In this document: positions 1 to 64,000 of the stretch, piece after piece
Layout of the letters: the number at the start of each line of letters is the position of its first letter
Position numbering within the stretch: position 1 is the first letter of the stretch
DNA from: an uncultured Eubacteriales bacterium
GTDB taxonomy: Bacteria > Bacillota_I > Bacilli_A > RF39 > UBA660
Reading direction: 5' to 3'
Assembly: GCA_900319955.1 (NCBI GenBank)
Contig: ONQM01000003.1
Span: 17,654 to 81,653 of the forward strand
Length of the DNA stretch: 64,000 nucleotides
Notes under the pieces: model-generated
Told to the model about the DNA's origin: nothing
Database searches by the model: none
What the model saw: only the letters and a program-made list of their open reading frames with translations
Translations under genes and position numbers: made by a program

Positions 1-3000
1 TTATGATCAACAGGCCTATGTACATGTAAAGTATAAACTCTAACACTTCCAGCTTCACTAGTAACAGTAAATGTAACATCAGTGTCACCAGCTTCAAAAA
101 TATAATTACCATTTCCGGCAACAGAAGCTGTATCACTTGCAGGAACACCCTCCAAATTAACATGCGTATCTTTAGATTCTAATTGAAGGTCGTATTCAAA
201 TGTATTATAATCCCAATTTTCAGGAGTAATGGTACCCTTGTCAGAAACAATACCAGCAAGATAATCATTTTCACTTGGTTGATAAGGAATAGAAACTTTA
301 ACATAACCATCTCCAGCATGACCAGTTTCAACACCTTTACCATTAACAGTAGAAAATTGTTGAGTTCCAGCTAAAGTACTTGCATCAGTAAGTTCATAGT
401 CTTTTGGAACAAGCCATCTATTACCAGAGAAATCATCTGAAAAATCATCGGTAACTAGTGAATAAGTATCCTTTGTAAATACAAATCCAGATCCACCGCC
501 ACCTCCAGATGACCAACCGCCTGTAGCACCAGATCCACCACCGTAGAAGCCGCCTCCGCCGCCTCCACCATAGTAGCCGCCTCCTGAATTAGAAGCATTA
601 GCACCATAAGCAAATTTTCCATTAGCACCTCTATGAGAACCATAAATACCATAAACACCGCCAGATGTTTGAGTAGCACCACCAGCACTAGTACCACATG
701 AACCTTGACCAGTACGGCCAACACCATTAAGTCCACCACCGGCACCACCTGCAGCACATCCATCACTTCCGTGACCGCCGCCGCCACCAGCGATTAATAT
801 TCTATTATAAAGAGTATTTTGATCATATCTAATGTCTGATGCACCACCACCATAACCAGCAAGTGAAGTACCACCACCATTAAATCCACCATTATCTCCA
901 GAACCACCTGGACATAAGTATAACTTTGTACCTTTAGCAAGATATACAGAACCTTTTGAGTAGCCACCTAGACCACCATTACGTCCTCCTTGTGCTCCCC
1001 AAGCCTCTAATAAATAAACATGATCATAAGGAGCAACCCAAGTAGTACAAGAACCATTATAACTTGCAACTTCTTCATAACCAGCAATAGAAATTCTTGT
1101 TACATTAAATACATATAAAGTATCATCAACATGTGGTTCATGAACCTTAACAGTTATTGTATAATGATCATTTCTTATATAGCCATCTCCCTCTACTTTA
1201 GCAGTAGCCTCTCCATCATAAAATTCAGGAATAAGAGTAGCAGCAGCTATATAACTTTCAAGTTCAATATTGTAAAAAGTCTTTCCATCTTCCATCTTAT
1301 AATCAAAAGCTTTACCAGAACCAGAAGTCAAAGTAATTTTCTTTAATTTAGATGAATGAGGATAAGTAACATGAATTGTATAAGTCTTTGTACTAGTATT
1401 TAACTCATTAGTAACTTTGACAACTAAATAATAATCATTCTTTTTAACCTTAACATGAGCCTTACTAACAGCATGATCAGTTTCAACATTAAATAATTTA
1501 TCAGGATTATCTTTTTCATATATTTCAATCTTTTGATCAGCAGATCCTTTGTCAATATTTAAATCATATTCATCTCCAGTATAAGGAAGATTAGCAGAAT
1601 AATTGTAATTACCAGATGAAAAATCAGTACCACCATAACTTGAGAATGATTTACCATCAATCTTTAAATCATTTAAAGAATCAATATCATTAGCTTCCCT
1701 ATTAATATTATAAGTAAATACATCAATAGCACCATTAACATAAGTAATAGAAACTGGATAGGCATTATCTCCTACATGAATCTCATGTTTACCATCACCA
1801 GAATATTTAAGTACAGATTCATCATCAGTAGTATCAACTGAAAATTCAACAATTGAAGAAGTTTTATCAACAGTACCATTATAAGATTTTGTATCATAAT
1901 CGAATTCATGATCTAAAGTGACATTATCACTAACATTAATTTTATATTTATAAGAAAGGGTAAAATTAATTCTAATATATCCATCTCCAGCATTACCTGT
2001 CATAGTTGAAGTACCATCATGAGTTGGCATAGCTGAATAACCATTTATAATAATAGGATCAGTCATATAGTGAAGTTTAGATACCTCATATCCTTCAGGT
2101 GCATACTGCGAATAAGCGCTGCACCAAACATATGAAGAACCACCACCTGCACCATCATCATCATCACCACTGTAATCAGGATAGTTATAACCACCACCAT
2201 ACCAGCCACCACCACCGGCTGATATATAAGTGCCAGCAGTAGTAAATGCATTAGCACCATATCCAAATGAACCACCATCGCCAGCACCAGACATAGTTCC
2301 AGGATTACCAGGATTACCACAACCAGCACCATTTCCAATAGAGTCTCCCGGACCACCAGTACCGCGTGCACCGGCAGCACCACCGCCACCAGCAACTAAT
2401 ATTCTATTATAAAGTGATGTTCCACCAATTCTAACATCTGATGCACCACCACCATAGATATTTACAGGAATAACAAGATTTTGGTTTCCATCTCGGTATG
2501 AATATGGCTTGCCACCACCATTCCAGCCTTGACCAGTAGAACCATTACAACCAACATATAAATAAATTGTTTGTCCTGCAGATAAGAATGTTTTTCCACT
2601 TGCATAGGAACCATTTCCACCAGCAGGACCACGATTTCCACCTTGTGCACCCCATGCTTCTATTGTATAAATTCCAGAAGCAGGAGCAACAAAATATTGA
2701 ACATCATGAGTACAAGTAAAGCCATAACTTCCGGTTGTATCTTTTTGCCAGTAATAACTAGGTTTATGGAAAGTAATTGTATATTTATTTTCAACACCCG
2801 TAATATTATTTGTTACAGTAAATGTATAAACATATTCTTTTAAATCACTGCTTGATATGTCATAATCACCTGTGTGACTTTCAGATAATGAATATCCAGC
2901 ATTAATTGCAACATTAACACGTATAGACTTAGTAGTTTCAGGTATAGTTAAAATATAATCATGTTTTGTATAATCAAAATCAATAGGAATATCTCCACCA

Positions 3001-4919
3001 TTTATACTAATTGTATTAATACCATTTAAAAGTTTTGGAGTAAGTCTTATATAACCATTTCCAGATTGACCAACTTCATTTCCACCAGCAGGATTTTTAA
3101 AAGTTTCCCATCCACCATGGATAAAACCATTTGTCATATAATACTTACTAGAAACAGCATAATCAGATGGTGCAGATGAAGAATTAGCCTCTGACCAAAT
3201 CCAGCCAGAACCGCCTCCACCACCAGAATCATCATCGCCAGAGCCATCAGGTGAAGCATGACCGCCGCCATACCAACCGCCGCCACCAGGACCGCCGTAG
3301 CCACCAGCATATAAAATTTCATTTCCACCAGTAAGCCAAGTACCATTTGCATAACCACCAGCAGTTAAAGTTCCAGGCTGACCGCCACTACCACAGCCAC
3401 CGCTACCAGCGCCACCATTTCCAGCACCACCGACACCTCTTGCACCAGCACCAGCACCACCTCCGGCAACTAAAATTCTATTATTAAGTGTATTACCACC
3501 AATTCTAACGTCAGAAGAACCACCACCATAAACATTTGTAGGTGCAGTATAAAATCCACCATTAGTATAATAATAGTAGCAGTGTCCACCACCATTCCAT
3601 CCTTTTTCACGTCCATTGTAAACAGTTGTTCCAGCACCACCAACATAAAGATATAATTTATCCCCCTGTGAAAAATCAACATCGGCAACTGTATACCCGC
3701 CTTTTCCACCTGCAGGACCACGATTTGCACCTTCAGCTCCCCAAGCTTCAACTGTCCAAGTACCAGTTGATGGAATATAAAATTCCTGATATTGACCGGT
3801 ATATGGAATATCATAATAAACACTATTACCATCTTGAACAAGATAATGATTTACTTGATTTATTGTAACTGTATATACACGAGTTAAACCAGTTGCAATA
3901 TGAGTAACTGTAATTGTTTCAGTACCAGTATTAGATGAAACATCAAGGTTTTTTTGAGAATAAGAAATAACATATCCTTCTTTTGGAGTAACATTAAAAT
4001 TTACTGAAGAAACATTATTATCCACAGTAATTGTATAACTATATATGTCTTTATCATAATTAATATTAACTTTTCCACTATTTAATTTAATACTATCAAT
4101 TCCATCTGGTGAAATTGTAGTAATTCTTGCTTTTCCATCTCCAGATTGAACGCCAGAAGAATAAGAAAAATCAGTCATTTGAAGACGTGTAGGTACAGTA
4201 TAACCATTAGGCACATTAGAAGTAGTTCCTTCATTCCAAACAAATGAAGAGCCACCTCCGCCACCTTTATCATCATCGCCAGAGCCATCTGGATCAGCAC
4301 CGCCACCGCCATACCAGCCGCCGCCTCCGGCACCACCGTAACCACCGGCCCAGTTAGCACCATCGCCGCCTTTTCCAAATTCACCACGAAGACCTCCAGC
4401 ACCAGAGATAGAAGCACCGCCGCCACCAGAACCATAGCCTCCGCAAGTACCGCCACCATTTAAACCACCGGCACCTCCACAATATCCATCAGCACCATCA
4501 GTACCGCCACCTCCAGCAACAATAATACGTGAATAAAGTGAGTCTGTATCAAATCTAATATCAGTAGCACCACCACCATATTGGTTCCAAACTCCACGAC
4601 TTCCGCCACCATTAAAACCTTTATGATTGTTTCCATCTCCGCCAACATAAACAAAGAAGTGATCACCTTTTTTAGCATAAACATAACCCTTAGTATAACC
4701 ACCATGACCAGAATTATCACCGCCACGGTATCCACCTTGAGCTCCCCAAACTTCAAATAAATATGTTCCATCGGTAGGTGCAGTCCATTCTTGTTTCTCT
4801 CCATTATATTCAAAATCATAAACAGTTTGTCCTTTTTCTTCTGCATAAACAAATTTAGGCATACAAATAAAAGAAAAAATTACAATTAAAACAAACATGA
4901 ATTTATATTTATGTTCCAT
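1..4919 (-). CDS. Giant secreted surface protein, partial (the start codon is at 4919, the C-terminal end lies beyond window position 1; its 3' portion is off-window). It contains at least 4 tandem glycine-rich (Gly_rich/ALK-LTK-like) modules alternating with Ig/cadherin-like beta-sandwich domains
   Basis: A continuous minus-strand reading frame with no stop runs from ATG at 4919 to the window edge, which is why it is absent from the ORF track. The N-terminus MEHKYKFMFVLIVIFSFICMPKFVYA-EEKG is a signal peptide with an AxA-type cleavage site. A divergent module of about 350-530 aa recurs at least 4 times: WTAP..GTYxFEVWGAQGG..GGYTKGxVxxxKGDxLYVYVGG.G..NGGG..GGGATDIRxxxxxLxxRIIVAGGGGG followed by GGxGG/GWYGGG/PDGSGDDD stretches. 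The RI(I/L)VAGGGG motif lies near 4530, 3480, 2400 and 790. Segments between modules have Ig-like-fold character (e.g. ITTISPDGIDSIKLNSGKVNINYDKDIYSYTITVDNNVSSVNFNVTPKEGY). A GGGTAG Shine-Dalgarno-like sequence precedes the ATG. Confidence 0.75.
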   Translation of the reverse strand, partial: MEHKYKFMFVLIVIFSFICMPKFVYAEEKGQTVYDFEYNGEKQEWTAPTDGTYLFEVWGAQGGYRGGDNSGHGGYTKGYVYAKKGDHFFVYVGGDGNNHKGFNGGGSRGVWNQYGGGATDIRFDTDSLYSRIIVAGGGGTDGADGYCGGAGGLNGGGTCGGYGSGGGGASISGAGGLRGEFGKGGDGANWAGGYGGAGGGGWYGGGGADPDGSGDDDKGGGGGSSFVWNEGTTSNVPNGYTVPTRLQMTDFSYSSGVQSGDGKARITTISPDGIDSIKLNSGKVNINYDKDIYSYTITVDNNVSSVNFNVTPKEGYVISYSQKNLDVSSNTGTETITVTHIATGLTRVYTVTINQVNHYLVQDGNSVYYDIPYTGQYQEFYIPSTGTWTVEAWGAEGANRGPAGGKGGYTVADVDFSQGDKLYLYVGGAGTTVYNGREKGWNGGGHCYYYYTNGGFYTAPTNVYGGGSSDVRIGGNTLNNRILVAGGGAGAGARGVGGAGNGGAGSGGCGSGGQPGTLTAGGYANGTWLTGGNEILYAGGYGGPGGGGWYGGGHASPDGSGDDDSGGGGGSGWIWSEANSSSAPSDYAVSSKYYMTNGFIHGGWETFKNPAGGNEVGQSGNGYIRLTPKLLNGINTISINGGDIPIDFDYTKHDYILTIPETTKSIRVNVAINAGYSLSESHTGDYDISSSDLKEYVYTFTVTNNITGVENKYTITFHKPSYYWQKDTTGSYGFTCTHDVQYFVAPASGIYTIEAWGAQGGNRGPAGGNGSYASGKTFLSAGQTIYLYVGCNGSTGQGWNGGGKPYSYRDGNQNLVIPVNIYGGGASDVRIGGTSLYNRILVAGGGGAAGARGTGGPGDSIGNGAGCGNPGNPGTMSGAGDGGSFGYGANAFTTAGTYISAGGGGWYGGGYNYPDYSGDDDDGAGGGSSYVWCSAYSQYAPEGYEVSKLHYMTDPIIINGYSAMPTHDGTSTMTGNAGDGYIRINFTLSYKYKINVSDNVTLDHEFDYDTKSYNGTVDKTSSIVEFSVDTTDDESVLKYSGDGKHEIHVGDNAYPVSITYVNGAIDVFTYNINREANDIDSLNDLKIDGKSFSSYGGTDFSSGNYNYSANLPYTGDEYDLNIDKGSADQKIEIYEKDNPDKLFNVETDHAVSKAHVKVKKNDYYLVVKVTNELNTSTKTYTIHVTYPHSSKLKKITLTSGSGKAFDYKMEDGKTFYNIELESYIAAATLIPEFYDGEATAKVEGDGYIRNDHYTITVKVHEPHVDDTLYVFNVTRISIAGYEEVASYNGSCTTWVAPYDHVYLLEAWGAQGGRNGGLGGYSKGSVYLAKGTKLYLCPGGSGDNGGFNGGGTSLAGYGGGASDIRYDQNTLYNRILIAGGGGGHGSDGCAAGGAGGGLNGVGRTGQGSCGTSAGGATQTSGGVYGIYGSHRGANGKFAYGANASNSGGGYYGGGGGGGFYGGGSGATGGWSSGGGGGSGFVFTKDTYSLVTDDFSDDFSGNRWLVPKDYELTDASTLAGTQQFSTVNGKGVETGHAGDGYVKVSIPYQPSENDYLAGIVSDKGTITPENWDYNTFEYDLQLESKDTHVNLEGVPASDTASVAGNGNYIFEAGDTDVTFTVTSEAGSVRVYTLHVHRPVDH

Positions 4920-5004
4920 AGTGTCACTACCCTTATCCTTATATAATGAATTATATCACATATAAAAAAAAATAACTATATTTTAGTTATTTTTATATTA
5001 AAAA

Positions 5005-5547
5005 TTATTTTGATTTTTTACTAGAAGTATTCTTCTTAGAAGATGTAATTTTCTTAGAATTATTTGATGTATTACTATTTTTAGCAGCTACTGTTCCTTT
5101 AGCTTTTTTTTCTGATTTACATACCAATCTTACAGACATTTTATAATCATTCTTCCCATAAGGTTTTTGTGGATAAATTGTTACCATAGTTTGTGTTTTA
5201 TCACAATCATCGCCAGTCTTAGGATCTTTAAATTCATAATCTTTAGGCTTACTTAAAGTATTTTGATATCTAGTCAAACTATCAAGAGAAACTTTAAGAC
5301 CTATACTACTAAAACTTTCCAAAAACTTTTCTCTATCATCTTTATTTTGACCTGTTGTTTTATAATAGTATGAATAAAAATCTTTACCTAAATCTTTCAA
5401 ATTATTTTCCATCTGTTTTTCTTTAGCAGATGCTGAATATTTATTATTATAAATACAAATTCCTGCAATTAAAGCAGCAATAACTATTACAACAATTATT
5501 AAAATAATCTTTTTATTTTCATTAAAAAATTTCTTTGCCTTCTCCAT
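5005..5547 (-). CDS. Hypothetical N-terminally membrane-anchored protein with a Lys/Ser-rich C-terminal tail
   Basis: 180-aa ORF. One N-terminal transmembrane helix (ILIIVVIVIAALIAGICIY) and a low-complexity KKxTSSKKSK C-terminus. No recognisable family. Confidence 0.55.
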   Translation of the reverse strand: MEKAKKFFNENKKIILIIVVIVIAALIAGICIYNNKYSASAKEKQMENNLKDLGKDFYSYYYKTTGQNKDDREKFLESFSSIGLKVSLDSLTRYQNTLSKPKDYEFKDPKTGDDCDKTQTMVTIYPQKPYGKNDYKMSVRLVCKSEKKAKGTVAAKNSNTSNNSKKITSSKKNTSSKKSK

Positions 5548-5713
5548 TTTTTTCTACCTCCGATAATTAAATTATACATATTTTGCAAATATTTGTAAAT
5601 ATATTATTAAAATTATTAATACTAAAATAATTGGTGTATGTAGGTTATCACCTATAAAAAATATTTAACTTTCATATTACTACTTTACATATTTTCATAA
5701 ATCATATATTTTA

Positions 5714-7250
5714 ATAGCTCTCCACTTTTTAGTGGGGTGCCTTTTTTTGGTCTTTTGTTGATATAAAAAGCAGAAAGTTAGATTTTTAGCACTATAAAAA
5801 CTTTCTGCTATTTTTAGTACCTAAAATACTAAATTTTAAGAATATTTATTTTTTCTTGTATTTTTGATTTTAGTATTTTTTAAATTTACTGGAGCATAAC
5901 TTTTGTGTAAAATTGCAAGTGTCCTTAATCTAAAAAATCCAAATTTTTTTATATCCATATGCTCTATCAATTATCTTATCAATTGTATTGTTATTTGCTT
6001 CAGTAAATCCATTTGAATATCTTTCATCTTTAAATGAATTAACAATAGGCTCTAACCAGTTTTTGATTATTTTAGCAGCGTCTATCATCTCAGGTATTTC
6101 TGATTTATTAAATTTCTTTATCCATTTTTCTAACTCTTCTTTTGTATTTTCATATTTAACATTTATTGTTATCCTTAAAAATTCTTCTTTTAATGAATAT
6201 GCTTTTGCAAGGTCTGTATCTATCTTTAACACTTCATTAAGTCTATCTATTTTAAATACCTCAACAAAAGTATTATTCCTTTTTATTTTCATAACACCAT
6301 ACCAAAAATCATTAAACTTGTCTTTAGTTTTTTTATTGGTTATTCCTTTATTATATTTTTCTTCTTTATCCTTTCTTTTTCTTATCTCACTTTTTGTTTC
6401 ACTAAATGATTTTAATAACAATATGCAGTTTATTCTATTCTTTAGAAGTCTATATCCATAACTAGTTTTATCACTTTCATATTTATGGACTAATCTTAAT
6501 CTGACATTGTCTAGACCTTTTGTTACATAACTAGTATAATGAAATGGGTCGGCGACAAATATAGCGTTTGGAAAACATATTTTCACGACCTCGTAATATG
6601 GTTTGTATAAATCATATATTACAACTTTAACAGACTTTCTATTTTTTACTTTTTTAAAGTATTTAATTAGAAAGTCTTTTTTTTGTTGGTAATATATCAA
6701 GTGTTATTCTTCTTAATGGATCATTTAATATAAATGAATACAATCCTGCATCTGTTTTAGTCGATGTTTCATCAAATGATATAACTTCTGGAAGTATTTC
6801 TACATTACTTGGATAATTTTTCATTGCCTCTTTTAATGTTTCTCTTACAAAGTTTGATGAAACATTATTTTCTTTTGCAATATTATCAATAGTTTTATCT
6901 CTATCAAATAAATCTTTTAGAACATTCTGTCTTGTTTTATTTGATATTTTTTCACCTTTACCAAGTGTTTCTATTTTTCTGTAAAAGATTTATCACAATC
7001 TTTCTTTCTATTAGATTTTATATAAACATATTTAATCTCTTTTCCTCCTTCCTTATCACTTTCAACATTAATTATGTCTAGTGAATCGTCAAGTCCTAAT
7101 ACTTTTCTTATTTCTTCTCTTTTTATTCTCTTTAACTCCTTCTGTAACACTCTATGTTACAGTAGAATTATTGCATATTATTGTCTCTATTGGAACCCCA
7201 CTAAACCTCGGAGATTTACAAAAAAAACCCCACCAAAAGGTGGAGACCCC
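5714..7250 (-). mobile_element. Degraded ISL3-family insertion sequence, about 1.5 kb, with imperfect terminal inverted repeats and a pseudogenised transposase
   Basis: The left end at 5716-5750 reads AGCTCTCCACTTTTTAGTGGGGTGCCTTTTTTTGG. The reverse complement of the right end at 7222-7250 reads GGGGTCTCCACCTTTTGGTGGGGTTTTTTTTG, matching about 27 of 31 positions. Between them lies an ISL3-type transposase remnant. Confidence 0.6.
5930..7150 (-). pseudogene. ISL3-family transposase (DDE_Tnp_ISL3) pseudogene, disrupted by at least two in-frame stops and one frameshift
   Basis: The 256-aa ORF 5930..6700 carries the ISL3 catalytic-domain signatures VADPFHYTSYVTKGLDNVRLRL and SNGFTEANNNTIDKIIDRAYGY. 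Upstream on the minus strand, other frames encode the ISL3 N-terminal region (IRKVLGLDDSLDIINVESDKEGGKEIKYVYIKSNRKKDCDKSFTEK*, then IETLGKGEKYQIKQDRMF*, then ...LPEVISFDETSTKTDAGLYSFILNDPLRRITLDILPTKKRLSN*). The junction with the 256-aa ORF (MIYYQQKKDFLIKYFKK) falls on an 8-T homopolymer at 6676-6683, so there is a -1/+1 frameshift there. No in-frame Met start is visible at the 5' end. Confidence 0.7.
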
Positions 7251-7338
7251 AATTTCTTACATTCTCATCTATAAAATCAATTAAATTGTAGCAATGCTAA
7301 TTTTTATTCACCAACACTACTTGAAATTTAATCTGATT

Positions 7339-8127
7339 TTAAACAGCAGTAGAAAACATACCCATCATCGCAATTAAAAGTATAAGCATAACACCAATAC
7401 CAGTACAAATAAGCATTGTCATTGTTTGATTTTCCATATGTTCTAGACGCTCTTTATATTTTACTTCACGAGCCTTATTTTGAAGATTAGAAACACTTCT
7501 TGAAAACATCATTAATCTTTCTTGTTTTCTCTCTTGAGAACCAATTCCAAGTCTATATAAAAGTCTCATCATACGCATTGAATCTCTAACAGGATAATCA
7601 TTAGCAAACTCCATATAAGGATCAACTGTAGAATCACCTGCATTAATCTCTTCAACCATCTTCTTTAAACCAGGCTTAAAAACATCAGGAGCATCATCAA
7701 TTGAACGTGCAAGAGCAACTGGAACAGTATAATGCTGTATTAATATTTCTAGTCCTTTTAAGTAATAAGGAAGTAGTAAATCTATCTCATGTAAATGTTT
7801 CTTATAGAAATTTTTTAAAGACCAATAACTAGACTTAAATGTTAAGAAACCAACAACAACTGATATAACAATATTTAAAAGACTTACAGTATTCATAAAA
7901 AGTATTAAAAATACTATTCCAACTATTAAACCATTTCTAAGTCTTTGTTCAAAAAGTACATCAGGATCTACTTTATCTCCATACTTCATACGAACTAAAA
8001 AGTCATAATCACTTTCTCTTAAAAGATTAAAAAGTTTAGAATTATCTTTAGCAAACTTTTTTGTATCAATAGTTTTATTGTATACAAGAACAAATAAAAT
8101 AATTCCACCAAATATAAGGACTTCCAT
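7339..8127 (-). CDS. TadC-like inner-membrane platform protein (type II secretion system F-domain family)
   Basis: 262 aa with the TM/cytoplasmic domain/TM/TM layout typical of TadB/TadC/GspF-type platform proteins. It sits immediately downstream of a second paralogue and of a CpaF ATPase gene, and its start at 8127 overlaps the upstream stop, suggesting translational coupling. Confidence 0.55.
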   Translation of the reverse strand: MEVLIFGGIILFVLVYNKTIDTKKFAKDNSKLFNLLRESDYDFLVRMKYGDKVDPDVLFEQRLRNGLIVGIVFLILFMNTVSLLNIVISVVVGFLTFKSSYWSLKNFYKKHLHEIDLLLPYYLKGLEILIQHYTVPVALARSIDDAPDVFKPGLKKMVEEINAGDSTVDPYMEFANDYPVRDSMRMMRLLYRLGIGSQERKQERLMMFSRSVSNLQNKAREVKYKERLEHMENQTMTMLICTGIGVMLILLIAMMGMFSTAV

Positions 8128-9020
8128 TACTCAGCACCTACATTCTCGTTATAATATTTTTCTCCTTTAATGAGAAAATAACTATTAATCAAAATTATAC
8201 CATGAAGTAATAATTTAACATACCATCTATCAAGTAAAAGGATATAACTTTCCTTACCTAGTAAATACTGAACTAAAAGGACAAGTACATATAGCATAAT
8301 ACCAAATTGTAAGAACCTCTTATGGAAGTTAGCTCTATCAATTCTATCTCTGTAAACACCTTCAACAAGAGTATCGATATCAAGTTGCATCTGCTCTAGT
8401 GAGTCTGCTGAGTTTCTCGCACCTTCCTTAGTTATCTGTAAGAATAATTGATGCATATTTTTAACTATATAAAACGGATATAAATTATTAAAATATTTAA
8501 TTGATTCATCAATGGAACCATTTTTATAAGCAAGCTCTATCATTCTATCAACATCACCAGCAACTGGATCTTCAAGAAGTCCAGATTCTCTAACACCTTC
8601 CAAACTTTTAACAAAAGATTGTCGAGTTGCAAATTCCATAATAGTGTTAGATGTATATACCTGTATTTGTTCAAAGATAAACTCACTATATATTCTTTTA
8701 CTTCTCAAATAAGCAAGATAAGGAACAAGTAAAATACCAAGAAAAACATATAAAGCTGCAGTAAAGATGTTATAGAAATATAAGTATGCAATAAGTCCTG
8801 CAAAACCACCTATTAAAACACACTGTATAATATAATCTCTAGGCTTATATTCCTTACCCAACTGCTTTGTCTTCTCTCTTACTTTTTTATATGAATAAGG
8901 AGCAAACTTATCATAAATAGATGTTATTTGGTCATTAATAAATCTAGTCGCATTCTTACCACTATAACCTCGATACATCATTACAAATATAGCAATAACT
9001 AATAGTATAAATAATTCCAT
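8127..9020 (-). CDS. TadB-like inner-membrane platform protein (T2SS-F domain family)
   Basis: 297 aa with an N-terminal TM, a roughly 200-aa cytoplasmic domain and two C-terminal TM helices. It is a paralogue-like partner of the adjacent gene and sits directly downstream of the CpaF-type ATPase. Confidence 0.55.
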   Translation of the reverse strand: MELFILLVIAIFVMMYRGYSGKNATRFINDQITSIYDKFAPYSYKKVREKTKQLGKEYKPRDYIIQCVLIGGFAGLIAYLYFYNIFTAALYVFLGILLVPYLAYLRSKRIYSEFIFEQIQVYTSNTIMEFATRQSFVKSLEGVRESGLLEDPVAGDVDRMIELAYKNGSIDESIKYFNNLYPFYIVKNMHQLFLQITKEGARNSADSLEQMQLDIDTLVEGVYRDRIDRANFHKRFLQFGIMLYVLVLLVQYLLGKESYILLLDRWYVKLLLHGIILINSYFLIKGEKYYNENVGAE

Positions 9021-9025
9021 ATATC

Positions 9026-10435
9026 TTAACCTCCGTTACTCATATTTTGCATGACGTTACTTGCATCTATTTGTGGCATTACTGGAACTTGTATATTAGA
9101 AGTTTGTGCATTACTAGGAATATTTACTTGTGCAGCACTTTGAGCATCTACATTAACACTTGAATTTAATGATGAATTTTCACTTGCTAAATTAATGTTA
9201 GTTGCAGGAATATTTTCAGTACCTGCTACAGCTTTCTCTTCCATTGTACCACCATTAAGTGCATTATTTAAAGCATTACTTTTTTCTTCACTTGGACCTG
9301 TTTCAGATTCTGCTTTCTGTGAAGCTTCAGCAAATCTCTTTGATTCATTCTCTTCTATTACCTTCTCAATATCAACATCAGGTAAATGAGCAAGAATATC
9401 ATCAATATTAAGATTTTGATTTTCTAGATATTCAACCAAATGTTTAGAAGGACGAGACATAATAGGATCCATATCATAAAGTTTTCTATAAAGAGTATGA
9501 CATACAGGTTTGTTATCTTCATCAACATAAAATTCAACAACCTCATCTACTTCACGATGGAACTTACCATACTTTTTAGAATAATAAGCTTTAATATGAA
9601 CACCAATTTGTACATAACGATAAATTGTATTTAAAAACTGATCAACATCAATATCTGTCTCAAGTAATGAATAAAGACGATAAGGAATTGCACTAGCTTT
9701 ATCAGCATGGATTGTTGATAAAATATTGTGTCCTGATGAAATAGAGTTACGTACAGCAGTAACTGCCTCAGCTGAACGAACCTCAGATAGTAAAATCCAT
9801 TTTGGATTCTGTCTCATACAGGTAACTAATACATCAGAGTATGATGCAACGTTATTAGTCTTCATTGCAACAATATCTCTAGTTGGAAAAATCTTATCAA
9901 GATGAAGTTCTAGAGTATCCTCAATTGTTATTATCTTTTCAGTCTCTTTAATATGACTTGCAAGATACTTAACAAACTCAGTTTTACCAGAACCAGTTTC
10001 ACCTGAAACAATTATGTTACAGTGTCCTTCAACACATTTCATTAATAAATCATGAATATCAGCAGTAAAATAATCTTCTGCAAGTAATTTTTCTTTCTTT
10101 AACCTTATCTTAGCAGGTGTTTTACGAATAACACATGCAATACCATTAGTAGCAATAGAAGGATGTACAAAGTTAAGACGTAACTCACTACTTTCTGCAT
10201 CTAGAAAAGGCTTAGCATTATTAAAGGTTGTACCCATAACATTAGAGCACTGAAAAGCAAGCTTTTCCATAAACTCTGGAGTACAACCTGGAACTTCTAC
10301 ACGAATGGAACCTTGAGATAAAGAACGAATCCAGATTTGTCCGCCATTACAATACGAGATATCGGTTATATCATCATTATCAAGTAGTGGTCTTAAAGGG
10401 CCAAAATCTAACTTATCAAATATATTTTCATTCAT
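9026..10435 (-). CDS. CpaF/TadA-family (VirB11-superfamily) secretion ATPase with a roughly 100-aa Ser/Asn/Ala/Gln-rich C-terminal tail
   Basis: Walker A motif GETGSGKT, Asp box ITIEDTLEL, Walker B-like LSEVRSAEA and His box STIHA, in the order characteristic of CpaF/TadA/VirB11 hexameric ATPases. The C-terminal low-complexity extension is ...ASQKAESETGPSEEKSNALNNALNGG...SSLNSSVNVDAQSAAQVNIPSNAQTSNIQ. Confidence 0.85.
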   Translation of the reverse strand: MNENIFDKLDFGPLRPLLDNDDITDISYCNGGQIWIRSLSQGSIRVEVPGCTPEFMEKLAFQCSNVMGTTFNNAKPFLDAESSELRLNFVHPSIATNGIACVIRKTPAKIRLKKEKLLAEDYFTADIHDLLMKCVEGHCNIIVSGETGSGKTEFVKYLASHIKETEKIITIEDTLELHLDKIFPTRDIVAMKTNNVASYSDVLVTCMRQNPKWILLSEVRSAEAVTAVRNSISSGHNILSTIHADKASAIPYRLYSLLETDIDVDQFLNTIYRYVQIGVHIKAYYSKKYGKFHREVDEVVEFYVDEDNKPVCHTLYRKLYDMDPIMSRPSKHLVEYLENQNLNIDDILAHLPDVDIEKVIEENESKRFAEASQKAESETGPSEEKSNALNNALNGGTMEEKAVAGTENIPATNINLASENSSLNSSVNVDAQSAAQVNIPSNAQTSNIQVPVMPQIDASNVMQNMSNGG

Positions 10436-10473
10436 TATCTCACTTCCACTCTTTTATTCTTTTATTCTTAATC

Positions 10474-11280
10474 TTATTGCATTGAATCTGTCCAATAAGT
10501 GACATTATTGATAAAGTCTTTAATATCTTTAGATGAAAGCTTTAAATCACCTGGATTAGACTTCTTACTTTCTGCAGTAGGAACTGGAGAAAGTTCAGTA
10601 CTATAGTTTCTTAAGTAATCTGCTTTCTTAAGTAAGATATAATATTCTTCTGGTACAGCAAATATTAACTGAGATGGTACTGCATTTTCATTTGTATTAG
10701 AGAATACATTCTTACCACTACTATCTCTAACAGCAAGTACTTTAACATTCTCAAGTAACTTACCAACCATAACTTTACCATTATTAGGATCATTTTCATC
10801 AGTAGATCCATAAGTAGCCTTAAAGTAAAGATCAATATAATTACCAGGGTATATTGAATTACTATAAGTAGTTTCCATATTAACACTCATATAATATAGA
10901 ACATATCCTTTTGGATAATCAAGAATAATACTATCAGGTAATTGATCTTTTTCAACAACACATCTAGTATAGAAAAGACTTCCAGAAGGAATCAAACAAT
11001 CTGCACCAGAGTATTTATCAATAACACTCTGTTTAGATCTATAAATATCACCTTTTATCATAGAAGGAGGAACTTGAGCTTCCCCAACCATGTCTTCTGT
11101 TATTTGAGTACTTGGATTAATTTCCTGAAGAGCATAAGGAACACTAATTGGATTAGTAGCTTGTTTAACTCTCCAGTTATAACCTATATATAATACAAGA
11201 ATAGCAAGTATTACACCAAGAACTGTAACAGTATTCTTATTAGTTAAAAATTTCTTTAAGCCAACCGTTATATTATTCAT
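10474..11280 (-). CDS. CpaB-like Flp/Tad assembly protein (N-terminal TM anchor plus SAF-like domain)
   Basis: 268 aa. TM helix VTVLGVILAILVLYIGY followed by a SAF-like segment (...PYALQEINPSTQITEDMV...), resembling the CpaB/RcpC N-terminus. It is positioned directly upstream of the CpaF-type ATPase, as in tad loci. Confidence 0.5.
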   Translation of the reverse strand: MNNITVGLKKFLTNKNTVTVLGVILAILVLYIGYNWRVKQATNPISVPYALQEINPSTQITEDMVGEAQVPPSMIKGDIYRSKQSVIDKYSGADCLIPSGSLFYTRCVVEKDQLPDSIILDYPKGYVLYYMSVNMETTYSNSIYPGNYIDLYFKATYGSTDENDPNNGKVMVGKLLENVKVLAVRDSSGKNVFSNTNENAVPSQLIFAVPEEYYILLKKADYLRNYSTELSPVPTAESKKSNPGDLKLSSKDIKDFINNVTYWTDSMQ

Positions 11281-11290
11281 TTTATTCCTC

Positions 11291-11794
11291 CTATTTACTT
11301 GGTAAATTATTTAAACCATTATAACTTGTAATCTTTAAATCTTTAATATAATCCTTATTTTTAGTTGTAACAGCTAAATTGTCTTTATTCTTAGTTTCAA
11401 TAATCATATCTGCAGTAGTTGTAATATCAACTTTATTTTCCCCACCTAATGCTTTTACAACAACAGTATTCTTAGGAGAAATTACTCTTATACTAACCTT
11501 AGGAGGTGTTTCATTAATATCATAAACTTTAATGTCATAATCACGAGTTCCCTCAACATTATTAGCAAAACGTTTTACAAAACTTTCCATAAACTTCTCT
11601 TTATCCATTCTGAGTAAGCCACTCTCTCTAAAGAAAGTATTATCAACTGCATCATTCATAGCAGCTTCTGTTGTCTCTTTTAATAGATAATAATCAAGTT
11701 CAGCACCAGTTTGTTGTCCACTAATAACACTAATTGAATAGAAACCTAATATTGCCATTAATATAATTCCAATTGTTAAAAATGCCTTATTCAC
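11291..11794 (-). CDS. Hypothetical small membrane-anchored protein (candidate pseudopilin-like or accessory component)
   Basis: 167 aa. N-terminal hydrophobic segment AFLTIGIILMAILGFYSISVISGQ, then a soluble domain. No TadE/Flp consensus was recognised. Confidence 0.5.
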   Translation of the reverse strand: MNKAFLTIGIILMAILGFYSISVISGQQTGAELDYYLLKETTEAAMNDAVDNTFFRESGLLRMDKEKFMESFVKRFANNVEGTRDYDIKVYDINETPPKVSIRVISPKNTVVVKALGGENKVDITTTADMIIETKNKDNLAVTTKNKDYIKDLKITSYNGLNNLPSK

Positions 11795-11811
11795 TATTAA
11801 TCACACTCCTA

Positions 11812-14800
11812 TTAACTAGCACTCTTTATAAAATTATTAAGAGTAGTCTTAGTATCCTCATCTATATCATAACTTGTTAAAGGATCACATGCTGTTCCAT
11901 TAAGAATATTATTACATTTTAATGCTTCTTCACTAGGCTTTCTAAGTAAAGAACCATAGCCTTCTGTAGTATTCTTACTACCCTCTGGTGAAGTTCTTAA
12001 AAATTTACTTACATAATACTTAATAGTTGGAATATCACTGCTTGGAGCATCATAGCCACCTTTTTCAGATGTATCTAATTTTGTAGCATCAGTATAATAT
12101 CCTGCATTCTTATATGCATCCCAATAATCTTCATTATTAATTGTCTTATAAGTACCATTTTTAAAATAAGTATAATCTTTATCACCATTTGTAATTTTAC
12201 GAATATTTTCTATATTCTTTTTATTTAAATAAATTTCATAATCAAGTTCATTATCATTGTTATAAATACTATCACCTTGAGATTTAATCTTAGCTGCTAA
12301 AAGTGTTGGTGTAATAGGATAATTAGCTATAGATAAATTAGTAGCATTAACACTCCAGTTAAAACCAGGTTGTCTGGAAGCAGAAGCACTTGTTTTTGCA
12401 TCTGCAACCTTCTTTACATTACCTGCTTGATACTCTACAGTACTTGTTGAAACTTTAGTAGATTTAGAAACCTTATTAGATGTTGGTTTAGTTCCACTTG
12501 ATGTAAACATATTTTGACTGTCATATGATCTAGCAACATAGTTACCCATTCTAGTTGTACATGTTTTATCAGTCTTATTATCACATGATGAATCAGGAAT
12601 TGATGAACATCCAGTACCAGTACAAGATACAGTCTTACAATTTGGATCCTTTGTTGTATCACAACTTGAAGTTTTTGTAGGATTTGGACAATTCTTAGTA
12701 TTAATTGGTTCAGGATCATCATCAAGTGCATAATAACATCCAGTCTTAAACTTCCAATCAAACATACCAAAGCTTTCTACCTTACTTATAATGTTATAAA
12801 CATCTGGTGTTGATTTACTAACTTTATCAAGTGTACAACCATTCTTAGCTCTTAGATATTCATCGAAGAATTTAACATTAACTTTCTTAGCAGTTGATGG
12901 TGTACAATACTTACCACTAACTTTCTTATACCATTGAGATTCTGCTGACATATCATCATAAACTACATAACCATGTTTATTTTCAATCCAAGCACCAGGG
13001 AATGTAATTATACCATGATATTGTGTAATTAATGCTTTAGTATTATTTTTCCAAGTACAATCAATCTTATTTCCATTTGCATCAGTATAAGAATCAGTCT
13101 TACCATCACAACCATCTACAACCTTACCAGCACACTGTCCAGCATTTAATTCAACAACTGTTGGGAATGAATGTGAAGCATTATTTAATTCTTTCTTCTT
13201 CTGCTCTTCCCCTTTTGCACTTGGGAACTTTCTACATAATTCTTGATCATAATTGCTTCCCTCACAAGATTGCTTATCAGTACTTGTATTATCAGTATCA
13301 TCATTTGCAGTCATAGTATAAGTGATACTATTGTCTTTACAATCATTTGCAGTATTTATACAATCAGCAATTTTACCAGTAAATGAAGATAAATCTTTTT
13401 CAAATTGTTTTTCAATCTCACCGGCAGTATCATAACAAACTGAAGTTGATGAAGATTTAGACCATTTGCAATTCCAAGTACAATTTTCATTTCTTCTAAA
13501 TCCAACACCATCATTATGTTCATCTTTAGTAGTATTTGGATAATATGAAGCACCTTTTTCATACATACCTAAGAAGCATTTATTCCAACCAAGTTTCTTA
13601 CATTCACTATAATTTGTTTCAGGAGAACATGTTGTGCTACCAACTAGCCAACTATTCTTATAATGATAATCTGTACAAACAGTTAAAGCTGCCATAGATT
13701 TATTCTTAAAATAATACTTAGCATATTTAGTCCAATAGCAATCAGAACTTGTTGCACTATCAGAGCCTTGAACATGTGAGTTAACATAATCATAAACTGC
13801 ATCAATATATCCATCAGGAACTTTTCCAGGAGTCGTACCACTTGCTAAAGTACCAGGGAAGTTTTTACATATTTCAGATTCTGTAAATTTAGAACCCTTA
13901 ACAGTATCGGTTTTCTTTAACTTAATTACATCACTAGATGTTGATTCTTTACCTTCTGTTGTTAATACATTATTATTTGAATTTTGTGCTAAATTATTTG
14001 ATACTTTTGATGTACTTGATACTTTTGTACCATATGCTTTATTAAAACATTTATTTATACATTTATCAGAATATTTTCCACCATCACAATCCAAAACGCA
14101 TAAATCAAATTCATCATCTGGTCCAGCTGATGCTGTATGTAAATCAGGTTTATTAGAATTTCCACCACCACATATAGGTGTATCTTGACAAGAAGCATTT
14201 TCATATTTTCTAAAATCAGGAATCTTATCAAAATCAGGTTTTACCACACATGATGTAGTACTCTTAATTTCTACTTTATATGTAAAACAATTACCAGGAG
14301 TTACAGCTTGAGGTGCATCAAATGCTATTGCAAGTTGTTCACGACAAGTATAACTGCAAACATTTTGAGCAACAGTTTTCTTAGAAGTTAATCCACTTTG
14401 ATTGAATAAAAGCATATCAGCTTTTACATCTTCAGCCTTATCATAATATAAATATTTATAAGTTTTTTCATTATCAAGTCTATTATCACAAGTTAACATA
14501 TCTTTTTTATTAGATTCTGCATTTTCATAACCAGTTTTATTAGTAGCTTGGTCTTTTAATTTGTCTTTACTGTCACGACCCTTTTTACTTAAGTCAGGAT
14601 CATCGACCTTTATCCATTTTTTATCTGATCCTTGAGTTAAATCAGGTAGTTTTGGATTATCAGGATCAATTCCTAAATCTCTCATTTTAGCTCTTTCAGA
14701 AATATAGTCTTCAAAAGTTTTTTCAAATGATGCCATATCTTCCTTTATCTTAGTAAGAATTTCATCTGAAATATTATAATCAACATAAGCATCTTTTGCA

Positions 14801-15969
14801 TCGTATCCTACAACCTTATCTCCACTAACAGAAACAGCTAAATTACCATTAGAATATCGAGGGAAACAAGGACCCATTGTTTTATTAACAAGAGCATCAG
14901 TATACTCATTCCATTCAGAATCAGATGCATGCTTATAGTATGATTTTACTGCCCATTCACATGCAGAGCCAGAACTAAAATCAGCAGATGTAGTTCTGTT
15001 TGTATTAGATGCAGCTATATTATTCAATATATTTGCTTCATCCTGTAAATCGCCACCATATGTTGTGTAATATGATTTTATTGTCATCTTCTTTTTGTTT
15101 TTCTTAGCATAAACTATGAATATTGCATATTCTCCACTATTTTCCACTTTAAAATCATATGTTGTATGCTTTGATGGTGTATAAGTTATAACTTTATCAT
15201 GTGGACCATTTGCATGATTTGCATACCACCAGTTTGTATATGCTTCTGCGCAAGTCTTATTGTTTACTCCTTTTTTGTTGCACGCATCTTTTTTCTTATA
15301 ATGTTTTACTTTTGCATCATATTCATCTTTATCAAAATCAACTGCTGCAATTTTTATTTTTTTATCTGTTGCATCCCCATTAGATATAAAAGTAACTGTT
15401 GAAGGGTCTGATATATGAAATTGGACTTGAAATCCAAATAATGATACATCAACTGGTTCTGGGTCAGTTAATGAACCTACATCAACTGAATCAGGATCAT
15501 CAACATCCTCATCTACATCAGGTTCTTCAGCTGTAGTAGTTGTAGTACTTTCATTTGAAGTTGTGCTTGAACTATTACTTGATGGTGTATATGAATTATT
15601 GCTAGTAGAACTGCTGCTTGAACTTGAGTTTGAATTAGAACTGTTAGAGCTTGCTTTAGCAACACATTCAGCATGTTTAGAATCAATTACATGTCTAGCA
15701 AAACCATCATTACATTTACAATTTGTACCTTTACTAGAAGCCCAAGAAGCATTTGCTTCGCAAGAACAAGTACTTCTACTAACTTTCTTACAATCACCAT
15801 TTTTCTTTTTGGCACCTGTACAATGACTTAATGTACCGCATCCATCAGCTGCATATACATTACTTTTGTTATTAAAATTTACATCGATTGTAAATCCAAA
15901 TAACATTACAATGGCTAGTAAAAATATTCCAACCCTCTTTTTATAACTATTTTTAGACATCTTCGCCAT
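11812..15969 (-). CDS. Giant cysteine-rich secreted protein (1385 aa) with a Ser/Thr-rich linker, an acidic region and many CxxC/C-rich modules
   Basis: Signal peptide MAKMSKNSYKKRVGIFLLAIVMLFGFTIDVNFNNKSNVYA-ADGCG. Poly-Ser/Thr linker SSNSSNSNSSSSSSSTSNNSYTPSSNSSSTTSNESTTTTTAEEPDVDEDVDDPD. Dozens of Cys are spread through the protein (e.g. TSSCDTTKDPNCKTVSCTGTGCSSIPDSSCDNKTDKTCT). There is no LPXTG-type C-terminus. The start overlaps the upstream sortase gene by 17 nt. Confidence 0.8.
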   Translation of the reverse strand: MAKMSKNSYKKRVGIFLLAIVMLFGFTIDVNFNNKSNVYAADGCGTLSHCTGAKKKNGDCKKVSRSTCSCEANASWASSKGTNCKCNDGFARHVIDSKHAECVAKASSNSSNSNSSSSSSSTSNNSYTPSSNSSSTTSNESTTTTTAEEPDVDEDVDDPDSVDVGSLTDPEPVDVSLFGFQVQFHISDPSTVTFISNGDATDKKIKIAAVDFDKDEYDAKVKHYKKKDACNKKGVNNKTCAEAYTNWWYANHANGPHDKVITYTPSKHTTYDFKVENSGEYAIFIVYAKKNKKKMTIKSYYTTYGGDLQDEANILNNIAASNTNRTTSADFSSGSACEWAVKSYYKHASDSEWNEYTDALVNKTMGPCFPRYSNGNLAVSVSGDKVVGYDAKDAYVDYNISDEILTKIKEDMASFEKTFEDYISERAKMRDLGIDPDNPKLPDLTQGSDKKWIKVDDPDLSKKGRDSKDKLKDQATNKTGYENAESNKKDMLTCDNRLDNEKTYKYLYYDKAEDVKADMLLFNQSGLTSKKTVAQNVCSYTCREQLAIAFDAPQAVTPGNCFTYKVEIKSTTSCVVKPDFDKIPDFRKYENASCQDTPICGGGNSNKPDLHTASAGPDDEFDLCVLDCDGGKYSDKCINKCFNKAYGTKVSSTSKVSNNLAQNSNNNVLTTEGKESTSSDVIKLKKTDTVKGSKFTESEICKNFPGTLASGTTPGKVPDGYIDAVYDYVNSHVQGSDSATSSDCYWTKYAKYYFKNKSMAALTVCTDYHYKNSWLVGSTTCSPETNYSECKKLGWNKCFLGMYEKGASYYPNTTKDEHNDGVGFRRNENCTWNCKWSKSSSTSVCYDTAGEIEKQFEKDLSSFTGKIADCINTANDCKDNSITYTMTANDDTDNTSTDKQSCEGSNYDQELCRKFPSAKGEEQKKKELNNASHSFPTVVELNAGQCAGKVVDGCDGKTDSYTDANGNKIDCTWKNNTKALITQYHGIITFPGAWIENKHGYVVYDDMSAESQWYKKVSGKYCTPSTAKKVNVKFFDEYLRAKNGCTLDKVSKSTPDVYNIISKVESFGMFDWKFKTGCYYALDDDPEPINTKNCPNPTKTSSCDTTKDPNCKTVSCTGTGCSSIPDSSCDNKTDKTCTTRMGNYVARSYDSQNMFTSSGTKPTSNKVSKSTKVSTSTVEYQAGNVKKVADAKTSASASRQPGFNWSVNATNLSIANYPITPTLLAAKIKSQGDSIYNNDNELDYEIYLNKKNIENIRKITNGDKDYTYFKNGTYKTINNEDYWDAYKNAGYYTDATKLDTSEKGGYDAPSSDIPTIKYYVSKFLRTSPEGSKNTTEGYGSLLRKPSEEALKCNNILNGTACDPLTSYDIDEDTKTTLNNFIKSAS

Positions 15970-16756
15970 CTCCTTCTAATATTTTTTTGATTTTTTTATA
16001 GTCCTTCTTTTCATGCATATCATAATTATACCCTTTATTACTATTTTTTACAAGTTTTCCATCAACTTTTAAATAATAATGATAAGGACCTAATAATCTC
16101 GTACACGTATATAAAGAAATTAACTTATCTTCTTTATTTACATCAATATCATATTTATAAATACTTTCTTTTAATGAGTCTTTTATAAATTTTTTCTTAA
16201 TTGTTTTTGTAATGCTATTAGGAAAATAATAAACTTCATTATCATTTATTATTGAAACACCATATATTTGATATAAATAATTAACATTGTTAAATGTAAA
16301 TTGTATATACTTATTTTTATCAGCAAAATCACTATAAACAAAAGCCATTAATGGTTCAAATCTTTGCAATTTCTTATCATTTACCTTTGGATGTGGTCCA
16401 ACATTAATATAGTTGTGACCAAAAATTGGAATAAAATCTGAAAGTTTTTTTTCAGGTTTATTAATCCAAGCATAATTATCAAGTGATGGATATGTTTCAG
16501 ATGAAACTGGCATATCAATGTTAGTACCTTGTACCTTAATCCATCCAATTACCTTATCTTTTTTACTTTTCTTTTTCAACTTCTCAACATTTTTTGTTCT
16601 ATCTTCTACCTTATATATAGGGAAAAATTTATTACTGATTTTCTCTCTATTTATAACAAGAATTATAGCAAACAAAATGAGAAGTAATAAAAGAATTATA
16701 ACATGTTTGTTTATCATCTTTGATGCTTTTTTTTCTTTTCTTATATTTCTTTTCAT
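15953..16756 (-). CDS. Class B sortase-like transpeptidase (SrtB family)
   Basis: N-terminal TM anchor. KVIGWIKVQGTNIDMPV matches the SrtB N-terminal signature (compare S. aureus SrtB IVGWIKLSGTSLNYPV and C. difficile SrtB IGWLQVQDTNINYPV). The His motif is IFGHNY and the Cys motif is KLISLYTCT (TLxTC-type). The position aligned to the catalytic Arg is uncertain and may be His. Confidence 0.7.
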   Translation of the reverse strand: MKRNIRKEKKASKMINKHVIILLLLLILFAIILVINREKISNKFFPIYKVEDRTKNVEKLKKKSKKDKVIGWIKVQGTNIDMPVSSETYPSLDNYAWINKPEKKLSDFIPIFGHNYINVGPHPKVNDKKLQRFEPLMAFVYSDFADKNKYIQFTFNNVNYLYQIYGVSIINDNEVYYFPNSITKTIKKKFIKDSLKESIYKYDIDVNKEDKLISLYTCTRLLGPYHYYLKVDGKLVKNSNKGYNYDMHEKKDYKKIKKILEGDGEDV

Positions 16757-16775
16757 ATTACTCCTCTATCCTATA

Positions 16776-18527
16776 CTAATAACTTATTGTATATGGGTCT
16801 TGCTTAGTTCCAGAACCACTAACAACTACTGCATCATTTCTTAAATAACCTGCAATCTTTGTTGAAGATGCATAAGCAAAATTTGCAATTGGAAAATAAA
16901 TTGTACCATTTCCACTACCATAATATTGCTTATATTTTTTACTATACTCTATATACCAAGTTTGACCATTAATATTTGAGTAAAAATCAAATAAAGATGG
17001 CAACGATATTTTAATATTATATGTTTTTGATTCATGTTTTCCATTGTATGTTGGATATGAACTATATATATTTGCAGAAACTTTATGTTTTTTAAATATA
17101 TTAGTACTAATTTGTCTAGAAATATTATTTTCTACTGAATAACCAATATTATTATTTTTATTTGGGTTGTATTTACTATTATTAACTATGTTATCATCAA
17201 ACTCATAAGAATAATTTGATATAACTTTAACATTTTTTGAATCATTAGAAGAAACTCTAAATAATTGTCCTCTATATGAAATATACTCTCCTACTCTTAG
17301 TTTACTAACTTTTGTTCCACCTTTTAATTCCTTGAAGTTATCTATTACATATGGATTCTCATAAGATCCAGTTCCTTTTTTAATTAAAGTACTCTTTTTA
17401 ATAACAAAAACTGGCCTAACACTAAATATATAGTTCTTATTATAGTCTAAATATTTACTAGACTGACCATTAAATGAATATCTAGTTGTCCATGCCTCTT
17501 TACTATTTTTACTATTATACGTCCAACTAATAGTATCAGGATAAAGAAAACTTCCCCCCTCCTTTGTTAAGCTACTATTATACTCATTTATTGACAAAAG
17601 TCCAGAATTTCCAATATTTTTCTTTGAATTACATGTTGTTATTTTGTCTTTATCTTTAGATGAAACGGTATCAGAACAGAAATTATAGTTTGTAACAACA
17701 TACTTCTTACTATCATTAGTTAAAGTGTCATAAAAATCATTCAAGTAATCTTTTATTGAATTAAAATCAATATGACCTACATCTTCATTTGCAACTATCT
17801 TTGTATTACCATCACTATCAAGTCCTACTATTCTATAAAGTTGTCCACTAAACATTATGTAATTATCTCCATCACCAACATAAACATTACTCTTACCAGT
17901 AGCTTTCTCAACTGTCTTAGAAAGATTTTGTGTAACCTTAACAGTTCTAGTTACTTCAGTTTTATTCTCTAAAGTATCAACAGCACTATAAGTAATAGTA
18001 TATACTCCATTCTTACTTGTATCAACATCACTTGATACAGCAACATCTTTTGCATTTATTTTACCATCATTATTATCTATAACACTCTTAACACCAGGAT
18101 CTTTAAATTTAGAATATCTTTCTACATTAATAGTATCATTACCATTTAATGTAATAACAGGTCCAGTATGATCTATATTAGAAGAAAATATACCACATTT
18201 TAAATAAGTATAATATAAATACTGTCCTTCTTTTCTTTTTACTTTAACAAAACTATGTCTAGTATCACAAGTATCATGATTATAAGCAGTTCTTAAATCA
18301 GGAATATACTTTTTATCTAAAAGTTCAACACCATTAATAGTTCTAATTTCTCCTTCTTCTGGTAAAAGATTTTTATTTATTTCAAAATATCTTTTAGCAC
18401 CTTTAAGTAAAGTACTTTCATTTTCATTAAACTTAATTAATGGAAATATAAATAATAAATAAATAATTAGTAAAACTCCCGCAATTACAAGTATTTTAGT
18501 AACTGACTTTTTAGTATCATTTTTCAT
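16776..18527 (-). CDS. N-terminally anchored surface protein with a bacterial Ig-like (DUF5011-like) domain and GxGxxxxPY(V/T)I motifs
   Basis: 583 aa. Type-II-style N-terminal TM (ILVIAGVLLIIYLLFIFPLI). HTGPVITLNGNDTINVERYSKFKDPGVKSVIDNNDGKI matches the DUF5011 Ig-like pattern. GTGSYENPYVIDNF and GSGTKQDPYTISY occur in the C-terminal half. No C-terminal sorting signal. Confidence 0.65.
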   Translation of the reverse strand: MKNDTKKSVTKILVIAGVLLIIYLLFIFPLIKFNENESTLLKGAKRYFEINKNLLPEEGEIRTINGVELLDKKYIPDLRTAYNHDTCDTRHSFVKVKRKEGQYLYYTYLKCGIFSSNIDHTGPVITLNGNDTINVERYSKFKDPGVKSVIDNNDGKINAKDVAVSSDVDTSKNGVYTITYSAVDTLENKTEVTRTVKVTQNLSKTVEKATGKSNVYVGDGDNYIMFSGQLYRIVGLDSDGNTKIVANEDVGHIDFNSIKDYLNDFYDTLTNDSKKYVVTNYNFCSDTVSSKDKDKITTCNSKKNIGNSGLLSINEYNSSLTKEGGSFLYPDTISWTYNSKNSKEAWTTRYSFNGQSSKYLDYNKNYIFSVRPVFVIKKSTLIKKGTGSYENPYVIDNFKELKGGTKVSKLRVGEYISYRGQLFRVSSNDSKNVKVISNYSYEFDDNIVNNSKYNPNKNNNIGYSVENNISRQISTNIFKKHKVSANIYSSYPTYNGKHESKTYNIKISLPSLFDFYSNINGQTWYIEYSKKYKQYYGSGNGTIYFPIANFAYASSTKIAGYLRNDAVVVSGSGTKQDPYTISY

Positions 18528-18545
18528 AATCTCTAACCTTCCTTT

Positions 18546-20102
18546 TTATTTTATATCTAATATGTACCTTTTATTTCTTATTGTACATATTATATCTAAA
18601 TCATTACTTGATGCCTCTTTATTTGTTAATTTAATAAATACTTCTTTACCATCATTATGAGTTGAAACTGCATTTTTTACATCATCATATTTATATTTTT
18701 TACTCTTTCCTACTCTGTATTTAATTTTACCATACTCATTTAAAAAGTCAATAAAATCTTCCCCTTCAAAGTCACTACCAGCAAAAGTAATTTTGAGTAT
18801 TTTGCCTTTATTATTTCTTACACTATCTGTATTTACCTTACAGTCATCAGCAGCTTCACAGTAGTATCTTCTATAAGTAAAATTATCACCAATCTCTGCA
18901 GTTAATGGAGTTAACTCTTTATAACTTCCATCCATATATTCAAATTTAATTTTTTTATTTAAATTATAAGTACCAATATCTTTGATATTGCTTATATCAG
19001 TAATATTTAATTTTATTTTTCTTAATATATTTAGATTATCTAGCTCCTGATAATATAAAACAAACTTATTATTCTTAAGCTTCTCATCTTCCTTAAATAT
19101 TAAATAAACTTTCTTGCCTTGTCCACTATATAAGTTGATGTTATCATCAACCCCACTACCAATATCTTTAAATGAATCATTATAAAATGTATTATAAATT
19201 TTTATAGATGATTTATTAACTAAATGATATCTATCAAAATTAACTGTAACTCTTCTATTAGATCTATTAATAACATTAACACCAATTATTACAAACTTAT
19301 TTCCCTTTTCTATAACATTACCTGCATAATCTTTATCAGTAACATAAGCATCAGTAATAGTAATATTATAAATACCAGCATTAAAGCTTTTACCTTGCTT
19401 ATAACTTCTATGTGTTATAAAGAAATTAAATATATTAAATATAAGTATTATTGAAAGTCCAGTAAGAGCTATATTACAAACAAGCTTATGTTCAAAGTAA
19501 AAATACTTAATATTTCTTAAAACTCTATTAAATACCCTTCTAATACTTCTTTTATCAAAGTCAAAAGATACTTCAAACTCTGCTCTATCATCTTCAGAAA
19601 GCTCTAAGAATTCTTTATCTTTTTCGAATCCAAACTTCTTAATATCTGCTCCAAGTATTCTAGCAAGTAAAAGAAACATAATAGGATACATTAGGAAATG
19701 ACTTATATTAATAATATCTCTATAAGGAAGAATACCTGAAAGTTCTGAAAGAGGAGTATAATCACTAAAGTAATTTGAAGCTCCATTAACGCCAACAAGA
19801 ACTAAAACAAATATAGCAAAATAAACAAGATAAATCTTCCAAGGTTTTTTCTTTCTAACAAGAAGTACCATTAAAGCAAGACATGCAAGAATAACAAATA
19901 TAACTGCTAAATAGAAAAGTACTCCAACATGACTTGAAAAGGACTCTACACTAGCATCATAAGACTCAAATCTAATAAACTCCTTAACAAAATTTAATAT
20001 ATTAAGAAGTTTAAAATAAATGAAAACTACACATGCTAAAATAACTATATGTATTTTCTTAAAGTTTTTAATTAAAAAGGCATAAGGTTTTCTAAATATC
20101 AT
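18546..20102 (-). CDS. Polytopic membrane protein (4-5 N-terminal TM helices) with a large C-terminal extracytoplasmic domain; first gene of the operon
   Basis: 518-aa ORF, hydrophobic N-terminal third and a soluble C-terminal domain. It is preceded by a 190-bp intergenic region. Confidence 0.6.
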   Translation of the reverse strand: MIFRKPYAFLIKNFKKIHIVILACVVFIYFKLLNILNFVKEFIRFESYDASVESFSSHVGVLFYLAVIFVILACLALMVLLVRKKKPWKIYLVYFAIFVLVLVGVNGASNYFSDYTPLSELSGILPYRDIINISHFLMYPIMFLLLARILGADIKKFGFEKDKEFLELSEDDRAEFEVSFDFDKRSIRRVFNRVLRNIKYFYFEHKLVCNIALTGLSIILIFNIFNFFITHRSYKQGKSFNAGIYNITITDAYVTDKDYAGNVIEKGNKFVIIGVNVINRSNRRVTVNFDRYHLVNKSSIKIYNTFYNDSFKDIGSGVDDNINLYSGQGKKVYLIFKEDEKLKNNKFVLYYQELDNLNILRKIKLNITDISNIKDIGTYNLNKKIKFEYMDGSYKELTPLTAEIGDNFTYRRYYCEAADDCKVNTDSVRNNKGKILKITFAGSDFEGEDFIDFLNEYGKIKYRVGKSKKYKYDDVKNAVSTHNDGKEVFIKLTNKEASSNDLDIICTIRNKRYILDIK

Positions 20103-20244
20103 AATTACTATTCCCCTTTACTCTAAGATAATTATAAACTTTTAAAGCAAATTTGACAATAAGAAAGTAATAGGTTATATCATTAAGCAGAAAGAGGTGT
20201 CCCGCATCAAACATTTTTTACTGGTGGGAGGCTCCCCTTTTTCT

Positions 20245-20274
20245 CTTGATTAAATAATTATATATATGTTATAA
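20245..20274 (+). promoter_or_regulatory. Sigma-A-like promoter for the thioredoxin-like lipoprotein gene
   Basis: TTGATT (20245-20250), a 17-18-nt spacer, then TATAAT-like ttataat (20268-20274). GAGG lies 8 nt upstream of the ATG at 20296. Confidence 0.4.
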
Positions 20275-20295
20275 TTTTTTCTGGAATGAGGTTAG

Positions 20296-20703
20296 ATGAT
20301 GAAAAAAGTAGTAAAAGTATTATTAATAGTTATTTCTTTAATGTTACTAACTGGTTGTAAAAATAATATGGAAAGAATTACATATAGTGATTTAGAAGAT
20401 AAAATAAAAGATAAAGATACATTTATAATGGAAGTATCACAAGATGGTTGTAGTCATTGTGAAGAATATAAACCAATTATAGATGAAGTATTAAACGATA
20501 ATAATTTAACAGCATATAATTTAAATATAACTTATCTAAGTGAACAAGATTATAATAAATTTGATAAAAAATATACATTTGAAGGAACACCAACAACTAT
20601 GTTCTTTAAAGATGGTAAAGAAGTTTTATCAAGTAGACTTGTAGGTACAGTTAGTAAAACAAAATTAAAGAAAGAATTAAAAAGATTAGGTTACATCAAA
20701 TAA
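20296..20703 (+). CDS. Secreted thioredoxin-fold lipoprotein (CxxC thiol-disulfide oxidoreductase-like)
   Basis: Lipobox LLTGC. CxxC motif CSHC. cis-Pro-type motif EGTPTTMFF. 135 aa. Confidence 0.75.
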   Translation: MMKKVVKVLLIVISLMLLTGCKNNMERITYSDLEDKIKDKDTFIMEVSQDGCSHCEEYKPIIDEVLNDNNLTAYNLNITYLSEQDYNKFDKKYTFEGTPTTMFFKDGKEVLSSRLVGTVSKTKLKKELKRLGYIK

Positions 20704-20722
20704 CCTAATCTTTTATTATTTA

Positions 20723-21175
20723 TTACTCTAAAAACATCTTTCTAGTTACAAAATTAAATACCATAACAATTACTGTTGAGATAACTTTAGATATCATTGC
20801 ATTCATAGATAATATATTAATAAATAAATGTAGTAAAATTTCTGTGATAATAAGACCAACAATACTAAATATCATAAATTCTATAAACATTTTCTTCCTG
20901 CTCTTATTCTTATTAACATCAAATACCCATCTTACACTAGCACTATAATTATAAATTACAGAAACAGAAAAAGATAAAATATTTGCAATTAATGGATCAA
21001 CATGTAAAAACTTATAAACTATATAATAAACTATCCAGTCAATAAGTGTTGCAATACCACCTACTATTCCAAACTTAAATATTTGAATTAATAAGTTAGT
21101 AGTTTTATCACTTGTTTTTATATGTAACTTCTTTAAAACTTTTCTTACAAATCTACTTGTCTTGTCATCTTTCAT
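20723..21175 (-). CDS. gtrA: GtrA-family membrane protein (polysaccharide biosynthesis/translocation)
   Basis: 150 aa, 4 TM helices. FGIVGGIATLIDWIVYYIVYKFL is typical of GtrA-like proteins. Confidence 0.75.
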   Translation of the reverse strand: MKDDKTSRFVRKVLKKLHIKTSDKTTNLLIQIFKFGIVGGIATLIDWIVYYIVYKFLHVDPLIANILSFSVSVIYNYSASVRWVFDVNKNKSRKKMFIEFMIFSIVGLIITEILLHLFINILSMNAMISKVISTVIVMVFNFVTRKMFLE

Positions 21176-21197
21176 AATCTTTTCCTCTAAAAAGATT

Positions 21198-22973
21198 TTA
21201 CTCTACTGTTACACTTTTAGCAAGATTTTTTGGCTTATCTATATCACAACCCCTCAGATCTGCAACATAATAAGAAAGAAGCTGTAAAGCTGGAACTACT
21301 ACCATAGGTTCAATAAAGTATTCTGCATAAGGAAGTGTAAGTTTTAAATCATAAGGAATATCAAACTCATCTGTTGTAATAAGTATACCTCTAGCACCTC
21401 TTGACTCAACCTCTTTTAAATTAGAAAGGGTCTTATCTTTAATATTTTTATCAGTGATAATTGCAAAAACCACTGTTCCATTTTCTATTAATGAAATAGT
21501 ACCATGCTTAAGCTCACCTGATGCATAACATTCACTATGAATATATGAAACTTCCTTTAACTTTAAAGATGCTTCCATAGAAATTGCATAATCTATAAGT
21601 CTTCCTATAAAGAAACAATTATCTATTTTATATACTTTATTAGCAAGATCTTTAATTTCTTCTTTTTTACTATAAACATTTTCAATTAAAGAAGGTAACT
21701 TTTTATATTCATCAAGAACATTTTTTTCGAGTTTACCAATTTTAATAGATGTCTTAATGCCCATTAATGAAAGAACAAGTACTTGCATAATATATGCTTT
21801 AGTTGTTGCAACAGCAGTTTCAATACCAGCATCAGTCATAATAACCATATCTGACTCCCTTGCAATAGTTGAGCCTTCTCTATTAACTATACCAAGAGTT
21901 TTAATACCACTTTCTTTAGCTTCTCTTAAAGCTGCAATAGTATCTGCTGTCTCACCACTTTGTGATATTAAAATAATTAATGTATGTTCTTTATCTAAAT
22001 ATATTTTATCTTCATATCTATATTCACTTGCCATATTAACACTTACCTTAATAGATGCATACTTTTCAATTATATATTTACCAGCAAGTCCTGCATGCAT
22101 TGCAGATCCACATGCAACAATATCTATGTATTTATAAGGAGTAAGATCAAACTCACTAAAATCACTATATAAATACTTTGAAAGAAAACACCTAACTAAT
22201 TGAGCTTCTTCCATTATTTCTTTAAGCATATAATGTTTATATTCTCCCTTAGATGTATCAAAATTATAATTTTTAATATCAACTATTTTTTCTTTTACTT
22301 CTTTTAAATCTTTATAATATTTAATATCTTTTTGAGATAATACAGCGACAACATTTGTATCTAAATAAACTATTGATTTAACTTTATTTCCAAGTGCACT
22401 AATATCAGATGCTGCAAAAAACTCATTATCACCATACCCAATAATTAAAGGACTATCTTTTCTTATTGCATAAAGTTTTGTATCACCATCAAACATAATA
22501 ACAAGTGCATAACTTCCCTCTAAATCTTTAACTGCATCACAAATAGCTTTTAGTGCATCACCCTTATAGTAATAATTTATTAAAGCAGCAACTACTTCAC
22601 TATCAGTATCACCATAAAACTTAACACCTTTTTTCTTTAAATTCTCTTTTAATGAATCACTATTTTCAATAATTCCGTTATGAACAAGTGTTACCTTACC
22701 ATTTGTATGAGGATGAGCATTTGATAAAGTAACACCCCCATTAGTTGCCCATCTAGTATGTGCTATACCAAATAAACCATCCATCTTACTTTCATTATTT
22801 ACTTTGTCTTCAAGAGCTTTAACTCTTCCAACACTTTTAATTATTTCTTTATTTTTACCATCAGAAATAGCTATTCCTGCTGAATCATATCCTCTATACT
22901 CTAATGCTTTAAGCCCCTCTATTAAAATCTTTTTAACATTTCTTTTTCCATTATAACCAATTATTCCACACAT
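21198..22973 (-). CDS. glmS: Glutamine--fructose-6-phosphate aminotransferase (isomerising)
   Basis: The true N-terminus is MCGIIGY, with the Ntn Cys2. The ORF-track start at 23069 is a spurious extension that reads through the ribozyme leader. The protein has a glutamine amidotransferase domain followed by two SIS domains, and GGAGG lies upstream of the ATG at 22973. Confidence 0.95.
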   Translation of the reverse strand: MCGIIGYNGKRNVKKILIEGLKALEYRGYDSAGIAISDGKNKEIIKSVGRVKALEDKVNNESKMDGLFGIAHTRWATNGGVTLSNAHPHTNGKVTLVHNGIIENSDSLKENLKKKGVKFYGDTDSEVVAALINYYYKGDALKAICDAVKDLEGSYALVIMFDGDTKLYAIRKDSPLIIGYGDNEFFAASDISALGNKVKSIVYLDTNVVAVLSQKDIKYYKDLKEVKEKIVDIKNYNFDTSKGEYKHYMLKEIMEEAQLVRCFLSKYLYSDFSEFDLTPYKYIDIVACGSAMHAGLAGKYIIEKYASIKVSVNMASEYRYEDKIYLDKEHTLIILISQSGETADTIAALREAKESGIKTLGIVNREGSTIARESDMVIMTDAGIETAVATTKAYIMQVLVLSLMGIKTSIKIGKLEKNVLDEYKKLPSLIENVYSKKEEIKDLANKVYKIDNCFFIGRLIDYAISMEASLKLKEVSYIHSECYASGELKHGTISLIENGTVVFAIITDKNIKDKTLSNLKEVESRGARGILITTDEFDIPYDLKLTLPYAEYFIEPMVVVPALQLLSYYVADLRGCDIDKPKNLAKSVTVE

Positions 22974-22989
22974 ATTTTTCCTCCACAAT

Positions 22990-23130
22990 AAAAATATATA
23001 TGATTCATCTTTTGTTATAATGTTAATTTTATACTTTGTAATGAATCTAACGATTTCCCGTAATAGCATCCGCCGAATAATTCGATAACTATTAACCTCG
23101 TTAACTTTAGAAGTCTGGCGCTTATAATAA
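22990..23130 (-). ncRNA. glmS ribozyme: glmS ribozyme (GlcN6P-dependent self-cleaving riboswitch) in the glmS 5' UTR
   Basis: The minus-strand RNA reads ...A^GCGCCAGACUUCUAAAGUUAACGAGGUUAAUAGUUAUCGAAUUAUUCGGCGGAUGCUAUUACGGGAAAUCG... This matches the conserved core AGCGCCAGAACU / GACGAGG / GUUAUCGAAUUUUCGGCGGAUGC, and the cleavage-site A-G maps to 23122/23121. Confidence 0.8.
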
Positions 23131-23217
23131 ACTTACAACCTTTCTCATTTATTATATTAAAATAATTATAATATTAAAAAAAAAGAAAGTCAAAATACTT
23201 TTGAAAAAAAATATATT

Positions 23218-24051
23218 CTACCTCTTTACATAAATTTTATTTTTCTTTTTACATTTTTCTTTAAATCTATTTTCTAAATACTTTAAAGCAGTATTAAACT
23301 TATACTCATACTTTTCTCTTTCATCAAGTGTTTCAATTTCATAATCTAAACTTATTAAATCATTAACATTTACCGAATTATCTAAGTCATAATCAAAAAT
23401 ATAATCATCATCATCTTCAAATTCATCAAAATCCATATCAGCATCAGGATCATCTACATCGTATAAGTCTTTCAAAAAGACACAATCATCAGTAAAGCTT
23501 GATGATATAACATTAGTTTCCATATTATCGATATTTAAGTAATAATAAATTGTATCTTTATATCCTGTATCTTTATCTTTTAAATATCTTTCACAATATA
23601 CATTATGTATATTAGAAAGACCTATTTCATAATCATCTTCATCATCTATTCTGTCAGCTTCCTCATAAACTCTTAACTTAGAATTATAAATAATATCTTT
23701 ACCACATTTATTATTTAAAACATAAACATCTTTATTTAAATTAAGATCTGTTGGATATTTAACTCCCTCCATATATATTGCAGGACTTAATTTAAATGTA
23801 AAACTATTAATAACATTTACTTTATCTTTAAACTCTATATGATCAAAAAAGCTAAGCTTGCTTTCACCATCATAACAAATAATTATAAATTCACCAATAC
23901 CAGCTTTATGTACTAAATAAATATCATTAGTTTTAAATTTATAAAATAAATTACCATTTACTAAATATTTATCTTTACCTATATCTTTTATTTTATAGTT
24001 ACTTTCTTCTTCTATAATTCTTTTAACTTTCATAACAAACTCCTTTAGCAT
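23218..24051 (-). CDS. Hypothetical protein with a strongly acidic C-terminal region
   Basis: 277 aa. C-terminal DVDDPDADMDFDEFEDDDDYIFDYDLD. No recognised family. Confidence 0.55.
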   Translation of the reverse strand: MLKEFVMKVKRIIEEESNYKIKDIGKDKYLVNGNLFYKFKTNDIYLVHKAGIGEFIIICYDGESKLSFFDHIEFKDKVNVINSFTFKLSPAIYMEGVKYPTDLNLNKDVYVLNNKCGKDIIYNSKLRVYEEADRIDDEDDYEIGLSNIHNVYCERYLKDKDTGYKDTIYYYLNIDNMETNVISSSFTDDCVFLKDLYDVDDPDADMDFDEFEDDDDYIFDYDLDNSVNVNDLISLDYEIETLDEREKYEYKFNTALKYLENRFKEKCKKKNKIYVKR

Positions 24052-24063
24052 AGTATTATAACA

Positions 24064-25248
24064 TTAATTATTTTTTTCTAAAAGACATAATGTTTCAAAA
24101 TGGTATGTTCTAGGGAACATATTAAATATCTTAATAAAAATAACATCATAATTTGTAAAAGATTTAATATCTCTACCAAGTGTTATTACATCACATGAAA
24201 CATAAATTATATTTTTTAAATTACTATCATTTAACATGTTAACTGTCTTATTATCAAGCCCTCTTCTTGGAGGATCAACTATTACTAAATCATATAAGTC
24301 TAAATTAATATTACTATTTTCTACTTTATTATTTATAAATCTAATATTATTTATGTTATTTAATCTTTTATTTTCTTCTGCATCTTTAATAGCATCACTT
24401 TCTACTTCAATACCTGTTACATTCTTAGCACAATCTGCGATATAGATGCCAATAGAACCTACTCCGCAGTATAAATCTAGTACATTCAAAGGTTTTATTT
24501 TACTAACTAATGCTCTAATATTTTCATACAAAAGATATGCAACTTCATCATTTACCTGAAAAAAAGACTTATTTCTAATATGATACTTCTTACTACCTAA
24601 CTCTTTAGTTATATATTTATTTGTTATACATTCATCATTTATATATAAACTAGTACATATTTTTTTAAATTTATCAATATTTTTAACATTACCATATAAA
24701 GAAAGCATAATGCCATCACCTGTTCTAATAACTATTTTATTAATATCTTCATCTTTTATTAAAGATCTTAAAATACTTATTTCTTCATTTATTTTTTTGT
24801 CTGCTATTAAGCATTTATCTATAAAAACAATATTATTACTTTCTTCTTCTAAAAGTCCTAATTTCCCATTTTCAACTCTTAAAGTTATTTTATTTCTATA
24901 TCCTAAAAATTTACTGAAAGATACATCTATATCCTTTATAGAAATACCAGCATAGTGAAGTAAAAGATCTTTAGCTCGCATCTTTTTAAACTCAAGTTCT
25001 TTTTCTTCCTTCATGTGAAAAATATTGCAACCACCACACTTTAAAAAGTATGGACAAACATTCTCTTCTCTTTCCGTGCTTTTATCAAGTACTCTATTAT
25101 TCTTACATATAATATACTTTTTATGCTCTTCTAATCTTTCTAAATCAATAAGTTCACCATCTAAAGCATTAGGAACAAATGCTATTTTATCATCTATATA
25201 TGTAATACCTCTTCCAAAATTATCTAATTTTTCTATTCTTTTATTCAT
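24064..25248 (-). CDS. rlmD: 23S rRNA (uracil-C5)-methyltransferase, RumA/RlmD family (TRAM plus 4Fe-4S plus SAM methyltransferase)
   Basis: Fe-S cysteines CPYFLKCGGC. SAM motif LDLYCGVGSIG. VIVDPPRRG and the nucleophile context HFETL. Confidence 0.85.
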   Translation of the reverse strand: MNKRIEKLDNFGRGITYIDDKIAFVPNALDGELIDLERLEEHKKYIICKNNRVLDKSTEREENVCPYFLKCGGCNIFHMKEEKELEFKKMRAKDLLLHYAGISIKDIDVSFSKFLGYRNKITLRVENGKLGLLEEESNNIVFIDKCLIADKKINEEISILRSLIKDEDINKIVIRTGDGIMLSLYGNVKNIDKFKKICTSLYINDECITNKYITKELGSKKYHIRNKSFFQVNDEVAYLLYENIRALVSKIKPLNVLDLYCGVGSIGIYIADCAKNVTGIEVESDAIKDAEENKRLNNINNIRFINNKVENSNINLDLYDLVIVDPPRRGLDNKTVNMLNDSNLKNIIYVSCDVITLGRDIKSFTNYDVIFIKIFNMFPRTYHFETLCLLEKNN

Positions 25249-25303
25249 ACAACCACCAAAAACAATTATACATAATATTATTATTTTTTGCCATAATAAT
25301 AGT

Positions 25304-26656
25304 ATGGAAAATATAAATAATGATTATAAAGAAAAAAGTCTTATATTAAATAATAAAGAATTAAAAATTTGTTATAATGAAGTATTAATTAATGGAGAGC
25401 GTGCTGAAAGAAATATATTAAAGCCTCTTATTAAAATTAAAGATTATAAAGATTTAGATAAAAAATTACCAACTTTAAACACAATTACTATTAAAGAAAA
25501 AGATTTAAACTATTATATAAATAATGGATTTGTAATAATTAAATATGACAAATATTATGCTATAGAATGTAGAAATACATATATGCTTGATAAACTAGAA
25601 TATGAAAAAAGTCAGTTTGCATCAAATATATCTTTTACAGAAAATATTAATAATAATTTATATTTAATTAGAAATAGAATTAAATCAAGTAAGTTAAAGT
25701 CAGTATCATTAGATATGGGGTCACTTACAAATACAAGATGTATAATTTTATATATTGATGGTATTACAGAAGAAAAACTTGTAAAAAAAATATATAAAAG
25801 ATTAAAAAGTATAAAAATAGATGGAATATTTGACTCATGTTATTTAAAAGATTATTTAAATAAATTTAGTATATTTCCAACAATTACAAGTACATTAAGG
25901 CCTGATAAAGCAAGTAGTATGCTCTTAGAAGGTAAAATAGTAATAATATCAGATAACTCTAATAGTGCAATAGTACTACCTAATATATTTATAGATTTCT
26001 TTCATACAATGGATGATTATTATTCATCCTATATACTTTCTTCTTTTATAAGAATAATAAGATTAATATCATTCTTTATAAGTGTATATTTACCAAGTAT
26101 TTATATGCTATCTATAAAAGAAAATTATACTTTCTTAAATAAAGAATTTGTAAAAATAATAAGAAAGTCATGTAATGGAACTATATTTAATATATTTTTT
26201 CAAATAATATTTTTAATAATAATATTTAATATATTAAGAGAGTCAGACCTACATAAAAGTGAAAATGGATCTGCAACATTTTCTCTTCTTGGAGGATTAG
26301 TCTTAGGTTCATCTGCTGTATTTTCTAAAATAGTAAGTCCAATATCACTCATTGTAATATCATTATCTACTATCTCAAACCTAGTATTTGATTCATATGA
26401 ATTTCAAAATACATTAAATATATTAAAACTATTTGTAGTTGTTATGTCATATATATTTAATACAAATGGATTTATAATATCAATAATTTTAATATTTATA
26501 GTGATAGTAACAACTAAATCATTTAATAAGAATTACTTCTATCCATTTATTCCATTTAATAGAAAATCTATAATAGATAGTATATTAAGAATAAAAGTTC
26601 ATAATAAATATAGAAATAAAATATTTACTAAGAATATAAAAAGAGGTAGAATCTAA
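25304..26656 (+). CDS. Spore germination protein, GerA-family A subunit (orphan)
   Basis: The true start MENINN is at 25304. The ORF-track start at 25025 overlaps rlmD on the opposite strand. LRPDKASSMLLEGKIVIISDNSNSAIVLPNIFIDFFHTMDDYYSSYI plus C-terminal TM helices are typical of GerAA/GerKA. No adjacent B or C subunit genes. Confidence 0.7.
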   Translation: MENINNDYKEKSLILNNKELKICYNEVLINGERAERNILKPLIKIKDYKDLDKKLPTLNTITIKEKDLNYYINNGFVIIKYDKYYAIECRNTYMLDKLEYEKSQFASNISFTENINNNLYLIRNRIKSSKLKSVSLDMGSLTNTRCIILYIDGITEEKLVKKIYKRLKSIKIDGIFDSCYLKDYLNKFSIFPTITSTLRPDKASSMLLEGKIVIISDNSNSAIVLPNIFIDFFHTMDDYYSSYILSSFIRIIRLISFFISVYLPSIYMLSIKENYTFLNKEFVKIIRKSCNGTIFNIFFQIIFLIIIFNILRESDLHKSENGSATFSLLGGLVLGSSAVFSKIVSPISLIVISLSTISNLVFDSYEFQNTLNILKLFVVVMSYIFNTNGFIISIILIFIVIVTTKSFNKNYFYPFIPFNRKSIIDSILRIKVHNKYRNKIFTKNIKRGRI

Positions 26657-26730
26657 TCTATCTATTTTAATCTATCCCAAAGTATATGGTCTATTCTTAG
26701 TTCCATATCCTCGCATACCCTTATGGTATC

Positions 26731-26765
26731 AAAAAAAAAAAAAAAAAGGTCAATATTTTTGACCT
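26731..26765 (-). terminator. Rho-independent terminator (minus strand): hairpin followed by a 17-nt U tract
   Basis: Read on the minus strand, the sequence is AGGTCAAAAATATTGACCT followed by T17 (plus-strand A17 at 26731-26747). It lies about 250 nt downstream of the gene ending at 27015. Confidence 0.5.
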
Positions 26766-27014
26766 AAAAAGTGTAAAGTAACTATTTATATTTTTTATTG
26801 TGATAGATCTATTACAAGATATGCTATTTCTTCTTTTACTGAAAATAATTCTTAAGAATTAATTTGAGGGGACAAAAATCAAGCGCTTAACTTTAACCAG
26901 TTAGGCGCATTTCTATCATTTTTGAGATTACCTAGCATATGGAAACTAGATATTTCTCTTTTTTATTGTATGCAAGAATTTTCTTGCTATCTAAGTATTA
27001 GCATATTTATTTTT

Positions 27015-27452
27015 TTATTTCAAGCTTTCTACTGTAAATGTATATGCATTTAGTGCTTCAGTGTCTACTATTAAGTCTATGCTTATTTCTTTACCTGTTG
27101 CTATATCTGGTATTAATGTTGATGACTCATAAATCTTTTTATTTTTATCATTTAAAAATATAAAATTTACAGATTCACTTTTGAAATCTTCTTTACTATT
27201 ATTTGTAATAGTCATTGTTATATGATTTAAATTGCCATCATTATATGGATTAATATTAGTAATATCTAAGTCTTTATATTTTTTATTTTTTATTAATGAA
27301 TCGTTTTTCTTTTTTACTTCTTTTGTTTTAGGTATATTATTATTATTTTTAGCATTATTTTCATATCTTTGTAGTGAAAATTCTAATATAATTAAAACTA
27401 ATACTATTATTATAATAATTATAAAGATAATATTCTTTTTACTCTTCATCAT
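27015..27452 (-). CDS. Hypothetical membrane-anchored protein
   Basis: 145 aa. N-terminal TM IIFIIIIIIVLVLIIL. Overlaps the upstream response-regulator gene by 14 nt. Confidence 0.5.
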   Translation of the reverse strand: MMKSKKNIIFIIIIIIVLVLIILEFSLQRYENNAKNNNNIPKTKEVKKKNDSLIKNKKYKDLDITNINPYNDGNLNHITMTITNNSKEDFKSESVNFIFLNDKNKKIYESSTLIPDIATGKEISIDLIVDTEALNAYTFTVESLK

Positions 27453-28206
27453 TACCCTCCACTACTTCTTTAATACTTTTTTCATTAAAAGGTTTTAAGA
27501 GAATATGTTTAATTGGATACTCTCTAGCTTTTTCAAGTACGTTTTGATCTCCAACGCCTGTAATTACAGTTACTGGAATTTTATCGAATAAATTATTTTC
27601 TTTAAAATATTCAAGTACTTCAAGTCCATTAAAATTAGGCATGTTAAGGTCAAGTAGCATCATCTTTATATGACCTTCATTATTATTAATTATATCTATC
27701 GCTTCTTTGCCATCACCTGCAGTTAAACAATTATATTTATTATTAAATATATTATCAACAAACTTCTTAATAACTAATGAATCATCAACAACAAGTATTA
27801 TACTATCACTTTTTAAATTAAATCTATTCTCTTCTATAGTATCTTCCCCTAAATATTTATTTGCAATATTAACACATCTTATTATTTCTTTTTCAAATTC
27901 ATTGAAGTTTTCTGATACATAAAACATATTATTGTTTTTGGACTCTTCTTCATTTTTTAAAGCAATATCAGCAAGACGAGTAAATCCAAAGTATTTGGCA
28001 TCACTTTTAATTGAATGAGCATATATTGAGTAATTTTTCATATCAGATATTTCTTTATACTTTCTTAATTTGTTTAAAGACTCCATTGCATCTTTTGAAA
28101 AATCTTTTAATGTGTCATTATATGTTTCAATATCACCAAAAAGATTTAAAGCACTATCAATATCAACACCATTTTTTCTTAAAAAATCAGTATCCATAAC
28201 AATCAC
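27439..28206 (-). CDS. Hpt-domain / receiver-domain fusion protein (phosphorelay component without a DNA-binding output)
   Basis: N-terminal Hpt-like motif YAHSIKSDAKYFGF. C-terminal CheY-like REC domain (IILVVDDS ... LLDLNMP ... ITGVGD ... KPF). Confidence 0.65.
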   Translation of the reverse strand: MIVMDTDFLRKNGVDIDSALNLFGDIETYNDTLKDFSKDAMESLNKLRKYKEISDMKNYSIYAHSIKSDAKYFGFTRLADIALKNEEESKNNNMFYVSENFNEFEKEIIRCVNIANKYLGEDTIEENRFNLKSDSIILVVDDSLVIKKFVDNIFNNKYNCLTAGDGKEAIDIINNNEGHIKMMLLDLNMPNFNGLEVLEYFKENNLFDKIPVTVITGVGDQNVLEKAREYPIKHILLKPFNEKSIKEVVEGNDEE

Positions 28207-28279
28207 TATCCTTATCTAAAGTATAGCATTTATAAATAAAATAAACAATAGAAAAAAGGTATTCAAAATACCCTTTCCA

Positions 28280-28720
28280 TTAACGCTTAGCATTTCTTCT
28301 TAAAGAAAATGTCTTAGGTCTTTCTCTAAATGATATTTCAGAAACAATTAGATTTTCTACATTTACTTCATGAACTTCTGTTCTACATGGATCTGCTTTT
28401 GATGGATCAGATGCTGCTTCTAGTGCTGTTTTACATCTTATGTATGTTTTAGCATCATCAAGTGTTGTCCATGGTTTAATTCTATCAGTGTAGTCTTCCA
28501 AAGTTGGTTCAAATGTACAAAAGTCATTATGATTCTTACTTTCATATATAATGAATGACCTATAATTATCTTCTTGTCCGTCAACATTTACAACATAAAT
28601 TTTAGCACGACGTCCATTTTTATTTAACCATGAGCATGCAAATACTGGATCATAATTTTCCATATTTTCTCTTATGTACTCACAAAGCTCACTCGGCTTG
28701 TGTATTTCTTCGTATTTCAT
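28280..28720 (-). CDS. Hypothetical protein
   Basis: 146-aa ORF with a short RBS-like region. No recognisable family. Confidence 0.5.
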   Translation of the reverse strand: MKYEEIHKPSELCEYIRENMENYDPVFACSWLNKNGRRAKIYVVNVDGQEDNYRSFIIYESKNHNDFCTFEPTLEDYTDRIKPWTTLDDAKTYIRCKTALEAASDPSKADPCRTEVHEVNVENLIVSEISFRERPKTFSLRRNAKR

Positions 28721-28785
28721 TTTTATTCACCCTTTAATTATATGCCTCAAATTAGGCGTGCTTGCTAATTATAGCATAAAATTAT

Positions 28786-30666
28786 TTATTTAGCAAGAAG
28801 GTCTACTATTAAATCACTTATCTCTGTTGGATTATCTAGTGTAACTCCTGCCATTAGTGCTGCTTCACTATAAAGAATCTTAGTATATTTATTGAATTCA
28901 TCTTTATCATTCTTATATAAATCTTTTAATTTTTCTGCAATCTTATGATTTTCATTTATTTCAAGAACTTTTTCAGCATTTATTGGCATATCAGTTCCCA
29001 TTGATTTAAATACTTTTTCCATTTCAATTGAAATATCACCTTTAACAGATAATGCTACTGGATGATCTTTAAGTTTATTAGAGAATCTTACTTCTGATAC
29101 TCCAGGAAGTACTTTCTTCATATCTTCAAACATTTTTTCAGAGTCTTTATTCATTTTATCATTTTTTTCTTTTTCTTCTTTTGAAGATAAATCAAAATTA
29201 TCACTTAAAACATTTACAAACTTCTTACCTTCATATTCTTGAAGTGCAGTAAGTGCAAACTCATCAACATAATCTGTTAAATACAAAATATCATATTTAT
29301 CTTTAACCTGATCAAGTTGTGGCATTTTATCAATCTTATCTACTGTTTCACCTGATGCATAATAAATAGAATCTTGTTCTTTTGACATAGCATCAACATA
29401 TTCTTTTAATGTAATTAAATCTTGCTTCTTAGCAGAATAGAACATTATTAAATCTTTAAGTTTATCTTTGTTAGTTCCAAACTTGTCATAAACACCATAT
29501 TTTAAATTAGCTCCAAATACTTTAAAGAATTCTTTATATTTTTCTCTGTCATTTTTAAGCATAGACTCAAGTTCTTTTCTTATCTTGCTTTCAACTGATT
29601 TTGCAATTACTCTAACACTATAAGATTTTTGTAAAGTCTCACGTGAAATATTAAGAGGTACATCTTCTGAGTCTATTACACCTTTTACAAATGAAAAATA
29701 GTCTGGTAGCAAGTCACTACATTTATCCATTATCATAACGCCACTTGAGTAAAGTGCTAAACCTTTTTCGTAATCTTTTGTATAGAAATCATATGGAGCT
29801 TTCTTTGGAATAAACATCAATGCTTTATATGTTGCATCTCCTTCAACATTTGATGTAATTGTATAAAGAGGTGCTTCATAATCATTAAATCTATCCATAT
29901 AGAAGTTATCATAGTCTTCCTGCTTTACATCTTTTTTATCTTTCTTCCATAGAGGTATCATTGTATTTATTGTTTCAATCTCATTTTTATCAATAAACTT
30001 GTCTTTATTTTTAGGATCTTCTACATGTTTAGTGACTTCCATCTTAATTGGATATCTTATATAATCACTATACTTCTTAATAAGTTCTTTTAACTTATTT
30101 TCATCTAAGTAATCACTATATTTAACTTCATCTGTATCATCTTTTAAATAAAGAGTAATCTCTGTTCCATTATCTTTTTTATTTGAAACATTTACAGAAT
30201 ATCCATCTATTCCAGAAGACTCCCAAAGATATGATTTATCACTCTTAACACTTTTAGTATCAACAGTTATTTTTTTAGCAACCATAAAAGCACTATAGAA
30301 TCCAACACCAAACTGACCAATTATATCAATATTCTTAGAGCCTTTATCTAAACTCTCTTTAAAAGCTTCAGATCCTGACTTAGCAATTGTACCTAAGTTG
30401 TCATCTAACTCCTTATCAGTCATACCAATACCATTATCAGTAATTGTTATAGTACGTTTTTCTTTATCATAGCCTATATTTATTGCAAGTTTATCTTTAT
30501 CTACTTTAATCTTTTTATCAGTTAAACTTTCAAGATAAACTTTATCAAGAGCATCACTAGCATTACTAATTAACTCCCTTAAAAATATATCTCTATTAGT
30601 ATAAATAGAATTAATCATTAAATTTAAAAGCTTTTTGCTTTCTGATTTAAACATTTTTTTTGACAT
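28786..30666 (-). CDS. htpG: Molecular chaperone HtpG (Hsp90)
   Basis: MSKKMFKSESKKLLNLMINSIYTNRDIFLRELISNASDALDK is the canonical HtpG N-terminus. The start is placed at MSKK (30666) because GGAGATGGTGAT lies just upstream. The ORF-track start at 30681 adds 5 aa. Confidence 0.9.
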   Translation of the reverse strand: MSKKMFKSESKKLLNLMINSIYTNRDIFLRELISNASDALDKVYLESLTDKKIKVDKDKLAINIGYDKEKRTITITDNGIGMTDKELDDNLGTIAKSGSEAFKESLDKGSKNIDIIGQFGVGFYSAFMVAKKITVDTKSVKSDKSYLWESSGIDGYSVNVSNKKDNGTEITLYLKDDTDEVKYSDYLDENKLKELIKKYSDYIRYPIKMEVTKHVEDPKNKDKFIDKNEIETINTMIPLWKKDKKDVKQEDYDNFYMDRFNDYEAPLYTITSNVEGDATYKALMFIPKKAPYDFYTKDYEKGLALYSSGVMIMDKCSDLLPDYFSFVKGVIDSEDVPLNISRETLQKSYSVRVIAKSVESKIRKELESMLKNDREKYKEFFKVFGANLKYGVYDKFGTNKDKLKDLIMFYSAKKQDLITLKEYVDAMSKEQDSIYYASGETVDKIDKMPQLDQVKDKYDILYLTDYVDEFALTALQEYEGKKFVNVLSDNFDLSSKEEKEKNDKMNKDSEKMFEDMKKVLPGVSEVRFSNKLKDHPVALSVKGDISIEMEKVFKSMGTDMPINAEKVLEINENHKIAEKLKDLYKNDKDEFNKYTKILYSEAALMAGVTLDNPTEISDLIVDLLAK

Positions 30667-30757
30667 TATCACCATCTCCATTGTATGTTATATAATAAAA
30701 ATTAGCACTTGTCAAGTTTAAGTGCTAATTTTCTGCTAAAAAAAAGTAGAATCTAAT

Positions 30758-31147
30758 CTACTTCAATCTTTTTTCAAGTTTCTTAACAGGTTCACTATAC
30801 TCTCTTATGTCTATTTGAGTATTAGTATTAATACCATCTGATGTTATTTTTCTTTTTATTGTACTATCAAGTACGAATTCTTCAACGTTATTGTAATGCA
30901 TAGTACCTCTATAAGTAGTTTTATAGTGTACACCATTGTTTCCAGTAATATAGCTTGTTATTCCAACATTTACTTTTTTGTTATTTTTTAAAACTATATT
31001 TCTTTCTTCTGAAATACTTAGGTTTTCATCTTCTACTGAATCATTTGTTAGTTTTCTATATTCATTATATCCATCAGATTCTTCAATAACATTCATTAAC
31101 TTATCTAAATTTCTTTTATAAAATATTAATTTTTTTATTTCTTTCAT
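30758..31147 (-). CDS. Hypothetical protein
   Basis: 129 aa, no family recognised. Tightly packed with the next gene (2-nt gap). Confidence 0.45.
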   Translation of the reverse strand: MKEIKKLIFYKRNLDKLMNVIEESDGYNEYRKLTNDSVEDENLSISEERNIVLKNNKKVNVGITSYITGNNGVHYKTTYRGTMHYNNVEEFVLDSTIKRKITSDGINTNTQIDIREYSEPVKKLEKRLK

Positions 31148-31148
31148 A

Positions 31149-31694
31149 TTATTTAACTCCCTTCAAAATATAAACTTTACCATGACCACCTTTAGTATGG
31201 TCATAATTTCTAATTTCGTTTGCTTCTTCCATAGAAACACCATAGTATATTGCAAGATTAGTTGTCATCTGTTCATAATCCGTAATAGCTTTTAAATAGT
31301 TTTTATCTTCTATTTCATTTGAAATTTTAACTAAATATATATCATAAATAGTACTGCAAAAATCTTTATCTTTTTCTTTATCAATATATCCTGCAATTAC
31401 TGGTCCAACAGTATCATATTCTTTTAAGATTTCACTAAATTTTTCATCTTTTTGCATAAATTCATCACGTAAAAATCTTAAATTTTGCATAGTTTTACAT
31501 TTATCATCTTTGCCTAATACTTCATGTACTACTGTTGTGATATAGCATAGTGATGGACTATTATAGTTTTTATCTTTAAAGTTAGAACAAGCTGATTCAT
31601 TTCCATAATAGTACTGTCTATATCTTTCACAGTATCCTTTAGAGCTTGGAGAAAATCCTGGATCAAACCAAGTACAATCAAAACAGTTTCCCAT
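31149..31694 (-). CDS. Hypothetical protein with a Cys-rich N-terminus (MGNCFDCTWFDP...C...C)
   Basis: 181 aa. Cysteines suggest a possible Zn-ribbon-like N-terminus. No family recognised. Confidence 0.45.
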   Translation of the reverse strand: MGNCFDCTWFDPGFSPSSKGYCERYRQYYYGNESACSNFKDKNYNSPSLCYITTVVHEVLGKDDKCKTMQNLRFLRDEFMQKDEKFSEILKEYDTVGPVIAGYIDKEKDKDFCSTIYDIYLVKISNEIEDKNYLKAITDYEQMTTNLAIYYGVSMEEANEIRNYDHTKGGHGKVYILKGVK

Positions 31695-31696
31695 AA

Positions 31697-31915
31697 TTAT
31701 ATTTTCTTAACGTTTGATGAGTCCATACTATCAGAAAATTCATCAGGATTCATACTATTATACATCATCATATATTCTTTTCTTCCATCAGCTATTGTCG
31801 ATTTAGTAAGAGTAAATGGAACACCACTTATCTTACGTAAATTATCTACTCTTAAACCTAATATAGTAGATTTGATAAGCTGCTTTTCTTTTTCTTTATT
31901 CCAATTATTATTCAT
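31697..31915 (-). CDS. Hypothetical small protein
   Basis: 72 aa, 2-nt spacing to the downstream gene. Confidence 0.35.
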   Translation of the reverse strand: MNNNWNKEKEKQLIKSTILGLRVDNLRKISGVPFTLTKSTIADGRKEYMMMYNSMNPDEFSDSMDSSNVKKI

Positions 31916-32269
31916 AATTCATATCTCCCCTCTGAATTAGTAAGCTGATTATATCACTTTTTTCTTTATTTTTCAAGTTATCTCAATAATTATTTTCATA
32001 TCTTCTTTTAAACTTTTCTATTGCAGATTCTCTTTTTATTACCATTTCTTTTTTTATATCATTATTAGGTTTATTTTTTATAGTAGTAACTTATTCTATT
32101 TTGTCTTCTGGATACATTGTTATAATATCTGTTATAAAGTTAGTTATAACTGTTATATCAAGTCCATCAACACAAACATTATATCTTGCAAAGAATTCAT
32201 CTATTATTGGAGTTTCATTTTTTATTTCCATTATTTATCTAAATTCCCCACCTTAAAATAAAAAGAAAA

Positions 32270-32611
32270 CTACTTTTTAATTTTCTTCTTACTCTTACCA
32301 GTATTAAGATTAAATATACCTATTAATCCTTCTGCTTCTCTAGCAGCTTCTTCTACTTCTAAATCATCCATTAAATTAGATATATGTTTAATCTTACTAT
32401 ATGTCATTAAATCAAGCTCATGACTATTACATGATGAAAGAAGTCTAACAAGTTTAGGGCCTATTTCATCATATCTTTTTAAAGAACCTTTATAATTATA
32501 TTTATTAACTATTTTTCTTAACCCTTTAACATTTTTTAGGACTACATTTCCATCCTTAATATTTAATTTATTAATTAAATATTCTGTTAAATAGCATCTA
32601 TCAGTTTCCAT
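32270..32611 (-). CDS. Hypothetical protein, tandem paralogue A
   Basis: 113 aa. RCYLTEYLINKLNIKDGNVVLKNVKGLRKIVNKYNYKGSLKRYDEIGPKLVRLL aligns with GCYVTGYLISKGYKIDKKVINDMYGLIKNAKKYKDYNGPLNDYERIGKDTRDEL of the adjacent upstream gene. Confidence 0.5.
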   Translation of the reverse strand: METDRCYLTEYLINKLNIKDGNVVLKNVKGLRKIVNKYNYKGSLKRYDEIGPKLVRLLSSCNSHELDLMTYSKIKHISNLMDDLEVEEAAREAEGLIGIFNLNTGKSKKKIKK

Positions 32612-32612
32612 A

Positions 32613-33038
32613 TTATTTCCTTAAAACTTTAACTTTATTATCTCTTTTTATTATAATACTATTAATAGAGCTAATATCATTATTTATGAGTGCTACTAAA
32701 AGATCAGCATCTTCTAATGCTTCACTATAACAAGATTGCACTACTTTATCATCTATTCTAAGTATTCTTTTATAAACATGATTATTAATTTCTTTATCAT
32801 TAAGACTTATTAATTCATCTCTAGTATCTTTTCCAATTCTTTCATAATCATTTAATGGTCCATTATAATCCTTATATTTCTTAGCATTTTTAATTAATCC
32901 ATACATATCATTAATAACTTTCTTATCAATCTTATAACCTTTACTTATTAAATAACCTGTTACATAGCATCCTCTTGCATTTGCATATTTTTCATTTTTT
33001 CCTTTAAATAACATAATACACACTCTCCATTTACACAA
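32613..33038 (-). CDS. Hypothetical protein, tandem paralogue B
   Basis: 141 aa. Paralogous to 32270..32611 (see the alignment above). The real start may be the internal Met (MLFKGK). Confidence 0.5.
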   Translation of the reverse strand: MCKWRVCIMLFKGKNEKYANARGCYVTGYLISKGYKIDKKVINDMYGLIKNAKKYKDYNGPLNDYERIGKDTRDELISLNDKEINNHVYKRILRIDDKVVQSCYSEALEDADLLVALINNDISSINSIIIKRDNKVKVLRK

Positions 33039-33040
33039 TA

Positions 33041-33946
33041 TTATAAATTATTTTCTAATTTTTGCAAGTATTCTTGGAATTCTTTTGGTGGTTCTACATC
33101 AAAATGTAAATGTTTTTGTGTTATTGGATGCACAAAATCTATAGAATATGAATGAAGCATTTGACCAAAACTACTTGCATTTTTATTTTCATATAAAGGA
33201 TCATTTGTAATAGGATGTCCAATATATGCCATATGAACCCTTATTTGATGCGTTCTTCCAGTATCAAGTTTACATAAAACAAGTGTATTGCTTTTAAATC
33301 TTTTTAACACTTTAAAGTGTGTTATAGCATTACGACTATTTTCACTTGTTACACACATTTTTTCTCTATTCTTAGGATCCCTCCCAATTGGTGCATCAAT
33401 AGTGCCTGATGCTGGTCCAATTATTCCATCAACAATTGCTAAATATTTTCTTTCTATTTCTTTATTTTTTATCATCAAACTTAACTTTTCTAGTGCATCA
33501 TTCGTTTTTGCAACAACCATTAAACCACTAGTATCTTTATCAATTCTATGTACTATTCCAGGTCGCATATTCTTAGTTTTTCCTTTGCCAAGGTGATAAA
33601 GTACTGCATTTACAAGTGTATGATTATAATTACCAGGTGCTGGATGAACAACCATACCACTTTCTTTATTTACAATCATTAAGTAAGGATCTTCATAAAC
33701 GATATCTAGTTTTAAATTTTCTGGTTCAACATCTATCGAAAAGTCTAAATCATCATCAACTTCTATCCTATCGCCATTTGATACTTTAAAACTTTCTTTT
33801 TCAGTCTTTCCATTTACTTTTACTTTATCTTGTTTAATTAAATTTTGTACTTTGCTTCTAGAAATATCTAAAACATTACTTAAATATTTATCTAGTCTTT
33901 CAGTGCCTTCTTCTACTATTAATTCTTTCACTATTATCACTTCCAA
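33041..33946 (-). CDS. rluD: 23S rRNA pseudouridine synthase, RluA/RluD family
   Basis: S4 domain (ERLDKYLSNVLDISRSKVQNLIKQDKVKVNG). Catalytic motif HRIDKDTSGLMVVAKT. lspA-rluD adjacency as in Bacillus. Confidence 0.9.
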   Translation of the reverse strand: MEVIIVKELIVEEGTERLDKYLSNVLDISRSKVQNLIKQDKVKVNGKTEKESFKVSNGDRIEVDDDLDFSIDVEPENLKLDIVYEDPYLMIVNKESGMVVHPAPGNYNHTLVNAVLYHLGKGKTKNMRPGIVHRIDKDTSGLMVVAKTNDALEKLSLMIKNKEIERKYLAIVDGIIGPASGTIDAPIGRDPKNREKMCVTSENSRNAITHFKVLKRFKSNTLVLCKLDTGRTHQIRVHMAYIGHPITNDPLYENKNASSFGQMLHSYSIDFVHPITQKHLHFDVEPPKEFQEYLQKLENNL

Positions 33947-34376
33947 TCATAGAAATTATAAGTATTATAACACCAAATACTACATATGTATCTGCTAAAT
34001 TAAATATAGGGAAGTAGTATTTAAATATAACTATACCAATAAAATCTATTACTTTACCAAATACTACTCTATCTATTAAATTACCTATTAATCCACTAAT
34101 AATTAGTATTATAGATATCTTAGAAGCTTTTTCATCTAACTTCTTATAATAACTAATTAAGAAATAAAGAACTATTAAACTTATAATTATAAGAAGCCAT
34201 CTTTTACCTTCAAAAAGACTAAAAGCAGATCCAGTATTAGTAACATAAGTTAAATAAAATTTATTTTTAATTATATCAATAACCTCCAAGTAATTAATAA
34301 ATTTAGTAGCTAGCACTTTCGTTATTCTATCAGTTAAAATCAAAATAATCGTTAAAATTAAATCTTTCTTTTTCAT
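33900..34376 (-). CDS. lspA: Lipoprotein signal peptidase (signal peptidase II)
   Basis: NTGSAFSLF, GNLIDR and FNLADT motifs. 4 TM helices. Confidence 0.85.
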   Translation of the reverse strand: MKKKDLILTIILILTDRITKVLATKFINYLEVIDIIKNKFYLTYVTNTGSAFSLFEGKRWLLIIISLIVLYFLISYYKKLDEKASKISIILIISGLIGNLIDRVVFGKVIDFIGIVIFKYYFPIFNLADTYVVFGVIILIISMIGSDNSERINSRRRH

Positions 34377-37309
34377 TTTTCACCTTTTAATATAGTAACA
34401 TTATTAATTATTATTTGGTAATTAGAAAGTCTCCTTTCAACTCTTCCATTTATTTTTAATATGTCTTTGTTATTTACATCATATAATTTGTAAGCTTTTG
34501 GAAACAAAGTATATTCTATACTTCCAGTTGCATCACTTCCTTTAATGAATGCCATATCTTCTCCCTTCTTAGTTTTAATTTTTCTTACATTTTCAACATA
34601 TATAAGTGTATTAACACCTCTATTTAAATACTTAGGTATATCTTTTATTAAAACTACATCGTGACTTTCACTAAAGTATTTGCTTGTAGGATGTCCTGTT
34701 AAGTAAAATCCTAATAAATCTTTTTGTTTTTCAAGTAATATACTAAAGTCAAATTCTTCTTTTAGTGTAAGTTCAGGCTTCATTACCATGTCATCATCTA
34801 AATCTTTTGTAAGTGTTGCATAATTATATAGGTTATCCAAATTTTCTATTAAAGTATTTATATTTATATTAAATCTTCTAAATGCACCAATATATATTAA
34901 ACTTTCTAGAGATCCTTTTGAAACTCCTTCTTTTACAAGATGAGAAAAAGCATCATATATATCTTTAAAAGGTTCACGCCTTGCATCAATTATTTTATTA
35001 GCAACTGCTTCCCCTACTTCTTTAACTGCACTAAAAGGCATATAAATGTTTTTATCATTATAAATATAATTTTTATCACTTATATTTATTTCAGGAAGGC
35101 AAATGTTTATTCCTTTTTCTCTAGCTTCTCCAATATATTCATATGTCTTTAAAGAAACTCCTATAACATTATCAAGTAAATTCTTGTAAAATACTTCTTT
35201 ATAGTATGTTTTAAAGTATGCTAAACGATATGCAATAGTTGAATATGCAACAGAGTGAGATCTATTAAATCCATATCCTGCAAATGCTAAAATATTGTCA
35301 TATACTTTTTTTGAAATAATAGGATTTCTTCCCATTTTAGATGCTTTATCCATAAATTTTGTTTCTTCTTCTTTTAATAAATCAATTTTTTTCTTTGACA
35401 TAGCACGGCGAAGTATATCAGCTTCTCCTAAAGTATATCCTGCATAAACGGAAGCAGCCATCATAATCTGCTCCTGATAAATAAATATACCATATGTATT
35501 TTTTAGAACTGGTTCTAAAGATGGGTCTAAATACTCTACTTTTTCTTCTCCATGCTTTCTTCTAATATAAGTGTCAATATTATGACTAGGTCCTGGTCTA
35601 TAAAGAGCGATAGATGCAAAGATATCTTCAAATGAATTTGGTTTTAATCTTCTTAAAAATTCTTTCATACCATCACTTTCAAATTGAAATATACCAGTTG
35701 TATCACCGCGAGAAAATACTTCTAATACTTTCTTATCATTAAGAGGTATCTTATAAAAATTAATGTCTTTTTCATAAAATTCTTTTATATCTTTAAGTAT
35801 ATTAGAAATAATAGTTAAATTTTTAAGTCCCAAAAAGTCCATCTTAAGAAATCCTAAAGACTCTAGATATTCTGATGAATATGATGTTAGATACATTCCA
35901 TCTTCCTCTTTTAAAGGTACCATTTCATCTAGGTCAATCTTACTCATTACAATACCTGCAGCATGGGATGACGTATGTCTAGGAAGTCCCTCTAGTCTTA
36001 AACTTATATTAAATACTTTCTTTAGTGTATCATCGCTTTCAATCCGAGTTCTAAAGTTAATATTATCTTTATAAATAGTTTTTAAATCATCTTTAGAGTT
36101 TATAATAAGTTTTGAAAGAGAATCTATTTTATATTGAGGAATATTAAGGCATCTTCCTGTGTCCCTTAAAACTTGTTTAGAGGCCATTGTTCCAAATGTT
36201 ATGATACCTGCAACTTTTTTTACACCATACTTTTCTCTAACATATTTTATTACATCCTCTCTTCTTGAATCAGGAAAATCTGTATCAATATCAGGCATTG
36301 TCTTTCTTTCTGGATTTAGAAATCTTTCAAAAAGTAAATCATATTTAATTGGATCAATTTCTGTTATACCAATTGAGTATGCAACTAAGCTTCCTGCAGC
36401 AGATCCTCTTCCCGGTCCTACTAATATTCCATTTTTTTTAGACCACGCAATAAAATCAAATACAATTAAAAAGTAATTTGTAAACCCCATTTTAGTTATT
36501 ACATCTAGTTCATATAATAATCTTTTTTTATAAACATCAGTAACATTACCATCAAGTCTTTTATAAAGCCCTTTTTCTGAAAGAGTATAAAGATACTTTA
36601 CACTATCCTCTCCATTTGGAGTTTCAAAAATTGGTAAATAATTTTCTTTAATAGGAAAAATTACATTACAAATTGATAATATTTTCTCTTCATTAATTAA
36701 GCCTAATCTATCAGTATACTCATAAATATTTTCTTCATATAAGTTTTTATCTTTTATATCATAATTTAAATCATCACTTATTTTCTTTCCATCACGTATT
36801 AAAAAAGCATATTCTAAATACTTATAATCTTCTTTTTTTAAATATAAACATCTTCTAAAAAAAACTATATTTTTTGTAATTAAAAGAGCTTCTTTTTCTT
36901 CATTTAAATTTTCATAACCTAAATATAAATCAGTATAAACATTACTTAATTCTTTAAATTTATCTTTATATTCAAAGTATAAAACACATATTAAATCACT
37001 ATTATACTTTCTTAAATCATCAAATGAAAGCTTATTACTATTTTGAAGAGTTGATATTTTAACTAAGTTTTGATACCCTTTAAAGTTTTTCGCATATAAA
37101 TTAACTTCTAAATCATCTAAGATAGCATCAAGAGAAAATACGGGTTTTATACCCTCTTTCTCTGCTAAAGCTTTAAACTTCATTAAAGCATACATATTAG
37201 TATCAGAAAGTGATATCTTAGTTAAGCCACTTTTCTTAGCATAATTAATTATATCTTCAACTCTAATTAGAGATGATAAAAGTGTGTAGCAGCTTCTAAT
37301 ATTAAGCAT
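34373..37309 (-). CDS. dnaE: DNA polymerase III alpha subunit, DnaE-type (978 aa, with a degenerate PHP domain)
   Basis: GIITFGTMASKQVLRDTGRCLNI and NRSHSVAYSTIAYRLAYFKTYY match the DnaE palm/fingers. A C-terminal OB fold is present. In the N-terminal PHP region the HxH is replaced (MLNIRSCYTLLSS; ...SLSDTNMY). Confidence 0.85.
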   Translation of the reverse strand: MLNIRSCYTLLSSLIRVEDIINYAKKSGLTKISLSDTNMYALMKFKALAEKEGIKPVFSLDAILDDLEVNLYAKNFKGYQNLVKISTLQNSNKLSFDDLRKYNSDLICVLYFEYKDKFKELSNVYTDLYLGYENLNEEKEALLITKNIVFFRRCLYLKKEDYKYLEYAFLIRDGKKISDDLNYDIKDKNLYEENIYEYTDRLGLINEEKILSICNVIFPIKENYLPIFETPNGEDSVKYLYTLSEKGLYKRLDGNVTDVYKKRLLYELDVITKMGFTNYFLIVFDFIAWSKKNGILVGPGRGSAAGSLVAYSIGITEIDPIKYDLLFERFLNPERKTMPDIDTDFPDSRREDVIKYVREKYGVKKVAGIITFGTMASKQVLRDTGRCLNIPQYKIDSLSKLIINSKDDLKTIYKDNINFRTRIESDDTLKKVFNISLRLEGLPRHTSSHAAGIVMSKIDLDEMVPLKEEDGMYLTSYSSEYLESLGFLKMDFLGLKNLTIISNILKDIKEFYEKDINFYKIPLNDKKVLEVFSRGDTTGIFQFESDGMKEFLRRLKPNSFEDIFASIALYRPGPSHNIDTYIRRKHGEEKVEYLDPSLEPVLKNTYGIFIYQEQIMMAASVYAGYTLGEADILRRAMSKKKIDLLKEEETKFMDKASKMGRNPIISKKVYDNILAFAGYGFNRSHSVAYSTIAYRLAYFKTYYKEVFYKNLLDNVIGVSLKTYEYIGEAREKGINICLPEINISDKNYIYNDKNIYMPFSAVKEVGEAVANKIIDARREPFKDIYDAFSHLVKEGVSKGSLESLIYIGAFRRFNININTLIENLDNLYNYATLTKDLDDDMVMKPELTLKEEFDFSILLEKQKDLLGFYLTGHPTSKYFSESHDVVLIKDIPKYLNRGVNTLIYVENVRKIKTKKGEDMAFIKGSDATGSIEYTLFPKAYKLYDVNNKDILKINGRVERRLSNYQIIINNVTILKGEK

Positions 37310-37320
37310 ATAAAAATCTC

Positions 37321-38148
37321 CTATTCATCTATTCTTTCAACACTATAAAAGTAATAATTTGTGCCTTCTAATTTAAATGTATATTTATATCTAGTAAGTT
37401 TACTGTAATCTACTTTTTTCTTTATTTCATCAAGTGTACCAGTATAAGTTGCAAGACTATTTGAATCCATATCTTTCTTAATAATTATATTTCCAGTAGA
37501 CTGATAAACGCCATCAGATATCTTCTCCTGCTCTTCTTCTGCAAAACCAACTCTTGCATTAATTTCTATTCTATCATTATATTGATATGCAGATGTTATC
37601 TTATCAAAATATACATAGCCATCTTTATTGGTTGTATCACAAGTTTCATTTTTATTTATTGTATAAGTTCCAGCATCAGCATCATACTTAACATAAGAAC
37701 ATATTGTTTCAAAAGATCTGTTCTTATAAACACTGTTAGACCCCACAATATTCTTATAACCACTTTCTAAAATAGATGCTGAAAAAGAATTATTATTATC
37801 AAGAGTAAGACGAGAAAGTGCCATTTCTTTTATAAAAGCACTATCCATATACTCTGCATATACTTTGTCTTCAGAGTAAAAATAATAGTGTCTTAAAGCA
37901 GCATAGCTTCTACCAAGTTCAACACTCTTATAAAGACTTTGTACTTTAGAGTCATTAATATCAAGCTTAACTTTAGTCTCACTATCTTTCACTTTGTCAC
38001 TTTCAACTTTAACATTCTTAGTAGTTATCTTAATTACACCACTTAAAAATAATATATAAACTAAAAGTACTAAAACAACAACTAATAAAACATTATTAAG
38101 AACTCTATCAGTCTTTAATATTTTCTCATCTTTTTTATCCTTTTTCAT
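37321..38148 (-). CDS. Hypothetical membrane-anchored protein
   Basis: 275 aa. N-terminal TM VLLVVVLVLLVYILFLSGVI. No family recognised. Confidence 0.5.
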   Translation of the reverse strand: MKKDKKDEKILKTDRVLNNVLLVVVLVLLVYILFLSGVIKITTKNVKVESDKVKDSETKVKLDINDSKVQSLYKSVELGRSYAALRHYYFYSEDKVYAEYMDSAFIKEMALSRLTLDNNNSFSASILESGYKNIVGSNSVYKNRSFETICSYVKYDADAGTYTINKNETCDTTNKDGYVYFDKITSAYQYNDRIEINARVGFAEEEQEKISDGVYQSTGNIIIKKDMDSNSLATYTGTLDEIKKKVDYSKLTRYKYTFKLEGTNYYFYSVERIDE

Positions 38149-38666
38149 TTATATCATCCTTTTCTTTTTAATATATTAATTAATTTTTTATCAAACACTA
38201 TTAAATCGTTTTCATCAATAAACATCTGTCTTCTCATGCACCAAGCATTGTAGTTAATGCCATATCAGTTGCACATATTTTATGAAGATTACAAATATAT
38301 GAAAAATTAATAGAATCATTTACAGTATCAAGCATAAATTTCCAAGCATTTTTTATTCTTAAAAATTTTTCTATGTCTTTAACTGAAACATTATTAACTA
38401 CAACTCCCTCATATATAGCTCATGTTTGAGAAAAAGTTACATTAATACTCTCAAGTTTAGCATTCTTAAAAATAGTATCAACTATATTTCTTTTTGACCA
38501 AAATATATTATCTTCTAAAGCTATTTTATATTTATTTTCCATATGTATCACCTGACTATATTATACACGATAAAACGAGTGTATGAAAGCTAAATAATAT
38601 ATTTTTGATAAATATTTTTCTCATTTTTTTAAAATTAAAAAGATTAAAGTCTTTATTCTCTAATCT

Positions 38667-40685
38667 CTAATTATAAATAATAAGTTCATGTTCTGCACGA
38701 GTTACTGCAACATATAAAAGATTTTTTTCTTTTCCCTTAAATGAATTTACTCTGTCATTATAAATAATAACTCCTCCAAACTCAAGTCCCTTAGAAAGAT
38801 ATGCCGGTACTATAATAATATTTTTATTAAAATCTTTATCTTCTTCTTTTAGAAGTGTTATTTCAGGGCTAGCAAGTAGTTTATATATCTTTTCAGCTTC
38901 ATTATCATCTTTAGTAATTATTGCAATATCAGTATATAAATCCTTTAAATAATTAATATCATCTTCTAAGCTTTTCTTTAAATCAGCAATATTCTTTCTT
39001 ATAATTACATCTTTACCTGTTTCATTTCTAATAGCATTTACATGGTTAAGTCCAAGTATTTTATTAGAAAAATTAATTATTTCTGGAGATGATCTATAAG
39101 TTTTATTAAGCATCATAAAGTTAGTATCACCTTTAAAAAGTCCTTTTAATGTTTCTAGCGAATCATAATGATAATAAGGATTTATATTTTGGTTAGTATC
39201 TCCAAGTATTGTAAAATGAGCTTTCTTAAATATATTTTTTAGTATAACATATTCAAGTATATTATAGTCTTGAGCTTCATCTACAACTACTTCTTTAATT
39301 AAAAGGTCTGTTTTATATCCTTCTAGTTTTCCTTTTATAAATGTAATTAATAAAGCATCTTCGTAATTAGCTTCTTTTTTATTAATAAATGATTTTATTT
39401 CATCATCTGATAATTTCATTCTAGAATATTTGCTTTTAAAGAAATCACTATAAATATTCTTAAAATCTAAATCAAAATTAATAGTTTCTTTAATAATTCT
39501 TTTAAAAGTTGTTTTTTTCTTTTGCGTTCCTTTATAAAATCTTTCGGAAAGTTTTGATGCTATTTCATCTAATCTTTCAAAAAGGGGCATTCTATTATAT
39601 TTGTAATGTAAATAATCATTTAACTCCTTCTTACAAATTAAATTCTTGTCGAGTATAATATCACCATTAAATGAAGCATTTTTTTCAAAATCATTTAAAT
39701 AATAAATTAAATCTCTTAATATTTCATCACTTTGTTTATATCTTACTAATTCTTCATCATCTTCTTCTCCCATGTAATAACGTGATAAAAAATGTGTATA
39801 AGATTCTACTCCTTTATATTCTGTTAAGAAGTGTCCTAAATACTCATGGAATGTTGTCTCTTTAGTATTTCTCTCACCAAGAGAAGGTAGTACTCCACTA
39901 ATATACTCTGAAAATACATTATTAGGAGAAAAAATAAGTATTTTAGATGATGTTAAATCTTTTTCTTTGTAAAGAAGGTAAGCTATTCGGTGAAGTGCTA
40001 CTGTTGTTTTACCAGATCCAGCTAGTCCTTCAACAATTAAATTATCTGACCTTGTGTCTCTAATTACTCTATTTTGTTCTTTTTGTATAGTGTTTACAAT
40101 TGACTTTAATTTGTCAGATGTGTTTGATGCTAAGGCATCCTGTAAAAACTCATCAGTGATATTAAGATTACTATCAAATACACTAATTAATTTTTTATTC
40201 TTTATCTTATACTGTCTTTTTCTTTTTAATACACCTTTAACCAGTCCACCTGGTGCATCATATTCAGATGGACCTAACTCATAATCATAGTAAAGAGAAC
40301 ATATTGGACTTCTCCAATCATAAAGAATGTTTTCATCTTTATCTCTTAGATATGTTGTAGAAATATATATATTAAATTCTTCACCATCTTCATCTTCAAA
40401 AATAATAGATGCAAAGAAAGGATTATTTTCTATATTTTTAAGTCTTTTAAAACGTTCGTATTTAGAGTCTTTCCTAGAAACTTCTCTTGCATCTTCTTCC
40501 ATCCTACTTGCAATATCACCAGCATCAAGTGATGCAAAATCATCCCACATCATCTTTTGAAATTCTTTATAGTTTTCTTCTTCCTTTATATTTTTAAAAC
40601 CTAGTGTATCAAGTTCTTCTTTTAATTTTTTATTAACTAATTCTAAATGTTTTTTTTCTTTCTTTATCTCTTCTTCTGTAATCAT
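38667..40685 (-). CDS. helD: HelD-type (helicase IV, UvrD-like superfamily 1) DNA helicase
   Basis: Walker A EGLAGSGKTTVALHRIAYLL, DEAQD box VVVDEAQD, NKTYRSSPEI, and C-terminal LYVAVTRAEHEL. Confidence 0.8.
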   Translation of the reverse strand: MITEEEIKKEKKHLELVNKKLKEELDTLGFKNIKEEENYKEFQKMMWDDFASLDAGDIASRMEEDAREVSRKDSKYERFKRLKNIENNPFFASIIFEDEDGEEFNIYISTTYLRDKDENILYDWRSPICSLYYDYELGPSEYDAPGGLVKGVLKRKRQYKIKNKKLISVFDSNLNITDEFLQDALASNTSDKLKSIVNTIQKEQNRVIRDTRSDNLIVEGLAGSGKTTVALHRIAYLLYKEKDLTSSKILIFSPNNVFSEYISGVLPSLGERNTKETTFHEYLGHFLTEYKGVESYTHFLSRYYMGEEDDEELVRYKQSDEILRDLIYYLNDFEKNASFNGDIILDKNLICKKELNDYLHYKYNRMPLFERLDEIASKLSERFYKGTQKKKTTFKRIIKETINFDLDFKNIYSDFFKSKYSRMKLSDDEIKSFINKKEANYEDALLITFIKGKLEGYKTDLLIKEVVVDEAQDYNILEYVILKNIFKKAHFTILGDTNQNINPYYHYDSLETLKGLFKGDTNFMMLNKTYRSSPEIINFSNKILGLNHVNAIRNETGKDVIIRKNIADLKKSLEDDINYLKDLYTDIAIITKDDNEAEKIYKLLASPEITLLKEEDKDFNKNIIIVPAYLSKGLEFGGVIIYNDRVNSFKGKEKNLLYVAVTRAEHELIIYN

Positions 40686-40815
40686 AAATCTTCTCCTAGT
40701 ATACTATTTAATTTTATCACAAACTAAATATAATAAAAGGAAAAAATGTAAATAAAGATGTAAAACAATTAAACTTTTAATGACATTTGCATATTATAAA
40801 TTAGAGGTGGAGATT

Positions 40816-41088
40816 ATGTACAATAATCCATTTATGTATAATCCTGGGACATCAACTGGACTCTTAGGATCTCTTAAAAATATTGGTTTAGGAACAATTC
40901 TTTCAAATACACAAAAAACACTTGGAATAATAAATCAAGCTATTCCAATTGTATATCAAGTAAAACCTTTAATTAACAATATGAGAACTGTTTTTAAAAT
41001 TGCAGGTGAAATGAATAAACCTGATTATAAAGAAACTGCTAAAGAAGTTTTAAGTGAAGAAAGTGGAAAACCAGTTTTTTATATATAA
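40816..41088 (+). CDS. YqfQ/VrrA-like small sporulation-associated protein
   Basis: GAGGTGGAGA RBS, then MYNNPF... The segment LGTILSNTQKTLGIINQAIPIVYQVKPLINNMRTVFKI and the C-terminal ...KPVFYI resemble the C-terminus of B. subtilis YqfQ (SMLNNTQQVLRAAETVGPMIQQYGPLVRNVPAMWKLY...KPKLYI). Confidence 0.5.
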   Translation: MYNNPFMYNPGTSTGLLGSLKNIGLGTILSNTQKTLGIINQAIPIVYQVKPLINNMRTVFKIAGEMNKPDYKETAKEVLSEESGKPVFYI

Positions 41089-41091
41089 TAA

Positions 41092-41115
41092 AAGAGCCTT
41101 TAATAGGCTCAAAGT
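41092..41115. terminator. Candidate bidirectional terminator hairpin between convergent genes
   Basis: GAGCCTttaatAGGCTC stem-loop directly after the plus-strand stop at 41088. On the minus strand it is followed by a T-rich run (tttattatatat) downstream of the RNB gene. Confidence 0.35.
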
Positions 41116-41271
41116 TAAGATAGAGAGTATTTATAAAAAATTTAAATACAAAATATATGTTTTAACAAAAGCATATAAAATTTATCCTAAATTACCACAC
41201 TTCTTTCTTTTTACACACTAATCATAACAATATTTTATGTAATAAATATAAAAAGATTATGTGAAATTATG

Positions 41272-43074
41272 TTATTTTTTTATTTTTATCTTATAGTTAT
41301 TATAATCTCTTTCAAATGATGAAATATTTTTAACTTGATTATTTATATAATCAATTTCTTTTTCTATGTAATTGTATAGCTTTTTAACATCACTATTTTT
41401 TGATGTATTAAAGTAACAATTATCCATTACATACATATTTAAAATATCAGGTATTCTTCTAAGTGGAGATGTAATAGGCGCATAAATATAATTTTTTGAT
41501 TCTGGATCATCAGGCATAATTCCGTATGTTTTTTTAGATGGACATGAAGAAAGCATATTAAGAAGTACTTTATAATCATCACTTAAGAACGCTCTTTTAT
41601 TTTTTACAAGTTCTTGTGAAAGTTCACTATTATTTACTACTTCATCAAAATTATAATAAACAGCAGGTAAAGAATTTGAGTAAAAGTAATTACCTATTTC
41701 TGTATTAAGTCTTTTTGAAAAATAGTTTATAATATAACTTGATTTACTTTTTCCTTTTTCTTCAGTAAGTTCAAGTAAATTTCTAATACTTTTTGGTTCA
41801 TTTTCTGTTTTTATTAAATTATCCATAGTTTTAAAATTATATGAATATGTATTAATAATATTTGCTTTTAAACATTTCTTATCAAGTATTTCACCATCTT
41901 TAGTTAATTTAATAAAATAACATCTAGCAGGTGTCTTTTTATTAACGCCTAATGAATTCATTTCTAAAACTACATCTGGAAATAAATTAAATCTTGTTTC
42001 ACTATCTATGTATATTGGCATAGCGCGTCTCAATGATTCTTTAATAATTGGAGAATCAATTGGATAACTTGCAAGTATATCAGCAACATAAATACCCACA
42101 AGATAAGTACCATCCTTTAATTTTTCACAAGATATAGCATCATCCATAATTTTAGTGCCTGGTTGATCAATTGAAATAATTTTCTTTTTTATTACTTTTA
42201 ATCCACTTGTATCTTTTATTGTTTCAATACTATCCATAATATCTTTATTAAATTTTACACTAACAGAGTATTTCTTTGAAAGTTCATCTAATGTATCTTC
42301 TTTTTCTTTTTTAGCTCCTATTAAAAATTCATATAAATTATTTAAATAAAATAATTTTGTTTCATAATTTTTATCTTTTTTAGCATTTTTTTCCAAATCT
42401 TCAATACATATTTTTAATTTTCTTAATATTAAACGCTTTTCTTTATAATCTAGTTTAAATTTATCTTCTCCATACATTATGTTTAATAAATCTCTATAAA
42501 AAGGTAAATCACGTCCAAGTGTATCAATACATTCAATTATCTCTATGTATTTGCTACATACATTTTTAAAAAGTGATGTGCCAGTTTTATCTTTTATGTT
42601 TACTAATGAATTTGTTCTATTAAATATTTCTTCCAAGTAATCAATATTTCTTTTATCTATTGCCTCCATAATAAATGCATAAGAACTAGACTCTTTATTT
42701 AAAATATAATTTTCTAAATGTTCTAGAGCTTTTCTAAATTTATATAGTCTTTTTCTTACATCCTCAGGTAAAGCATTATTTAATGATAAATCTTCAATTA
42801 AAGCATAAATTCCTTTAATTTTTCTAAGTATTGATTTTCTATTAATTGATGGATTAACATCAAGTACATTTTTAATAGATTCAACTGAATTAAAAAGAGT
42901 GTCAAAATCTATATAGAAAAATTCATTATAATCAAAGAGTTTATCTCTCATAAGAGCAAACAAATAATTTGTTATATGATTGTTTGATAAATCTCCTGTT
43001 TTTTCTTTTATTGATTCTACTGAAATATTACATTTTCCATTTTCTATATTTAATTTTTTAACACTCTCTTGCAT
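41272..43074 (-). CDS. RNB-domain exoribonuclease (RNase II/R family) without obvious N-terminal cold-shock or C-terminal S1 domains
   Basis: IDQPGTKIMDDAISCEK matches the RNB ID..(4-5 aa)..D.DDA motif. ITSPLRRIPDIL matches the RNB FTSPIRRY.DL motif. 600 aa. Confidence 0.6.
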   Translation of the reverse strand: MQESVKKLNIENGKCNISVESIKEKTGDLSNNHITNYLFALMRDKLFDYNEFFYIDFDTLFNSVESIKNVLDVNPSINRKSILRKIKGIYALIEDLSLNNALPEDVRKRLYKFRKALEHLENYILNKESSSYAFIMEAIDKRNIDYLEEIFNRTNSLVNIKDKTGTSLFKNVCSKYIEIIECIDTLGRDLPFYRDLLNIMYGEDKFKLDYKEKRLILRKLKICIEDLEKNAKKDKNYETKLFYLNNLYEFLIGAKKEKEDTLDELSKKYSVSVKFNKDIMDSIETIKDTSGLKVIKKKIISIDQPGTKIMDDAISCEKLKDGTYLVGIYVADILASYPIDSPIIKESLRRAMPIYIDSETRFNLFPDVVLEMNSLGVNKKTPARCYFIKLTKDGEILDKKCLKANIINTYSYNFKTMDNLIKTENEPKSIRNLLELTEEKGKSKSSYIINYFSKRLNTEIGNYFYSNSLPAVYYNFDEVVNNSELSQELVKNKRAFLSDDYKVLLNMLSSCPSKKTYGIMPDDPESKNYIYAPITSPLRRIPDILNMYVMDNCYFNTSKNSDVKKLYNYIEKEIDYINNQVKNISSFERDYNNYKIKIKK

Positions 43075-43075
43075 T

Positions 43076-43981
43076 TTAGTCCCTCCTATCCTTACTTATA
43101 AGCTTCATTTCGATTGAAAGAGATTTAATTCTTTCAATAATTCTTCTAGCTTTCACTCTAGACGGGGAACTATTTGATGTTAGATGCTCTTCTAATTCTT
43201 CCAAGGTTAAGTTTGATGTAAAAAATGTAGGTAAATTTTCATTCATTCTATATTCTAGTATTGGAAGAAGTATCTCATCTCTATTCCATTCCGTAACACT
43301 TTCTGCACCAATATCATCTAAAAGTAGTATTGGAGCTTTTTTTATTTCATCATATCTTTCATCATATGATACACCAAATGATGCTTTAAGACTTCTTAAA
43401 AATTCAGGATAATGCACAATTATTCCCTTTACACCTTTTTTTGCAAGCTCATTAAAAAGTGCTGATATCATATATGTTTTACCAGATCCAAAAGATCCTG
43501 TTAAATAAATTCCTTTAGTTTCAGTGTTACTTAAATAATTATCAGTAAATTCTTTAAAATATTTAATTATTGGTAATCTATTCTTATCATCTTTATAAAG
43601 ATTTTTATAAGATGAAGTCTTTAATCTTTCAGGTTCTTCATAAAATTTAATACTAGATGTTTTTAAATACTCATCCATTTTAGAGCATGGAACTTCACTA
43701 AATATAATTCTATCATTATATTTTTCCGGTGTTAAAAGATATCCCTTTACATCTTGTTTACATTCTGAAAGATTATTACAACCAGCACATTTTTTTCTCA
43801 TTTCAACACAAGACTTTAAAATACTTGTATACTTATAAAGCTTTTCTCTTGGAATATCTAAACTTGCAACATAATTTTTAAAATCTTTATCAAGCAATTC
43901 TTTATCAAAGTTTTTTTCTAAGTCAAAGTGATGAGTATTTTTTACAATGTTTTCTAATTTTTCCATAAACTCACCACCCAA
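43076..43981 (-). CDS. dnaI: Primosomal helicase loader DnaI
   Basis: N-terminal Zn-binding Cys cluster (CAGCNNLSEC...C). AAA+ Walker A GIYLTGSFGSGKTY and Walker B ILLLDDIGAE. Collinear with B. subtilis DnaI. Confidence 0.85.
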   Translation of the reverse strand: MGGEFMEKLENIVKNTHHFDLEKNFDKELLDKDFKNYVASLDIPREKLYKYTSILKSCVEMRKKCAGCNNLSECKQDVKGYLLTPEKYNDRIIFSEVPCSKMDEYLKTSSIKFYEEPERLKTSSYKNLYKDDKNRLPIIKYFKEFTDNYLSNTETKGIYLTGSFGSGKTYMISALFNELAKKGVKGIIVHYPEFLRSLKASFGVSYDERYDEIKKAPILLLDDIGAESVTEWNRDEILLPILEYRMNENLPTFFTSNLTLEELEEHLTSNSSPSRVKARRIIERIKSLSIEMKLISKDRRD

Positions 43982-44022
43982 ATCTATTTTTATTTTAATA
44001 TGAAAATACTGATATGTAAATA

Positions 44023-46071
44023 TTAAAATTCTAATTTTTTCAAATTATCTGTAAAATTAATTTCTATCGTACCAGATTCTTTTGTTGACAATATTTTTGC
44101 ATTTATTTTTTTTAGTCTTTCAAGTGTTTCAATGCTTGGGTGATTAAACTTATTATTAACGCCAGCTGAAATAAGTGCATACTTAGGCTTTATTTCCTTT
44201 AAAAATTTATCACTTGTACTTGTCTTACTTCCATGATGCCCTACTTTTAAAATATTTATATAAGGTAAATTGTAATGCTTCATAATATATTCTTCTGAAT
44301 TAAAATTAGCATCTCCCATAAAAAGCAAACTAATATTTTTATATTCTCCATATAAAACATTACTGGATGAATTTTCATCATTTAAATTTGTATTAATTTC
44401 TGTAAAATGAAATGCTCCTATATCAATATTATCCCCTTCATAAAGGATATAAACTTTATAGTATCTTTCAAGTTCTCTTTCTAAATAATTTTTTCTATTA
44501 CTATTAATATATATTTTATCTATATTAAAATTATTTGTTAAATAAAGTGCATCACCCATATGATCCATATCACCATGTGTAAGAACTAAATAATCTATCT
44601 TTCTAATTCCTTTACTTTTTAAATATGGTATTGTCGTATTAGTAATTGTTTCATGACTTGATTTTCTTTTATACATTAGTTTACCACCTGTATCAATCAT
44701 CATATTAGTGCCCTCACTATGAATTAAAAATGAATCTCCCTGTCCTACATCAATCATAGTTATATAATCTTTATCAAATATTTTAAAATAATTATAATGA
44801 AATAAAAATAAACAAAAATATACAATTATAAAACTTTTCTTTTCTAGTATAATAAATAAAAATATAAGTATAATATAAATAACGTAAACAATTATATTTA
44901 GTTTTCCTACTATAATATATGTATTTATAGATGAAAGTAACATTAGACTTTTTTCAAGTATAAGTATAAACAAGTTATAAATAGGTTCAAATATAGGGAG
45001 CAATAAAGAAATTATTGATGATGGAAAAAGTATGTATGTAACAAATGGAACATAAAACAAATTATATATTATTGATAAAGCATTTATACTATAAAAGTTA
45101 TATAAAGTAACAGGAAGGCTTACTAAAAATGATAAAGTACTAGTAAAAAATAATTTAATAAAATAATTATCATATTTATTTAAGAGTTTACTTCCAATTA
45201 TTAAAGTAAAACTAATTAGAAATGAATAAATAAAACCAATATCAAATATAAAGAATGGATTAATTAAAATAGTTATAGAGAAAGTTAAAAAGAAAATACT
45301 TATACTATCTACATAAAAATAATAAATCTTATTAATAGATAAAAGTATAAAGAATAAAAATGCTCTAATAATAGATGGAGATGATCCAATTAAAAGTGCA
45401 TAAAGTGTAAGAAATAATATTGTTAAAAAATATCTTTTCTCTTCTTCTATTTTTAATTTCTTAAATACTTTTAAAAGAAAACTTGTGATAAATCCAACAT
45501 GCATACCACTAATTGCAAATAAATGGCTTATTCCAACATCTCTCATAGCATTAATATATTTCTTTTGTACACCACTTTTATCTCCAAGCAAAGTTAATTT
45601 TAAGTAACCATTATTTTTAAACATACTAAAGTAATTATTAATAATATTTTTAATAAAATAGATTGAATTATAAGATTTACCAATTTTACTTATTTTTTCT
45701 ATTTTTAGCATATAAAATATTTTTCTATAGTAAGAATATTTTTGGTAACTGAATGTATTAGGGGTTCTGTTATTAGGAATCTTAGACAAATCACCACAAG
45801 CATTAACCTTATCACCTAATTTAAATTTAACTTTTTTGTAAAGGTATCCATTAACTGATTCTTTTTTAAGTTTTAAAGTAATACTTGTTTTACCATCTTT
45901 ATATGAATAAGATGTAATAATTCCTCTTAAACATTTAATATTTTTATTTAAGCTAGTTTTATGTCCTATATTAATTCTAAATAAAGATATAATTAAACTA
46001 ATTATTAAAATAATTATATATGTCTTTTTAGATAGTAAAATGATCCTTAATTTTATCATATATACTATCAC
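44023..46071 (-). CDS. comEC: DNA internalisation competence protein ComEC/Rec2 (competence domain plus metallo-beta-lactamase domain)
   Basis: Multi-TM competence domain (ISHLFAISGMHVGFITSFLL). C-terminal MBL motifs MIDVGQGDSFLI and LVLTHGDMDHMGD. Confidence 0.85.
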   Translation of the reverse strand: MIVYMIKLRIILLSKKTYIIILIISLIISLFRINIGHKTSLNKNIKCLRGIITSYSYKDGKTSITLKLKKESVNGYLYKKVKFKLGDKVNACGDLSKIPNNRTPNTFSYQKYSYYRKIFYMLKIEKISKIGKSYNSIYFIKNIINNYFSMFKNNGYLKLTLLGDKSGVQKKYINAMRDVGISHLFAISGMHVGFITSFLLKVFKKLKIEEEKRYFLTILFLTLYALLIGSSPSIIRAFLFFILLSINKIYYFYVDSISIFFLTFSITILINPFFIFDIGFIYSFLISFTLIIGSKLLNKYDNYFIKLFFTSTLSFLVSLPVTLYNFYSINALSIIYNLFYVPFVTYILFPSSIISLLLPIFEPIYNLFILILEKSLMLLSSINTYIIVGKLNIIVYVIYIILIFLFIILEKKSFIIVYFCLFLFHYNYFKIFDKDYITMIDVGQGDSFLIHSEGTNMMIDTGGKLMYKRKSSHETITNTTIPYLKSKGIRKIDYLVLTHGDMDHMGDALYLTNNFNIDKIYINSNRKNYLERELERYYKVYILYEGDNIDIGAFHFTEINTNLNDENSSSNVLYGEYKNISLLFMGDANFNSEEYIMKHYNLPYINILKVGHHGSKTSTSDKFLKEIKPKYALISAGVNNKFNHPSIETLERLKKINAKILSTKESGTIEINFTDNLKKLEF

Positions 46072-46732
46072 CTATTCCACTTATTTCTTTAAGCTGTTCA
46101 ATACTTGTAAATGATCCATGTTCTTCTCTATATTTAATTATTGAATCAGCTTTAGCATCACCTATACCAGAGATTGTCATCAAATCTTCTTTAGTTGCAG
46201 TATTTAGGTTTACTATTGCATTAGTACTTGAACTATCATTATTTTCAGTATTACTGCTATCTATACATGCATCGTTTTCTACATCACCTACTCCTTCTTT
46301 GCATTTATCTATTTTTATATTTTCTTCCTTTTTTGTTTTTACAAAATCAGCAACTTCTGCTTTAGAGTATATTATAATTACCATTTCATCTTTTAATTTC
46401 TTAGACAAATTAATAACATCAGTTGACGCATTATAAGTAAGTCCACCTGCAGCATTAATAGCATCTTCTACTCTTAAATCACTATTAAGTGTATAAAGTC
46501 CAGGATTTATAACTTCTCCTTTTACATCAACTTTAACTTCATAATTTTCCTCTTTTTTTTCATCTACTTTATCCTCCTTCTTAGAAATCATAACTTTTTT
46601 CTTAACAACTTTTACTTTTTCTTTTTGAAATATCTTTTTATTTGAATAAAGATAAAATAAACTAGAAATAGATCCAAGTACTATTAAAAAAATAATAATT
46701 AAAACTTTTCTATGTCTATACGAAAAACTCAT
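46028..46732 (-). CDS. comEA: Competence protein ComEA (membrane-anchored helix-hairpin-helix DNA receptor)
   Basis: N-terminal TM. C-terminal tandem HhH: NLNTATKEDLMTISGIGDAKADSIIKYREEHGSFTSIEQLKEISGIGDSIYDKI. Confidence 0.8.
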   Translation of the reverse strand: MSFSYRHRKVLIIIFLIVLGSISSLFYLYSNKKIFQKEKVKVVKKKVMISKKEDKVDEKKEENYEVKVDVKGEVINPGLYTLNSDLRVEDAINAAGGLTYNASTDVINLSKKLKDEMVIIIYSKAEVADFVKTKKEENIKIDKCKEGVGDVENDACIDSSNTENNDSSSTNAIVNLNTATKEDLMTISGIGDAKADSIIKYREEHGSFTSIEQLKEISGIGDSIYDKIKDHFTI

Positions 46733-46834
46733 TTTTTCACCTCCCTATATATAATATTCGACAAAACTTTTAAGAAGTGCAAAAAAAAATGAAAAAAGTT
46801 TAATTTTTTCATTTTTTAGTTTTATTATAAAAAA

Positions 46835-48142
46835 TTATTTTAGTAACTCTTCAAATCCTTTTATTAGATGTGAATTATCAGCACATCCAAGGAATAAAAC
46901 AACATTCCCTTTTTCTTTTTCAAGTTTGTCAATTGTATCTTCCTCAACCATTTCAGAATCTTTTATTTTATCTGCAATTATATGAGAAGTAACTCCCGGA
47001 TAATCCTCTTGCTTTTCTCTATTTGCCCTTATTTCTGTCATATATACTTTATCTGCTAAACTTAAAGATTTTATAAAATCATCTGTAAAGTCTTTTGTTC
47101 TTGAGAATGTATTTGGGCGAAATACTGCAACTATTTTCCTTTTTGGATATCTTTGTCTAGCTGCTTCAATTGTTGCTTTTATTTCTGTTGGATGATGTGC
47201 ATAATCATCTACTATTATAGTACCATTAATTTCTGTTACTTCAAATCTTCTTTTTGCATTAACAAAGGTTAATAGTTCACTCTTTATTTTATCTATTCCT
47301 ATACCTAGTTTATTTGTAAGGATAATTGCTGCAGTTGCATTCATAACATTATGTTTTCCAAAAAGAGGTATTTCAAAATTACTTAATAGTTTATTGCTTT
47401 CATATAAGTCAAATGAAGATCCTTTTTCATCTAATTTTACATTTTTTATAATATAATCATTATTATCATTAAAACCATAATATAACATTTTTGTTTTAGA
47501 ATTAATTCTTCTTACAGTTTCATTATCTCCATTTGCAATAACAAGTTCTTTAGTATTATTTGTAAATTTTTCAAATGTTTCTTTTAAGTCTTCTATATCT
47601 TTATATATTTCCATATGTTCTTCTTCAATATTTGTTATTATTGAATATACTGGATGATAGTATAAAAAATGTCTATTAAATTCATCACTTTCTACTACAT
47701 AATATTTATTTTTTCTCGATGCATATCCATCTCCTGCTCCTATAAAATAGTTTGTACCTAGTGTATCTTCTAAAATATGTCTTATTAGAGAAGATGTAGT
47801 TGTTTTACCATGTGTTCCAGATACACCAATTGTTGTAAATTCATCTATAACTTTTCCCATTATTGCAGCATAAGGTTCTACAGTAAGACCCATTTCTTTT
47901 ACTCTTTTAAGCTCTGGATTATCACCCTTTACTGCAACACTATATGTTACAATTGTATCTTTTTCTATATTATGTTCATGATCATAATATATTTTTATTC
48001 CTCTTTTATTAAGTCCATCTTCTGTAAATTTGTATCCTTTAGCATCATCATATCCTGAAACCTCATTTCCAAGATCATATAGAATTTGTGCTAACGTTGA
48101 CATGCCAGTTCCTTTTATTCCAATACAATAATATTTAGCCAT
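46835..48142 (-). CDS. murC: UDP-N-acetylmuramate--L-alanine ligase
   Basis: MAKYYCIGIKGTGMSTLAQIL; Mur ligase P-loop GTHGKTTTSSL; 435 aa. Confidence 0.9.
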   Translation of the reverse strand: MAKYYCIGIKGTGMSTLAQILYDLGNEVSGYDDAKGYKFTEDGLNKRGIKIYYDHEHNIEKDTIVTYSVAVKGDNPELKRVKEMGLTVEPYAAIMGKVIDEFTTIGVSGTHGKTTTSSLIRHILEDTLGTNYFIGAGDGYASRKNKYYVVESDEFNRHFLYYHPVYSIITNIEEEHMEIYKDIEDLKETFEKFTNNTKELVIANGDNETVRRINSKTKMLYYGFNDNNDYIIKNVKLDEKGSSFDLYESNKLLSNFEIPLFGKHNVMNATAAIILTNKLGIGIDKIKSELLTFVNAKRRFEVTEINGTIIVDDYAHHPTEIKATIEAARQRYPKRKIVAVFRPNTFSRTKDFTDDFIKSLSLADKVYMTEIRANREKQEDYPGVTSHIIADKIKDSEMVEEDTIDKLEKEKGNVVLFLGCADNSHLIKGFEELLK

Positions 48143-48157
48143 ATAAATTATCTCCTT

Positions 48158-48571
48158 TTATTTATTGCTATCTGCAATTGATTTATTCGATTTATCATTA
48201 GCAGAATTCATAGAAGAGTCTCCACTTACAGTTTTTGCTTCACTCCAACATGATGAAACATCAAAAGTAACTGTCTTTTTCTGATCTTCATCATAAACTC
48301 CAACATTTGCTGTTGCTAGTATTGACATAACAAGATTTACAATCACCGGTATAAAGAATACTATAACTGCTGCTGCAAAAGAATTAGCAACTGCCTTGGT
48401 TTCATTTTGATTATCTGGATTAAGCATAAGCTTTAAAAATTGTATAGTACCTGCGACTAAAAGAATTATTGGTACAACTATTTGGATTAAAGTCATACCA
48501 TTTTTAATTATACCAATAAATCTTGCAAGTATTGGATCACTACATATAGCTCCTATTAACATAACAATCAC
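48158..48571 (-). CDS. Hypothetical membrane protein (3 TM helices)
   Basis: 137-aa ORF with hydrophobic helices. No family recognised. Confidence 0.45.
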   Translation of the reverse strand: MIVMLIGAICSDPILARFIGIIKNGMTLIQIVVPIILLVAGTIQFLKLMLNPDNQNETKAVANSFAAAVIVFFIPVIVNLVMSILATANVGVYDEDQKKTVTFDVSSCWSEAKTVSGDSSMNSANDKSNKSIADSNK

Positions 48572-48579
48572 CTACATCC

Positions 48580-49290
48580 CTATTTTATAATAAATTTGAA
48601 ATCATTTCTAGTAAAATACTCTTCTTCTTTATATTTGCTATATACATTATATGCTTTATACACTACAAGTTTTCCATTTTCAGTATATAAATTAGCACCT
48701 TCAATATAGCTTTTAATTCCTCTTAAGTCTAAATAACATGTGTTGTAATCACAGTTTGTTATTATACCACGTTCTACTTCATCTGCATACTTTATTTTCA
48801 TTTCATTTTCTATTTTAATGCTTATTTCATTATAATTAGAATTAAACATTTTTAGTATTTCATCATCTGTTAAAAGTTTACCATTTTCTAGATTAAATAC
48901 ATATGTTTTAAATGAATAGTTATATGTTTCTCCATCATAATCTTTAAACATTAATACAACTGAAAGCGTATTTTTATATGCATTAAATCTATATGTAACA
49001 TTTGTATCCTTAGTATCAGATGATAAATAACTAGAAGTAATACTCTTTATTTCATTATTTACATCTTTAGCATCGTTACTATTTAGATTTATATATGGAA
49101 CAAATGATGAACTTTGTTTATTGTTATATCTTATTATTACATATTCTCTTTTTGAATCAATCTTAGATGCAGTATATCTATTCTTTACAAATGCATTAAC
49201 AAGTCCTAATACTAATGCTACTATAATCAAAGCTATAACAACAATTACAAGTTTTTTATTTATCTCTATTTTAACATTTTTTATTTTCAT
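48580..49290 (-). CDS. Hypothetical membrane-anchored protein
   Basis: 236 aa with an N-terminal TM (LVIVVIALIIVALVLGLV). Confidence 0.5.
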   Translation of the reverse strand: MKIKNVKIEINKKLVIVVIALIIVALVLGLVNAFVKNRYTASKIDSKREYVIIRYNNKQSSSFVPYINLNSNDAKDVNNEIKSITSSYLSSDTKDTNVTYRFNAYKNTLSVVLMFKDYDGETYNYSFKTYVFNLENGKLLTDDEILKMFNSNYNEISIKIENEMKIKYADEVERGIITNCDYNTCYLDLRGIKSYIEGANLYTENGKLVVYKAYNVYSKYKEEEYFTRNDFKFIIK

Positions 49291-49292
49291 AA

Positions 49293-49892
49293 CTACTCAC
49301 CTTTTTTATGACTAACTGCTATCCCATCACCAATATCTAAAAACTCTGTATCAAACTCTTGGTTTTCTACTAAAAACTCTTTATACTCTTTTATCTTTCT
49401 TACTATTCCTCTTACATTTTTACTTTCTATTTCTTTTTCATCTTTTAATGCAAGTCCATGAAAGTTCATATTATCTGTTACGATATAACCATTATCATTT
49501 AAGTTATATTTAAATTTTTCAAAGAATTTTTCATTTTGTGCTTTAGCAGCATCAATAAATATTAAATCATATTTAGAATCTAACTTAACATCAAAAGCAT
49601 CACTAAATATAAGCGTTATTCTGTTATCTAATTTAACATTATTTACATTATTAACAGCTTCTAAATATCTTTTACTATCTCTTTCAATAGATGTTACAGT
49701 TACATTTTTAGATGTATTTGCCATTTTAATTGCAGAATATCCTATTGCAGTACCTATTTCTAAAATACTCTTTATGTTATGAGATTTTATGAAATTAGAA
49801 AGAAAGTTTATTCCATCTTTTTGCATAATAGGAATATTATTTTCTAAAGCATATTCTTCTAATTTAGTTAATTCTTTTTCTACCATAACCAA
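49293..49892 (-). CDS. trmR: Class I SAM-dependent O-methyltransferase, YrrM/TrmR-like (tRNA 5-hydroxyuridine methyltransferase family)
   Basis: ILEIGTAIGYSAIKMA (SAM motif I), IFIDAAK, and synteny with mltG/ruvX/ireB as in the B. subtilis yrrM-yrrL-yrzB-yrrK-yrzL block. Confidence 0.7.
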   Translation of the reverse strand: MVMVEKELTKLEEYALENNIPIMQKDGINFLSNFIKSHNIKSILEIGTAIGYSAIKMANTSKNVTVTSIERDSKRYLEAVNNVNNVKLDNRITLIFSDAFDVKLDSKYDLIFIDAAKAQNEKFFEKFKYNLNDNGYIVTDNMNFHGLALKDEKEIESKNVRGIVRKIKEYKEFLVENQEFDTEFLDIGDGIAVSHKKGE

Positions 49893-50965
49893 TTACCTTC
49901 TTTTTTTAATTTTGCAACTAATGCATTATGTTCATTTTCAGTTTTAGTAAAATATATTTTTTTACTTTTGTCTGCAACAAAATAGAAATAATCACTTGGC
50001 GTATAATTTATACTTGCATCTATACTATCTTTTCCAGGATTACATATTGGTCCAACTGGAAGTCCTCTCATACTTCTAGATCTTGTATTATAACTATTAA
50101 CAGAATTTAACTCATCACTTGTTAGTGCCTCATTCATAGATTTACCTACACCATAATAAGTTGTTACATCACTTCCTAGGTTAATACCTCTTTCAAGTCT
50201 ATTTTCAAAAACACCTATTATTAATTTTCTATTTTCACTATTTGTACCTTCAAGTTCTGCAATAGAAGCTAGTGTCAAATATTCATGAAGTGAATGTCTT
50301 GTAAGGTCGATCGTACTTTTATATTTAGATAAAACTTTGTCTTCTTCATCAAGTAATTTTTCAATAATTTCTTTTGATGTAACATCCTGACTTCTAAAAT
50401 TATATGTATCAGGATATAAATATCCTTCTAGTGGATAATAAATATTATTATTTAATATATCATCTGTTAAAAACCAATATTTATTTATTAATTCTTTTAA
50501 ATACATTCTATCATTTGCAACACTTAAAAAATCATCTTCTGATATATTTGTATTTTCAGAAACTATTTTAGCATAATCTGTAAGCCTTAATCCTTCCCTA
50601 AAAGTAATATTAATACTATTTTTGGTATAGTCTCCAGAACACATAATATCAAATATATCACTTAAAGACATACTACGAGATAAATCATAGCTTGATGCTT
50701 TAAGAGATGTACATCTATTTAACTTATCGTATAAAAGAAAAAAATCAGTACTTTTAATTAAATCTTTTTCTTTTAACATTTTTGCAATACTATAAGTTGA
50801 CATTCCACTTTCTATTGTAATTTCTTGAGTTGTAATATCCGTTTTGTCAACAGGAGAAGAATAAAAAATATATAAAATACTTGTACCTATTAATGCAAAA
50901 CTAATAAGAACTAATATAAAGCATATTTTTACACTTTTTTTTAATCTTAATTTTCTCTTCTTCAT
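49880..50965 (-). CDS. mltG: Endolytic murein transglycosylase MltG (YceG-like)
   Basis: N-terminal TM plus a YceG domain. 361 aa. Conserved position between ruvX and trmR. Confidence 0.8.
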   Translation of the reverse strand: MKKRKLRLKKSVKICFILVLISFALIGTSILYIFYSSPVDKTDITTQEITIESGMSTYSIAKMLKEKDLIKSTDFFLLYDKLNRCTSLKASSYDLSRSMSLSDIFDIMCSGDYTKNSINITFREGLRLTDYAKIVSENTNISEDDFLSVANDRMYLKELINKYWFLTDDILNNNIYYPLEGYLYPDTYNFRSQDVTSKEIIEKLLDEEDKVLSKYKSTIDLTRHSLHEYLTLASIAELEGTNSENRKLIIGVFENRLERGINLGSDVTTYYGVGKSMNEALTSDELNSVNSYNTRSRSMRGLPVGPICNPGKDSIDASINYTPSDYFYFVADKSKKIYFTKTENEHNALVAKLKKEGNWLW

Positions 50966-50966
50966 A

Positions 50967-51266
50967 CTATCCTTGATTATTCTTCTTAGATAATTCTTCC
51001 TCTATGGTTTTAAGTATTGTATCTATTATTTTCCACTCTTTATCAGTAGTGATTGCCTCTAGTCTAGAATGCTCTTCTTCTGGATGATAAATTGATGCAT
51101 AAACTTCAACATTTCCATTTTCATCTTTAGTATTATCAGTATATACTATGTAGTCATGACCAGTTTCCTCACTACTAAATGTAAATAGTACATCAAACTT
51201 TCTTTCATTTCCACTATCATCTATTAGTGTAAATGAGTTTTTTTCTAATTCATTATTATTATTCAT
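50967..51266 (-). CDS. DUF1292/YrzB-like small acidic protein
   Basis: 99 aa, acidic, conserved position between ruvX and mltG. Confidence 0.55.
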   Translation of the reverse strand: MNNNNELEKNSFTLIDDSGNERKFDVLFTFSSEETGHDYIVYTDNTKDENGNVEVYASIYHPEEEHSRLEAITTDKEWKIIDTILKTIEEELSKKNNQG

Positions 51267-51268
51267 TT

Positions 51269-51685
51269 TTATTTCCCTTTCTTATTTAGATATGTTTCAA
51301 GTATTATACATGCTGCCATACTATCTATTACTTTTTTTCTTTTTTTTCTACTAATATCACCTTTAATTAGCACATCTTGTGCCTCCTTAGTTGAGAGGCG
51401 TTCATCTTGAAGATTTACTGGAATTTCTATCTCATCTTCTAGTTTTTTCTTAAACTCTTCAGAAAGTTTTGCTTTATATCCTACTGTATTATCCATGTTT
51501 TTAGGATACCCTAGAACAATTTCATCTACACCATATTCCTCTACTATTTCTTTTACTTTAGGAACTAAAGAATCATAATCTTCATTATGTCTTATTATTT
51601 CTAAGTTTCTTGCAATAGTGCCACTTTTATCTGAAATAGCAACTCCAAGTGTTCTTGATCCTAAATCAAGTCCTAAATATCTCAT
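51269..51685 (-). CDS. ruvX: Putative pre-16S rRNA nuclease / Holliday-junction-resolvase-like RuvX (YqgF)
   Basis: MRYLGLDLGSRTLGVAISD with the catalytic Asp pair context; ERLSTKEA; 138 aa. Confidence 0.85.
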   Translation of the reverse strand: MRYLGLDLGSRTLGVAISDKSGTIARNLEIIRHNEDYDSLVPKVKEIVEEYGVDEIVLGYPKNMDNTVGYKAKLSEEFKKKLEDEIEIPVNLQDERLSTKEAQDVLIKGDISRKKRKKVIDSMAACIILETYLNKKGK

Positions 51686-51969
51686 TTCGATCTTCTTTCA
51701 AAGTCCTTTAATAAAACTTCAACTATACGAGCCCTATCCATACTTTGCATTTTCTTTCTAGCATCTTTATGACTAGAAATATATCCAAGATCTCCACTTA
51801 TTAAATAGCCAACAATTTGATTAACTGGATTATATCCACGTTCTTCTAACGCATCATAAATTTCTTTTAATTTTACACGTATTTCTTCACTTTCTAAGTC
51901 ATCAAACTCAAAAAGAGTAGTTTTTTCATTATCCATCATATCGCCTCCATTATAAGACAATTTTAGCAC
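51682..51969 (-). CDS. ireB: IreB/YrzL-family (UPF0297) regulatory protein
   Basis: Small protein with NPVNQIVGYLISGDLGYISSHKDARKKM. Position upstream of ruvX. Confidence 0.6.
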   Translation of the reverse strand: MLKLSYNGGDMMDNEKTTLFEFDDLESEEIRVKLKEIYDALEERGYNPVNQIVGYLISGDLGYISSHKDARKKMQSMDRARIVEVLLKDFERRSK

Positions 51970-51994
51970 TTAAGTATATATTTATCAATTACTT

Positions 51995-53167
51995 TTACAA
52001 GGCAGGTGTAAATCCCATATATATTAAAAATATAAGATAAATAATAGACATTATATAACCATTTACTTTTTCAAATGTTGTTTCTTTATATTTTATTCCA
52101 AGTCCTACTGTTATTAAAAATCCTCCTATTAATCCTCCAATATGCGCATAATTATCAACACCTTTAATAATAAATCCTAATAAAAGATTTAAAATTACAA
52201 GTGGGATTATTTCTCTTTTAAGTACTTGTTCCAAGTAAACTCTATAATGAAACCCAAAGTAAATTAAACTTCCCATAAGTCCAAATATTGCTCCACTTGC
52301 TCCTACTGATACACCATTTCCTAGGAATATAATTGACATAAGTGAGCCTGTTATTGCACTAAACAAATATACAATTAAGAATTTAAAGTGTCCTATATAA
52401 CTTTCAAGTTCACGTCCAATTACATAAAGTGCATAACAGTTAAATACAATATGTGCAATATTAGCATGCAAAAATGTTCCAGTTAATAATCTATAATACT
52501 CACCTTTCACTATTGCAGGTTTATAAACTGCAAAAAGACTAATAAATTCATTAAACTTTCCTGTTAAATACGGTATGATAAAAGCAAGGACACATATTGC
52601 TATCAATGTATAAGTTACAAAAGGTGTTTTCTTTCCAAAAATCTCTCCAAACTGTCTACTATCTTCCCTACTATGTTCATTAATATCGTTTGTAAGATTT
52701 GCAAATAATTCTATCCCTTTTTCTTTCATTTTAACTTCTTTTGGAAGATCAGGAAATTCTTTTAATATTACATCACTTTTACTTAAGTCTTTTTCTGAAT
52801 CAATTTTTATCATTGTATTGTCATGTGGACTTTCCTCAATGTTTTCATGAAGATTTAAGAATATGCTTAAAGTCTTCATCTTAAGAGTTAATGTTTTTCT
52901 TTTTATCTTATTAACAATTCTCTTAGTTTTAAAGATATCAAATCCAAGCTGTTCTTCATTTAATATATTTTCTGATACTATTCTTACTATTTCATAATCC
53001 TCATCCATATTCTCAAGCCATATTTCATTTTCAACACCTTGAATTATTATTGGATTATAATTTTTCTTTGTTATGAAATAATGAAGAAGTTTCATACTAA
53101 GAACATTTGTTTTATTTTGAGTTAGTTCATCTAATTTTTCATCCATTATATCGCCTCCAATACTCAT
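51995..53167 (-). CDS. Rhomboid-family intramembrane serine protease (GluP/YqgP-like) with an N-terminal cytoplasmic extension
   Basis: GASGAIFGLMG (catalytic Ser) and AHIGGLIGGF (catalytic His) in the C-terminal 6-TM core. The start may be the internal MDEKLD. Confidence 0.8.
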   Translation of the reverse strand: MSIGGDIMDEKLDELTQNKTNVLSMKLLHYFITKKNYNPIIIQGVENEIWLENMDEDYEIVRIVSENILNEEQLGFDIFKTKRIVNKIKRKTLTLKMKTLSIFLNLHENIEESPHDNTMIKIDSEKDLSKSDVILKEFPDLPKEVKMKEKGIELFANLTNDINEHSREDSRQFGEIFGKKTPFVTYTLIAICVLAFIIPYLTGKFNEFISLFAVYKPAIVKGEYYRLLTGTFLHANIAHIVFNCYALYVIGRELESYIGHFKFLIVYLFSAITGSLMSIIFLGNGVSVGASGAIFGLMGSLIYFGFHYRVYLEQVLKREIIPLVILNLLLGFIIKGVDNYAHIGGLIGGFLITVGLGIKYKETTFEKVNGYIMSIIYLIFLIYMGFTPAL

Positions 53168-53206
53168 ATATTATATAATATTTTTAAATTTAAGAAAAGA
53201 GGGACA

Positions 53207-54208
53207 TTATATTAAATTGTCTCTCACAAAAAACTTTATTTTCCTATCTAAATATATATTAAATTTTCCTTTATAAGTAGCTTTTATAAATCCAAGTCCA
53301 CTAATTACTATATCATTATTATGATGTATGTTAAATTCTGTTTTATTAAGATTCATTAAATCATCATGTTTATCAGTAAGTACTTTTTTACATTCTACAC
53401 TATCACTCATATAAAGTGTTAAACTATTTTTTTCACCATCAACATAGTCAATACGTACGTACTTATCAATAATTAATGAATATCCTTTCTTTATTTGATA
53501 TGTTCTAGGTCTTATTTCTTTTTTAGAATTAATTTTTTTCAGTTCATCAGTATCTACATAATTTGTAAGAGAAGATGTATCAACAAGTCCTGGAGTATCA
53601 ATAAGTGTTAGATGATCATTTATATCAATATGAATAGTACTAAGTGTTGTTGTAGGAAGTGGTGATATAGTTAGTTCGCGATCACTTTCACTATAATTTT
53701 TAATAAGTTTATTAATAAGTGAAGATTTACCTGCATTTGTATATCCTACAATATAGACATTTTTAGACGTCTCATAATATTTAATTTTTGAAAGAAGTAA
53801 ATCTATGTTATAGTTTTTCTCACTAGATATTACAATAACATCATCAAAGAAATCATATCTTGTTTTAAAATAATCAATTAATTTATTATCATTAACAGAC
53901 TTTGGTAAAACATCTCTTTTATTAATTACAAGAAGAAGCTTATTATGAAGTCTTTTTCTTATTATACTTAAATCTTCTGGTATATTTAAAGCATCAACTA
54001 AATAAACTACTAAGTCATTTGTTTTATTAATACTTTCAAGCATTTCTAAAAACTCTTTTTCATCTTTTGAAGCACTTTCATATTCCCCATAATTTTTTAG
54101 TCTAAAACATCGCATACAGTAATCATTATCAAGTGACGTTGTGTATCCAGGAGTTTTAACATTTTCATCTTGAAGCATTATTCCACATCCTAAACATTTT
54201 TTACTCAT
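53207..54208 (-). CDS. yqeH: Ribosome-biogenesis GTPase YqeH
   Basis: N-terminal Zn finger MSKKCLGCGIMLQ...CMRCF. G-domain GYTNAGKSSLINKL and DTPG. The start is chosen at MSKK (compare B. subtilis MSEEIQCIGCG); the ORF-track start at 54244 adds 12 aa. Confidence 0.8.
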   Translation of the reverse strand: MSKKCLGCGIMLQDENVKTPGYTTSLDNDYCMRCFRLKNYGEYESASKDEKEFLEMLESINKTNDLVVYLVDALNIPEDLSIIRKRLHNKLLLVINKRDVLPKSVNDNKLIDYFKTRYDFFDDVIVISSEKNYNIDLLLSKIKYYETSKNVYIVGYTNAGKSSLINKLIKNYSESDRELTISPLPTTTLSTIHIDINDHLTLIDTPGLVDTSSLTNYVDTDELKKINSKKEIRPRTYQIKKGYSLIIDKYVRIDYVDGEKNSLTLYMSDSVECKKVLTDKHDDLMNLNKTEFNIHHNNDIVISGLGFIKATYKGKFNIYLDRKIKFFVRDNLI

Positions 54209-54716
54209 AATACTCACCTTTCTTAAATTTACCATCTTTTTCATATTTTTTTAATTTTATATTTTCAAAAAATCTATTTATATAAGTTACTTTTAAATCC
54301 TTCTTGCCTAATGGATCAACAAGAATAGTCTTTATTCCGAATCTTTTACCAGATTTAATATCTGTCATTAACTGATCTCCAATCATTACCATTTCAGATT
54401 TTTTAAAATGATATTTAGACTCTATTTCTCTAAGACCTTTAGTAAATGGTTTTAATGCCTTTGATATTACATATATGTTTAATTTATTTTTATAAGGAAG
54501 TGCTCTTTTACCTGTTCCATTTGTTATAATAAAGCATGTAAAATCTTTAGAAAGTTCATTTATTAAGTTTGCAACTCTTTCAGGACAATCCTTTTCATCA
54601 AGTAATGCTAAAGTATTGTCAAGATCAAATATAAGCGCTTTTACTTTTTCTTCCTTAAGCTTATTATATGGAATATCTTCTACTTTATGTACATATATGT
54701 CAGGAATTAAATTCAT
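54201..54716 (-). CDS. yqeG: YqeG-family HAD-IIIA phosphatase
   Basis: HAD motif I FDLDNTL; 171 aa; yqeG-yqeH adjacency. Confidence 0.75.
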   Translation of the reverse strand: MNLIPDIYVHKVEDIPYNKLKEEKVKALIFDLDNTLALLDEKDCPERVANLINELSKDFTCFIITNGTGKRALPYKNKLNIYVISKALKPFTKGLREIESKYHFKKSEMVMIGDQLMTDIKSGKRFGIKTILVDPLGKKDLKVTYINRFFENIKLKKYEKDGKFKKGEYYE

Positions 54717-55311
54717 AGTTAGTCACCACTTTGTTATTATATAATAGAACTTTATTTAAAACAAGTTTTCTAATTCGTACTTATTGTAATTAAAAACAAA
54801 TAATGATACAATATAAACGTATTAGATGAAGGAAGACTTCATATAATATATAAAATGAGAGAGAACATGCTTTTAATAGCAACTTCCATATTATATATTT
54901 TTTCTAATTTGGATTCTTTGATTGTCTTTTTTCATATGTTAATAAGGCATTATAACTCCTTACTTATTTTCGGATGATTCAGACTTTAATATCTTAATCT
55001 ATTTAGAAAATCTATTCTCTTTCATTTTCATTATAATACTTATAATTTAACAATAAAAGAACTATTTTTAATCAGTAGTTCTTTTATTATTAGATTTCAA
55101 TGCACTCAATTTAATTTAATTCTATTACTATAGATATATTTTCTTTAAGCATATTCAAATTTTCAAATTCAGTATCCTCTTATTCATAATACTCTCCAAG
55201 TATCATGTCATCTCCAATTAATGCTTTATACTCTTCTACTAAGTCTGCAGTAAAAATTTTTAAAGCTTTTATCTATACCTTTAGTATATTCTTCTTTTTC
55301 TAATTATAATA

Positions 55312-55770
55312 TCACTTTTTATCAGTAGATCCAAAGCCACCAATTCTTTCTCCTGTTGCATTATCATTATCAACAATTAAGAATTTAGTAAATACAACTT
55401 GTCCTATAATATCACCTTTTTTAACTTCAATGTCATGATCACTGCAATTAAAATATGCAAAGAAGAAATGTCCATCATTATCAGGATTTCCATAATAATC
55501 ACTATCAATTAATCCCACACTATTTGCAAGTATAAATCCTTTTTTTGGTCCACTACTTCTATTTAATAATAAGAAACATTCATCATCAGCACAATATGCT
55601 TTTAGTCCGGTTGGTATAAGTGTTGGCTTAATACCAGGTTTATACATAGGAATTGTTATATCTTCTGCTGCTTCTATATCATATCCAGCACTATGTGCTG
55701 TTTTTCTTTCTGGTAAATGTATATCTTTATTTTCGTATCCTTTAACTACTTCAAATCCTCTTTTTTTCAT
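55312..55770 (-). CDS. dut: dUTP diphosphatase (trimeric dUTPase)
   Basis: Motifs AGYDI, RSSG, GLIDSDYYG and a C-terminal GGFGSTD. Confidence 0.85.
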   Translation of the reverse strand: MKKRGFEVVKGYENKDIHLPERKTAHSAGYDIEAAEDITIPMYKPGIKPTLIPTGLKAYCADDECFLLLNRSSGPKKGFILANSVGLIDSDYYGNPDNDGHFFFAYFNCSDHDIEVKKGDIIGQVVFTKFLIVDNDNATGERIGGFGSTDKK

Positions 55771-55784
55771 TTTAAAAATCCTCC

Positions 55785-57959
55785 TTAATTTTCATACATT
55801 CTTAAATTTACTTTATTTTTTTCTTTATTTATACTATCAACATAACATGTAACTATATCTCCTGCACTATATAAATCACTTGGATCTTTTACAAAGTTAT
55901 GTGAAAGTTTTGAAATATGTGCTAGTCCATCATCATGAAGACCTATATCAATAAAAAGGCCAAATGGAGCGACATTTCTAACTGTTCCTTCCAGTTTTTC
56001 TCCAACATATAAATCTTTGAGTTCTAACACATCACTTTTTAAAAGTGGCTGAGGCATTTCATCTCTTGGATCAAGATTAGGTTTTTCAAGTGACTCAATT
56101 ATATCTTCAAGCGTATATTTGTCAGTGCCTAATTTCTTAGATTCTTTTTCTATATCAACTGATTTTAATTTATCTTTTAATTCATTTGTACCTAAATCAT
56201 TAGTAGTAAATCCAAGTTCTTTTAAAAGAGCTTCTGCAACAGAATAACTTTCTGGATGAACTCTAGTTTTATCAAGAGCGTTATCGCCATCTTGAATTTT
56301 TAAAAATCCAATTGCTTGTTCATATGCTTTTGGTGTTAATACTTTATCTTTTTTTAACTCTTCACGTGATTTAAATTTACCATATTTATTTCTATAATCA
56401 ATTATTTTCTCTGCAGCCTTTTTAGTAAGTCCTGAAACATATGAAAGTAATGACACACTTGCAGTATTTACATTAACTCCAACGTTATTTACACATTTTT
56501 CTGTTGTAAATGAAAGAGCTTCGCTTAAATCTTTTTTAGGAACATCATGCTGATACATTCCAACTCCTATTCCATCAGGTGGTATCTTAACAAGTTCTGA
56601 TAAAGGATCTTGAAGTCTTCTTCCAATTGACACAGCACTTCTTTTTTCTATTGCAAGATCTGGAAACTCTTCTTTTGCAACATCTGATGCAGAATAAATT
56701 GATGCTCCTGCTTCACTTACAATTACATATTTACAATTTAAATTGTATTCTTTAATCATTTCACTACAGAATCTTTCACTTTCACGAGATGCAGTTCCAT
56801 TTCCAATTGATATTATGTCAACATTATATTTTTTTATTAAATCTGCAACTATTTTTTTAGAAGATTTAATTCTTTCATCTTCATTTTCTTTTAAAAAAGG
56901 TTTTATTACAGTACTATCTAAATATTTACCAGTTTTATCAATAACTGCTAATTTGCAACCATTTACATATCCAGGGTCAAATGCAAGTACAGTCTTTTCT
57001 TTTAATGGTGGTGTTAAAAGAAGAGACTCTAAATTCTTACTAAATGTTTTTATTGCATCATTGTCAGCTTTCTCAGTAAGTTCTGCTCTTATATCTCTTT
57101 CAATTGATCCTTTAATTAATCTTTTATAACTATCTTTTATTGCATCACATACAAAGTCTTTAACAAAACTATTTTTGTTTTTAATTACCTTAGATTCAAT
57201 ATAACTTATAATATTTTCTAAAGAAACATCAATTGATACACTAACTACTTTTTCTTTCTCTGCTCTATTAATAGCAAGTACTCTATAATGTTTTATACTT
57301 TTAACACTTTCTGAAAAATCATAGTACATATCATAAATTTTTTCTGGATCAAGCTCTTCTTTAGATTTTTTCTTTTTTGAAACCAAAACTCCATTAAAAT
57401 ATGTATATTTTCTAATGCTTTTTCTTAAGAAAGCGTTATCACTTATCCACTCTGCAATTATATATCCTGCACCTTCTAATGCATCATTTACACTCTTAAC
57501 TTTATCTTTGACATAAGGTTTTGCAAGTTCATCTAATGACCCATTTACTGGAAAAGACATAATTTTCTTTGCAAGAGGTTCTAATCCATTATTGATTGCA
57601 TCAGTTGCTTTAGTTTTTTTCTTTTCTTTATATGGCCTATAAAGATCTTCAACATCAACTAATTTTTCACATTTTAAAATTTGATTCTTTAATTCATCAG
57701 TTAAAAGACCTTTTTCATCAATTAATCTTATTACATCCTCTTTTCTTGTTTTTAAATTTAACTGATATTTATAAGCATTTTCAATACTTCTTATTTCATC
57801 TTCAGAAAGTGCTCCAGTTGCTTCTTTTCTATAACGAGCGATAAAAGGAACTGTTGCTCCTTCCTCAAGCATTTTAAGTACTGTCTCCACTTGCTTTACA
57901 CTTATATTATTTTCTTTTGAAACTATTTCTATAACATTATTATCCATTTTTACCTCCAA
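55785..57959 (-). CDS. tex: Tex-family transcription accessory protein (HhH, YqgF-like and S1 domains)
   Basis: N-terminal VPFIARYRKEATG is the Tex signature. C-terminal S1 domain (GEKLEGTVRNVAPFGLFIDIG). 724 aa. Confidence 0.9.
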   Translation of the reverse strand: MEVKMDNNVIEIVSKENNISVKQVETVLKMLEEGATVPFIARYRKEATGALSEDEIRSIENAYKYQLNLKTRKEDVIRLIDEKGLLTDELKNQILKCEKLVDVEDLYRPYKEKKKTKATDAINNGLEPLAKKIMSFPVNGSLDELAKPYVKDKVKSVNDALEGAGYIIAEWISDNAFLRKSIRKYTYFNGVLVSKKKKSKEELDPEKIYDMYYDFSESVKSIKHYRVLAINRAEKEKVVSVSIDVSLENIISYIESKVIKNKNSFVKDFVCDAIKDSYKRLIKGSIERDIRAELTEKADNDAIKTFSKNLESLLLTPPLKEKTVLAFDPGYVNGCKLAVIDKTGKYLDSTVIKPFLKENEDERIKSSKKIVADLIKKYNVDIISIGNGTASRESERFCSEMIKEYNLNCKYVIVSEAGASIYSASDVAKEEFPDLAIEKRSAVSIGRRLQDPLSELVKIPPDGIGVGMYQHDVPKKDLSEALSFTTEKCVNNVGVNVNTASVSLLSYVSGLTKKAAEKIIDYRNKYGKFKSREELKKDKVLTPKAYEQAIGFLKIQDGDNALDKTRVHPESYSVAEALLKELGFTTNDLGTNELKDKLKSVDIEKESKKLGTDKYTLEDIIESLEKPNLDPRDEMPQPLLKSDVLELKDLYVGEKLEGTVRNVAPFGLFIDIGLHDDGLAHISKLSHNFVKDPSDLYSAGDIVTCYVDSINKEKNKVNLRMYEN

Positions 57960-58004
57960 GTAAAAGACGGCTAATTACTTAAAACCGTCTCCTTTTTTAT
58001 CTTT

Positions 58005-60011
58005 TTAATCTTTATAATTATTAACAGCTTTACCATAAACATTAACTCTTAATGCAAATTTCTTATTCTTACTATCAGTATTATATGATTTATCGAGCCA
58101 CATTCTTAATCTGTAATGATATACTACTGATTTATTTGTTGTTACTTTATCAAGTACCATCATTCCCTTTTTAGCTCCATAAGAATCTGCTTTATTTATT
58201 CCCTTATATATTGTTGGAGCAAGAACTTTATAACTGTAAGAAGTATCTTCTGATCTTTCAAGATAAAGTTTAATATATTTTGAATCAATTGTTGATTTAT
58301 CATCTTTTTCTGCAACTACTTCATAACTTACATCACTTGACTTATTCTTTATATTAACACTTACTGTAAAGTCCATATATTCATTAGGATTAGTAAGTAC
58401 CATACCAACACTATCTTCAATTGGAAGAGCATTTGTAAGTGCAATCTTATTTGATCCTTCTGTGTAAACTATTGTAACAGAACCATTTTTGAATGGGTTT
58501 TCATCATCTGGATTATCACAGTTTTTATCACATTTTCCATCGCCGTCTTTATCACAGTTATGATCACACTTGCCATCGCCATCATCATCACAATTTAGAT
58601 TGCATTTGCCATCACCATCTGTGTCGCAGTTTCTATCGCATTTCCCATCGCCATTATCATCACAGTTTCTGTCACATTTGCCGTCGCCATTCGTATCGCA
58701 ATTACGATCGCATTTTCCATCACCATTGTCATCACAGTTTCTGTCACATTTGCCATCGCCATTCGTATCACAGTTTCTATCACATTTACCGTCGCCATTC
58801 GTATCGCAATTACGATCGCATTTCCCATCGCCGTTATCATCACAGTTTCTATCACATTTTCCATCGCCGTTATCATCACAGTTTCTGTCACATTTGCCAT
58901 CGCCGTTATCATCACAGTTTCTATCACATTTGCCATCGCCGTTGTCATCACAGTTTCTATCACATTTTCCGTCGCCATTCGTATCGCAATTACGATCGCA
59001 TTTGCCATCGCCATTGTCATCACAATTTAATTTACAATCTTCTGCACATTTTCTATCACATTTGCCATCTCCATCATCATCACAGTTTCTATCGCATTTT
59101 CCATCGCCATTATCATCACAATTTAGATTGCATTTACCATCTCCATCTGTATCGCAGTTTCTATCGCATTTGCCATCTCCATCAACATCACAGTTTCTAT
59201 CGCATTTTCCATCGCCATTATCATCACAATTTAGATTGCATTTGCCATCACCATCTGTGTCGCAGTTTCTATCACATTTGCCATCACCGTTGTCATCACA
59301 GTTTCTATCACATTTTCCATCTCCATCATCATCACAATTTAGATTGCATTTACCATCTCCATCTGTATCGCAGTTTCTATCGCATTTGCCATCTCCATCA
59401 TCATCACAGTTTCTATCACATTTTCCATCTCCATCATCATCACAATTTAGATTGCATTTACCATCTCCATCTGTATCGCAGTTTCTATCACATTTGCCAT
59501 CTCCATCATCATCACAGTTTAAAATACATTTTCCATTTTCATCATATTCTATGCATTTATCTTTCTCACATACACTTGTTGTACATTTAGTTCCTTCACA
59601 ATTTTTAATAGTACATTTTCTTCCTTTACATGAAACATCTGTACAAGAACTACCATTACAGAAATTATCAGAACACTTATTAGTATTATTACAAGCTCTA
59701 CACTTACTTCCATTACATATTTTATATGAACAAGTATTCTTCTTTTCATTACATATTACATAAGTACAAGCCTCACCTTTACAATATCTATATGTACAAA
59801 CATCTCCATCACATTCTTTATATACTTTGCTAAAAGATCCAATATTATATAGATATTCATAATCATCACCATTTTTATTATTTGTTGGTGAAAACAATCT
59901 ATATGACACTCCTACTATCAATATAACTAATAAAAAAATTAAAAGTAAAATTATGAATATTGCTTGTTTATCAAGATCATATTTTTTATTTTTCTTATTT
60001 TCTTTTCTCAT
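58005..60011 (-). CDS. Cysteine-rich secreted/anchored protein with about 27 tandem 12-aa calcium-binding-like repeats (NCD[DT][DN]GDGKCDR; TSP type-3-like)
   Basis: N-terminal TM (IFIILLLIFLLVILIVGV). About 20 short Cys-spaced units (CTYRYCKGEACTYVICNEKKNTCSYKICNGSKC...) before the first 12-aa repeat. The central array is CDDDGDGKCDRNCDTDGDGKCNLN..., about 27 copies. A C-terminal domain of about 170 aa follows. On the DNA, the 36-bp units are nearly identical. Confidence 0.8.
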   Translation of the reverse strand: MRKENKKNKKYDLDKQAIFIILLLIFLLVILIVGVSYRLFSPTNNKNGDDYEYLYNIGSFSKVYKECDGDVCTYRYCKGEACTYVICNEKKNTCSYKICNGSKCRACNNTNKCSDNFCNGSSCTDVSCKGRKCTIKNCEGTKCTTSVCEKDKCIEYDENGKCILNCDDDGDGKCDRNCDTDGDGKCNLNCDDDGDGKCDRNCDDDGDGKCDRNCDTDGDGKCNLNCDDDGDGKCDRNCDDNGDGKCDRNCDTDGDGKCNLNCDDNGDGKCDRNCDVDGDGKCDRNCDTDGDGKCNLNCDDNGDGKCDRNCDDDGDGKCDRKCAEDCKLNCDDNGDGKCDRNCDTNGDGKCDRNCDDNGDGKCDRNCDDNGDGKCDRNCDDNGDGKCDRNCDDNGDGKCDRNCDTNGDGKCDRNCDTNGDGKCDRNCDDNGDGKCDRNCDTNGDGKCDRNCDDNGDGKCDRNCDTDGDGKCNLNCDDDGDGKCDHNCDKDGDGKCDKNCDNPDDENPFKNGSVTIVYTEGSNKIALTNALPIEDSVGMVLTNPNEYMDFTVSVNIKNKSSDVSYEVVAEKDDKSTIDSKYIKLYLERSEDTSYSYKVLAPTIYKGINKADSYGAKKGMMVLDKVTTNKSVVYHYRLRMWLDKSYNTDSKNKKFALRVNVYGKAVNNYKD
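58515..59520 (-). repeat. Intragenic tandem repeat array: 36-bp period, about 28 near-identical copies, coding
   Basis: Repeating units such as gtttctatcgcatttcccatcgccattatcatcaca are visible directly (plus strand). All three minus-strand frames and two plus-strand frames are open across the array, which produces artefactual ORFs. Confidence 0.85.
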
Positions 60012-60113
60012 AATAACATATCCTCATCTTTTATCTTTAATTATATTTTAGCAAGTAAAGGAAAGAATGTAAATACTAACAACAACAAAAATGTAAAATA
60101 AAAACTCTAAAAA

Positions 60114-61301
60114 TTATTTTACTAATTTCTTAGAGTCTTCTTCTTTAAATAATATATTTTTTTTATATCTTTCATATGCATCTTTATATGTTCTTGAATT
60201 TAAAGGAATTCCTTTGCTAACAATATAATCCATAATAGATAATTTTTCTTCCTCAGTTATTTTTCTACCAGACCCAGGTATAATATTTCCATATTTATCA
60301 AATTCAGGATTTAATGTAACTATGCCTTTAACTAAAGTTTCTTTTTCATATCTTGTCAAAGGCTTCAAATCATTCTTTCTTATGAAACTAGATATTTTTC
60401 TTTTATCACTTGGATTACATTTAAAATTAACAAGTTGTTCTTTTAAAGAGCTTATAGGAAGTTTGGTAAGACTATAATAGTCTAAACTATCAAATTCTCT
60501 TATTCCCATATCACCATCAATTCCATTTACGATATTTTTAAATATTTTATTAGCAAGCTCAGTATCAAATGATACTTCTTCTTCTATTTTTATACCTAAT
60601 TTTTCTAAATATTCCATAAATATATCAATATTTATTCTTCTTTTATAGCAAAATTTTTTTATATCATAACATGATTCATTTTCAAATTCTTTAACATAGT
60701 TTATATACTTTTCTTCTTTTTCTTTTTCTAACACTTTAGAATATTCATTTAAATAATATTCATAAAACTCATTTGTATTTTTTATAACAAGTTTCCTATC
60801 AGTATCACTTAAATATGGATCATTATTTAAATAGTTTTCAACAGATTTTCTAAATGTTTCTGGTGTTTTTAACATTTTTATGAATTCATCATATTTAGTT
60901 TTATCGTTAAATATAACTATTAAGTTAACAATATAGCCTGTCTCTTTACAAGCTGCTACTTGCATATAATTTCTATTCTTTCTTAATCTATACTCAGGTA
61001 TTTTTTCTTCTAAAAATTTATGATCTACATAAGAATATACACTTTCATTTTCTTTTAAATATAAATTAAGTGATTGTCTAAAAGAAGCAAGAGAAAGTAT
61101 TCTCCTTGAATTGTATGACATATTTTTAAAAATAGTAAATGCATTATTAACTATTTCATCACTTTTTCTTTCTGTATCAGACATTTTGTTAAAGCACTTT
61201 AAAACATCTGCACAAAGCTGATGTTCTATATTATTATCTTGTTTTCCTTTTAACACATCTAATAATTCTAATATTTCATTATATAAACTTTTATTTATCA
61301 T
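60114..61301 (-). CDS. Hypothetical protein
   Basis: 395-aa ORF. No family recognised. Confidence 0.5.
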   Translation of the reverse strand: MINKSLYNEILELLDVLKGKQDNNIEHQLCADVLKCFNKMSDTERKSDEIVNNAFTIFKNMSYNSRRILSLASFRQSLNLYLKENESVYSYVDHKFLEEKIPEYRLRKNRNYMQVAACKETGYIVNLIVIFNDKTKYDEFIKMLKTPETFRKSVENYLNNDPYLSDTDRKLVIKNTNEFYEYYLNEYSKVLEKEKEEKYINYVKEFENESCYDIKKFCYKRRINIDIFMEYLEKLGIKIEEEVSFDTELANKIFKNIVNGIDGDMGIREFDSLDYYSLTKLPISSLKEQLVNFKCNPSDKRKISSFIRKNDLKPLTRYEKETLVKGIVTLNPEFDKYGNIIPGSGRKITEEEKLSIMDYIVSKGIPLNSRTYKDAYERYKKNILFKEEDSKKLVK

Positions 61302-61315
61302 ATTAACCCTCTAAA

Positions 61316-61744
61316 TTATTTTCCAAGCATATCAATTAAATTAACTTTAAACATATCTCTTTTTGCATTTTCTTTTGATATCATTACACCTTTATATGCT
61401 TTTAATTCTGTTCTGTGTCCTTCATCAAGAATTTCTTCTGGTGTTATATTAGTTAGAAGTATTATTTTCTTATTATAATACACTGTATAATGTAACATAA
61501 TATCACCATGTACAAGTGCAGAACGTTCATCTGTTGGAAGTTTTAATTCAAATGATGCAGTATTTTTTGACTCATCTTCAGATACTTTCTCACCTATAAA
61601 ATTGCCAACTCTAAGTGCAGGATAAAAATCAAATGTTAGTTTCTTATAAGCAAGTTTACTATATTTTCTTATACTTCTTTCTTTCTTTCTAAAATCATTC
61701 TCATCAAGATATTCAAAAATATATTGATCCTCTATCTCTTTCAT
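61316..61744 (-). CDS. Hypothetical protein
   Basis: 142-aa ORF immediately upstream of the 395-aa gene, in the same orientation. Confidence 0.45.
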   Translation of the reverse strand: MKEIEDQYIFEYLDENDFRKKERSIRKYSKLAYKKLTFDFYPALRVGNFIGEKVSEDESKNTASFELKLPTDERSALVHGDIMLHYTVYYNKKIILLTNITPEEILDEGHRTELKAYKGVMISKENAKRDMFKVNLIDMLGK

Positions 61745-61850
61745 AATTTAACCCCCTTATTATTGAAATACCATAGATACTTCATCCTCAAAGTACACAT
61801 ATTATAACATAAACTCCTTTAAAAATCAAGAAAAACATAAAAAAAGATGT

Positions 61851-62441
61851 TTAATCAACACCTCTTTGAACTAAATTAATTAATATTCCACATATCGCAC
61901 ATATTAAAACCTCAATTCCTGTAACTGCAAGAAAGCTTGACCATAATGTTGTTGTAAAACTAAGATTTAATGTTACAAGATAATAGAATAAATTATATAT
62001 TAGGCAAGCAAAAACTAGATTTATTATTACAAGTGGAAGTGGAGTTTTAAAGTTTGCAAGCATATAGTTATATATTAATAAATTTAAGAAATTACTTATA
62101 AAGAATGCAAAACATATTCCAAAATAACTATCAAGTGTAAAATTTTCTCCAAATATTAAATCCAAAAGAAAATTCATAACAACAAACATAATAGTTCCAA
62201 TAATAGTTGCAATAACACCAGATTTATACCCAACTTCTTTTAGAATCACATCAATAAGGAAAAATATAAATGGAAGTATAAATATATTGTAAGAGAATTT
62301 CATATCAAATACATAAAATGTAAATGAATTTAAAGATACATAAAATATTATAGTCGCTATATAAAGAAATGTGTATGAAAAGCTTAGACTTCTTGCATCT
62401 TCATCTATCCTCTTCTTCTCTTTTTTAGATAATTTTTTCAC
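61851..62441 (-). CDS. YhhQ/Vut_1 (DUF165)-family membrane transporter (queuosine-precursor transporter family)
   Basis: 196 aa, about 6 TM helices. LIDVILKEVGYKSG resembles the conserved F..DV..E.YG motif of the family. Confidence 0.5.
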   Translation of the reverse strand: MKKLSKKEKKRIDEDARSLSFSYTFLYIATIIFYVSLNSFTFYVFDMKFSYNIFILPFIFFLIDVILKEVGYKSGVIATIIGTIMFVVMNFLLDLIFGENFTLDSYFGICFAFFISNFLNLLIYNYMLANFKTPLPLVIINLVFACLIYNLFYYLVTLNLSFTTTLWSSFLAVTGIEVLICAICGILINLVQRGVD

Positions 62442-62555
62442 AATAACACCTCTTTTTATTTAAGTATATAATATCACAAATATTTACACTTTACAAATAC
62501 TATTATTTGCAAATTATTTAAAATAATAATATTTCATGCTAAAATTATTCTAAAG

Positions 62556-63443
62556 GTGATTCTTATGATAACTAGTAGAGAAGAAAAGATGAGAGAAGTA
62601 CAAGAAGAAATTGAACAAGTAGAACAAAAAAAGAAAAGAAAAAAATTTATAAAAAAATTAATAAAAATTATAACTATATTAATAATTATTATATTAATTT
62701 TATATTTATACATTGAAAATATTTCAACACATTCCATAAAAGTAAGAGAGCAAAGAATTGTTGACAGAAATATACCAGAGAATTTTGATTCATATAAAAT
62801 AGTTTATTTTTCTGACCTTTATTATGATGGTAAAGACAAAAAAGATTTAGATAATCTTGTTAAAATAATTAATGAAAGAAAGCCAGATCTAATACTTTAC
62901 AGTGGTGATATTATAAAAGGAAATATATCTAATAAAGATAAAGAGTATTTAATAAGTAAATTAAAAGAATTAAATGCTATTAGTGGTAAATATGCATTAA
63001 CAGATAATGATGATATTAAGAATATGCTTTTACAAAGTGAATTTGGTACTCTTGATGATAGTTCCGAGCTTATATATTATGGTGATGGTAGCCCAATAAA
63101 TCTTGTAGGTATTAATAGCAAAGAAAAGAATAAAGAAATACTTAACAATACTATAAGTGGTGGATTTAAAATATTTATATTAAAAGATCCTGATAATGCC
63201 AAAAAAGTACGTAAAAAAGCATCAATTATGCTTGCAGGTAAAAGCTTAAATGGTGAAATTTGTTTAGTTCCAGACTACTTATGTTTGTATAATGTAGATG
63301 GAGCTAAAAAGTATTATAGAAGTTTCCATAACGTAAGTGGTGTTCCACTTTATATATCAAGTGGAATTGGAACAAACAAATTTAATTTTAGATTTAATTC
63401 AAGACCTTCTATTTATTTCTTTAGATTATCTTCTGGAAATTAG
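62556..63443 (+). CDS. Membrane-anchored calcineurin-like metallophosphoesterase (YkuE-like)
   Basis: N-terminal TM. Metallophosphatase motifs KIVYFSDLYYDG and DLILYSGDII. Confidence 0.7.
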   Translation: MILMITSREEKMREVQEEIEQVEQKKKRKKFIKKLIKIITILIIIILILYLYIENISTHSIKVREQRIVDRNIPENFDSYKIVYFSDLYYDGKDKKDLDNLVKIINERKPDLILYSGDIIKGNISNKDKEYLISKLKELNAISGKYALTDNDDIKNMLLQSEFGTLDDSSELIYYGDGSPINLVGINSKEKNKEILNNTISGGFKIFILKDPDNAKKVRKKASIMLAGKSLNGEICLVPDYLCLYNVDGAKKYYRSFHNVSGVPLYISSGIGTNKFNFRFNSRPSIYFFRLSSGN

Positions 63444-64000
63444 AAAATGCCTTTTAGGTTTTTTCTTTTTTACATAAATGTTTATTTTCTTTATTGTAGT
63501 ATTATAAAGTTTAACATCTATATACCCTACTTTATCATTATTTTTATATTTTTTAATTTTATATATTTTATAAATTAATTTTATATTTCTCTCTTCATCT
63601 TCTGTAAGAGGATAGTAAAATTTTCCCTTTATATATAATTTGTCTTTAAAGAATGTTTTTGATATGTTAATATTATCTACTAATTTAACTCTCCTATATT
63701 TATTAAATAAATATTCATAAGTACTTTCTTGTGAATTATAATGACTAGAATCATTTAATGATACCATTGTAAGTGTTAAATTATTTTTCTTAGCAACAGA
63801 AACAAGTGTTCTACCAGCTTTAGGAGTATATCCAGTTTTTCCACCTTTTAAATATTTATATTCTTTTAAAAGTTTATTTCTATTAAACCAGATATAGCTT
63901 TTTTTATTTGTTTCAAGTGAATATTTATATGTTCCAATAACCTCTCTATAAAATTTACTTTTATTATAAATGTATCTCGAAAGACGTGCCATATCTTTAC
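63426..64000 (-). CDS. D-alanyl-D-alanine carboxypeptidase (PBP5/DacF-like), C-terminal part only; the gene continues beyond the window end
   Basis: GGKTGYTPKAGRTLVSVAKKNNLTLTMVSLND is the KTG-motif region of class A low-molecular-mass PBPs. The Met at 63992 is internal, because the reading frame is open to position 64000. Confidence 0.7.
   Translation of the reverse strand, partial: KDMARLSRYIYNKSKFYREVIGTYKYSLETNKKSYIWFNRNKLLKEYKYLKGGKTGYTPKAGRTLVSVAKKNNLTLTMVSLNDSSHYNSQESTYEYLFNKYRRVKLVDNINISKTFFKDKLYIKGKFYYPLTEDEERNIKLIYKIYKIKKYKNNDKVGYIDVKLYNTTIKKINIYVKKKKPKRHFLISRR

Follow-up and report, generated by a model that had tools for sequence, protein, structure and literature searches.

Gene content of the locus

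Nine closely packed genes run along the minus strand from position 20102 down to 7339 of the window (the whole stretch of DNA analysed, 64 kb), and a gene for a thioredoxin-fold lipoprotein is positioned divergently to them. All of these ORFs were recovered as given in the initial annotation. Protein assignments in the list below derive from Pfam and NCBIfam profile searches with family cut-offs, profile–profile comparison with hhalign and shuffled controls.

20296..20703, plus strand: thioredoxin-fold lipoprotein, PedC/BrcD-like, lipobox LTGC, active site CSHC (PF00085, 36 bits, above cut-off)
20131..20159, minus strand: sigma-70-like promoter match, TTGTCA-17-TATAAT (11/12 consensus matches, best in the region)
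18546..20102, minus strand: gene 1, polytopic membrane protein, 518 aa, whose extracellular domain is DUF4352-like (23.6 bits, just below the cut-off of 25.9)
16776..18527, minus strand: gene 2, N-terminally anchored protein, 583 aa, with a Bact_surface_Ig-like domain (formerly DUF5011) at residues 125–198 (63 bits, above the Pfam cut-off)
15953..16756, minus strand: gene 3, membrane-anchored cysteine transpeptidase resembling class B sortases, 267 aa (S. aureus SrtB 1ng5, E = 6.6e-8 over ~200 aa)
11812..15969, minus strand: gene 4, giant secreted Cys-rich protein, 1385 aa (signal peptide; 51 Cys, 3.7 %; conserved C-terminal CNNxxNxxxxC loop)
11291..11794, minus strand: gene 5, small N-terminally anchored DUF5411 protein (152 bits, above the Pfam cut-off)
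10474..11280, minus strand: gene 6, CpaB/RcpC homologue, 268 aa (RcpC 30.8 bits, above the cut-off of 28.8)
9026..10435, minus strand: gene 7, secretion ATPase of the CpaF/VirB11 family, 469 aa, C-terminal tail of low complexity (T2SSE 100 bits, above the Pfam cut-off)
8127..9020, minus strand: gene 8, TadB-like (T2SSF-superfamily) platform protein, 297 aa (by profile–profile comparison only)
7339..8127, minus strand: gene 9, second platform protein, 262 aa, TadC-like by position and paralogy (by profile–profile comparison only)
7228..7245, minus strand: intrinsic-terminator-like hairpin and T-run, 95 nt past the last gene
5930..6989, minus strand: degenerate transposase of the ISL3 family, located at the break point (7348 is where homology to the closest other species stops)

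Intergenic gaps within the nine-gene block are no longer than 38 nt; elsewhere the genes overlap, by 17 nt for the sortase-like and giant genes and by 1 nt for the genes of the 297-aa and 262-aa proteins. The promoter-like site (20159–20131) lies upstream of gene 1, inside the 193-bp divergent intergenic region, and is a consensus match of a kind that occurs at chance frequency in the AT-rich DNA here. The hairpin (7245–7228) is the sole minus-strand terminator-like hairpin near the block, none being found inside it, and it is kept in strains with differing ISL3 copies.

The Tad-like module recognised in the initial annotation was upheld by profile comparison as a CpaB homologue, a CpaF/VirB11-family ATPase and a TadB/TadC-like platform pair. 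The gene 6 family aligns with genuine CpaB of S. meliloti and Ralstonia (hhalign: Prob 95.4 %, P = 1.9e-8). The best NCBIfam matches of gene 7 are, in order, VirB11, TadA-type and FlaI, all below cut-off, and its nearest relatives are the CpaF/VirB11 proteins encoded on conjugative plasmids of Gram-positive bacteria (1e-34 to 1e-23), CpaF and VirB11 of proteobacteria being more distant. Neither the 297-aa nor the 262-aa protein has a Pfam or NCBIfam match. Gene 8 aligned with genuine TadB (hhalign: 85.7–91.2 %, P = 5.5e-6 to 1e-6, up to 236 columns), while 12 shuffled controls for this comparison gave P values of 0.15–0.9. No direct match of gene 9 to TadB or TadC was found; a profile of the 262-aa protein with p39 (the pLS20 proteins are discussed below) matched a profile of the 297-aa protein with p38 (94.9 %, P = 4.5e-8), indicating that the 262-aa protein is a paralogue of the 297-aa protein.

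Among the surface genes, gene 1 has an orthologue (29–49 % identity) at the equivalent place in more than 20 loci, and the position of gene 2 is conserved in relatives (31–55 % identity). The giant product of gene 4 returned no Pfam, PDB or NCBIfam match and no recognisable adhesin domain; neither an LPXTG motif nor a C-terminal membrane anchor was found, and its structure predictions were of low confidence (pLDDT 55 and 39). Overall identity among its orthologues is only 5–29 %, yet Cys is present in at least 70 % of 28 of them at 24 columns. The divergent lipoprotein scored below cut-off against TIGR01295 (38.7 bits), and an orthologue or PedC-like gene adjoins the cluster in L008–L013, L094, L097, L116, L140, L144 and L145. 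The association with a thioredoxin-fold neighbour, pointed out in the initial annotation, proved general: such a gene, or a PedC-like one, lies directly or no more than two genes upstream in every architecture inspected. Together with the 24 conserved Cys columns, this conserved neighbour suggests a disulfide logic.

Gene 3 resembles SrtB of S. aureus and C. difficile in being membrane-anchored, in aligning with SrtB structures over ~200 residues and in retaining the N-terminal (V/I)GW(I/V)xVxGTNIDYPV motif and the catalytic His and Cys, which are invariant in the family alignment (GHN and TCTR, respectively). However, its profile scores are below cut-off (Pfam Sortase, 16.4 versus 26.6; NCBIfam SrtB TIGR03064, 51 versus 154 bits, far under), and, unlike SrtB and the sortase-assembled pili of Gram-positive bacteria, the family lacks the canonical Arg at Cys+10, having instead an invariant R at Cys+2 and K at Cys+12. 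It also differs from the sortase-assembled pili in that no canonical substrate (LPXTG-/NPQTN-type with a C-terminal anchor) is encoded among the proteins of the block or cluster.

Orthologous clusters in relatives and the break in this species

Orthologous clusters in relatives, from which a cluster of ~23 genes was deduced, begin with the nine genes in the order described above (DUF4352 membrane protein, Ig-like, sortase-like, giant Cys-rich, DUF5411, CpaB, CpaF/VirB11-family ATPase, TadB-like and TadC-like). They continue with a 49–55-aa prepilin-like protein, two paralogous ~150-aa minor-pilin-like proteins, a ~330-aa protein and VirB2/T4SS_pilin-like proteins, and end with a VirB6-like protein (TrbL_4), a ~105-aa protein, a TraC-like protein, VirB4, a wall hydrolase (SpoIID/CHAP/NlpC), a ~265-aa protein and VirD4. 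The cluster VirD4 belongs to the CD1115 family (312 bits, cut-off 250), and VirB4, TrbL_4, TraC-like and hydrolase domains were also found in these clusters. The block runs on into T4SS genes in L008–L013 and L094, and likewise in ~25 metagenome loci reached via the sortase-like gene. The prepilin-like proteins share an N-terminal motif, M[KR][ED][AS]xG[GE], followed by a hydrophobic helix; they have no detectable similarity to Flp, TadE or pLS20 p40/p41, and the Flp G/XXXXEY motif is missing. No A24 peptidase was seen in any cluster examined.

The linkage of the Tad-like module to the sortase-like, giant Cys-rich and Ig-like anchored genes, first described in the initial annotation, is stable: more than 25 divergent loci share this gene order, although identity of the sortase-like protein is just 32–49 %, and this recurrence argues that the block is more than a product of chance. 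The accompanying claim, that the arrangement is self-contained and lies outside described systems, did not hold, as in relatives the block continues unbroken into a T4SS (VirB2-like, VirB6-like, VirB4, hydrolase and VirD4). The nine genes are probably the promoter-proximal, contact- and pilus-like half of a chromosomal T4SS cluster of ~23 genes, cut by an IS in this species, the T4SS link being drawn wholly from the orthologous loci.

The break in the cluster falls directly behind the TadC-like gene and is occupied by ISL3 copies. Homology ends exactly with the stop codon of this 262-aa gene (at 7348 in the comparison with L094), and different ISL3 copies occupy the site in different strains. 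A tblastn search with the cluster proteins found the first nine genes alone in the window, and no genes for a pilin, prepilin peptidase, VirB4, VirB6 or VirD4 are present within its 64 kb. In the closest other species, whose ATPase is 92 % identical, the block leads straight into pilin-like and T4SS genes. The IS neighbour, previously taken as a sign of an island, is a secondary insertion that truncated the cluster.

It seems quite improbable that the nine genes form a self-sufficient new machine, as first envisaged, in which a Tad-like motor exports or displays the giant Cys-rich protein and the sortase anchors it independently of any T4SS. The block does have its own promoter-like site and terminator-like hairpin, stands apart from any T4SS gene in this species and is intact in at least six assemblies; moreover, L100-type loci keep the surface module (sortase-like, giant, DUF5411, DUF4352, Ig-like and a second sortase) apart from the ATPase. 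However, the block holds no pilin-like gene, its break point coincides with IS insertions, its ATPase and platform proteins are homologous to conjugation-operon genes, and in over 25 relatives, the closest other species among them, it continues directly into pilin-like and T4SS genes. The L100-type layout, considered with L088, L089 and L092, in which the channel half has no Tad-like module within 6–7 kb upstream, indicates that the surface and channel halves are separable.

The missing downstream pilin-like and channel genes, at a site that is an IS hot spot with degenerate ISL3 copies, could also signify a decaying remnant, the system having been inactivated by the IS-mediated break, with the nine genes now turning into pseudogenes. 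We regard this as very improbable, since the nine proteins remain 49–92 % identical to their orthologues, with the conservation rank order of intact clusters; at least six independent assemblies also carry all nine ORFs at full length and free of frameshifts, although these assemblies are ~99 % identical to each other, so that intactness is weak evidence either way. The nine genes of this truncated T4SS cluster probably still function with the back half located elsewhere in the genome, or else the break is recent.

Affinities with known secretion systems

The closest match is to the conjugation operon of B. subtilis pLS20 (genes 34–54), Enterococcus pZB18 and a Paraclostridium plasmid, with homology shown for four collinear proteins. 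Sequence comparison showed the DUF5411/ATPase/platform module to be homologous to and collinear with pLS20 genes 36–39: the ATPase matches p37 (1e-47), the 297-aa protein the p38 family (hhalign: 95.2 %), the 262-aa protein the p39 family (hhalign: 87.5 %, P = 3.6e-6) and DUF5411, more weakly, p36 (hhalign: 53 %, P = 1.4e-4; best phmmer matches pZB18/pLS20 p36). The initial annotation had anticipated an ordinary pilus locus should the ATPase and platform proteins fall in a conjugative T4SS or known pilus clade with an annotated pilin and prepilin peptidase nearby; the former do group with pLS20-family conjugation genes 37 and 38/39, but no annotated pilin or prepilin peptidase is present.

Both systems encode, in collinear order, a large surface adhesin (presumed for the cluster here), p36/DUF5411, VirB11-like p37, the two polytopic proteins p38/p39 and small hydrophobic proteins, then a VirB6-like protein, a VirB3-like small protein, VirB4 and a wall hydrolase; their VirD4 proteins belong to the same CD1115 family. 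The giant protein occupies the slot of the Tie/SpaA-type adhesin in pLS20-family operons and, by analogy, is presumed to be an adhesin or contact protein. The adhesin has no sorting signal in either system, and the mode of cell attachment of Tie is not established (PMC8092201). Unlike the pLS20 family, the cluster here is chromosomal and lineage-wide, not plasmid-borne, with no relaxase recognised; VirD4 is positioned at the cluster end, whereas it precedes VirB6 in pLS20; and a CpaB homologue is present, for which pLS20-family loci L001–L003 gave no match. Further differences are four extra upstream genes (DUF4352 membrane protein, Ig-like, sortase-like and Cys-rich giant), the giant standing in place of a thioester/CnaB adhesin, the thioredoxin-like partner and the conserved prepilin-like N-terminal motif of the small proteins.

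The cluster shares components with the Tad/Flp (type IVc) pili of, for example, Caulobacter (Cpa), Aggregatibacter (Tad) and Bifidobacterium breve (Tad): besides a CpaB homologue it has an ATPase of the CpaF family and two paralogous single-domain T2SSF platform proteins (TadB/TadC), after which relatives encode three proteins with pilin-like N-termini, one of them small and two larger. In contrast to these pili, it lacks the Flp motif, a TadV/A24 peptidase and TadZ/CpaE (a 337-aa protein tested as TadZ/CpaE was negative). Its platform proteins are missed by Pfam T2SSF, its ATPase is closer to VirB11-like ATPases of Gram-positive plasmids than to CpaF, and the module forms part of a T4SS cluster.

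The chromosomal or ICE-borne T4SS known from Mollicutes-related Bacilli (Mycoplasma ICEs) come from a related host lineage and likewise have VirB4 and VirD4 with no recognised relaxase; the VirB6-like protein weakly matches the ICE membrane-protein families MMCAP2_0566 and Mbov_0396 (22 and 17 bits, below cut-off). Mycoplasma ICEs are mobile, with a DDE recombinase, and are not known to carry a Tad-like module or sortase-like gene.

Distribution and a putative mode of action

The cluster is chromosomal and conserved across hundreds of uncultured gut bacteria, in a lineage including order RF39, to which genus CAG-877 has been assigned (PMC8035907). Its VirB4 was found in at least 535 GTDB species genomes, nearly all carriers being labelled uncultured Bacilli, Tenericutes or Mycoplasma and including complete chromosomes of 1.3–1.5 Mb. 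At its 3′ border the cluster meets housekeeping genes, as seen in two complete chromosomes, and genes for a SpoU methylase and a U32 peptidase, together with the thioredoxin-like gene, form the 5′ border. This one-lineage distribution, with core chromosome making up the remainder of the window, does not support the accessory or island character proposed initially.

We also think it unlikely that the cluster in its entirety constitutes a mobile integrative conjugative element, with a piece of it in the window, as opposed to a core domesticated system. Its nearest characterised homologues are on conjugative plasmids, VirD4 is present and the flanking genes vary between lineages. Nevertheless, no relaxase or integrase domain was found among the scanned cluster proteins, the loci inspected showed no gene for a relaxase, an integrase or replication either within the cluster or next to it, and its borders in complete chromosomes are housekeeping genes. 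Furthermore, VirB4 identities are graded (75–100 % across the 80 loci kept) within a single lineage, rather than representing near-identical copies in unrelated hosts. From the distribution only, we infer vertical inheritance of this chromosomal cluster.

In a possible mode of action, the giant protein would be exported by Sec and then folded oxidatively with help from the neighbouring thioredoxin-fold lipoprotein. The sortase-like enzyme, having retained its catalytic His and Cys, may process or cross-link an extracellular component, though the components have no classical sorting signal. The ATPase, the TadB/TadC-like platform and CpaB would constitute a Tad-like motor that assembles the small prepilin-like proteins, by polymerisation, into a short fibre spanning the wall. 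Such a fibre could present or anchor the adhesin and draw a partner cell into contact, whereupon the VirB4/VirB6/VirD4 channel would pass a substrate, either DNA or protein.

The nine-gene block and its Tad-like core

Nine consecutive minus-strand ORFs occupy positions 20102 to 7339, matching the coordinates proposed in the initial annotation exactly, with gaps of no more than 38 nt and two overlaps, in a window of low GC content (about 25–30 %). Their products, together with the flanking features, are listed here.

The nine-gene block and its flanks
20296–20703, plus strand (divergent): thioredoxin-fold lipoprotein, 135 aa; Thioredoxin, 36 bits, with weaker PedC/BrcD similarity; lipobox LTGC, active site CSHC
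Minus strand, gene 1: 518-aa polytopic protein; DUF4352, slightly below the cut-off
Minus strand, gene 2: 583-aa protein; Bact_surface_Ig-like (formerly DUF5011), 63 bits
Minus strand, gene 3: 267-aa protein; class B sortase signal far below cut-off (Pfam, 16 bits; TIGR03064, 51 bits, cut-off 154)
Minus strand, gene 4: 1385-aa giant Cys-rich protein; zero matches in Pfam and NCBIfam family scans
Minus strand, gene 5: 167-aa protein; DUF5411, 152 bits
Minus strand, gene 6: CpaB-like 268-aa protein; RcpC/CpaB (PF16976), 30.8 bits (cut-off 28.8)
9026–10435, minus strand, gene 7: ATPase; T2SSE, 100 bits
Minus strand, gene 8: 297-aa protein; zero matches in Pfam and NCBIfam family scans
Minus strand, gene 9: 262-aa protein; zero matches in Pfam and NCBIfam family scans
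5930–6989, minus strand: degenerate ISL3 transposase, directly downstream of gene 9
5005–5547, minus strand: 180-aa membrane protein, preceding the giant surface-protein gene
1–4955, minus strand: giant surface-protein gene running off the left window end; >1651 aa here, 4647–7095 aa in other assemblies

The best promoter-like site of the region (20159–20131) lies directly upstream of gene 1, promoter-like sites as a class occurring at chance frequency in the window DNA. No terminator-like hairpin was found within the nine-gene block, and the sole minus-strand hairpin of this kind near it is positioned 95 nt 3′ of gene 9 (7245–7228). A PHROGs scan of the window proteins was uninformative.

The ATPase certainly belongs to the T2SSE superfamily, with CpaF as a candidate subfamily. 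Among NCBIfam models, VirB11 ranked first (118 bits), ahead of the TadA-type (104 bits) and FlaI (92 bits) models, each far under its cut-off, while tblastn ranked 'CpaF/VirB11' proteins of Gram-positive plasmids first, then CpaF, then VirB11. The initial annotation had described a Tad-like secretion core around this ATPase. That description holds because of profile comparisons with genuine CpaB and TadB proteins, taken from the tad loci of Ralstonia and Sinorhizobium, though the platform proteins are invisible to Pfam: T2SSF matched neither the 297-aa nor the 262-aa protein, nor any of ten full-length distant relatives of the former. An exhaustive HMMER search with the 297-aa profile returned 278 matches, fragments for the most part, and profiles of both families found no match among PDB sequences. 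An AlphaFold2 model of the 297-aa protein (pLDDT 55, pTM 0.27; 51 homologues, each at least 69 % identical) was too poor for a fold search.

The link to TadB appeared only in profile–profile comparison (hhalign). The 297-aa family matched genuine TadB with a probability of 85.7 % (P = 5.5e-6), rising to 91.2 % (P = 1e-6, 236 columns) when the family of pLS20 gene product p38 was added. In the controls, 12 column-shuffled versions gave P = 0.15–0.9, a reversed version P = 0.3 and three other families (VirB2-like, CpaB-like and DUF5411) P = 0.15–0.39, and P fell to 0.0014 for the paralogous p39 family of pLS20. Compared directly with TadB/TadC, the 262-aa family gave no significant match. Combined with p39, it matched the combined 297-aa and p38 profile (94.9 %, P = 4.5e-8), which identifies it as a paralogue of the 297-aa family. 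The pair of single-domain T2SSF platform proteins typical of Tad/Flp systems (TadB and TadC) is thus present by profile–profile comparison, and so is CpaB/RcpC, the family matching CpaB of S. meliloti and Ralstonia at 95.4 % (P = 1.9e-8, hhalign). The window encodes no Flp pilin, no TadE/TadF pseudopilin and no prepilin-like gene of the M[KR][ED][AS]xG[GE] type described below, and Pfam domains of an A24 prepilin peptidase (TadV) or a ParA-like protein were absent from the cluster proteins scanned.

The sortase-like protein aligns with S. aureus SrtB over ~200 residues (E = 6.6e-8). Five orthologues, 43–56 % identical to it, retain an invariant GHN His and TC Cys; the canonical Arg position (Cys+10) is occupied by Y, S, D or I, with invariant R and K residues at +2 and +12, respectively. 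No protein was found that joins an LPXTG/NPxTx motif to a hydrophobic stretch and a charged tail, as a classical sortase substrate would: the giant protein has no membrane anchor, and the Ig-like protein ends in ...DPYTISY.

The giant protein and 40 orthologues possess a signal peptide and, at the C-terminus, a conserved CNNxxNxxxxC loop and no membrane anchor. Cys is conserved at 24 alignment columns (present in 70 % or more of 28 orthologues) at a residue identity of just 5–29 %. This pattern argues for a disulfide-stabilised extracellular fold, for which the thioredoxin-fold product of the conserved neighbouring gene would be a plausible partner. An AlphaFold2 model of residues 190–1385, built with five homologues from a word-indexed search, was unusable (pLDDT 39).

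The complete cluster in relatives and its interruption by ISL3 elements

Homologues of the ATPase fall in hundreds of clusters (~88 % identity over the core). They originate in metagenomes of gut and rumen, where the contigs reach 1.3 Mb, and one bears the name Clostridium sp. CAG:417. Their contexts show the same nine genes in the same order, followed by further genes.

Gene order after the nine genes in relatives
First: 49–55-aa protein; two ~150-aa paralogues; ~330-aa protein
Then: ~110-aa and 160–290-aa proteins with VirB2/T4SS_pilin-like C-termini; TrbL_4 (VirB6-like); ~105-aa protein
Last: TraC-like protein; VirB4-type ATPase; large SpoIID/CHAP/NlpC wall hydrolase; ~265-aa protein; VirD4

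In two loci (L014 and L065), the closing gene matches the CD1115-family VirD4 model with 312.8 bits (cut-off 250). With the sortase-like protein as query, a metagenome scan gave 58 loci; nearly all of the ~25 that were long enough to judge have the full order, at a sortase-like identity of just 32–49 %. The identities are graded among the cluster proteins, as would be expected of a conserved motor with a fast-evolving exposed tip.

Conservation of cluster proteins (amino acid identity)
VirB4: 75–100 %
ATPase: 63–91 %
297-aa and 262-aa proteins: 51–86 %
CpaB: 52–80 %
DUF5411: 44–72 %
Sortase-like, Ig-like and DUF4352 proteins: about 30–55 %
Giant protein: 24–44 %

The first three of the additional genes, directly 3′ of the 262-aa gene (49–55 aa and two of ~150 aa), encode proteins that begin with M[KR][ED][AS]xG[GE] followed by a hydrophobic helix. 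This N-terminus resembles a class III (prepilin-type) signal, and a tentative assignment as pilins may be made. The Flp motif G/XXXXEY is missing from them, and profile comparison revealed no similarity to Flp, TadE or pLS20 p40/p41. The 337-aa protein found further downstream was considered as a TadZ/CpaE candidate and ruled out (0.6 % against CpaE).

When genomes were scanned with VirB4, it turned up in at least 535 GTDB species representatives. The labels of nearly all of these are uncultured Bacilli, Tenericutes or Mycoplasma sp. CAG:877, the exceptions being a few oddly labelled bins; the genus CAG-877 belongs to order RF39 (PMC8035907). The carriers include two complete circular chromosomes (1.31 and 1.52 Mb), and in both VirD4 closes the cluster and housekeeping genes come next: isochorismatase and NAPRTase genes in one, genes for a nuclease and a DnaJ-like protein and holA in the other. 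On the 5′ side, relatives carry a SpoU methylase, a U32 peptidase and a thioredoxin/PedC-like gene. The cluster proteins that were scanned contained no relaxase or integrase domain, and neither cluster border showed one in those relatives that were inspected. From its distribution alone, we infer that the cluster is vertically inherited.

When the proteins of a complete relative were searched against the window (tblastn), just the first nine genes and the thioredoxin gene were recovered, plus one weak VirB2-like paralogue (48158–48571). VirB4, the VirB6-like protein, the wall hydrolase and VirD4, which in relatives lie directly downstream, are absent from the 64-kb window. In the closest other species, whose ATPase is 92 % identical, the cluster is contiguous, and its homology to the window ends at 7348, the end of the 262-aa gene. 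The same break is present in six assemblies of the window's species (L004 and L154–L159 are the same-site loci) with different ISL3 copies at the site (5930–6989, minus strand, here); these range from the degenerate window copy to an intact 467-aa transposase, one copy lies in the opposite orientation and one is just 79 % identical. Different copies at the same break point to an IS hot spot as the place where the cluster was interrupted. All nine genes are still full length.

The arrangement described in the initial annotation is real. The reading of the block as a free-standing operon joining a Tad-like motor to a sortase is not borne out, as the nine genes of relatives run on into a type IV secretion system (T4SS) and the IS break made the fragment. 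For annotation, the seemingly novel 'Tad plus sortase' operon is a fragment left by an IS break. The block represents the front half, cut short by an IS, of a T4SS cluster of the pLS20/CD1115 type that is chromosomal and found across the lineage.

In other lineages, the two halves were also seen apart. At L100-type loci (L100, 9998–18384; also L101 and L103), GreA is followed by sortase-like, giant, DUF5411, DUF4352 and Ig-like genes and then by a second sortase (Pfam, 40 bits, passing the cut-off); no ATPase or platform gene adjoins this surface module, which is evidently able to exist as a separate unit. Three loci (L088, L089 and L092) carry the VirB4 half without a Tad-like module within 6–7 kb upstream. 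In some clusters, back-half proteins of ~400 aa (L093, 5475–6686; L065, 5917–7158) weakly resemble the 583-aa Ig-like protein (24 %, tblastn), and a DUF6273 protein is encoded 3′ of VirD4 in L014 (17319–18542); all of these are possible paralogues of the anchored Ig-like protein.

Relationship to pLS20-type conjugation systems and a possible mechanism

Among 72,556 plasmids, the nearest ATPases belong to the 'CpaF/VirB11 family' of Gram-positive conjugative plasmids (E = 1e-34 to 1e-23), namely the pLS20 family, Enterococcus pZB18, a Paraclostridium plasmid and plasmids of Bacillus anthracis, Listeria and the B. cereus group; proteobacterial CpaF (1e-12 to 1e-13) and VirB11 (1e-7 to 1e-12) rank behind them. 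The order on those plasmids is reminiscent of the present cluster: a big adhesin, small proteins, the ATPase, two membrane proteins, small hydrophobic proteins, VirD4, a VirB6-like protein, DUF5592 and VirB4. In pLS20, gene 37 is a putative VirB11 and genes 36 and 38–41 are listed as unknown (PMC8557374). The window ATPase matches p37 at 1e-47, and hhalign paired the 297-aa family with p38 (probability 95.2 %, P = 2.6e-8), the 262-aa family with p39 (87.5 %, P = 3.6e-6) and DUF5411 with p36 (53 %, P = 1.4e-4), so that a VirB11-like ATPase flanked by p36, p38 and p39 homologues, a feature of the pLS20 family, is found in the window. By these homologies, the Tad-like module is to be regarded as an integral part of a conjugation-type T4SS family. 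On pLS20-type plasmids (L003, 12995–14532; also L001 and L002), the 'unknown' genes 38 and 39 join the TadB-like family by profile comparison, so a Tad-like platform may lie beside the VirB11-like ATPase in conjugation operons of the pLS20 family. No description of such a reading of genes 38/39 was found in the literature searched, nor did the literature on RF39 and pLS20 yield a description of this T4SS cluster.

Several features of the cluster are unusual. A Tad-like module that includes CpaB is embedded in it, its sortase-like enzyme lacks a classical substrate, its giant protein is rich in disulfides and accompanied by a thioredoxin-like partner, and no relaxase was recognised. The pLS20 adhesin Tie has no sorting signal and its mode of attachment to the cell is unexplained (PMC8092201); the giant protein resembles it in occupying the same operon position and in lacking a sorting signal. 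From the observed gene content, gene order, homologies and break, we infer the following mechanism. By analogy with Tie, the giant Cys-rich protein would be a contact adhesin, with the thioredoxin-like lipoprotein aiding its folding. CpaB, the ATPase and the two platform proteins would polymerise the prepilin-like proteins into a short wall-crossing fibre that carries or holds the adhesin, and the sortase-like enzyme would process or cross-link some extracellular component. The VirB4/VirB6/VirD4 channel would next transfer DNA or protein.

A more far-reaching reading, which we consider possible and on balance rather unlikely, is that RF39 and its relatives, a large order of uncultured gut bacteria with small genomes, hold a hybrid nanomachine in their core genome. 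A T4SS with VirD4 and no relaxase would here incorporate a fibre motor of Tad-like type, a sortase-like enzyme and a giant contact protein that is disulfide-rich and evolves fast. It would serve not selfish conjugation but, as a domesticated contact-dependent device on which these metabolically dependent organisms rely, the exchange of chromosomal DNA or proteins. Were this the case, pLS20-type systems would, by the homology of p38/p39, assemble an unrecognised Tad-like fibre.

Gram-positive conjugative elements are stated to form no pili (PMC8557374). The genes next to the pLS20 adhesin prove to encode a CpaF/VirB11-family ATPase and a TadB/TadC-like pair, to which RF39-type clusters add a CpaB homologue and prepilin-like proteins, and display of the adhesin by a Tad-like fibre becomes a testable idea. 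For gut ecology, a T4SS in at least 535 species of a reduced-genome gut lineage is a candidate key to how these uncultured organisms deal with their neighbours.

Chromosomal surroundings of the block

The giant surface-protein gene at the left window end has a GC content of 35–40 %, clearly above the rest of the window (~25 %), and its product displays cadherin-like and ALK_LTK_GRD domains, with a weak dockerin match in one case. The remainder of the window is ordinary chromosome, encoding glmS with its ribozyme, DnaE, a UvrD-like helicase, an RNB-domain protein, a DnaI/IstB-like ATPase, ComEC, ComEA, a Mur ligase, YceG, RuvX, a rhomboid protease and YqeH.

The genes for ComEC (Competence and Lactamase_B domains) and ComEA (SLBB and HHH_3) lie at 44023–46732 on the minus strand, and a DNA-uptake channel distinct from the T4SS is likely in this organism. 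Should a Com-type prepilin peptidase be encoded in another part of the genome, it could process the prepilin-like proteins of the cluster.

The weak VirB2-like paralogue is a 137-aa ORF (48158–48571, minus strand) with a weak T4SS_pilin (PF18895) match and 35 % identity to the 110-aa VirB2-like protein of the cluster. It adjoins genes for an O-methyltransferase and YceG (48580–50965), and the syntenic position in L100 (3342–4142) encodes a T4SS_pilin and NlpC/P60 fusion. Apparently, a VirB2-like gene is conserved here on the chromosome, outside the cluster.

Finally, the glmS ribozyme (Rfam RF00234, 60.7 bits) was located at 22992–23133 on the minus strand, upstream of glmS. The 623-aa ORF called for glmS (21198–23069) overlaps it, and the true start of glmS is therefore probably further downstream than the ORF call.

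Follow-up and report, generated by a model that had tools for sequence, protein, structure and literature searches.

The nine-gene operon at 7339-20102 of the window, i.e., the whole 64-kb stretch of DNA analysed here, is best explained, with a probability of roughly 0.7, as one of the two halves of a locus that RF39-like uncultured Bacilli inherit vertically: the front half stands here intact, and the back half, carrying the pilins, has been displaced. This reading builds on the observed gene content and synteny, on the breakpoint and on the existence of the displaced half. The front half would encode the motor of a filament machine of divergent Tad/archaeal type (type IVc-like), together with its envelope parts, namely (i) a CpaF/TadA-like ATPase, (ii) two paralogous proteins in the TadB/TadC position, (iii) a CpaB/RcpC-like protein, and (iv) a DUF5411 protein, along with surface components, i.e., a membrane protein with DUF4352-type ectodomains, an Ig-like protein, a sortase-like enzyme and a variable, giant Cys-rich secreted protein. 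The filament subunits would form the start of the back half, with promoter-like sequence just upstream of them. While the halves are contiguous in most species, an ISL3-associated rearrangement between the 262-aa gene and the pilin genes would have parted them here.

The operon comprises nine tightly packed ORFs on the minus strand, the spacing of which ranges from overlap up to 38 nt, in line with the initial annotation, which saw no room for a hidden Flp gene in the intergenic spaces. From upstream to downstream, the features are as follows:

20131..20159, minus strand: promoter-like site TTGTCA-17-TATAAT, agreeing with the consensus at 11 of 12 positions, ~29 nt ahead of the first gene (a consensus match only)
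18546..20102, minus strand: 518-aa membrane protein, first gene of the operon
16776..18527, minus strand: 583-aa protein with an N-terminal TM anchor and a bacterial Ig-like domain (Pfam Bact_surface_Ig-like, 2e-17)
15953..16756, minus strand: 267-aa sortase-like protein, divergent and anchored at its N-terminus (1e-13 with the NCBIfam class B sortase model, below cut-off)
11812..15969, minus strand: giant Cys-rich protein of 1385 aa that carries a Sec-type signal peptide and has no Pfam domain
11291..11794, minus strand: 167-aa DUF5411 protein (Pfam DUF5411, 1e-44)
10474..11280, minus strand: 268-aa CpaB/RcpC-like bitopic protein (Pfam RcpC, 2.9e-7; TIGR03177, 3.5e-7)
9026..10435, minus strand: 469-aa secretion ATPase (CpaF/TadA-FlaI-VirB11 group; Pfam T2SSE, 1e-28), the C-terminal tail of which is of low complexity
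8127..9020, minus strand: 297-aa polytopic membrane protein in the TadB position (by gene position and topology)
7339..8127, minus strand: 262-aa polytopic membrane protein in the TadC position (by gene position and topology), last gene before the break
7228..7245, minus strand: terminator-like hairpin CTCCACC-TTTT-GGTGGGG followed by a T run, about 95 nt past the 262-aa stop
5709..7224, strand unspecified: remnant of an ISL3-family element with 33-nt imperfect inverted repeats and fragmented transposase ORFs

The number of promoter-like sites in the region is within expectation (3, against a shuffle mean of 2.1), and one terminator-like hairpin was found against 0.1 expected. This hairpin resembles a hairpin inside the IS end or IS arm.

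It is confirmed that this pilus-motor operon has no pilin gene. Profile searches of the nine proteins against Pfam and NCBIfam (E<=1) gave no match to Flp, TadE, Peptidase_A24 or TadZ/CpaE/ParA, and a regular-expression scan of all six frames of the whole 64-kb window (five patterns plus a hydrophobic stretch) returned no class-III-type leader, in agreement with the initial annotation, which recognised no Flp pilin, prepilin peptidase or TadZ/CpaE in the operon. HMMs built from the pilin-like families of related loci likewise had no match anywhere in the window, and none of the downstream families of these loci is present in it. The pilin would be absent from the operon because the latter is only the front half of a larger locus. 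As regards a prepilin peptidase, none was seen in the 64-kb window, the front half included, or in those parts of the back half that are visible; same-species contigs that are collinear with the window, taken from three different assemblies and showing strain differences from it, have no Peptidase_A24 in their precomputed Pfam annotation, only LspA (A8).

The same nine genes, in the same order and with tiny gaps, were found in 79 species-level loci of RF39-like uncultured Bacilli, where the operon continues on the same strand into the families d55, d149, d327, d133, d676, d105, and d176 (61-62 of 67 complete loci). Directly after the 262-aa gene, these relatives carry a gene for a prepilin-like protein of ~55 aa (d55), with the leader MK[EA]A[TS]G-ELN and a hydrophobic stretch, then one or two proteins of ~150 aa with the related leader MRDAxG, then a conserved protein of ~330 aa and finally a Gram-positive type IV secretion (T4SS) set, namely VirB6-, VirB3-, and VirB4-like proteins, NlpC/P60, and VirD4. 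In d55, the residues M-K-x-A-x-G-E-L are invariant, with the hydrophobic stretch next, and the leader is shared by d149. Sub-threshold matches to the N-terminus of archaeal type IV pilins (Pilin_N) were obtained for 15 of 34 d55 members (best E 0.0037), Pilin_N being by far the commonest family among the sub-threshold matches, and the putative cleavage motif G/ELN differs from the G/XXXXEY of Flp. The small proteins would be cleaved prepilins assembled by the front-half motor, their processing being ensured by a peptidase encoded elsewhere, or by none.

The T4SS set itself lies in the back half, outside the window, where the precomputed Pfam annotation of L087 and L097-L102 names TraC-like, P-loop_TraG/AAA_10, NLPC_P60, and T4SS-DNA_transf/TrwB_AAD_bind/TraG-D_C; the TrbL/VirB6 match is weak (0.0016), as is the T4SS_pilin match, and no relaxase was seen within the available stretch. 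The conserved 331-aa protein in the TadZ position (family d327) exhibits a degenerate P-loop-like stretch, GxxNVTDHAG[AS]TT, gives no match to Pfam, PDB-sequence or MinD profiles, and shows a weak AAA_31 match in 1 of 28 members; its TadZ identity is unproven by sequence. Across the locus, no significant homology to Flp, TadE, T2SSF or TadZ/ParA was found.

Concerning the surface components, the Ig-like protein is found in all related loci, with 85% amino-acid identity between strains and a strain-variable 3' part of its gene. The sortase-like protein scores 51 bits with TIGR03064, the cut-off of which is 154, and matches Pfam Sortase at 0.008; H114 and C218 (in L-x-T-C-T-R220) are conserved at >=95%, there is no conserved Arg at the usual distance, and identity within the species falls to 64%. 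The giant protein, probably a surface adhesin or cargo, differs strongly from strain to strain and from species to species (70% identity within the species; dN/dS 0.85 against the related locus L007). No LPXTG/NPxTN-type sorting signal was found in any ORF of the loci. According to one alternative, the module is a dedicated secretion or display apparatus for the giant Cys-rich protein, which the ATPase platform would export and the sortase-like enzyme attach. Although the genes for both proteins lie inside the operon in 79 of 79 loci, their strain variability is what is expected of exposed cargo and the operon lacks a pilin, this alternative is unlikely: the giant protein lacks a C-terminal sorting signal and bears a Sec signal peptide of the ordinary kind, prepilin-like genes stand directly downstream in 61 of 67 species and are apparently retained elsewhere here, and the CpaB-like and CpaF-like parts are typical of filament machines. 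Of the two possibilities left open by the initial annotation, a pilin gene located elsewhere and a machine other than a pilus, the former is supported by the prepilin-like genes that follow the 262-aa gene in relatives and by the matching half on separate contigs, and the latter is not needed. A pilus could itself display the giant protein.

Were the 167-aa DUF5411 protein itself to build the filament, as its subunit or as a leaderless pseudopilin, no prepilin peptidase would be needed and no pilin would be missing, but this is very doubtful. This protein consists of an N-terminal hydrophobic helix (MNKAxLTxG...) followed by a small alpha/beta domain, it has no prepilin leader and its fold matches pilins weakly; the earlier suggestion that it might be the pilin finds little support. 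The second candidate put forward at that stage, an A24-type (A24/GxGD aspartyl protease) fold in the N-terminus of the 518-aa protein, was rejected, as there is no A24 match and the confident model shows a simple bundle of four membrane helices that matches neither FlaK nor presenilin-type folds. In the 518-aa protein, four long TM helices are followed by a charged cytoplasmic linker that is conserved (~residues 151-205), then by a fifth TM helix and, outside the cell, by two beta-sandwich domains of the DUF4352/YjhA type (weak Pfam DUF4352 match).

The 469-aa protein belongs to the TadA/CpaF family of secretion ATPases (Pfam T2SSE, 1.1e-28), with CpaF as its best solved relative: among solved structures, CpaF (9.4e-22, residues 5-257) and FlaI (1e-19) match it over both domains and better than VirB11, which matches over the core only (6e-15). 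In NCBIfam, the TadA, VirB11, and FlaI models all stay below their cut-offs, the best being VirB11 at 4.9e-34. This last match, together with the full VirB4/VirD4/VirB6-like set downstream in relatives, would fit the idea of a VirB11-like energiser with accessories, in which the ATPase and both membrane proteins work for the neighbouring T4SS and the small "pilins" are T4SS components. With the structural ranking of CpaF and FlaI against it, this idea is as doubtful as that of a DUF5411 filament subunit, for the 268-aa protein scores above the Pfam threshold of RcpC/CpaB (PF16976, 30.8 bits vs a gathering score of 28.8; TIGR03177 is below its cut-off), d55 repeatedly matches the archaeal type IV pilin N-terminus, and separate VirB2-like (T4SS_pilin) candidates already exist. 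Directly after the ATPase gene come those for the 297-aa and 262-aa proteins, for which no T2SSF match (PF00482) was found with the proteins themselves, with 10 remote relatives or with profiles against PDB sequences. The two are paralogues (hhalign probability 85%, E 6e-6, 146 columns), the 297-aa protein being highly conserved (79% mean column identity). The TadB/TadC part of the "Tad-like" label thus rests on gene position, topology and mutual paralogy, and these two identities stay unproven at the level of sequence.

In the window, homology to the relatives ends at the stop codon of the 262-aa gene; the ISL3 remnant comes next, at the position that the pilin genes have in related species. 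DDE_Tnp_ISL3 is annotated on same-species contigs and is full length in L003. An intact pilin/T4SS half was found on other contigs from three of the same metagenomes: P0247, the homologue of d327, lies on contigs from ERZ27298202, ERZ920283, and ERZ4903442, the three samples that also yielded contigs of the window species, and its prevalence is similar to that of the latter (92 vs 96 index blocks, 39 vs 43 contigs). On the basis of this co-occurrence and matching prevalence, not of a closed genome, the displaced half appears to belong to the genome of the window. Its homology to L007 starts 15 nt past the stop of the 262-aa gene in L007, and just upstream of the pilin gene is promoter-like sequence. 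It encodes a pilin-like protein of 54 aa (MKEASG-ELNLTVVTIIAIAAI...), which lacks the Flp motif, two proteins of ~150-175 aa with the leader MR[DE]ALGG, the 331-aa cytoplasmic protein, and the Gram-positive T4SS set, and would now stand at least ~170 kb away, adjoining LytR genes and genes for cell-wall glycosyltransferases. The two halves lie side by side in the sister species, with one strain having two genes inserted at the same junction. That the operon is a decaying remnant, which lost its pilin genes after an IS-mediated break, is the least probable of the alternatives considered here, since the ISL3 remnant exactly at the break and the absence of the downstream families from the window are set against nine full-length ORFs in at least 7 strains (the window and six other contigs of the species), core proteins that are 99-100% identical, a dN/dS of 0.12-0.21 for the core genes against L007, an intact second half co-occurring in the same samples, and a split that need not disrupt expression because the junction lies between transcription units.

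Taken as the two halves of one system, the locus explains the apparently pilin-less Tad module of the window genome, supplies a concrete candidate prepilin family with its cleavage motif, and points to a surface cassette, variable between strains, on which specificity for a partner or host may depend. The RF39-like Bacilli are uncultured bacteria with reduced genomes that abound in gut and rumen, and the locus may bear on their interactions with other cells. Although at least 79 species-level genomes keep it gene for gene, standard annotation misses most of its parts, i.e., the platform proteins, the pilins, the TadZ-position protein, the DUF5411 protein, and the giant protein. For annotation in general, a missing component can reflect locus architecture and not biology; here, the cause of the missing pilin is ordinary, and it is the system itself that is uncharacterised. 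In cell-cell contact or in the transfer of DNA or protein, the filament may act jointly with the T4SS beside it and with the giant protein. More tentatively, RF39-like Bacilli might possibly possess a chromosomal hybrid, in which a divergent Tad/archaeal-type filament with non-canonical G/ELN prepilins, a platform in which T2SSF is not recognisable and no dedicated A24 peptidase would be functionally coupled to a VirB4/VirD4 system, the sortase-like enzyme joining the giant protein to the filament or the wall; this would amount to a new class of type IV filament for partner recognition and DNA/protein exchange.

Gram-positive conjugative T4SSs (MPF_FA/FATA) comprise VirB4, VirD4, VirB6-like, and VirB3-like proteins and a cell-wall hydrolase. 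The back half resembles them in having TraC-like and P-loop_TraG domains (VirB4), an NlpC/P60 hydrolase, a VirD4-type coupling protein, and weak VirB6 and T4SS_pilin matches. It differs in being chromosomal, in a partly conserved housekeeping context in many species and with no obvious mobile element, in showing no relaxase in the available stretch, and in being coupled to a Tad-like filament module, which to our knowledge the known Gram-positive T4SSs lack. A DUF5411-containing "secretion-related" operon of Roseburia, Ruminococcus, and Eubacterium, predicted only and uncharacterised, is likewise made up of otherwise unrecognisable genes, sometimes with pilin or adhesin genes nearby (Miller et al., 2022, PMC9523054). 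Compared by description only, that operon belongs to Clostridia and not to RF39-like Bacilli, and the prepilin-like and VirB4/VirD4 continuation, the sortase-like gene and the split layout are not described for it (PMC9523054). TANB77, an uncultured gut order and, as here, a reduced-genome lineage of Firmicutes, has a divergent Tad cluster in which CpaB, TadZ, CpaE, and TadB/TadC were assigned by structural homology only, and TadA/CpaF by sequence homology too, with small pilin-like proteins that exhibit a single TM helix, no sequence homology and, for some, their own promoters (PMC11680825). Unlike in the present locus, TadC and TadB are fused there and both TadZ and CpaE can be recognised by structure, and the paper's gene table holds no sortase-like, DUF5411 or T4SS protein (PMC11680825). 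Finally, it is well established that the Tad/Flp type IVc systems comprise TadA/CpaF, TadB, TadC, TadZ/CpaE, RcpC/CpaB, TadV, Flp, and TadE/F (Denise et al., 2019, PMC6668835). The present locus shares with them a CpaB/RcpC-like protein, a CpaF-like ATPase after which come two polytopic membrane proteins that are paralogues and, over its full length, a prepilin-like subunit of ~55 aa along with larger proteins bearing the same leader; as in some Gram-positive Tad loci, the cluster itself does not include the peptidase. It departs from them in that T2SSF is undetectable, TadZ/ParA is not recognisable, an A24 peptidase was not seen and the leader reads MK[EA]A[TS]G then ELN instead of G/XXXXEY, as well as in its additional sortase-like enzyme, DUF5411 protein, giant Cys-rich protein and DUF4352-type membrane protein and in its fusion to a T4SS set.

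The Tad-like operon at window 7339-20102 consists of nine ORFs lying head to tail on the minus strand, with a promoter-like site (TTGTCA-17-TATAAT) upstream of its first gene and an inter-ORF spacing ranging from overlap to 38 nt, in keeping with the intergenic spaces of 40 nt or less reported in the initial annotation. The encoded proteins were compared with Pfam and NCBIfam at E≤1.

Proteins of the nine-gene operon, in gene order, with their Pfam or NCBIfam matches
518 aa: DUF4352 domain, weak match
583 aa: Ig-like surface domain
267 aa: class-B-sortase-like, weak match
1385 aa: no match at E≤1
167 aa: DUF5411 (1e-44)
268 aa: RcpC/CpaB-like (30.8 bits versus a gathering score of 28.8)
469 aa: T2SSE secretion ATPase (1e-28)
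297 aa: no match at E≤1
262 aa: no match at E≤1

The same annotation held that this operon lacks a pilin, a prepilin peptidase and TadZ, which was confirmed, as the Flp, TadE, Peptidase_A24 and TadZ/ParA models gave 0 matches among the nine proteins (Pfam and NCBIfam, E≤1) and a regular-expression scan for a class-III-type leader (five patterns) followed by a hydrophobic stretch was empty in the six frames of the whole window. For same-species contigs that are collinear with the window, the precomputed Pfam annotation contained no Peptidase_A24, and LspA (A8) was the sole signal-peptidase-type membrane protease. The proposal that the N-terminus of the 518-aa protein could hide an A24-type fold had to be abandoned. 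Among 74 orthologues, D129 and G151-x-D153 are conserved at ≥95%, the latter usually followed by [IL]-K, and on paper G151-x-D153-[IL]-K resembles GxGD-[VI]-K, the motif found in A24 enzymes. The positive-inside rule and an AF2 model (pLDDT 86) nonetheless put D129 in a loop on the outside and D153 in TM4 on its cytoplasmic side, which makes a dyad impossible; the N-terminal domain itself is simply a bundle of four helices running up and down.

Decay of the operon is argued against by the integrity of all nine genes in the window and six further contigs, by the 99-100% identity of the core proteins among contigs of the window species, and by dN/dS values of 0.12-0.21 relative to the contiguous locus of a related species (L007) for the DUF5411, CpaB-like, ATPase, 297-aa and 262-aa proteins. 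Inside this conserved operon, window 11812-17300 (3' part of the 583-aa gene, sortase-like and 1385-aa genes) is a strain-variable cassette, where protein identity between the window and a same-species contig (L005) is 85% for the 583-aa, 64% for the sortase-like and 70% for the 1385-aa protein, versus 99-100% for every other operon gene. The ATPase bears a low-complexity C-terminal tail rich in Ser, Asn, Ala and Gln (window 9026-9330), the length of which is highly variable among species, giving ORFs of ~370 to ~750 aa, and differs among strains too (469 versus 503 aa). At the C-terminus of the 583-aa protein (window 16776-16830), a motif G-x-G-T-x-x-x-[PS]-Y-x-[IVL] is found 2-3 residues before the stop in all inspected orthologues, with a similar copy once more mid-protein. 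Elsewhere, a strain from ERZ28617342 (contig L086, 17259-21308) exhibits ~11 kb extra between the UvrD helicase and RNB ribonuclease genes compared with window ~40700-41270, holding a second sortase and an Ig-like surface protein absent from the window. At window 58005-60011, a 668-aa ORF without Pfam match and of raised GC (33%) is overlapped by opposite-strand ORFs of 365 and 397 aa, an arrangement that probably arises as an artefact of composition where a gene is repetitive or biased.

With the DUF5411 alignment as query, a scan in which each species was represented by one genome yielded 79 loci, all from uncultured gut or rumen bacteria (“Bacilli,” “Tenericutes,” “Mycoplasma sp. CAG:877,” “Clostridium sp. 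CAG:417” and Candidatus Onthousia), with hosts read as RF39-like. In virtually all of them, the nine genes recur in unchanged order and with minimal gaps. Clustering of the flanking ORFs into families showed that, among the 67 loci where the operon is complete, 61-62 have the 262-aa gene followed on the same strand by six families and further genes.

Families following the 262-aa gene in related loci
d55: ~55 aa, directly after the 262-aa gene
d149: ~150 aa, one or two copies
d327: ~330 aa
d133: small two-TM proteins, one to four copies
d676: ~670 aa, polytopic
d105: 105 aa

The d55 proteins start with MK[EA]A[TS]G-ELN[ML]TV and then ~20 hydrophobic residues; 15 of 34 members have sub-threshold matches to the N-terminus of archaeal type IV pilins, a family matched much more often than any other. 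The d149 proteins have a leader in common with d55, namely MRDAxG[GQ] (hhalign), and weak “Tad” (TadE/G-like) matches in 2 of 36 members. Weak matches link d133 to T4SS_pilin and d676 to TrbL/VirB6, and the genes further on in two loci (L087 and L097) encode TraC-like, P-loop_TraG/AAA_10 (VirB4-type), NLPC_P60 and T4SS-DNA_transf/TraG-D_C (VirD4) domains. Given this conserved order from the 262-aa gene through d55 to VirD4, the nine-gene operon is the front half of a ~20-gene locus joining a Tad-like filament module to a Gram-positive-type T4SS. HMMs of d55, d149, d327, d676, d105 and a further flanking family, d176, had no match anywhere in the window. Of note, a lone 137-aa two-TM protein (window 48158-48571, minus strand) matches the d133 (VirB2/T4SS_pilin-like) HMM (E 2e-13), its gene sitting among housekeeping genes between those for a 236-aa anchored protein and a Mur ligase.

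DNA homology of the window to related loci stops at the stop codon of the 262-aa gene (position 7339), past which come a terminator-like hairpin (7245-7228) and an ISL3-family remnant with 33-nt imperfect inverted repeats (5709-5741 and 7192-7224), whose transposase is in fragments in the window, although one strain (L003) has it at full length. Adjoining this remnant, the 5' part of a gene for a 4647-aa protein with Cadherin-like and glycine-rich (ALK_LTK_GRD) domains runs off the window start (1-4920, minus strand; GC 35-40% versus ~26% elsewhere); its counterpart in another strain reaches 7095 aa, with a weak dockerin match.

A search for d327 homologues and examination of cluster members led to P0247, a 331-aa protein in the 90%-identity cluster of P0122, itself 65% identical to the L007 protein. 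Its contigs originate from ERZ27298202, ERZ920283 and ERZ4903442, i.e., 3 of the 6 samples that gave window-species contigs, with a prevalence close to that of the window species (92 versus 96 index blocks, 39 versus 43 contigs). There, the second half is placed after FTHFS, glycosyltransferase and LytR_cpsA_psr genes.

Displaced second half on P0247 contigs, in order
Promoter-like sequence TTGAAT ... TGATAGAAT
54-aa d55 protein, MKEASGELNLTVVTIIAIAAIATFF...
d149 proteins of 153 and 176 aa
331-aa protein (P0247)
d133-type proteins of 117 and 292 aa
VirB6-like 802-aa protein and 102-aa protein
VirB4 pair, NlpC/P60, 248-aa protein and VirD4

Since homology of these contigs to L007 begins 15 nt past the 262-aa stop of the latter, the break lies in the spacer between the two transcription units. 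In the ERZ4903442 assembly, the window is collinear with a 425-kb contig and the second half is carried by another contig, of 165 kb; should the two contigs come from a single genome, at least ~170 kb would separate the halves. The closest sister species carries the two halves side by side, but one of its strains (L106, 14636-17333) has an acyltransferase gene and a 507-aa gene inserted precisely where the 262-aa gene otherwise meets the small pilin-like gene, the very junction broken in the window species. In other close relatives, the pilin cluster is preceded by IleS or, at a contig start, by a divergent gene. This junction is a recurrent rearrangement point, and the missing pilin has an ordinary cause, namely that a transcription unit has moved at a junction marked by an IS.

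A prepilin peptidase is visible in neither half of the locus. ComEC (Competence and Lactamase_B domains) and ComEA (SLBB/HHH) genes at window 44023-46732 (minus strand) suggest a competence apparatus; the organism probably has such DNA-uptake machinery, with its pseudopilins and peptidase outside the window. That peptidase, if encoded elsewhere, could conceivably process the prepilins.

In the best-supported reading, most of which we infer, the ATPase, two platform paralogues, the CpaB-like protein and DUF5411 would assemble d55 into a Tad/archaeal-type filament, with d149 proteins as putative minor subunits and a six-residue leader presumably removed before assembly. Wall-spanning and adhesive parts would come from the two envelope proteins (518 and 583 aa), the sortase-like enzyme and the giant Cys-rich protein exported by Sec; the sortase-like enzyme retains His and Cys, and no substrate with a sorting signal for it was found in the locus. 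The conserved association with VirB4/VirD4 genes suggests that the system serves in contacts between cells for transferring DNA or protein.

Among solved structures, CpaF is the best match for the ATPase (9e-22, both domains), ahead of archaeal FlaI (1e-19), VirB11 being matched over the core only (6e-15). None of the sequence methods applied gave a T2SSF signal for the 297-aa or the 262-aa protein; with remote relatives included, the two emerged as paralogues of each other (hhalign 85%, E 6e-6, 146 columns), as are TadB and TadC, the position of which they occupy. The d327 proteins are cytoplasmic with a degenerate P-loop-like stretch, and no relation to TadZ, ParA or MinD was detectable by sequence/profile comparison. 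In the literature searched, no description of the RF39 locus, its T4SS link or its split form was found. The nearest descriptions are canonical Tad systems, the DUF5411 “secretion-related” operon of Clostridia predicted by gene-context embedding (PMC9523054), and the divergent Tad cluster of TANB77, where CpaB, TadZ, CpaE and TadB/TadC were recognised by structural homology only (PMC11680825).

Follow-up and report, generated by a model that had tools for sequence, protein, structure and literature searches.

A variable cysteine-rich protein as a possible binding subunit of a Tad-like gene cluster in uncultured Firmicutes

Described systems and the gene cluster

The described systems closest to the locus studied here are filaments and secretion-related operons with associated adhesive or surface proteins. 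In the IncI thin pilus of R64 and TP114, a type IV filament working beside a type IV secretion system (T4SS), PilV minor pilin adhesins set partner specificity and vary by DNA rearrangement (PMC9045228, PMC5430464). The type IV pili of Streptococcus sanguinis, a single-membrane bacterium, carry the modular minor pilins PilB and PilC with bulky adhesive modules (PMC8179133, PMC9934059). A predicted operon with eight or nine genes in Roseburia, Ruminococcus and Eubacterium, with CpaF, PilC/GspF, DUF5411 and internalin-like genes, is attributed to an unknown secretion-related system in the portion of the article drawn on here (Miller et al., 2022; PMC9523054).

The window is the whole stretch of DNA that was analysed, with a length of 64,000 nucleotides. 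It contains an intact open reading frame on the minus strand (11812..15969) for a protein of 1385 amino acids counted from the first ATG, referred to below as the Cys-rich protein. A first-pass annotation of this DNA had the coordinates right and missed the strand. The operon, also on the minus strand, begins with a polytopic membrane protein with a DUF4352-like domain, placed by conserved synteny (18546..20102), followed by a protein that has an N-terminal anchor and, identified by Pfam, a bacterial surface Ig-like domain (16776..18527) and a class-B-like sortase with an N-terminal anchor (15953..16756). The sortase has conserved His114, Cys218 (TCTR) and Lys/Arg230 and an almost invariant tail of ~38 residues, and scores far below the Pfam and NCBIfam family cut-offs. 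Immediately downstream of the Cys-rich gene lies the gene for a DUF5411 protein with an N-terminal membrane helix (11291..11794; 152 bits), for which PDB sequence and profile searches returned nothing useful. A CpaB/RcpC-like protein (10474..11280; 30.8 bits, cut-off 28.8), a secretion ATPase of the CpaF/TadA/VirB11-like T2SSE superfamily (9026..10435; PF00437, 100.4 bits, cut-off 24.9) and two highly conserved polytopic membrane proteins of 297 and 262 aa in the TadB/TadC position (7339..9020) are encoded further downstream. The latter two have no HMM match, and a PDB search with the TadB-like protein gave nothing useful. Genes of the operon overlap or are separated by gaps of at most 38 nt. 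Divergently transcribed on the plus strand is a thioredoxin/PedC-like lipoprotein (20296..20703) with lipobox LLTGC and active site CSHC, which accompanies the cluster in all lineages for which Pfam hits are on record.

A member of the Cys-rich family is encoded between the class-B-like sortase and DUF5411 genes in the window, in the four relatives closest to it and in 8/8 further loci outside the window's clade (six contig look-ups); two of these further lineages carry two tandem paralogues. This conserved slot strongly supports the link to the adjacent machinery proposed in the first-pass annotation, which had not recognized that the machine is Tad-like. The cluster resembles Tad loci in its CpaB/RcpC protein, its CpaF/TadA-type ATPase and its two membrane proteins, and in the pilin- or pseudopilin-like genes of relatives. 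It departs from them in that the TadB/C-like proteins lack an HMM match, in that no prepilin peptidase was seen in the locus stretches examined, and in the additional sortase, Ig-like protein, DUF5411, thioredoxin and T4SS-like genes.

An ISL3 transposase fragment (5930..6700, minus strand) ends the cluster in the window at the place where relatives have the pilin- or pseudopilin-like genes, so that the pilin half is cut off, a point that the first-pass annotation also missed. With pilin genes absent from the window, the machine of this genome may be split up or defective after the insertion. The pilin-like genes of relatives encode 49-65 aa and give only weak Pilin_N/Tad hits (E 0.01-0.05). 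At loci L011 and L012 the cluster is followed by genes for TrbL-like and TraC-like proteins, the latter a precomputed match at the locus edge; L011 gives TrbL_4 at 38.6 bits (cut-off 27) and T4SS_pilin at E = 7e-5, and L010 gives a weak TrbL_4 match only. These T4SS-like genes, found downstream of the machine in one relative lineage and likewise overlooked earlier, are absent from the window.

Common to this cluster and the operon of Miller et al. are DUF5411, a CpaF-type ATPase, a platform protein in the membrane and a surface protein of the Ig or internalin type; a large Cys-rich protein, a sortase, a thioredoxin and T4SS-like genes do not appear in the description of that operon in the same portion of the article (PMC9523054). 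The likeness to PilV lies in the idea that a type IV filament carries a variable adhesin, a role that we only infer for the Cys-rich protein, and the two have no similarity in sequence or fold. PilV, a true pilin, has about 450 aa, and a site-specific shufflon switches its C-terminus within one cell, whereas the Cys-rich protein has no pilin N-terminus and varies in its N-terminal two-thirds, allelically between strains. The modules of PilB and PilC have known folds (vWA-like, lectin) and sit on a pilin domain whose signal peptide is of class III; for the Cys-rich protein, the signal is of Sec type and no known fold was matched. PrgB of pCF10 is a large, sortase-associated surface protein encoded with T4SS genes; it is plasmid-borne and carries known adhesin domains together with an LPXTG signal. 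The Cys-rich protein, by contrast, has no sorting signal, finds no match among plasmids (tblastn), and is encoded at a locus adjoining housekeeping genes.

Protein layout, family and cysteines

An AGGAG box lies 9 nt upstream of the second ATG of the gene (15960), and all relatives begin with MSKN or MSNN; the true start is therefore probably M4, which gives 1382 aa. The 17-nt overlap with the sortase stop reported earlier holds for the first ATG, and shrinks to 8 nt with the probable start. Residues 1-41 (15847..15969) form a predicted Sec-type signal peptide in which a basic n-region is followed by the hydrophobic stretch GIFLLAIVMLFGFTI and then by the site VYA|AD. Judged by pattern, the layout MSKNSYKKR / VGIFLLAIVMLFGFTI / ...VYA|AD agrees with a type I signal, having a basic n-region, a hydrophobic h-region and small residues at -3/-1. 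The hydrophobic segment (residues 12-32) is the only one in the protein. The same layout recurs across the family, whose wider members have, by pattern, ordinary cleavable signal peptides with VxA sites, which supports the secretion signal proposed earlier. A lipoprotein identity was rejected, there being no Cys at +1.

The signal is followed by a Cys-rich head with 8 Cys (residues 42-105, 15655..15846) that is present only in the window's five closest relatives and gave no Pfam match when scanned alone, and by a Ser/Thr/Asn-rich linker with an acidic stretch, seen in the sequence (residues 106-175, 15445..15654). The variable body (residues 176-882, 13324..15444) is modelled as a beta-sandwich, helical parts and long beta-hairpins with an internal Ser/Thr linker. 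Within it lies the family signature core (residues 494-646, 14032..14490), which is conserved across 147 members and contains CxxxCxExVxVxYGPPxAVxAGxCFxYxVxVxSxVxC, modelled as long beta-hairpins, and FDxCVxxCDGGKYTQxCINKCY, a twin CX3C helical hairpin. The C-terminal third (residues 883-1385, 11815..13323) contains FPGAWIxNKxG, YCTP..VN, FGxFxWxFxxGCYYA, a Cys/Ser/Thr-rich spacer and a GFNW...ATNL domain. All these segments are on the minus strand, and the head, linker, acidic DVDEDVDDPD stretch and late Cys cluster were found just as first described.

The protein belongs to a large family that has no name and no known fold, and that the first-pass annotation had missed. A word-indexed homologue search found 5 relatives with the whole protein and 10 with a 72-sequence profile. 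Low-complexity words saturate the candidate list in such a search, so an exhaustive profile search was needed; it returned 578 cluster representatives at E <= 1e-3, of about 850-1150 aa. The family motifs CxxxCxExVxVxYGPP..AG.CF, CDGGKYTQxCINKCY, FPGxWIxNKxG, FGxFxWNFxxxCFYA, GFNW..ATNL and GCNN are all present in the window protein, together with a signal peptide. Intact full-length homologues occur down to about 25% identity, which excludes a fusion of pseudogenes, an origin that the first-pass annotation had held to be incompatible with its proposal.

The HMM searches suggested earlier for vWA, adhesin and toxin domains, run with Pfam and NCBIfam, gave no match, either for the Cys-rich protein or for nine family members (TadE/TadG and vWA included). 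No family representative matched Pfam, NCBIfam or the PDB, and PDB sequence and profile searches with the Cys-rich protein itself gave nothing useful. Pfam at E <= 0.01 was blank, SH3b and LysM included, in agreement with the reported lack of choline- or SH3-type wall-binding repeats. The reported lack of an enzymatic motif holds as well, as neither a catalytic signature nor an invariant His occurs among 147 members; a Cys peptidase of NlpC/P60 or CHAP type was rejected for want of that His. A thioester adhesin was rejected since there is no conserved Gln partner, the consensus QAGP being SAGP in the window protein. With neither a TadE/TadG nor a vWA domain matched, a TadG/vWA-type pilus adhesin, for which the comparison was drawn from Aggregatibacter Tad loci, was rejected too.

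AlphaFold with a 5-sequence alignment gave a model of pLDDT 32, which was discarded; the model retained has medium confidence (pLDDT 71.6, pTM 0.59), and its only likeness is to Ig/FN3-like beta-sandwiches. In this fold search, also proposed in the first pass, Foldseek found nothing at E <= 1e-3 in the PDB and no match among viral models.

The dozens of cysteines first noted number 51 (3.7% of residues, versus 1.36% in the window's other long ORFs), 36 of which are unchanged throughout the six closest homologues. The family alignment has 19 Cys columns conserved at >= 90%. Losses are paired: 628/637 are always lost together (r = 1.00), and 1352/1361 (r = 0.73) and 594/845 (r = 0.71) follow the same trend. 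After the signal, the Cys count is odd in 138/148 members, and this excess of odd counts (93%) suggests disulfides plus one unpaired Cys. Such patterns, with the linked thioredoxin-like lipoprotein and its CSHC site, point to a disulfide-stabilised protein. Exported proteins of aerobic Firmicutes are reported to avoid cysteine (PMC2823432), and the locus, if read correctly, would contribute an instance of dedicated oxidative protein folding among anaerobic members of the phylum.

Variation between strains

The Cys-rich protein is the fastest-evolving protein of the cluster. Its identity to the counterparts in L001, L008, L011 and L014 is 41, 28, 29 and 30%, compared with 82, 76, 75 and 72% for the ATPase and 91, 75, 68 and 78% for the TadB-like protein. 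Between the window and L013, DNA downstream of 13324 is ~100% identical (96-100% per 150-nt window); upstream of it, through the sortase gene, identity falls to 56-80%, with the last dense mismatch at 13324. The C-terminal third is 95-100% identical per 60-residue window between otherwise divergent alleles. Inside the divergent cassette, an island of 96% nucleotide identity spans the 3' end of the sortase gene and the 5' end of the Cys-rich gene.

A second pair, L007 and L001, has flanks 97-100% identical around a cassette of ~4.2 kb at 52-89%, which extends over the Ig-like C-terminus and the sortase into the Cys-rich protein, of which it includes the first ~850 residues; the C-terminal ~280 residues of the Ig-like protein belong to the variable cassette in the sister species. 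In both near-identical contig pairs, sharp divergence thus affects the N-terminal ~880 residues of the Cys-rich protein and the sortase gene. The sortase may diverge only because of its position between two variable segments. Neither silent copies of the Cys-rich gene nor shufflon repeats were found in the window.

Proposed role and alternatives

The reading that we prefer, with a probability of roughly 45%, is that the Cys-rich protein is exposed and stabilised by disulfides, and serves a divergent Tad-like (type IV filament) machine as its binding or specificity subunit. The protein would be exported by Sec, cleaved at VYA|AD and oxidatively folded outside the membrane, probably with the aid of the cluster's thioredoxin-like lipoprotein. 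Its conserved C-terminal third would hold it at the machine, with the DUF5411 protein, the Ig-like protein, pilin-like subunits and the sortase-like enzyme as candidate docking partners. The N-terminal ~880 residues, including the tethered Cys-rich head, would point outward and decide what is bound, and would be swapped by recombination between strains. Retention at the cell is assumed here, because no anchoring signal of a known type was found. The first-pass annotation had nominated the protein as cargo, tip or adhesin of the machinery. A tip or adhesin fits the fast evolution, the variable N-terminal two-thirds and the conserved C-terminal third; cargo appears less likely because the variable end is N-terminal and there is neither an immunity-like partner gene nor a catalytic motif.

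Cargo in this sense would be an effector, either a toxin or a nutrient-capture protein, released by the neighbouring machine. The presence of a signal peptide without an anchor is compatible with release, and the variability could reflect an arms race, but a variable N-terminus and a conserved C-terminus are the reverse of the order in polymorphic toxins, the cassette holds no immunity-like gene (the downstream gene being the conserved DUF5411), the 147 members show no invariant His or other catalytic signature, and the searches gave no toxin or enzyme match. Moreover, a Sec-exported protein in a single-membrane cell requires no second machine for its exit, and we regard this role as improbable. 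Somewhat better placed, though still unlikely, is a structural scaffold or conduit that takes a filament or channel through the thick cell wall and does the job of a secretin and its accessory proteins in a single-membrane bacterium. The Cys-rich gene is core to every locus examined and adjoins CpaB/RcpC, the protein is large with many conserved Cys and very long beta-hairpins in the model, and a secretin is neither present nor expected. It would, however, be unusual for a load-bearing part to have two-thirds of its length exchanged between contigs that are otherwise identical, and to be the least conserved protein of its cluster; the protein also shows no sign of membrane or ring-forming segments, and fold searches matched its model to neither secretins nor T4SS channel parts.

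The overlap of the sortase gene with the start of the Cys-rich gene raises the question of whether the sortase-like enzyme joins the protein covalently to the wall or to another subunit, with the mature N-terminus (ADGCG) or a lysine as acceptor. Conservation of the sortase His, Cys and Lys/Arg, the 96% island at the junction of the two genes, and the near invariance of the first 47 residues and the sortase tail in the close clade all favour such a link. Neither the window nor L001, L008, L010 or L011 contains an ORF with a recognisable sorting signal that could serve as donor, the sortase lies far under its family cut-offs, and the wider family does not share the conserved N-terminus, which leaves this link slightly less probable than release as cargo. 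The Cys-rich protein itself has no LPXTG- or NPQTN-type motif with a hydrophobic, basic tail, as was first observed. Least probable by a clear distance is a giant minor pilin whose N-terminal hydrophobic segment is both class III signal and filament helix. The close-clade N-terminus KKRVG|IFLLAIVMLFGF does resemble a prepilin leader and is strongly conserved; against this, the N-terminus across the family is an ordinary signal peptide with a VxA site and lacks a conserved Gly ahead of the hydrophobic stretch, Glu is absent at +5, and the pilin-like genes of relatives have other leaders (ASG|E, ALG|G).

A speculative extension of the binding-subunit reading, which we consider doubtful, takes the family as an exchangeable, mating-type-like partner-recognition module with a new fold and one conserved reactive or cross-linking Cys. 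Its machine would be an undescribed chromosomal one in uncultured gut and rumen Firmicutes that joins a Tad-like filament and T4SS-like channel parts with its own sortase-like enzyme and thioredoxin-like oxidase. If the proposed role is true, a cell-contact machine of gut and rumen Firmicutes is encoded by a very common but unnamed gene cluster, and one swappable disulfide-rich protein sets its specificity, which would give a handle on what uncultured gut bacteria stick to or exchange material with. The analysis also defines a large protein family without a known fold, and the sharp cassette boundaries make the locus a natural strain marker.

Reading frame, family and predicted structure

The focal ORF (11812-15969, minus strand) encodes 1385 aa when counted from the first ATG, which is the numbering used here for its residues. 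The protein probably starts at M4 (second ATG, 15960), because an AGGAG box lies 9 nt ahead of that codon and every relative begins with MSKN or MSNN. The overlap with the stop codon of the upstream sortase gene reported in the first-pass annotation is real, and starting at M4 would reduce it from 17 nt to probably 8 nt. The sequence features quoted in that annotation were all found in the protein. A single hydrophobic segment lies close to the N-terminus and is followed by VYA|AD (the signal peptide was assigned by eye and with a simple script), and 51 residues are Cys (3.7%, versus an average of 1.36% in the window's other long ORFs). The claim that the protein lacks a sorting signal was borne out, with neither an LPXTG-like motif nor a C-terminal anchor found. 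Pfam and NCBIfam scans, the HMM domain search suggested earlier as a check, returned no match.

Word-indexed searching identified five relatives and, in a set of 185,579 genome representatives, a single species; these numbers underestimate the family. When residues 441-1385 were used for an exhaustive profile search, 578 cluster representatives were retrieved at E <= 1e-3, 505 of which reach E <= 1e-10. Family proteins are mostly 850-1150 aa long, and the members inspected have ordinary signal peptides with VxA sites and Cys contents of ~2.4-4.2% (mean 3.4% across 148 members). Pfam gave no match in the nine members tested, comparison of family profiles with the PDB yielded nothing meaningful, and the plasmid search found no match. 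The one member that has a name is annotated as a hypothetical protein, in a MAG labelled 'Bacilli bacterium'.

AlphaFold reached a pLDDT of 32 with five sequences. With 72 sequences and residues 186-1385, it produced a model of medium confidence (pLDDT 71.6, pTM 0.59) that opens at the N-terminus with a beta-sandwich, includes helical parts and has two Ser/Thr-rich spacers that are disordered. The most conserved motif is predicted to form three beta-strands of 14-25 residues, and the twin CX3C motif a helical hairpin. The fold search that had been proposed alongside structure prediction matched the core to nothing known, so by the searches made here its fold is not a known one.

The operon and its relatives

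The focal gene belongs to a tightly packed operon on the minus strand. From high to low coordinates, this operon encodes a polytopic membrane protein with a DUF4352-like domain (18546-20102), an anchored protein with a surface Ig-like domain (16776-18527), a class-B-like sortase (15953-16756), the focal protein, a DUF5411 protein (11291-11794; 152 bits), a CpaB/RcpC-like protein (10474-11280), a T2SSE-superfamily ATPase (9026-10435) whose best NCBIfam matches, of the VirB11 and TadA types, all fall below cut-off, and two polytopic membrane proteins (8127-9020 and 7339-8127). The cluster is cut directly after the TadC-like gene by ISL3 transposase fragments (5930-7150, minus strand), where relatives carry pilin-like and pseudopilin-like genes. 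Counterparts of these genes were found nowhere in the window, which lacks the cluster's pilin half. In a relative that is 99% identical, the contig stops exactly here, as expected for a repeated element. Further along, a 180-aa protein (5005-5547, minus strand) starts with a membrane helix, has a tail rich in Lys and Ser and faintly resembles DUF5411 (E 0.033).

The proposed link to the adjacent machinery held in all loci compared: the sortase-like and DUF5411 genes flank a family member in the window, in four close relatives and in eight further loci obtained from six look-ups of more distant members. Two lineages carry a pair of tandem paralogues at this position (6623-13096 in locus L008 and 6535-13018 in L010), and the tandem copy tested in L010 gave an hhalign probability of 100. 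Downstream, relatives encode a pilin-like protein of 49-65 aa, one or two pseudopilin-like proteins (with leaders such as ALG|GYF) and a protein of ~328 aa. In L011/L012 these are followed by a T4SS_pilin-like protein (E 7e-5), a TrbL_4 protein (38.6 bits, cut-off 27) and a TraC-like protein. Matches of the same kinds are weak in L010; the T4SS-like part was clear in L011/L012 alone, and there in part. In the sister-species locus L001, an acyltransferase_3 gene and a gene for a 507-aa polytopic membrane protein (18720-21432) lie between the TadC-like and pilin-like genes. Flanking housekeeping genes vary by lineage, with glmS and GtrA common to the window and the sister species; a glmS ribozyme (22992-23133, minus strand; 60.7 bits) precedes glmS in the window. 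In Roseburia, Ruminococcus and Eubacterium, Miller et al. (2022; PMC9523054) pointed out a smaller operon of CpaF, PilC/GspF, DUF5411 and an internalin-like protein, which they termed an unknown secretion-related system. Judged from sequence, the focal protein appears to belong, as an integral component, to a divergent Tad-like machine.

The variable cassette and the proposed placement of the protein

Conservation within the cluster is lowest in the focal protein, whose identities to its counterparts in L001, L008, L011 and L014 are 41%, 28%, 29% and 30%, respectively. The corresponding values are 56%, 42%, 36% and 39% for the sortase-like protein, 65%, 43%, 38% and 44% for the Ig-like protein, 88%, 71%, 60% and 69% for the CpaB-like protein, 82%, 76%, 75% and 72% for the ATPase, and 91%, 75%, 68% and 78% for the TadB-like protein. 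Compared with L013, a contig near-identical outside the variable segment, the window is ~100% identical from 13324 down to 10600 (96-100% per 150-nt window), whereas the rest of the focal gene and the sortase gene upstream of 13324 are just 56-80% identical. An island of 96% identity within this cassette spans the sortase 3' end and the focal gene 5' end; the last ~38 sortase residues (KVDGKLVKNSNKGYNYDMHEKKNYKKIKKILEGDGEDV; 15953-16070, minus strand) hardly vary across the four closest loci, with the remainder 56-65% identical. Contig L007 differs from L001 by a ~4.2 kb cassette at 52-89% identity between flanks that are 97-100% identical, and this cassette takes in the C-terminal ~280 residues of the Ig-like protein, the sortase gene in full and the N-terminal ~850 residues of the focal protein. 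In both contig pairs, the downstream breakpoint lies at most ~30 residues from the motif CKD(N/E)SxTYxM(T/S)ANDD. The alleles are also discordant with species, as those of the window and L007 are closer than those of L007 and L001. These cassette contrasts, the shared breakpoint area and alleles that do not track species suggest that a module under diversifying selection is exchanged by recombination.

Because the C-terminal third is constrained and the rest is exchanged between strains, the tentatively favored reading (probability about 0.45) is that the focal protein is an exposed, C-terminally docked binding or specificity subunit. The constrained third would dock on the machine, leaving the exchanged remainder exposed for binding or specificity. 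The first-pass annotation had offered cargo, tip or adhesin of the adjacent machinery; the same pattern argues for an exposed binding subunit, and secreted cargo is less favored and improbable. A wall-spanning scaffold is an unlikely alternative.

The sortase-like protein can be aligned to solved structures of SrtB; it keeps the His and the Cys (TCTR), has Lys or Arg near the position of the catalytic Arg, and scores well under the family cut-offs. No sorting signal is recognizable in any ORF of the window or of four related loci, and it is improbable that the focal protein is a sortase-linked subunit. The closest functional parallel to an exposed specificity subunit is the PilV adhesin of the IncI conjugative thin pilus, which sets recipient specificity (PMC9045228), and another is provided by the modular minor pilins of Streptococcus sanguinis (PMC8179133). 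The focal protein, in contrast, is no pilin and has neither sequence nor fold in common with them; that it acts as a giant pilin is very improbable.

Cysteines and other genes of the window

Across 147 members, 19 Cys columns are at least 90% conserved, and conserved Cys that are absent go in pairs (628/637, r = 1.00; 594/845, 0.71; 1352/1361, 0.73). Members have 24 to 55 Cys after the signal peptide, with an odd count in 138 of 148. These patterns are most simply read as many disulfides and a single conserved Cys left unpaired, for which the candidates would be 494, 538, 542, 561, 574, 600, 830, 834, 870, 877, 946, 1022 and 1078. A thioredoxin/PedC-like lipoprotein (20296-20703, plus strand, divergent from the operon; lipobox LLTGC, active site CSHC) accompanies the cluster in each lineage for which Pfam matches are on record, either adjoining it or two genes off. 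It is plausibly a folding catalyst and a candidate dedicated oxidase or isomerase; its CSHC resembles the CPHC of oxidizing DsbA-type enzymes. The Cys-rich family is notable because exported proteins of aerobic Firmicutes are reported to be largely kept free of Cys (Daniels et al., PMC2823432), though its carriers are probably anaerobes.

Elsewhere in the window, a 668-aa N-terminally anchored protein (58005-60011, minus strand) contains 76 Cys (11.4%) and ~35 tandem copies of the 10-residue unit NCDxDGDGKCDR ahead of a C-terminal domain rich in beta structure, and has no Pfam match. A 181-aa protein (31149-31694, minus strand) has 7 Cys (MGNCFDCTWFDPG...) and likewise no match in a Pfam scan. 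The DNA-uptake genes for ComEC (Competence and metallo-beta-lactamase domains) and ComEA (SLBB and helix-hairpin-helix) are located at 44023-46732 (minus strand), ~30 kb away from the cluster. A secreted protein of >1639 aa (2-4919, minus strand) runs past the window's left end and carries four ALK/LTK glycine-rich domains (PF12810, 401 bits) and cadherin-like domains; its gene accounts for the raised G+C in the first 4 kb.

Follow-up and report, generated by a model that had tools for sequence, protein, structure and literature searches.

What does a sortase do in a locus that offers it no obvious substrate? The question is raised by an open reading frame of 267 aa on the minus strand (15953..16756) of the window, the 64-kb stretch of DNA analysed here. 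Two things define sortases, a Cys-His-Arg triad and substrates that bear a sorting signal at the C-terminus, and an earlier note on this DNA had described an SrtB-type enzyme with a possibly non-canonical catalytic Arg and no visible substrate. From the ORF call, comparison with Pfam, NCBIfam and PDB, and a structure model, the gene encodes a genuine, highly divergent sortase-B-fold enzyme without the Arg used for holding LPXTG-type signals. The reading we favor, at a probability of roughly one half, is that of a membrane-anchored Cys enzyme of this fold, an accessory of a Tad-like locus, which is likely active on a non-LPXTG signal and has the downstream protein W4 as its probable target.

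The similarity to SrtB is weak but specific. The NCBIfam model TIGR03064 matches at E 1e-13 and 51.2 bits, one third of its curated cut-off of 153.75, and Pfam Sortase (PF04203) gives 16.4 bits against a gathering score of 26.6; the best PDB sequence match is S. aureus SrtB (6.6e-8), and a profile built from 25 homologs matches C. difficile SrtB at 1.3e-21, which bears out the assignment to the SrtB type. The N-terminal signature (residues 69-84, VIGWIKVQGTNIDMPV), the His motif (IFGHN, 111-115) and the Cys motif (LYTC, 215-218) have their counterparts in the GWIxVxGTNIxYPV-type, GHN..N and TLxTC-type motifs of class B sortases (S. aureus, B. anthracis, C. difficile and C. perfringens SrtB; MEROPS C60B; TIGR03064). 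An N-terminal membrane anchor is likewise common to both: a K-rich N-terminus precedes the hydrophobic segment HVIILLLLLILFAIILVI, which forms a TM helix at about residues 17-35 in the structure model, and by the positive-inside rule the catalytic domain that follows would lie outside the cell. The model has the sortase β-barrel with class B architecture, and two of its four top structural matches, 4y4q and 3psq, are pilus-assembly class B sortases. Class B enzymes lack the family-specific C-terminal extension of about 30 residues found here (strands 241-249 and a helix at 253-261). A first search gave 86 homologs, 144 representatives were obtained at E<1e-30, and at least 211 stretches in species-representative genomes contain a relative; judged on sequence, this is a real gene and not a chance ORF. 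A mobile-element origin was rejected, as DNA and protein searches of plasmid and phage collections gave no match, and the window itself is chromosomal, encoding GlmS, HtpG, DnaE, ComEC, MurC, Tex and GerA.

The decisive context of the sortase is its membership in a Tad-like locus, its translational coupling to a neighbor and its place in a variable intraspecies cassette. The conserved module, on the minus strand throughout, begins with W1 (18546..20102), a 518-aa membrane protein with a sub-threshold DUF4352 match, followed by W2 (16776..18527), which has 583 aa, an N-terminal TM anchor, a Bact_surface_Ig-like domain and the conserved C-terminus SGxGTxxxPYx[IV]x[KY]. Beyond the sortase lies W4 (11812..15969), a giant Cys-rich secreted protein with a signal peptide, 1385 aa long when counted from its first ATG, the true start likely being the second ATG at 15960. 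W4 has no match in Pfam or PDB (its profile reached only a chance-level E of 0.62 against PDB), a profile search for distant relatives returned at least 5 close matches, and its conserved C-terminal domain carries G[CV]NN at 0-35 aa from the end. W5 (11291..11794; 167 aa) is a DUF5411 protein (DUF5411 model, 9.7e-45) whose hydrophobic N-terminus resembles that of pilins and which has a conserved NExPPKV motif. A CpaB/RcpC-like protein of 268 aa follows (10474..11280), with a marginal pass of Pfam RcpC (30.8 bits vs 28.8) and a TIGR03177 score of 29.7 vs 71, and then a TadA/VirB11-class secretion ATPase of 469 aa (9026..10435), placed in the TadA/CpaF class by Pfam T2SSE (1.1e-28, 100 bits vs a gathering score of 24.9) and matched by the NCBIfam VirB11, TadA-family and FlaI models below their equivalog cut-offs.

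The next two genes, W8 (8127..9020; a helical membrane protein of 297 aa, 78% mean column identity) and W9 (7339..8127; a very conserved membrane protein of 262 aa), have the position and size of TadB and TadC and may form the platform. No Pfam match was obtained for W8 up to E 1 or for W9 up to E 0.01, a Pfam scan of all W8 orthologs gave only noise, and profile searches of PDB returned nothing for either; hhalign aligned W8 with W9 at 12% probability, and the single-sequence structure model of W8 (pLDDT 51) was unusable. On the other flank, a thioredoxin-like lipoprotein gene with an LTGC lipobox and a CSHC motif (20296..20703, plus strand) adjoins the locus in divergent orientation and is conserved in close relatives.

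The order W1-W2-sortase-W4-DUF5411-CpaB-ATPase-W8-W9-pilin-minor pilins is kept in 70-80 of 82 loci and recurs across uncultured gut Bacilli; W4 follows the sortase in 76 of 83 cases and W2 precedes it in 79 of 83. The sortase thus has a fixed place in a conserved Tad-like type IV filament cluster. Its likeness to Tad/Flp (type IVc) pili lies in the TadA/CpaF-class ATPase, the CpaB/RcpC-like protein, the two polytopic membrane proteins after the ATPase and, in related loci, a gene for a pilin-like protein of about 52 aa (MKAATG/ELNLTV...) and two for pseudopilin-like proteins of about 150 aa (MRDAxGG...), which match no Flp or TadE model and are pilin-like by architecture only. Unlike Tad/Flp pili, these loci have a pilin leader of the form MKAATG/ELN and not G/XXXXEY, no T2SSF, Flp or TadE model match, and hence no Flp-type pilin or TadE/F pseudopilins by these models, and no prepilin peptidase (TadV), for which the called genes of L001 and L003 and the genes downstream in seven other loci were checked, so that one may be encoded elsewhere. 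In the window, a degraded transposase in three ORF fragments (5930..7150, minus strand) occupies the slot of the pilin, minor-pilin and 330-aa genes of related loci, and no pilin genes stand beside the locus, so this copy may be incomplete. A predicted secretion operon of gut Clostridia with Roseburia, Ruminococcus and Eubacterium hosts also combines a DUF5411 protein with a CpaF-type ATPase, together with a PilC/GspF-like membrane protein and an internalin-like gene (PMC9523054); the hosts here, in contrast, are uncultured Bacilli, and the word sortase does not occur in that paper. A literature search for a link between sortases and operons of the Tad or type IV filament kind gave no relevant result.

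The sortase is translationally coupled to W4, the start of whose frame overlaps the 3′ end of the sortase gene in 76 of 76 loci; in the window the overlap is the 8-nt ATGTCTAA at the sortase stop, and the W4 ribosome-binding site GGAG lies inside the sortase codons E-G-D. Tandem duplications copy W2-sortase-W4-W5 and never the ATPase or pilin genes. Comparison with strain L087 further delimits a cassette of about 4.4 kb (13216..17600), made up of the last ~275 aa of W2, the entire sortase gene and the first ~915 aa of W4, which is 43-80% identical in nucleotides between the two strains while more than 4 kb on either side is 99-100% identical. Amino acid identity to L087 is 61% for the sortase, 68% for the W2 part and 55% for the W4 part, with dN/dS of about 0.42-0.45 in all three segments and a flanking dS of 0-0.014. 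Within one species, these three segments therefore form one sharply bounded allelic cassette. With a variable gene segment on either side, the sortase could owe its membership to hitch-hiking, and the C-terminal third of W4 with G[CV]NN is identical in both alleles, which leaves no covariation signal for that motif. L089 was considered as a third allele and rejected, being a different species with 55-85% nucleotide identity throughout.

The active site is conserved with one exception. His114 of the FGHN motif (codon at 16415..16417, minus strand) is His in 80 of 80 informative homologs, and in the motif T217-C218-T219-R220 (16097..16108, minus strand) each of the first three residues is found in 81 of 81 aligned homologs, with position 220 being Arg in 79 and Lys in 2. 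His114 and Cys218 fall on the catalytic residues in alignments with SrtB from C. difficile and S. aureus. The column of the canonical β8 Arg in solved SrtB enzymes, however, is occupied by Tyr228 (16073..16075, minus strand): C. difficile Arg217 falls on it in the profile alignment and S. aureus Arg233 in a pairwise alignment, a register that agrees with the modelled strands β7 (212-219) and β8 (227-235). Among the 81 homologs, Arg occurs once in column 228 and once in column 227, while position 230, on the same strand face as 228, is K/R in 39 and V/I in 26. The near absence of Arg from both columns indicates that its loss from the start of β8 is a family trait and not an alignment artefact.

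A shifted register, with the family 'VDAR' (231-234) on C. difficile 'DDAR', was rejected since the modelled β8 starts at 227; also against it are the [GA][RK] pair at 233-234, which corresponds to G222-R223 of C. difficile and A238-K239 of S. aureus and is the small-plus-basic pair that class B sortases share near the end of β8, and the Lys at position 234 in 31 of 81 homologs. Two homologs, P0051 and P0124 ('DFRIVAK'), seemingly keep the Arg, but a register check puts it in column 230. The suspicion of a non-canonical catalytic Arg was therefore sound, although the earlier note had placed it on His226, two residues off; of its two explanations, a divergent enzyme or a shifted alignment, the first holds and the second fails against the profile alignment, the 81-homolog columns and the model strands. 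Nor did the profile- and model-based alignment restore the intact triad that, on that note's own terms, would have made this an ordinary enzyme if joined by a canonical substrate encoded just outside the window. Compared with class B sortases, the family lacks the β8 Arg and has a near-invariant Arg at Cys+2 (TCTR). The nearest outgroup consists of longer Clostridial sortases with TCTR plus the canonical Arg in 'QRFVVMA[RK]', one of which stands alone amid housekeeping genes, and the Arg loss accordingly happened in the locus-associated family.

A scan for sorting signals (xPx[TSA][GNSAD], an uncharged stretch and a K/R tail) found nothing credible among the 106 window ORFs of at least 60 aa, in agreement with what had been noted from the sequence, and the 1385-aa and 583-aa proteins do end in soluble sequence, as had been said. 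No canonical sorting-signal protein is conserved across the 82 related loci (~1.5 Mb in total). The sole NPxTN- or (S/P)PxTG-like candidate is an SPVTG protein that has a TM segment and a K-rich tail; it is encoded in locus L016, some 8 kb upstream of the sortase there. The Gly-rich giant protein, which the earlier note had left as a candidate because its C-terminus lies beyond position 1 of the window, is unlikely to be the substrate: no sorting signal stands at the end of any of 120 homologs, and its gene is not conserved beside the locus, from which an IS remnant separates it here. A pilin tail of the form 'NISG + short hydrophobic + K/R' was tried as a mini sorting signal and dropped, since its conservation does not extend to the lineages nearest the window. 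The motifs left as candidates, G[CV]NN in W4 and the W2 C-terminus SGxGTxxxPYxI, are ordinary-looking domain ends with no hydrophobic retention segment.

On the reading we favor, the sortase keeps the nucleophile Cys218, the general base His114 and Thr217, is without the β8 Arg that positions the P4/P3 backbone of LPXTG-type signals, and carries the near-invariant Arg at Cys+2. It would most likely be an active Cys/His transpeptidase or peptidase acting on a non-LPXTG signal. The giant variable W4, and possibly also the Ig-like W2 upstream, would be cut, or else attached by a covalent bond to the filament, to the DUF5411 protein or to the cell envelope.

The enzyme may do no more than hydrolyze, trimming the W4 tail after G[CV]NN or freeing W2 or W4 from the membrane. 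The length of the tail ranges between 0 and about 40 residues and its composition is not conserved, as expected of a removable propeptide, and there is neither a hydrophobic retention signal nor an obvious acceptor. In many W4 orthologs, however, the motif is at the very end (GVNNE*, GFNNN*), where cleavage would remove almost nothing, and we know of no sortase-fold enzyme that is a pure hydrolase in vivo; we regard a purely hydrolytic maturation peptidase as unlikely.

A catalytically dead fold that serves in the envelope only to bind or scaffold W4 or W2 is quite unlikely. The missing β8 Arg of the Cys-His-Arg triad would fit it, as would a dN/dS of ~0.42, high for an enzyme, but in sequences with only 33-65% identity, His114, Thr217 and Cys218 never vary and Arg220 hardly does, and a mere scaffold would have no use for them. 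S. pyogenes SrtA uses its Arg to contact the P4/P3 carbonyls, and its oxyanion hole is formed by the Thr ahead of Cys (PMC9520033), the residue to which Thr217 corresponds. The R216A mutant of that enzyme has lost its activity, whereas a laboratory-evolved SrtA that has Ser in place of the Arg works efficiently as a transpeptidase on LMVGG (PMC9520033). In a docking study, the SrtB pocket is lined by residues that directly follow the catalytic Cys (PMC12603079), and a review names the Asp after Cys as a triad member of B. anthracis SrtB (PMC11231552). The activity of the evolved Ser variant makes the loss of Arg compatible with changed specificity.

It is improbable that the sortase acts on the filament itself, processing pilins or minor pilins in place of the missing prepilin peptidase or anchoring the Tad-like filament to peptidoglycan. 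The gene is embedded in a filament-like locus with no prepilin peptidase among the called or conserved genes of the loci examined, and its structural matches include pilus-assembly enzymes: S. pyogenes Spy0129 (3psq) and the S. pneumoniae type II pilus sortase (4y4q) polymerise pilins that carry LPXTG-like signals. Prepilin leaders, however, are cut on the cytoplasmic face of the membrane, and the catalytic domain here is placed outside it. Pilin C-terminal tails are not conserved (NISG in some lineages only), the duplications take the sortase with W2, W4 and W5 but never pilins, and the window lineage has an intact sortase without adjacent pilin genes. The pilus-assembling enzymes keep the Arg, for example Arg229 in Spy0129 (PMC11231552). 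The neighbors here are of the ATPase-driven type IV/Tad kind and none has a sorting signal.

An ordinary housekeeping class B sortase with canonical substrates elsewhere in the genome is likewise improbable, for although only 64 kb of the genome is visible, the L016 SPVTG protein does occur and the end of the Gly-rich protein lies off the window, the scores are far under the SrtB cut-offs, the canonical Arg is gone family-wide, the position is fixed with its universal W4 overlap, the gene is co-duplicated and shares its allelic cassette with its neighbors, and a sorting-signal protein is found in only 1 of 82 loci and such a signal in none of the 120 Gly-rich homologs. Unlike class B enzymes, this one stands in a filament locus and not in an iron-uptake or surface-protein operon.

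A more specific form of the favored reading, which we hold to be doubtful, would be a hybrid of two Gram-positive pilus paradigms, in which a re-tooled sortase couples the variable adhesin W4 to the DUF5411 protein or the Tad-like filament through a non-LPXTG signal without a hydrophobic tail, the sortase-adhesin pair being exchanged between strains as one cassette. A conceptual parallel is archaeosortase D with PIP-CTERM (TIGR04205 description), a sorting transpeptidase beside type IV pilin-like proteins with class III signal peptides. Archaeosortases are polytopic membrane proteins of unrelated fold, so this is analogy and not homology, and the match of the related-loci pilin to TIGR04205 (E 0.084) is non-significant and below any threshold.

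The family thus presents, in hundreds of species of uncultured gut Bacilli, a natural sortase that has kept the Cys, the His and the oxyanion-hole Thr and dropped the Arg, which bears on whether the sortase Arg serves catalysis or substrate positioning. A wider range of sortase recognition signals would follow, of interest for protein-ligation tools. The place of the sortase in a type IV filament-like locus, and in one strain-variable cassette with a giant surface protein, suggests that these little-known gut bacteria build or decorate their surface filaments in an undescribed way.

The open reading frame at 15953-16756 on the minus strand is a genuine gene of 267 aa, and the sortase motifs that had been read in it by eye (VIGWIKVQGTNIDMPV, IFGHN and LYTC) are borne out. 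Its likeness to class B sortases is specific but, judged from sequence, weak: the protein scores 51 bits against NCBIfam TIGR03064 (cut-off 153.75) and 16.4 against Pfam Sortase (cut-off 26.6), among solved structures the closest in sequence is S. aureus SrtB (E 6.6e-8), and a profile of 25 of its homologs finds C. difficile SrtB at 1.3e-21. Searching 1.8 billion representatives turned up 144 homologs at E<1e-30, followed by a second tier of longer, apparently Clostridial sortases that combine TCTR with a canonical Arg in 'QRFVVMA[RK]', one of which stands alone among housekeeping genes. Since TCTR and the canonical Arg occur together in this second tier, TCTR predates the loss of the Arg, and that loss is a trait of the short family to which the window sortase belongs. 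The protein is a class-B-fold sortase relative. The SrtB-type sortase described in the earlier note is a genuine observation, and it falls short on three tests that define SrtB proper: possession of the catalytic Arg, scores above the curated cut-offs, and a cognate substrate.

The catalytic Arg column had been placed at His226 in the earlier note, which is two residues too early. Both S. aureus SrtB Arg233 (HMMER pairwise alignment) and C. difficile SrtB Arg217 (family-profile alignment) align to Tyr228, a register that agrees with the predicted structure, where β7 spans residues 212 to 219 and β8 residues 227 to 235. Only one of 81 homologs has Arg in this column. By comparison, His114 is kept in 80/80 homologs, Thr217, Cys218 and Thr219 are each kept in 81/81, and at position 220 there are 79 Arg and 2 Lys. 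Position 230, on the same β8 face as the canonical column, is K/R in 39/81 homologs and V/I in 26, and the latter mean that it is no conserved replacement for the Arg. An alternative register with the conserved basic residue 234 as the Arg was rejected: the counterparts of the [GA][RK] pair at 233-234 are G222-R223 in the C. difficile enzyme and A238-K239 in that of S. aureus, and 31/81 homologs have Lys at position 234.

Substrate-bound structures of S. pyogenes SrtA show contacts between the conserved Arg and the carbonyls of P4 and P3, and an oxyanion hole made up of backbone amides and the Thr before the Cys (PMC9520033). A lab-evolved S. aureus SrtA in which this Arg is replaced by Ser is an efficient transpeptidase on LMVGG (PMC9520033). 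An invariant Thr-Cys and His without the Arg is the pattern that would be expected, from conservation, if the enzyme is active but recognises its substrate differently. The sortase may instead be a dead enzyme, a reading favoured by the R216A substitution, which abolishes the activity of wild-type S. pyogenes SrtA (PMC9520033). The SrtB pocket is lined by residues just past the catalytic Cys according to a docking study (PMC12603079), and a review includes the Asp after the Cys in the triad of B. anthracis SrtB (PMC11231552), so that by analogy Arg220 is a plausible participant in the active site.

That the window holds no visible substrate was confirmed by scanning its ORFs of at least 60 aa for sorting motifs with an uncharged stretch and then a basic tail behind them, which gave nothing credible. 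Applied to 82 related loci, each about 20 kb long, the scan returned one plausible match, so there is no conserved local substrate for the sortase. This sole case is a classical sorting signal, SPVTG with a TM segment and KTKKSKS, at 2-1327 of locus L016, in a protein whose gene lies some 8 kb upstream of the sortase-like gene there. The Gly-rich giant secreted protein at 1-4920 (minus strand; >1640 aa, with repeated Gly_rich modules, PF12810), which extends past position 1 and had been considered a candidate for its unseen C-terminus, is an unlikely one, since 0/120 of its homologs end in a sorting signal. In several of its homologs from Bacilli MAGs there is a prepilin N-terminal methylation domain (PF07963), which identifies these homologs as modular type IV pilins. 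Candidate recognition sites, unproven and proposed from conserved motifs, are found in three neighbours: the common C-terminal domain of orthologs of W4, the gene after the sortase, ends in G[CV]NN followed by 0 to ~40 unconserved residues; the C-terminus of W2, the gene before it, is always SGxGTxxxPYx[IV]x with one or two further residues; and the DUF5411 protein has a conserved NExPPKV motif. No hydrophobic retention segment was found beside any of the three.

The sortase is closely coupled to these neighbours. W2 lies before it in 79/83 cases and W4 after it in 76/83, with the W4 frame overlapping the sortase 3′ end in 76/76. At the window junction (GAA GGA GAT GGC GAA GAT GTC TAA), the second ATG is the probable start of W4, with an 8-nt overlap, and its GGAG ribosome-binding site falls inside the sortase codons Glu-Gly-Asp. 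The conserved acidic tail of the sortase (…LEGDGEDV; 15953-15975, minus strand) thus holds both the ribosome-binding site and the start codon of W4, and conservation of 'EGD' may be explained partly by nucleotide-level constraint from these signals, not by protein-level constraint alone. Parts of the W1-W2-sortase-W4-DUF5411 module are tandemly duplicated in four loci (L012, L021, L029 and L057), where the ATPase, putative platform and pilin genes are unduplicated; the extra unit in L029 is without sortase and DUF5411. In some genomes a second sortase copy is found on another contig (L019 and L023; L020 and L043).

A comparison with contig L087, from the same species, shows the window DNA to be 99-100% identical over 17765-26464 and 7218-13215, and only 43-80% identical over a sharply bounded, hypervariable 4.4 kb in between (~13216-17600). 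This cassette takes in the C-terminal ~275 aa of W2, the entire sortase and the N-terminal two thirds (~915 aa) of W4, with amino acid identities to the L087 allele of 68%, 61% (64% over codon-aligned columns) and 55%, respectively; W1 and W5-W9 are 99-100% identical. dS is 0.56-0.85 within the cassette and 0-0.014 in the flanks, and dN/dS is ~0.42-0.45 in all three segments. Two alleles were seen, one in the window and L086 and the other in L087 and L088. From this shared divergence, the sortase and the variable parts of W2 and W4 are inherited and diversify as a unit, and as the sortase sits physically between the other two, hitch-hiking is inseparable from co-adaptation.

The string in which the sortase lies runs on the minus strand from W1 (518 aa, a membrane protein with a DUF4352 match below threshold) and W2 (583 aa, TM anchor and Ig-like domain) through the sortase to W4 (1385 aa, signal peptide, Cys-rich, for which no family or PDB match was found), the DUF5411 protein, a CpaB/RcpC-like protein and a TadA/VirB11-class ATPase, and ends with W8 and W9, both membrane proteins of very high conservation. 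Each of the nine is present in 70-80 of the 82 loci, and their order is shared by contigs that bear the labels uncultured Bacilli, Tenericutes or Erysipelotrichaceae, as well as 'Mycoplasma sp. CAG:877', 'Clostridium sp. CAG:417' and Candidatus Faecimonas. Further downstream, related loci encode an almost invariant pilin-like protein of ~52 aa (MKAATG/ELNLTVITLIAIAAV...; 10207-10362 in L024, with equivalents in ~63 loci), whose first 45 residues are near-invariant (MKAATGELNLTVITLIAIAAVIGFFW.MWPNIQ.SINSQW) and whose C-terminal tail is variable. No Flp or pilin model matched it, and its match to an archaeal class III signal-peptide family is non-significant (E 0.084). Also downstream are two pseudopilin-like genes of ~150 aa (MRDAxGG...), a ~330-aa gene at the TadZ position and, after it, a conserved ~110-aa membrane protein (L024 11912-12235, L010 13647-14000, L028 10726-11061) with a sub-threshold T4SS_pilin match (PF18895, E about 1e-3). 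The assignment as a Tad-like type IV filament is well supported and falls short of proof, because the ATPase and the CpaB-like protein are the only two in the locus to score above curated thresholds.

The pilin, minor-pilin and 330-aa genes are absent from the window. Their exact place after W9 is occupied by a degraded transposase (5930-7150, minus strand; three ORF fragments of 59, 53 and 256 aa), and the close-relative contigs L086, L087 and L088 all stop within ~320 nt of the W9 end, as is expected at a repeat. All nine genes that are left are intact; the filament genes may be somewhere else in the genome, or this lineage may run an incomplete system. Adjoining the locus, and divergently transcribed, is a gene for a thioredoxin-like lipoprotein (20296-20703, plus strand; LTGC lipobox, CSHC motif, PedC-like in relatives) that is kept there in L086-L089 and could be the oxidant of W4's many cysteines. 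The window is part of a chromosome: it encodes GlmS, HtpG, DnaE and Tex, with MurC and YceG alongside a GerA-family spore germination protein (25025-26656, plus strand) and ComEC/ComEA (44023-46732, minus strand), and had no match in plasmid or phage collections. Given GerA and ComEC/ComEA, the host is probably a spore-forming Firmicute with DNA-uptake genes rather than a wall-less mollicute. Two large ORFs, 58005-60011 (668 aa) and 60114-61301 (395 aa), both on the minus strand, have no Pfam match.

A DUF5411, CpaF and PilC operon of gut Clostridia has been described as a predicted secretion-related system (PMC9523054); no sortase is mentioned there, and our literature search found no paper that ties a sortase to such a locus. 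We give roughly even odds (about 0.5) to a sortase relative dedicated to the filament locus that would be an active Cys/His enzyme of non-LPXTG specificity and would act on W4 and/or W2. Confidence is high in what the gene is and modest in what it does. As a dedicated component, the sortase belongs to a filament locus that is conserved and for the most part uncharacterised.
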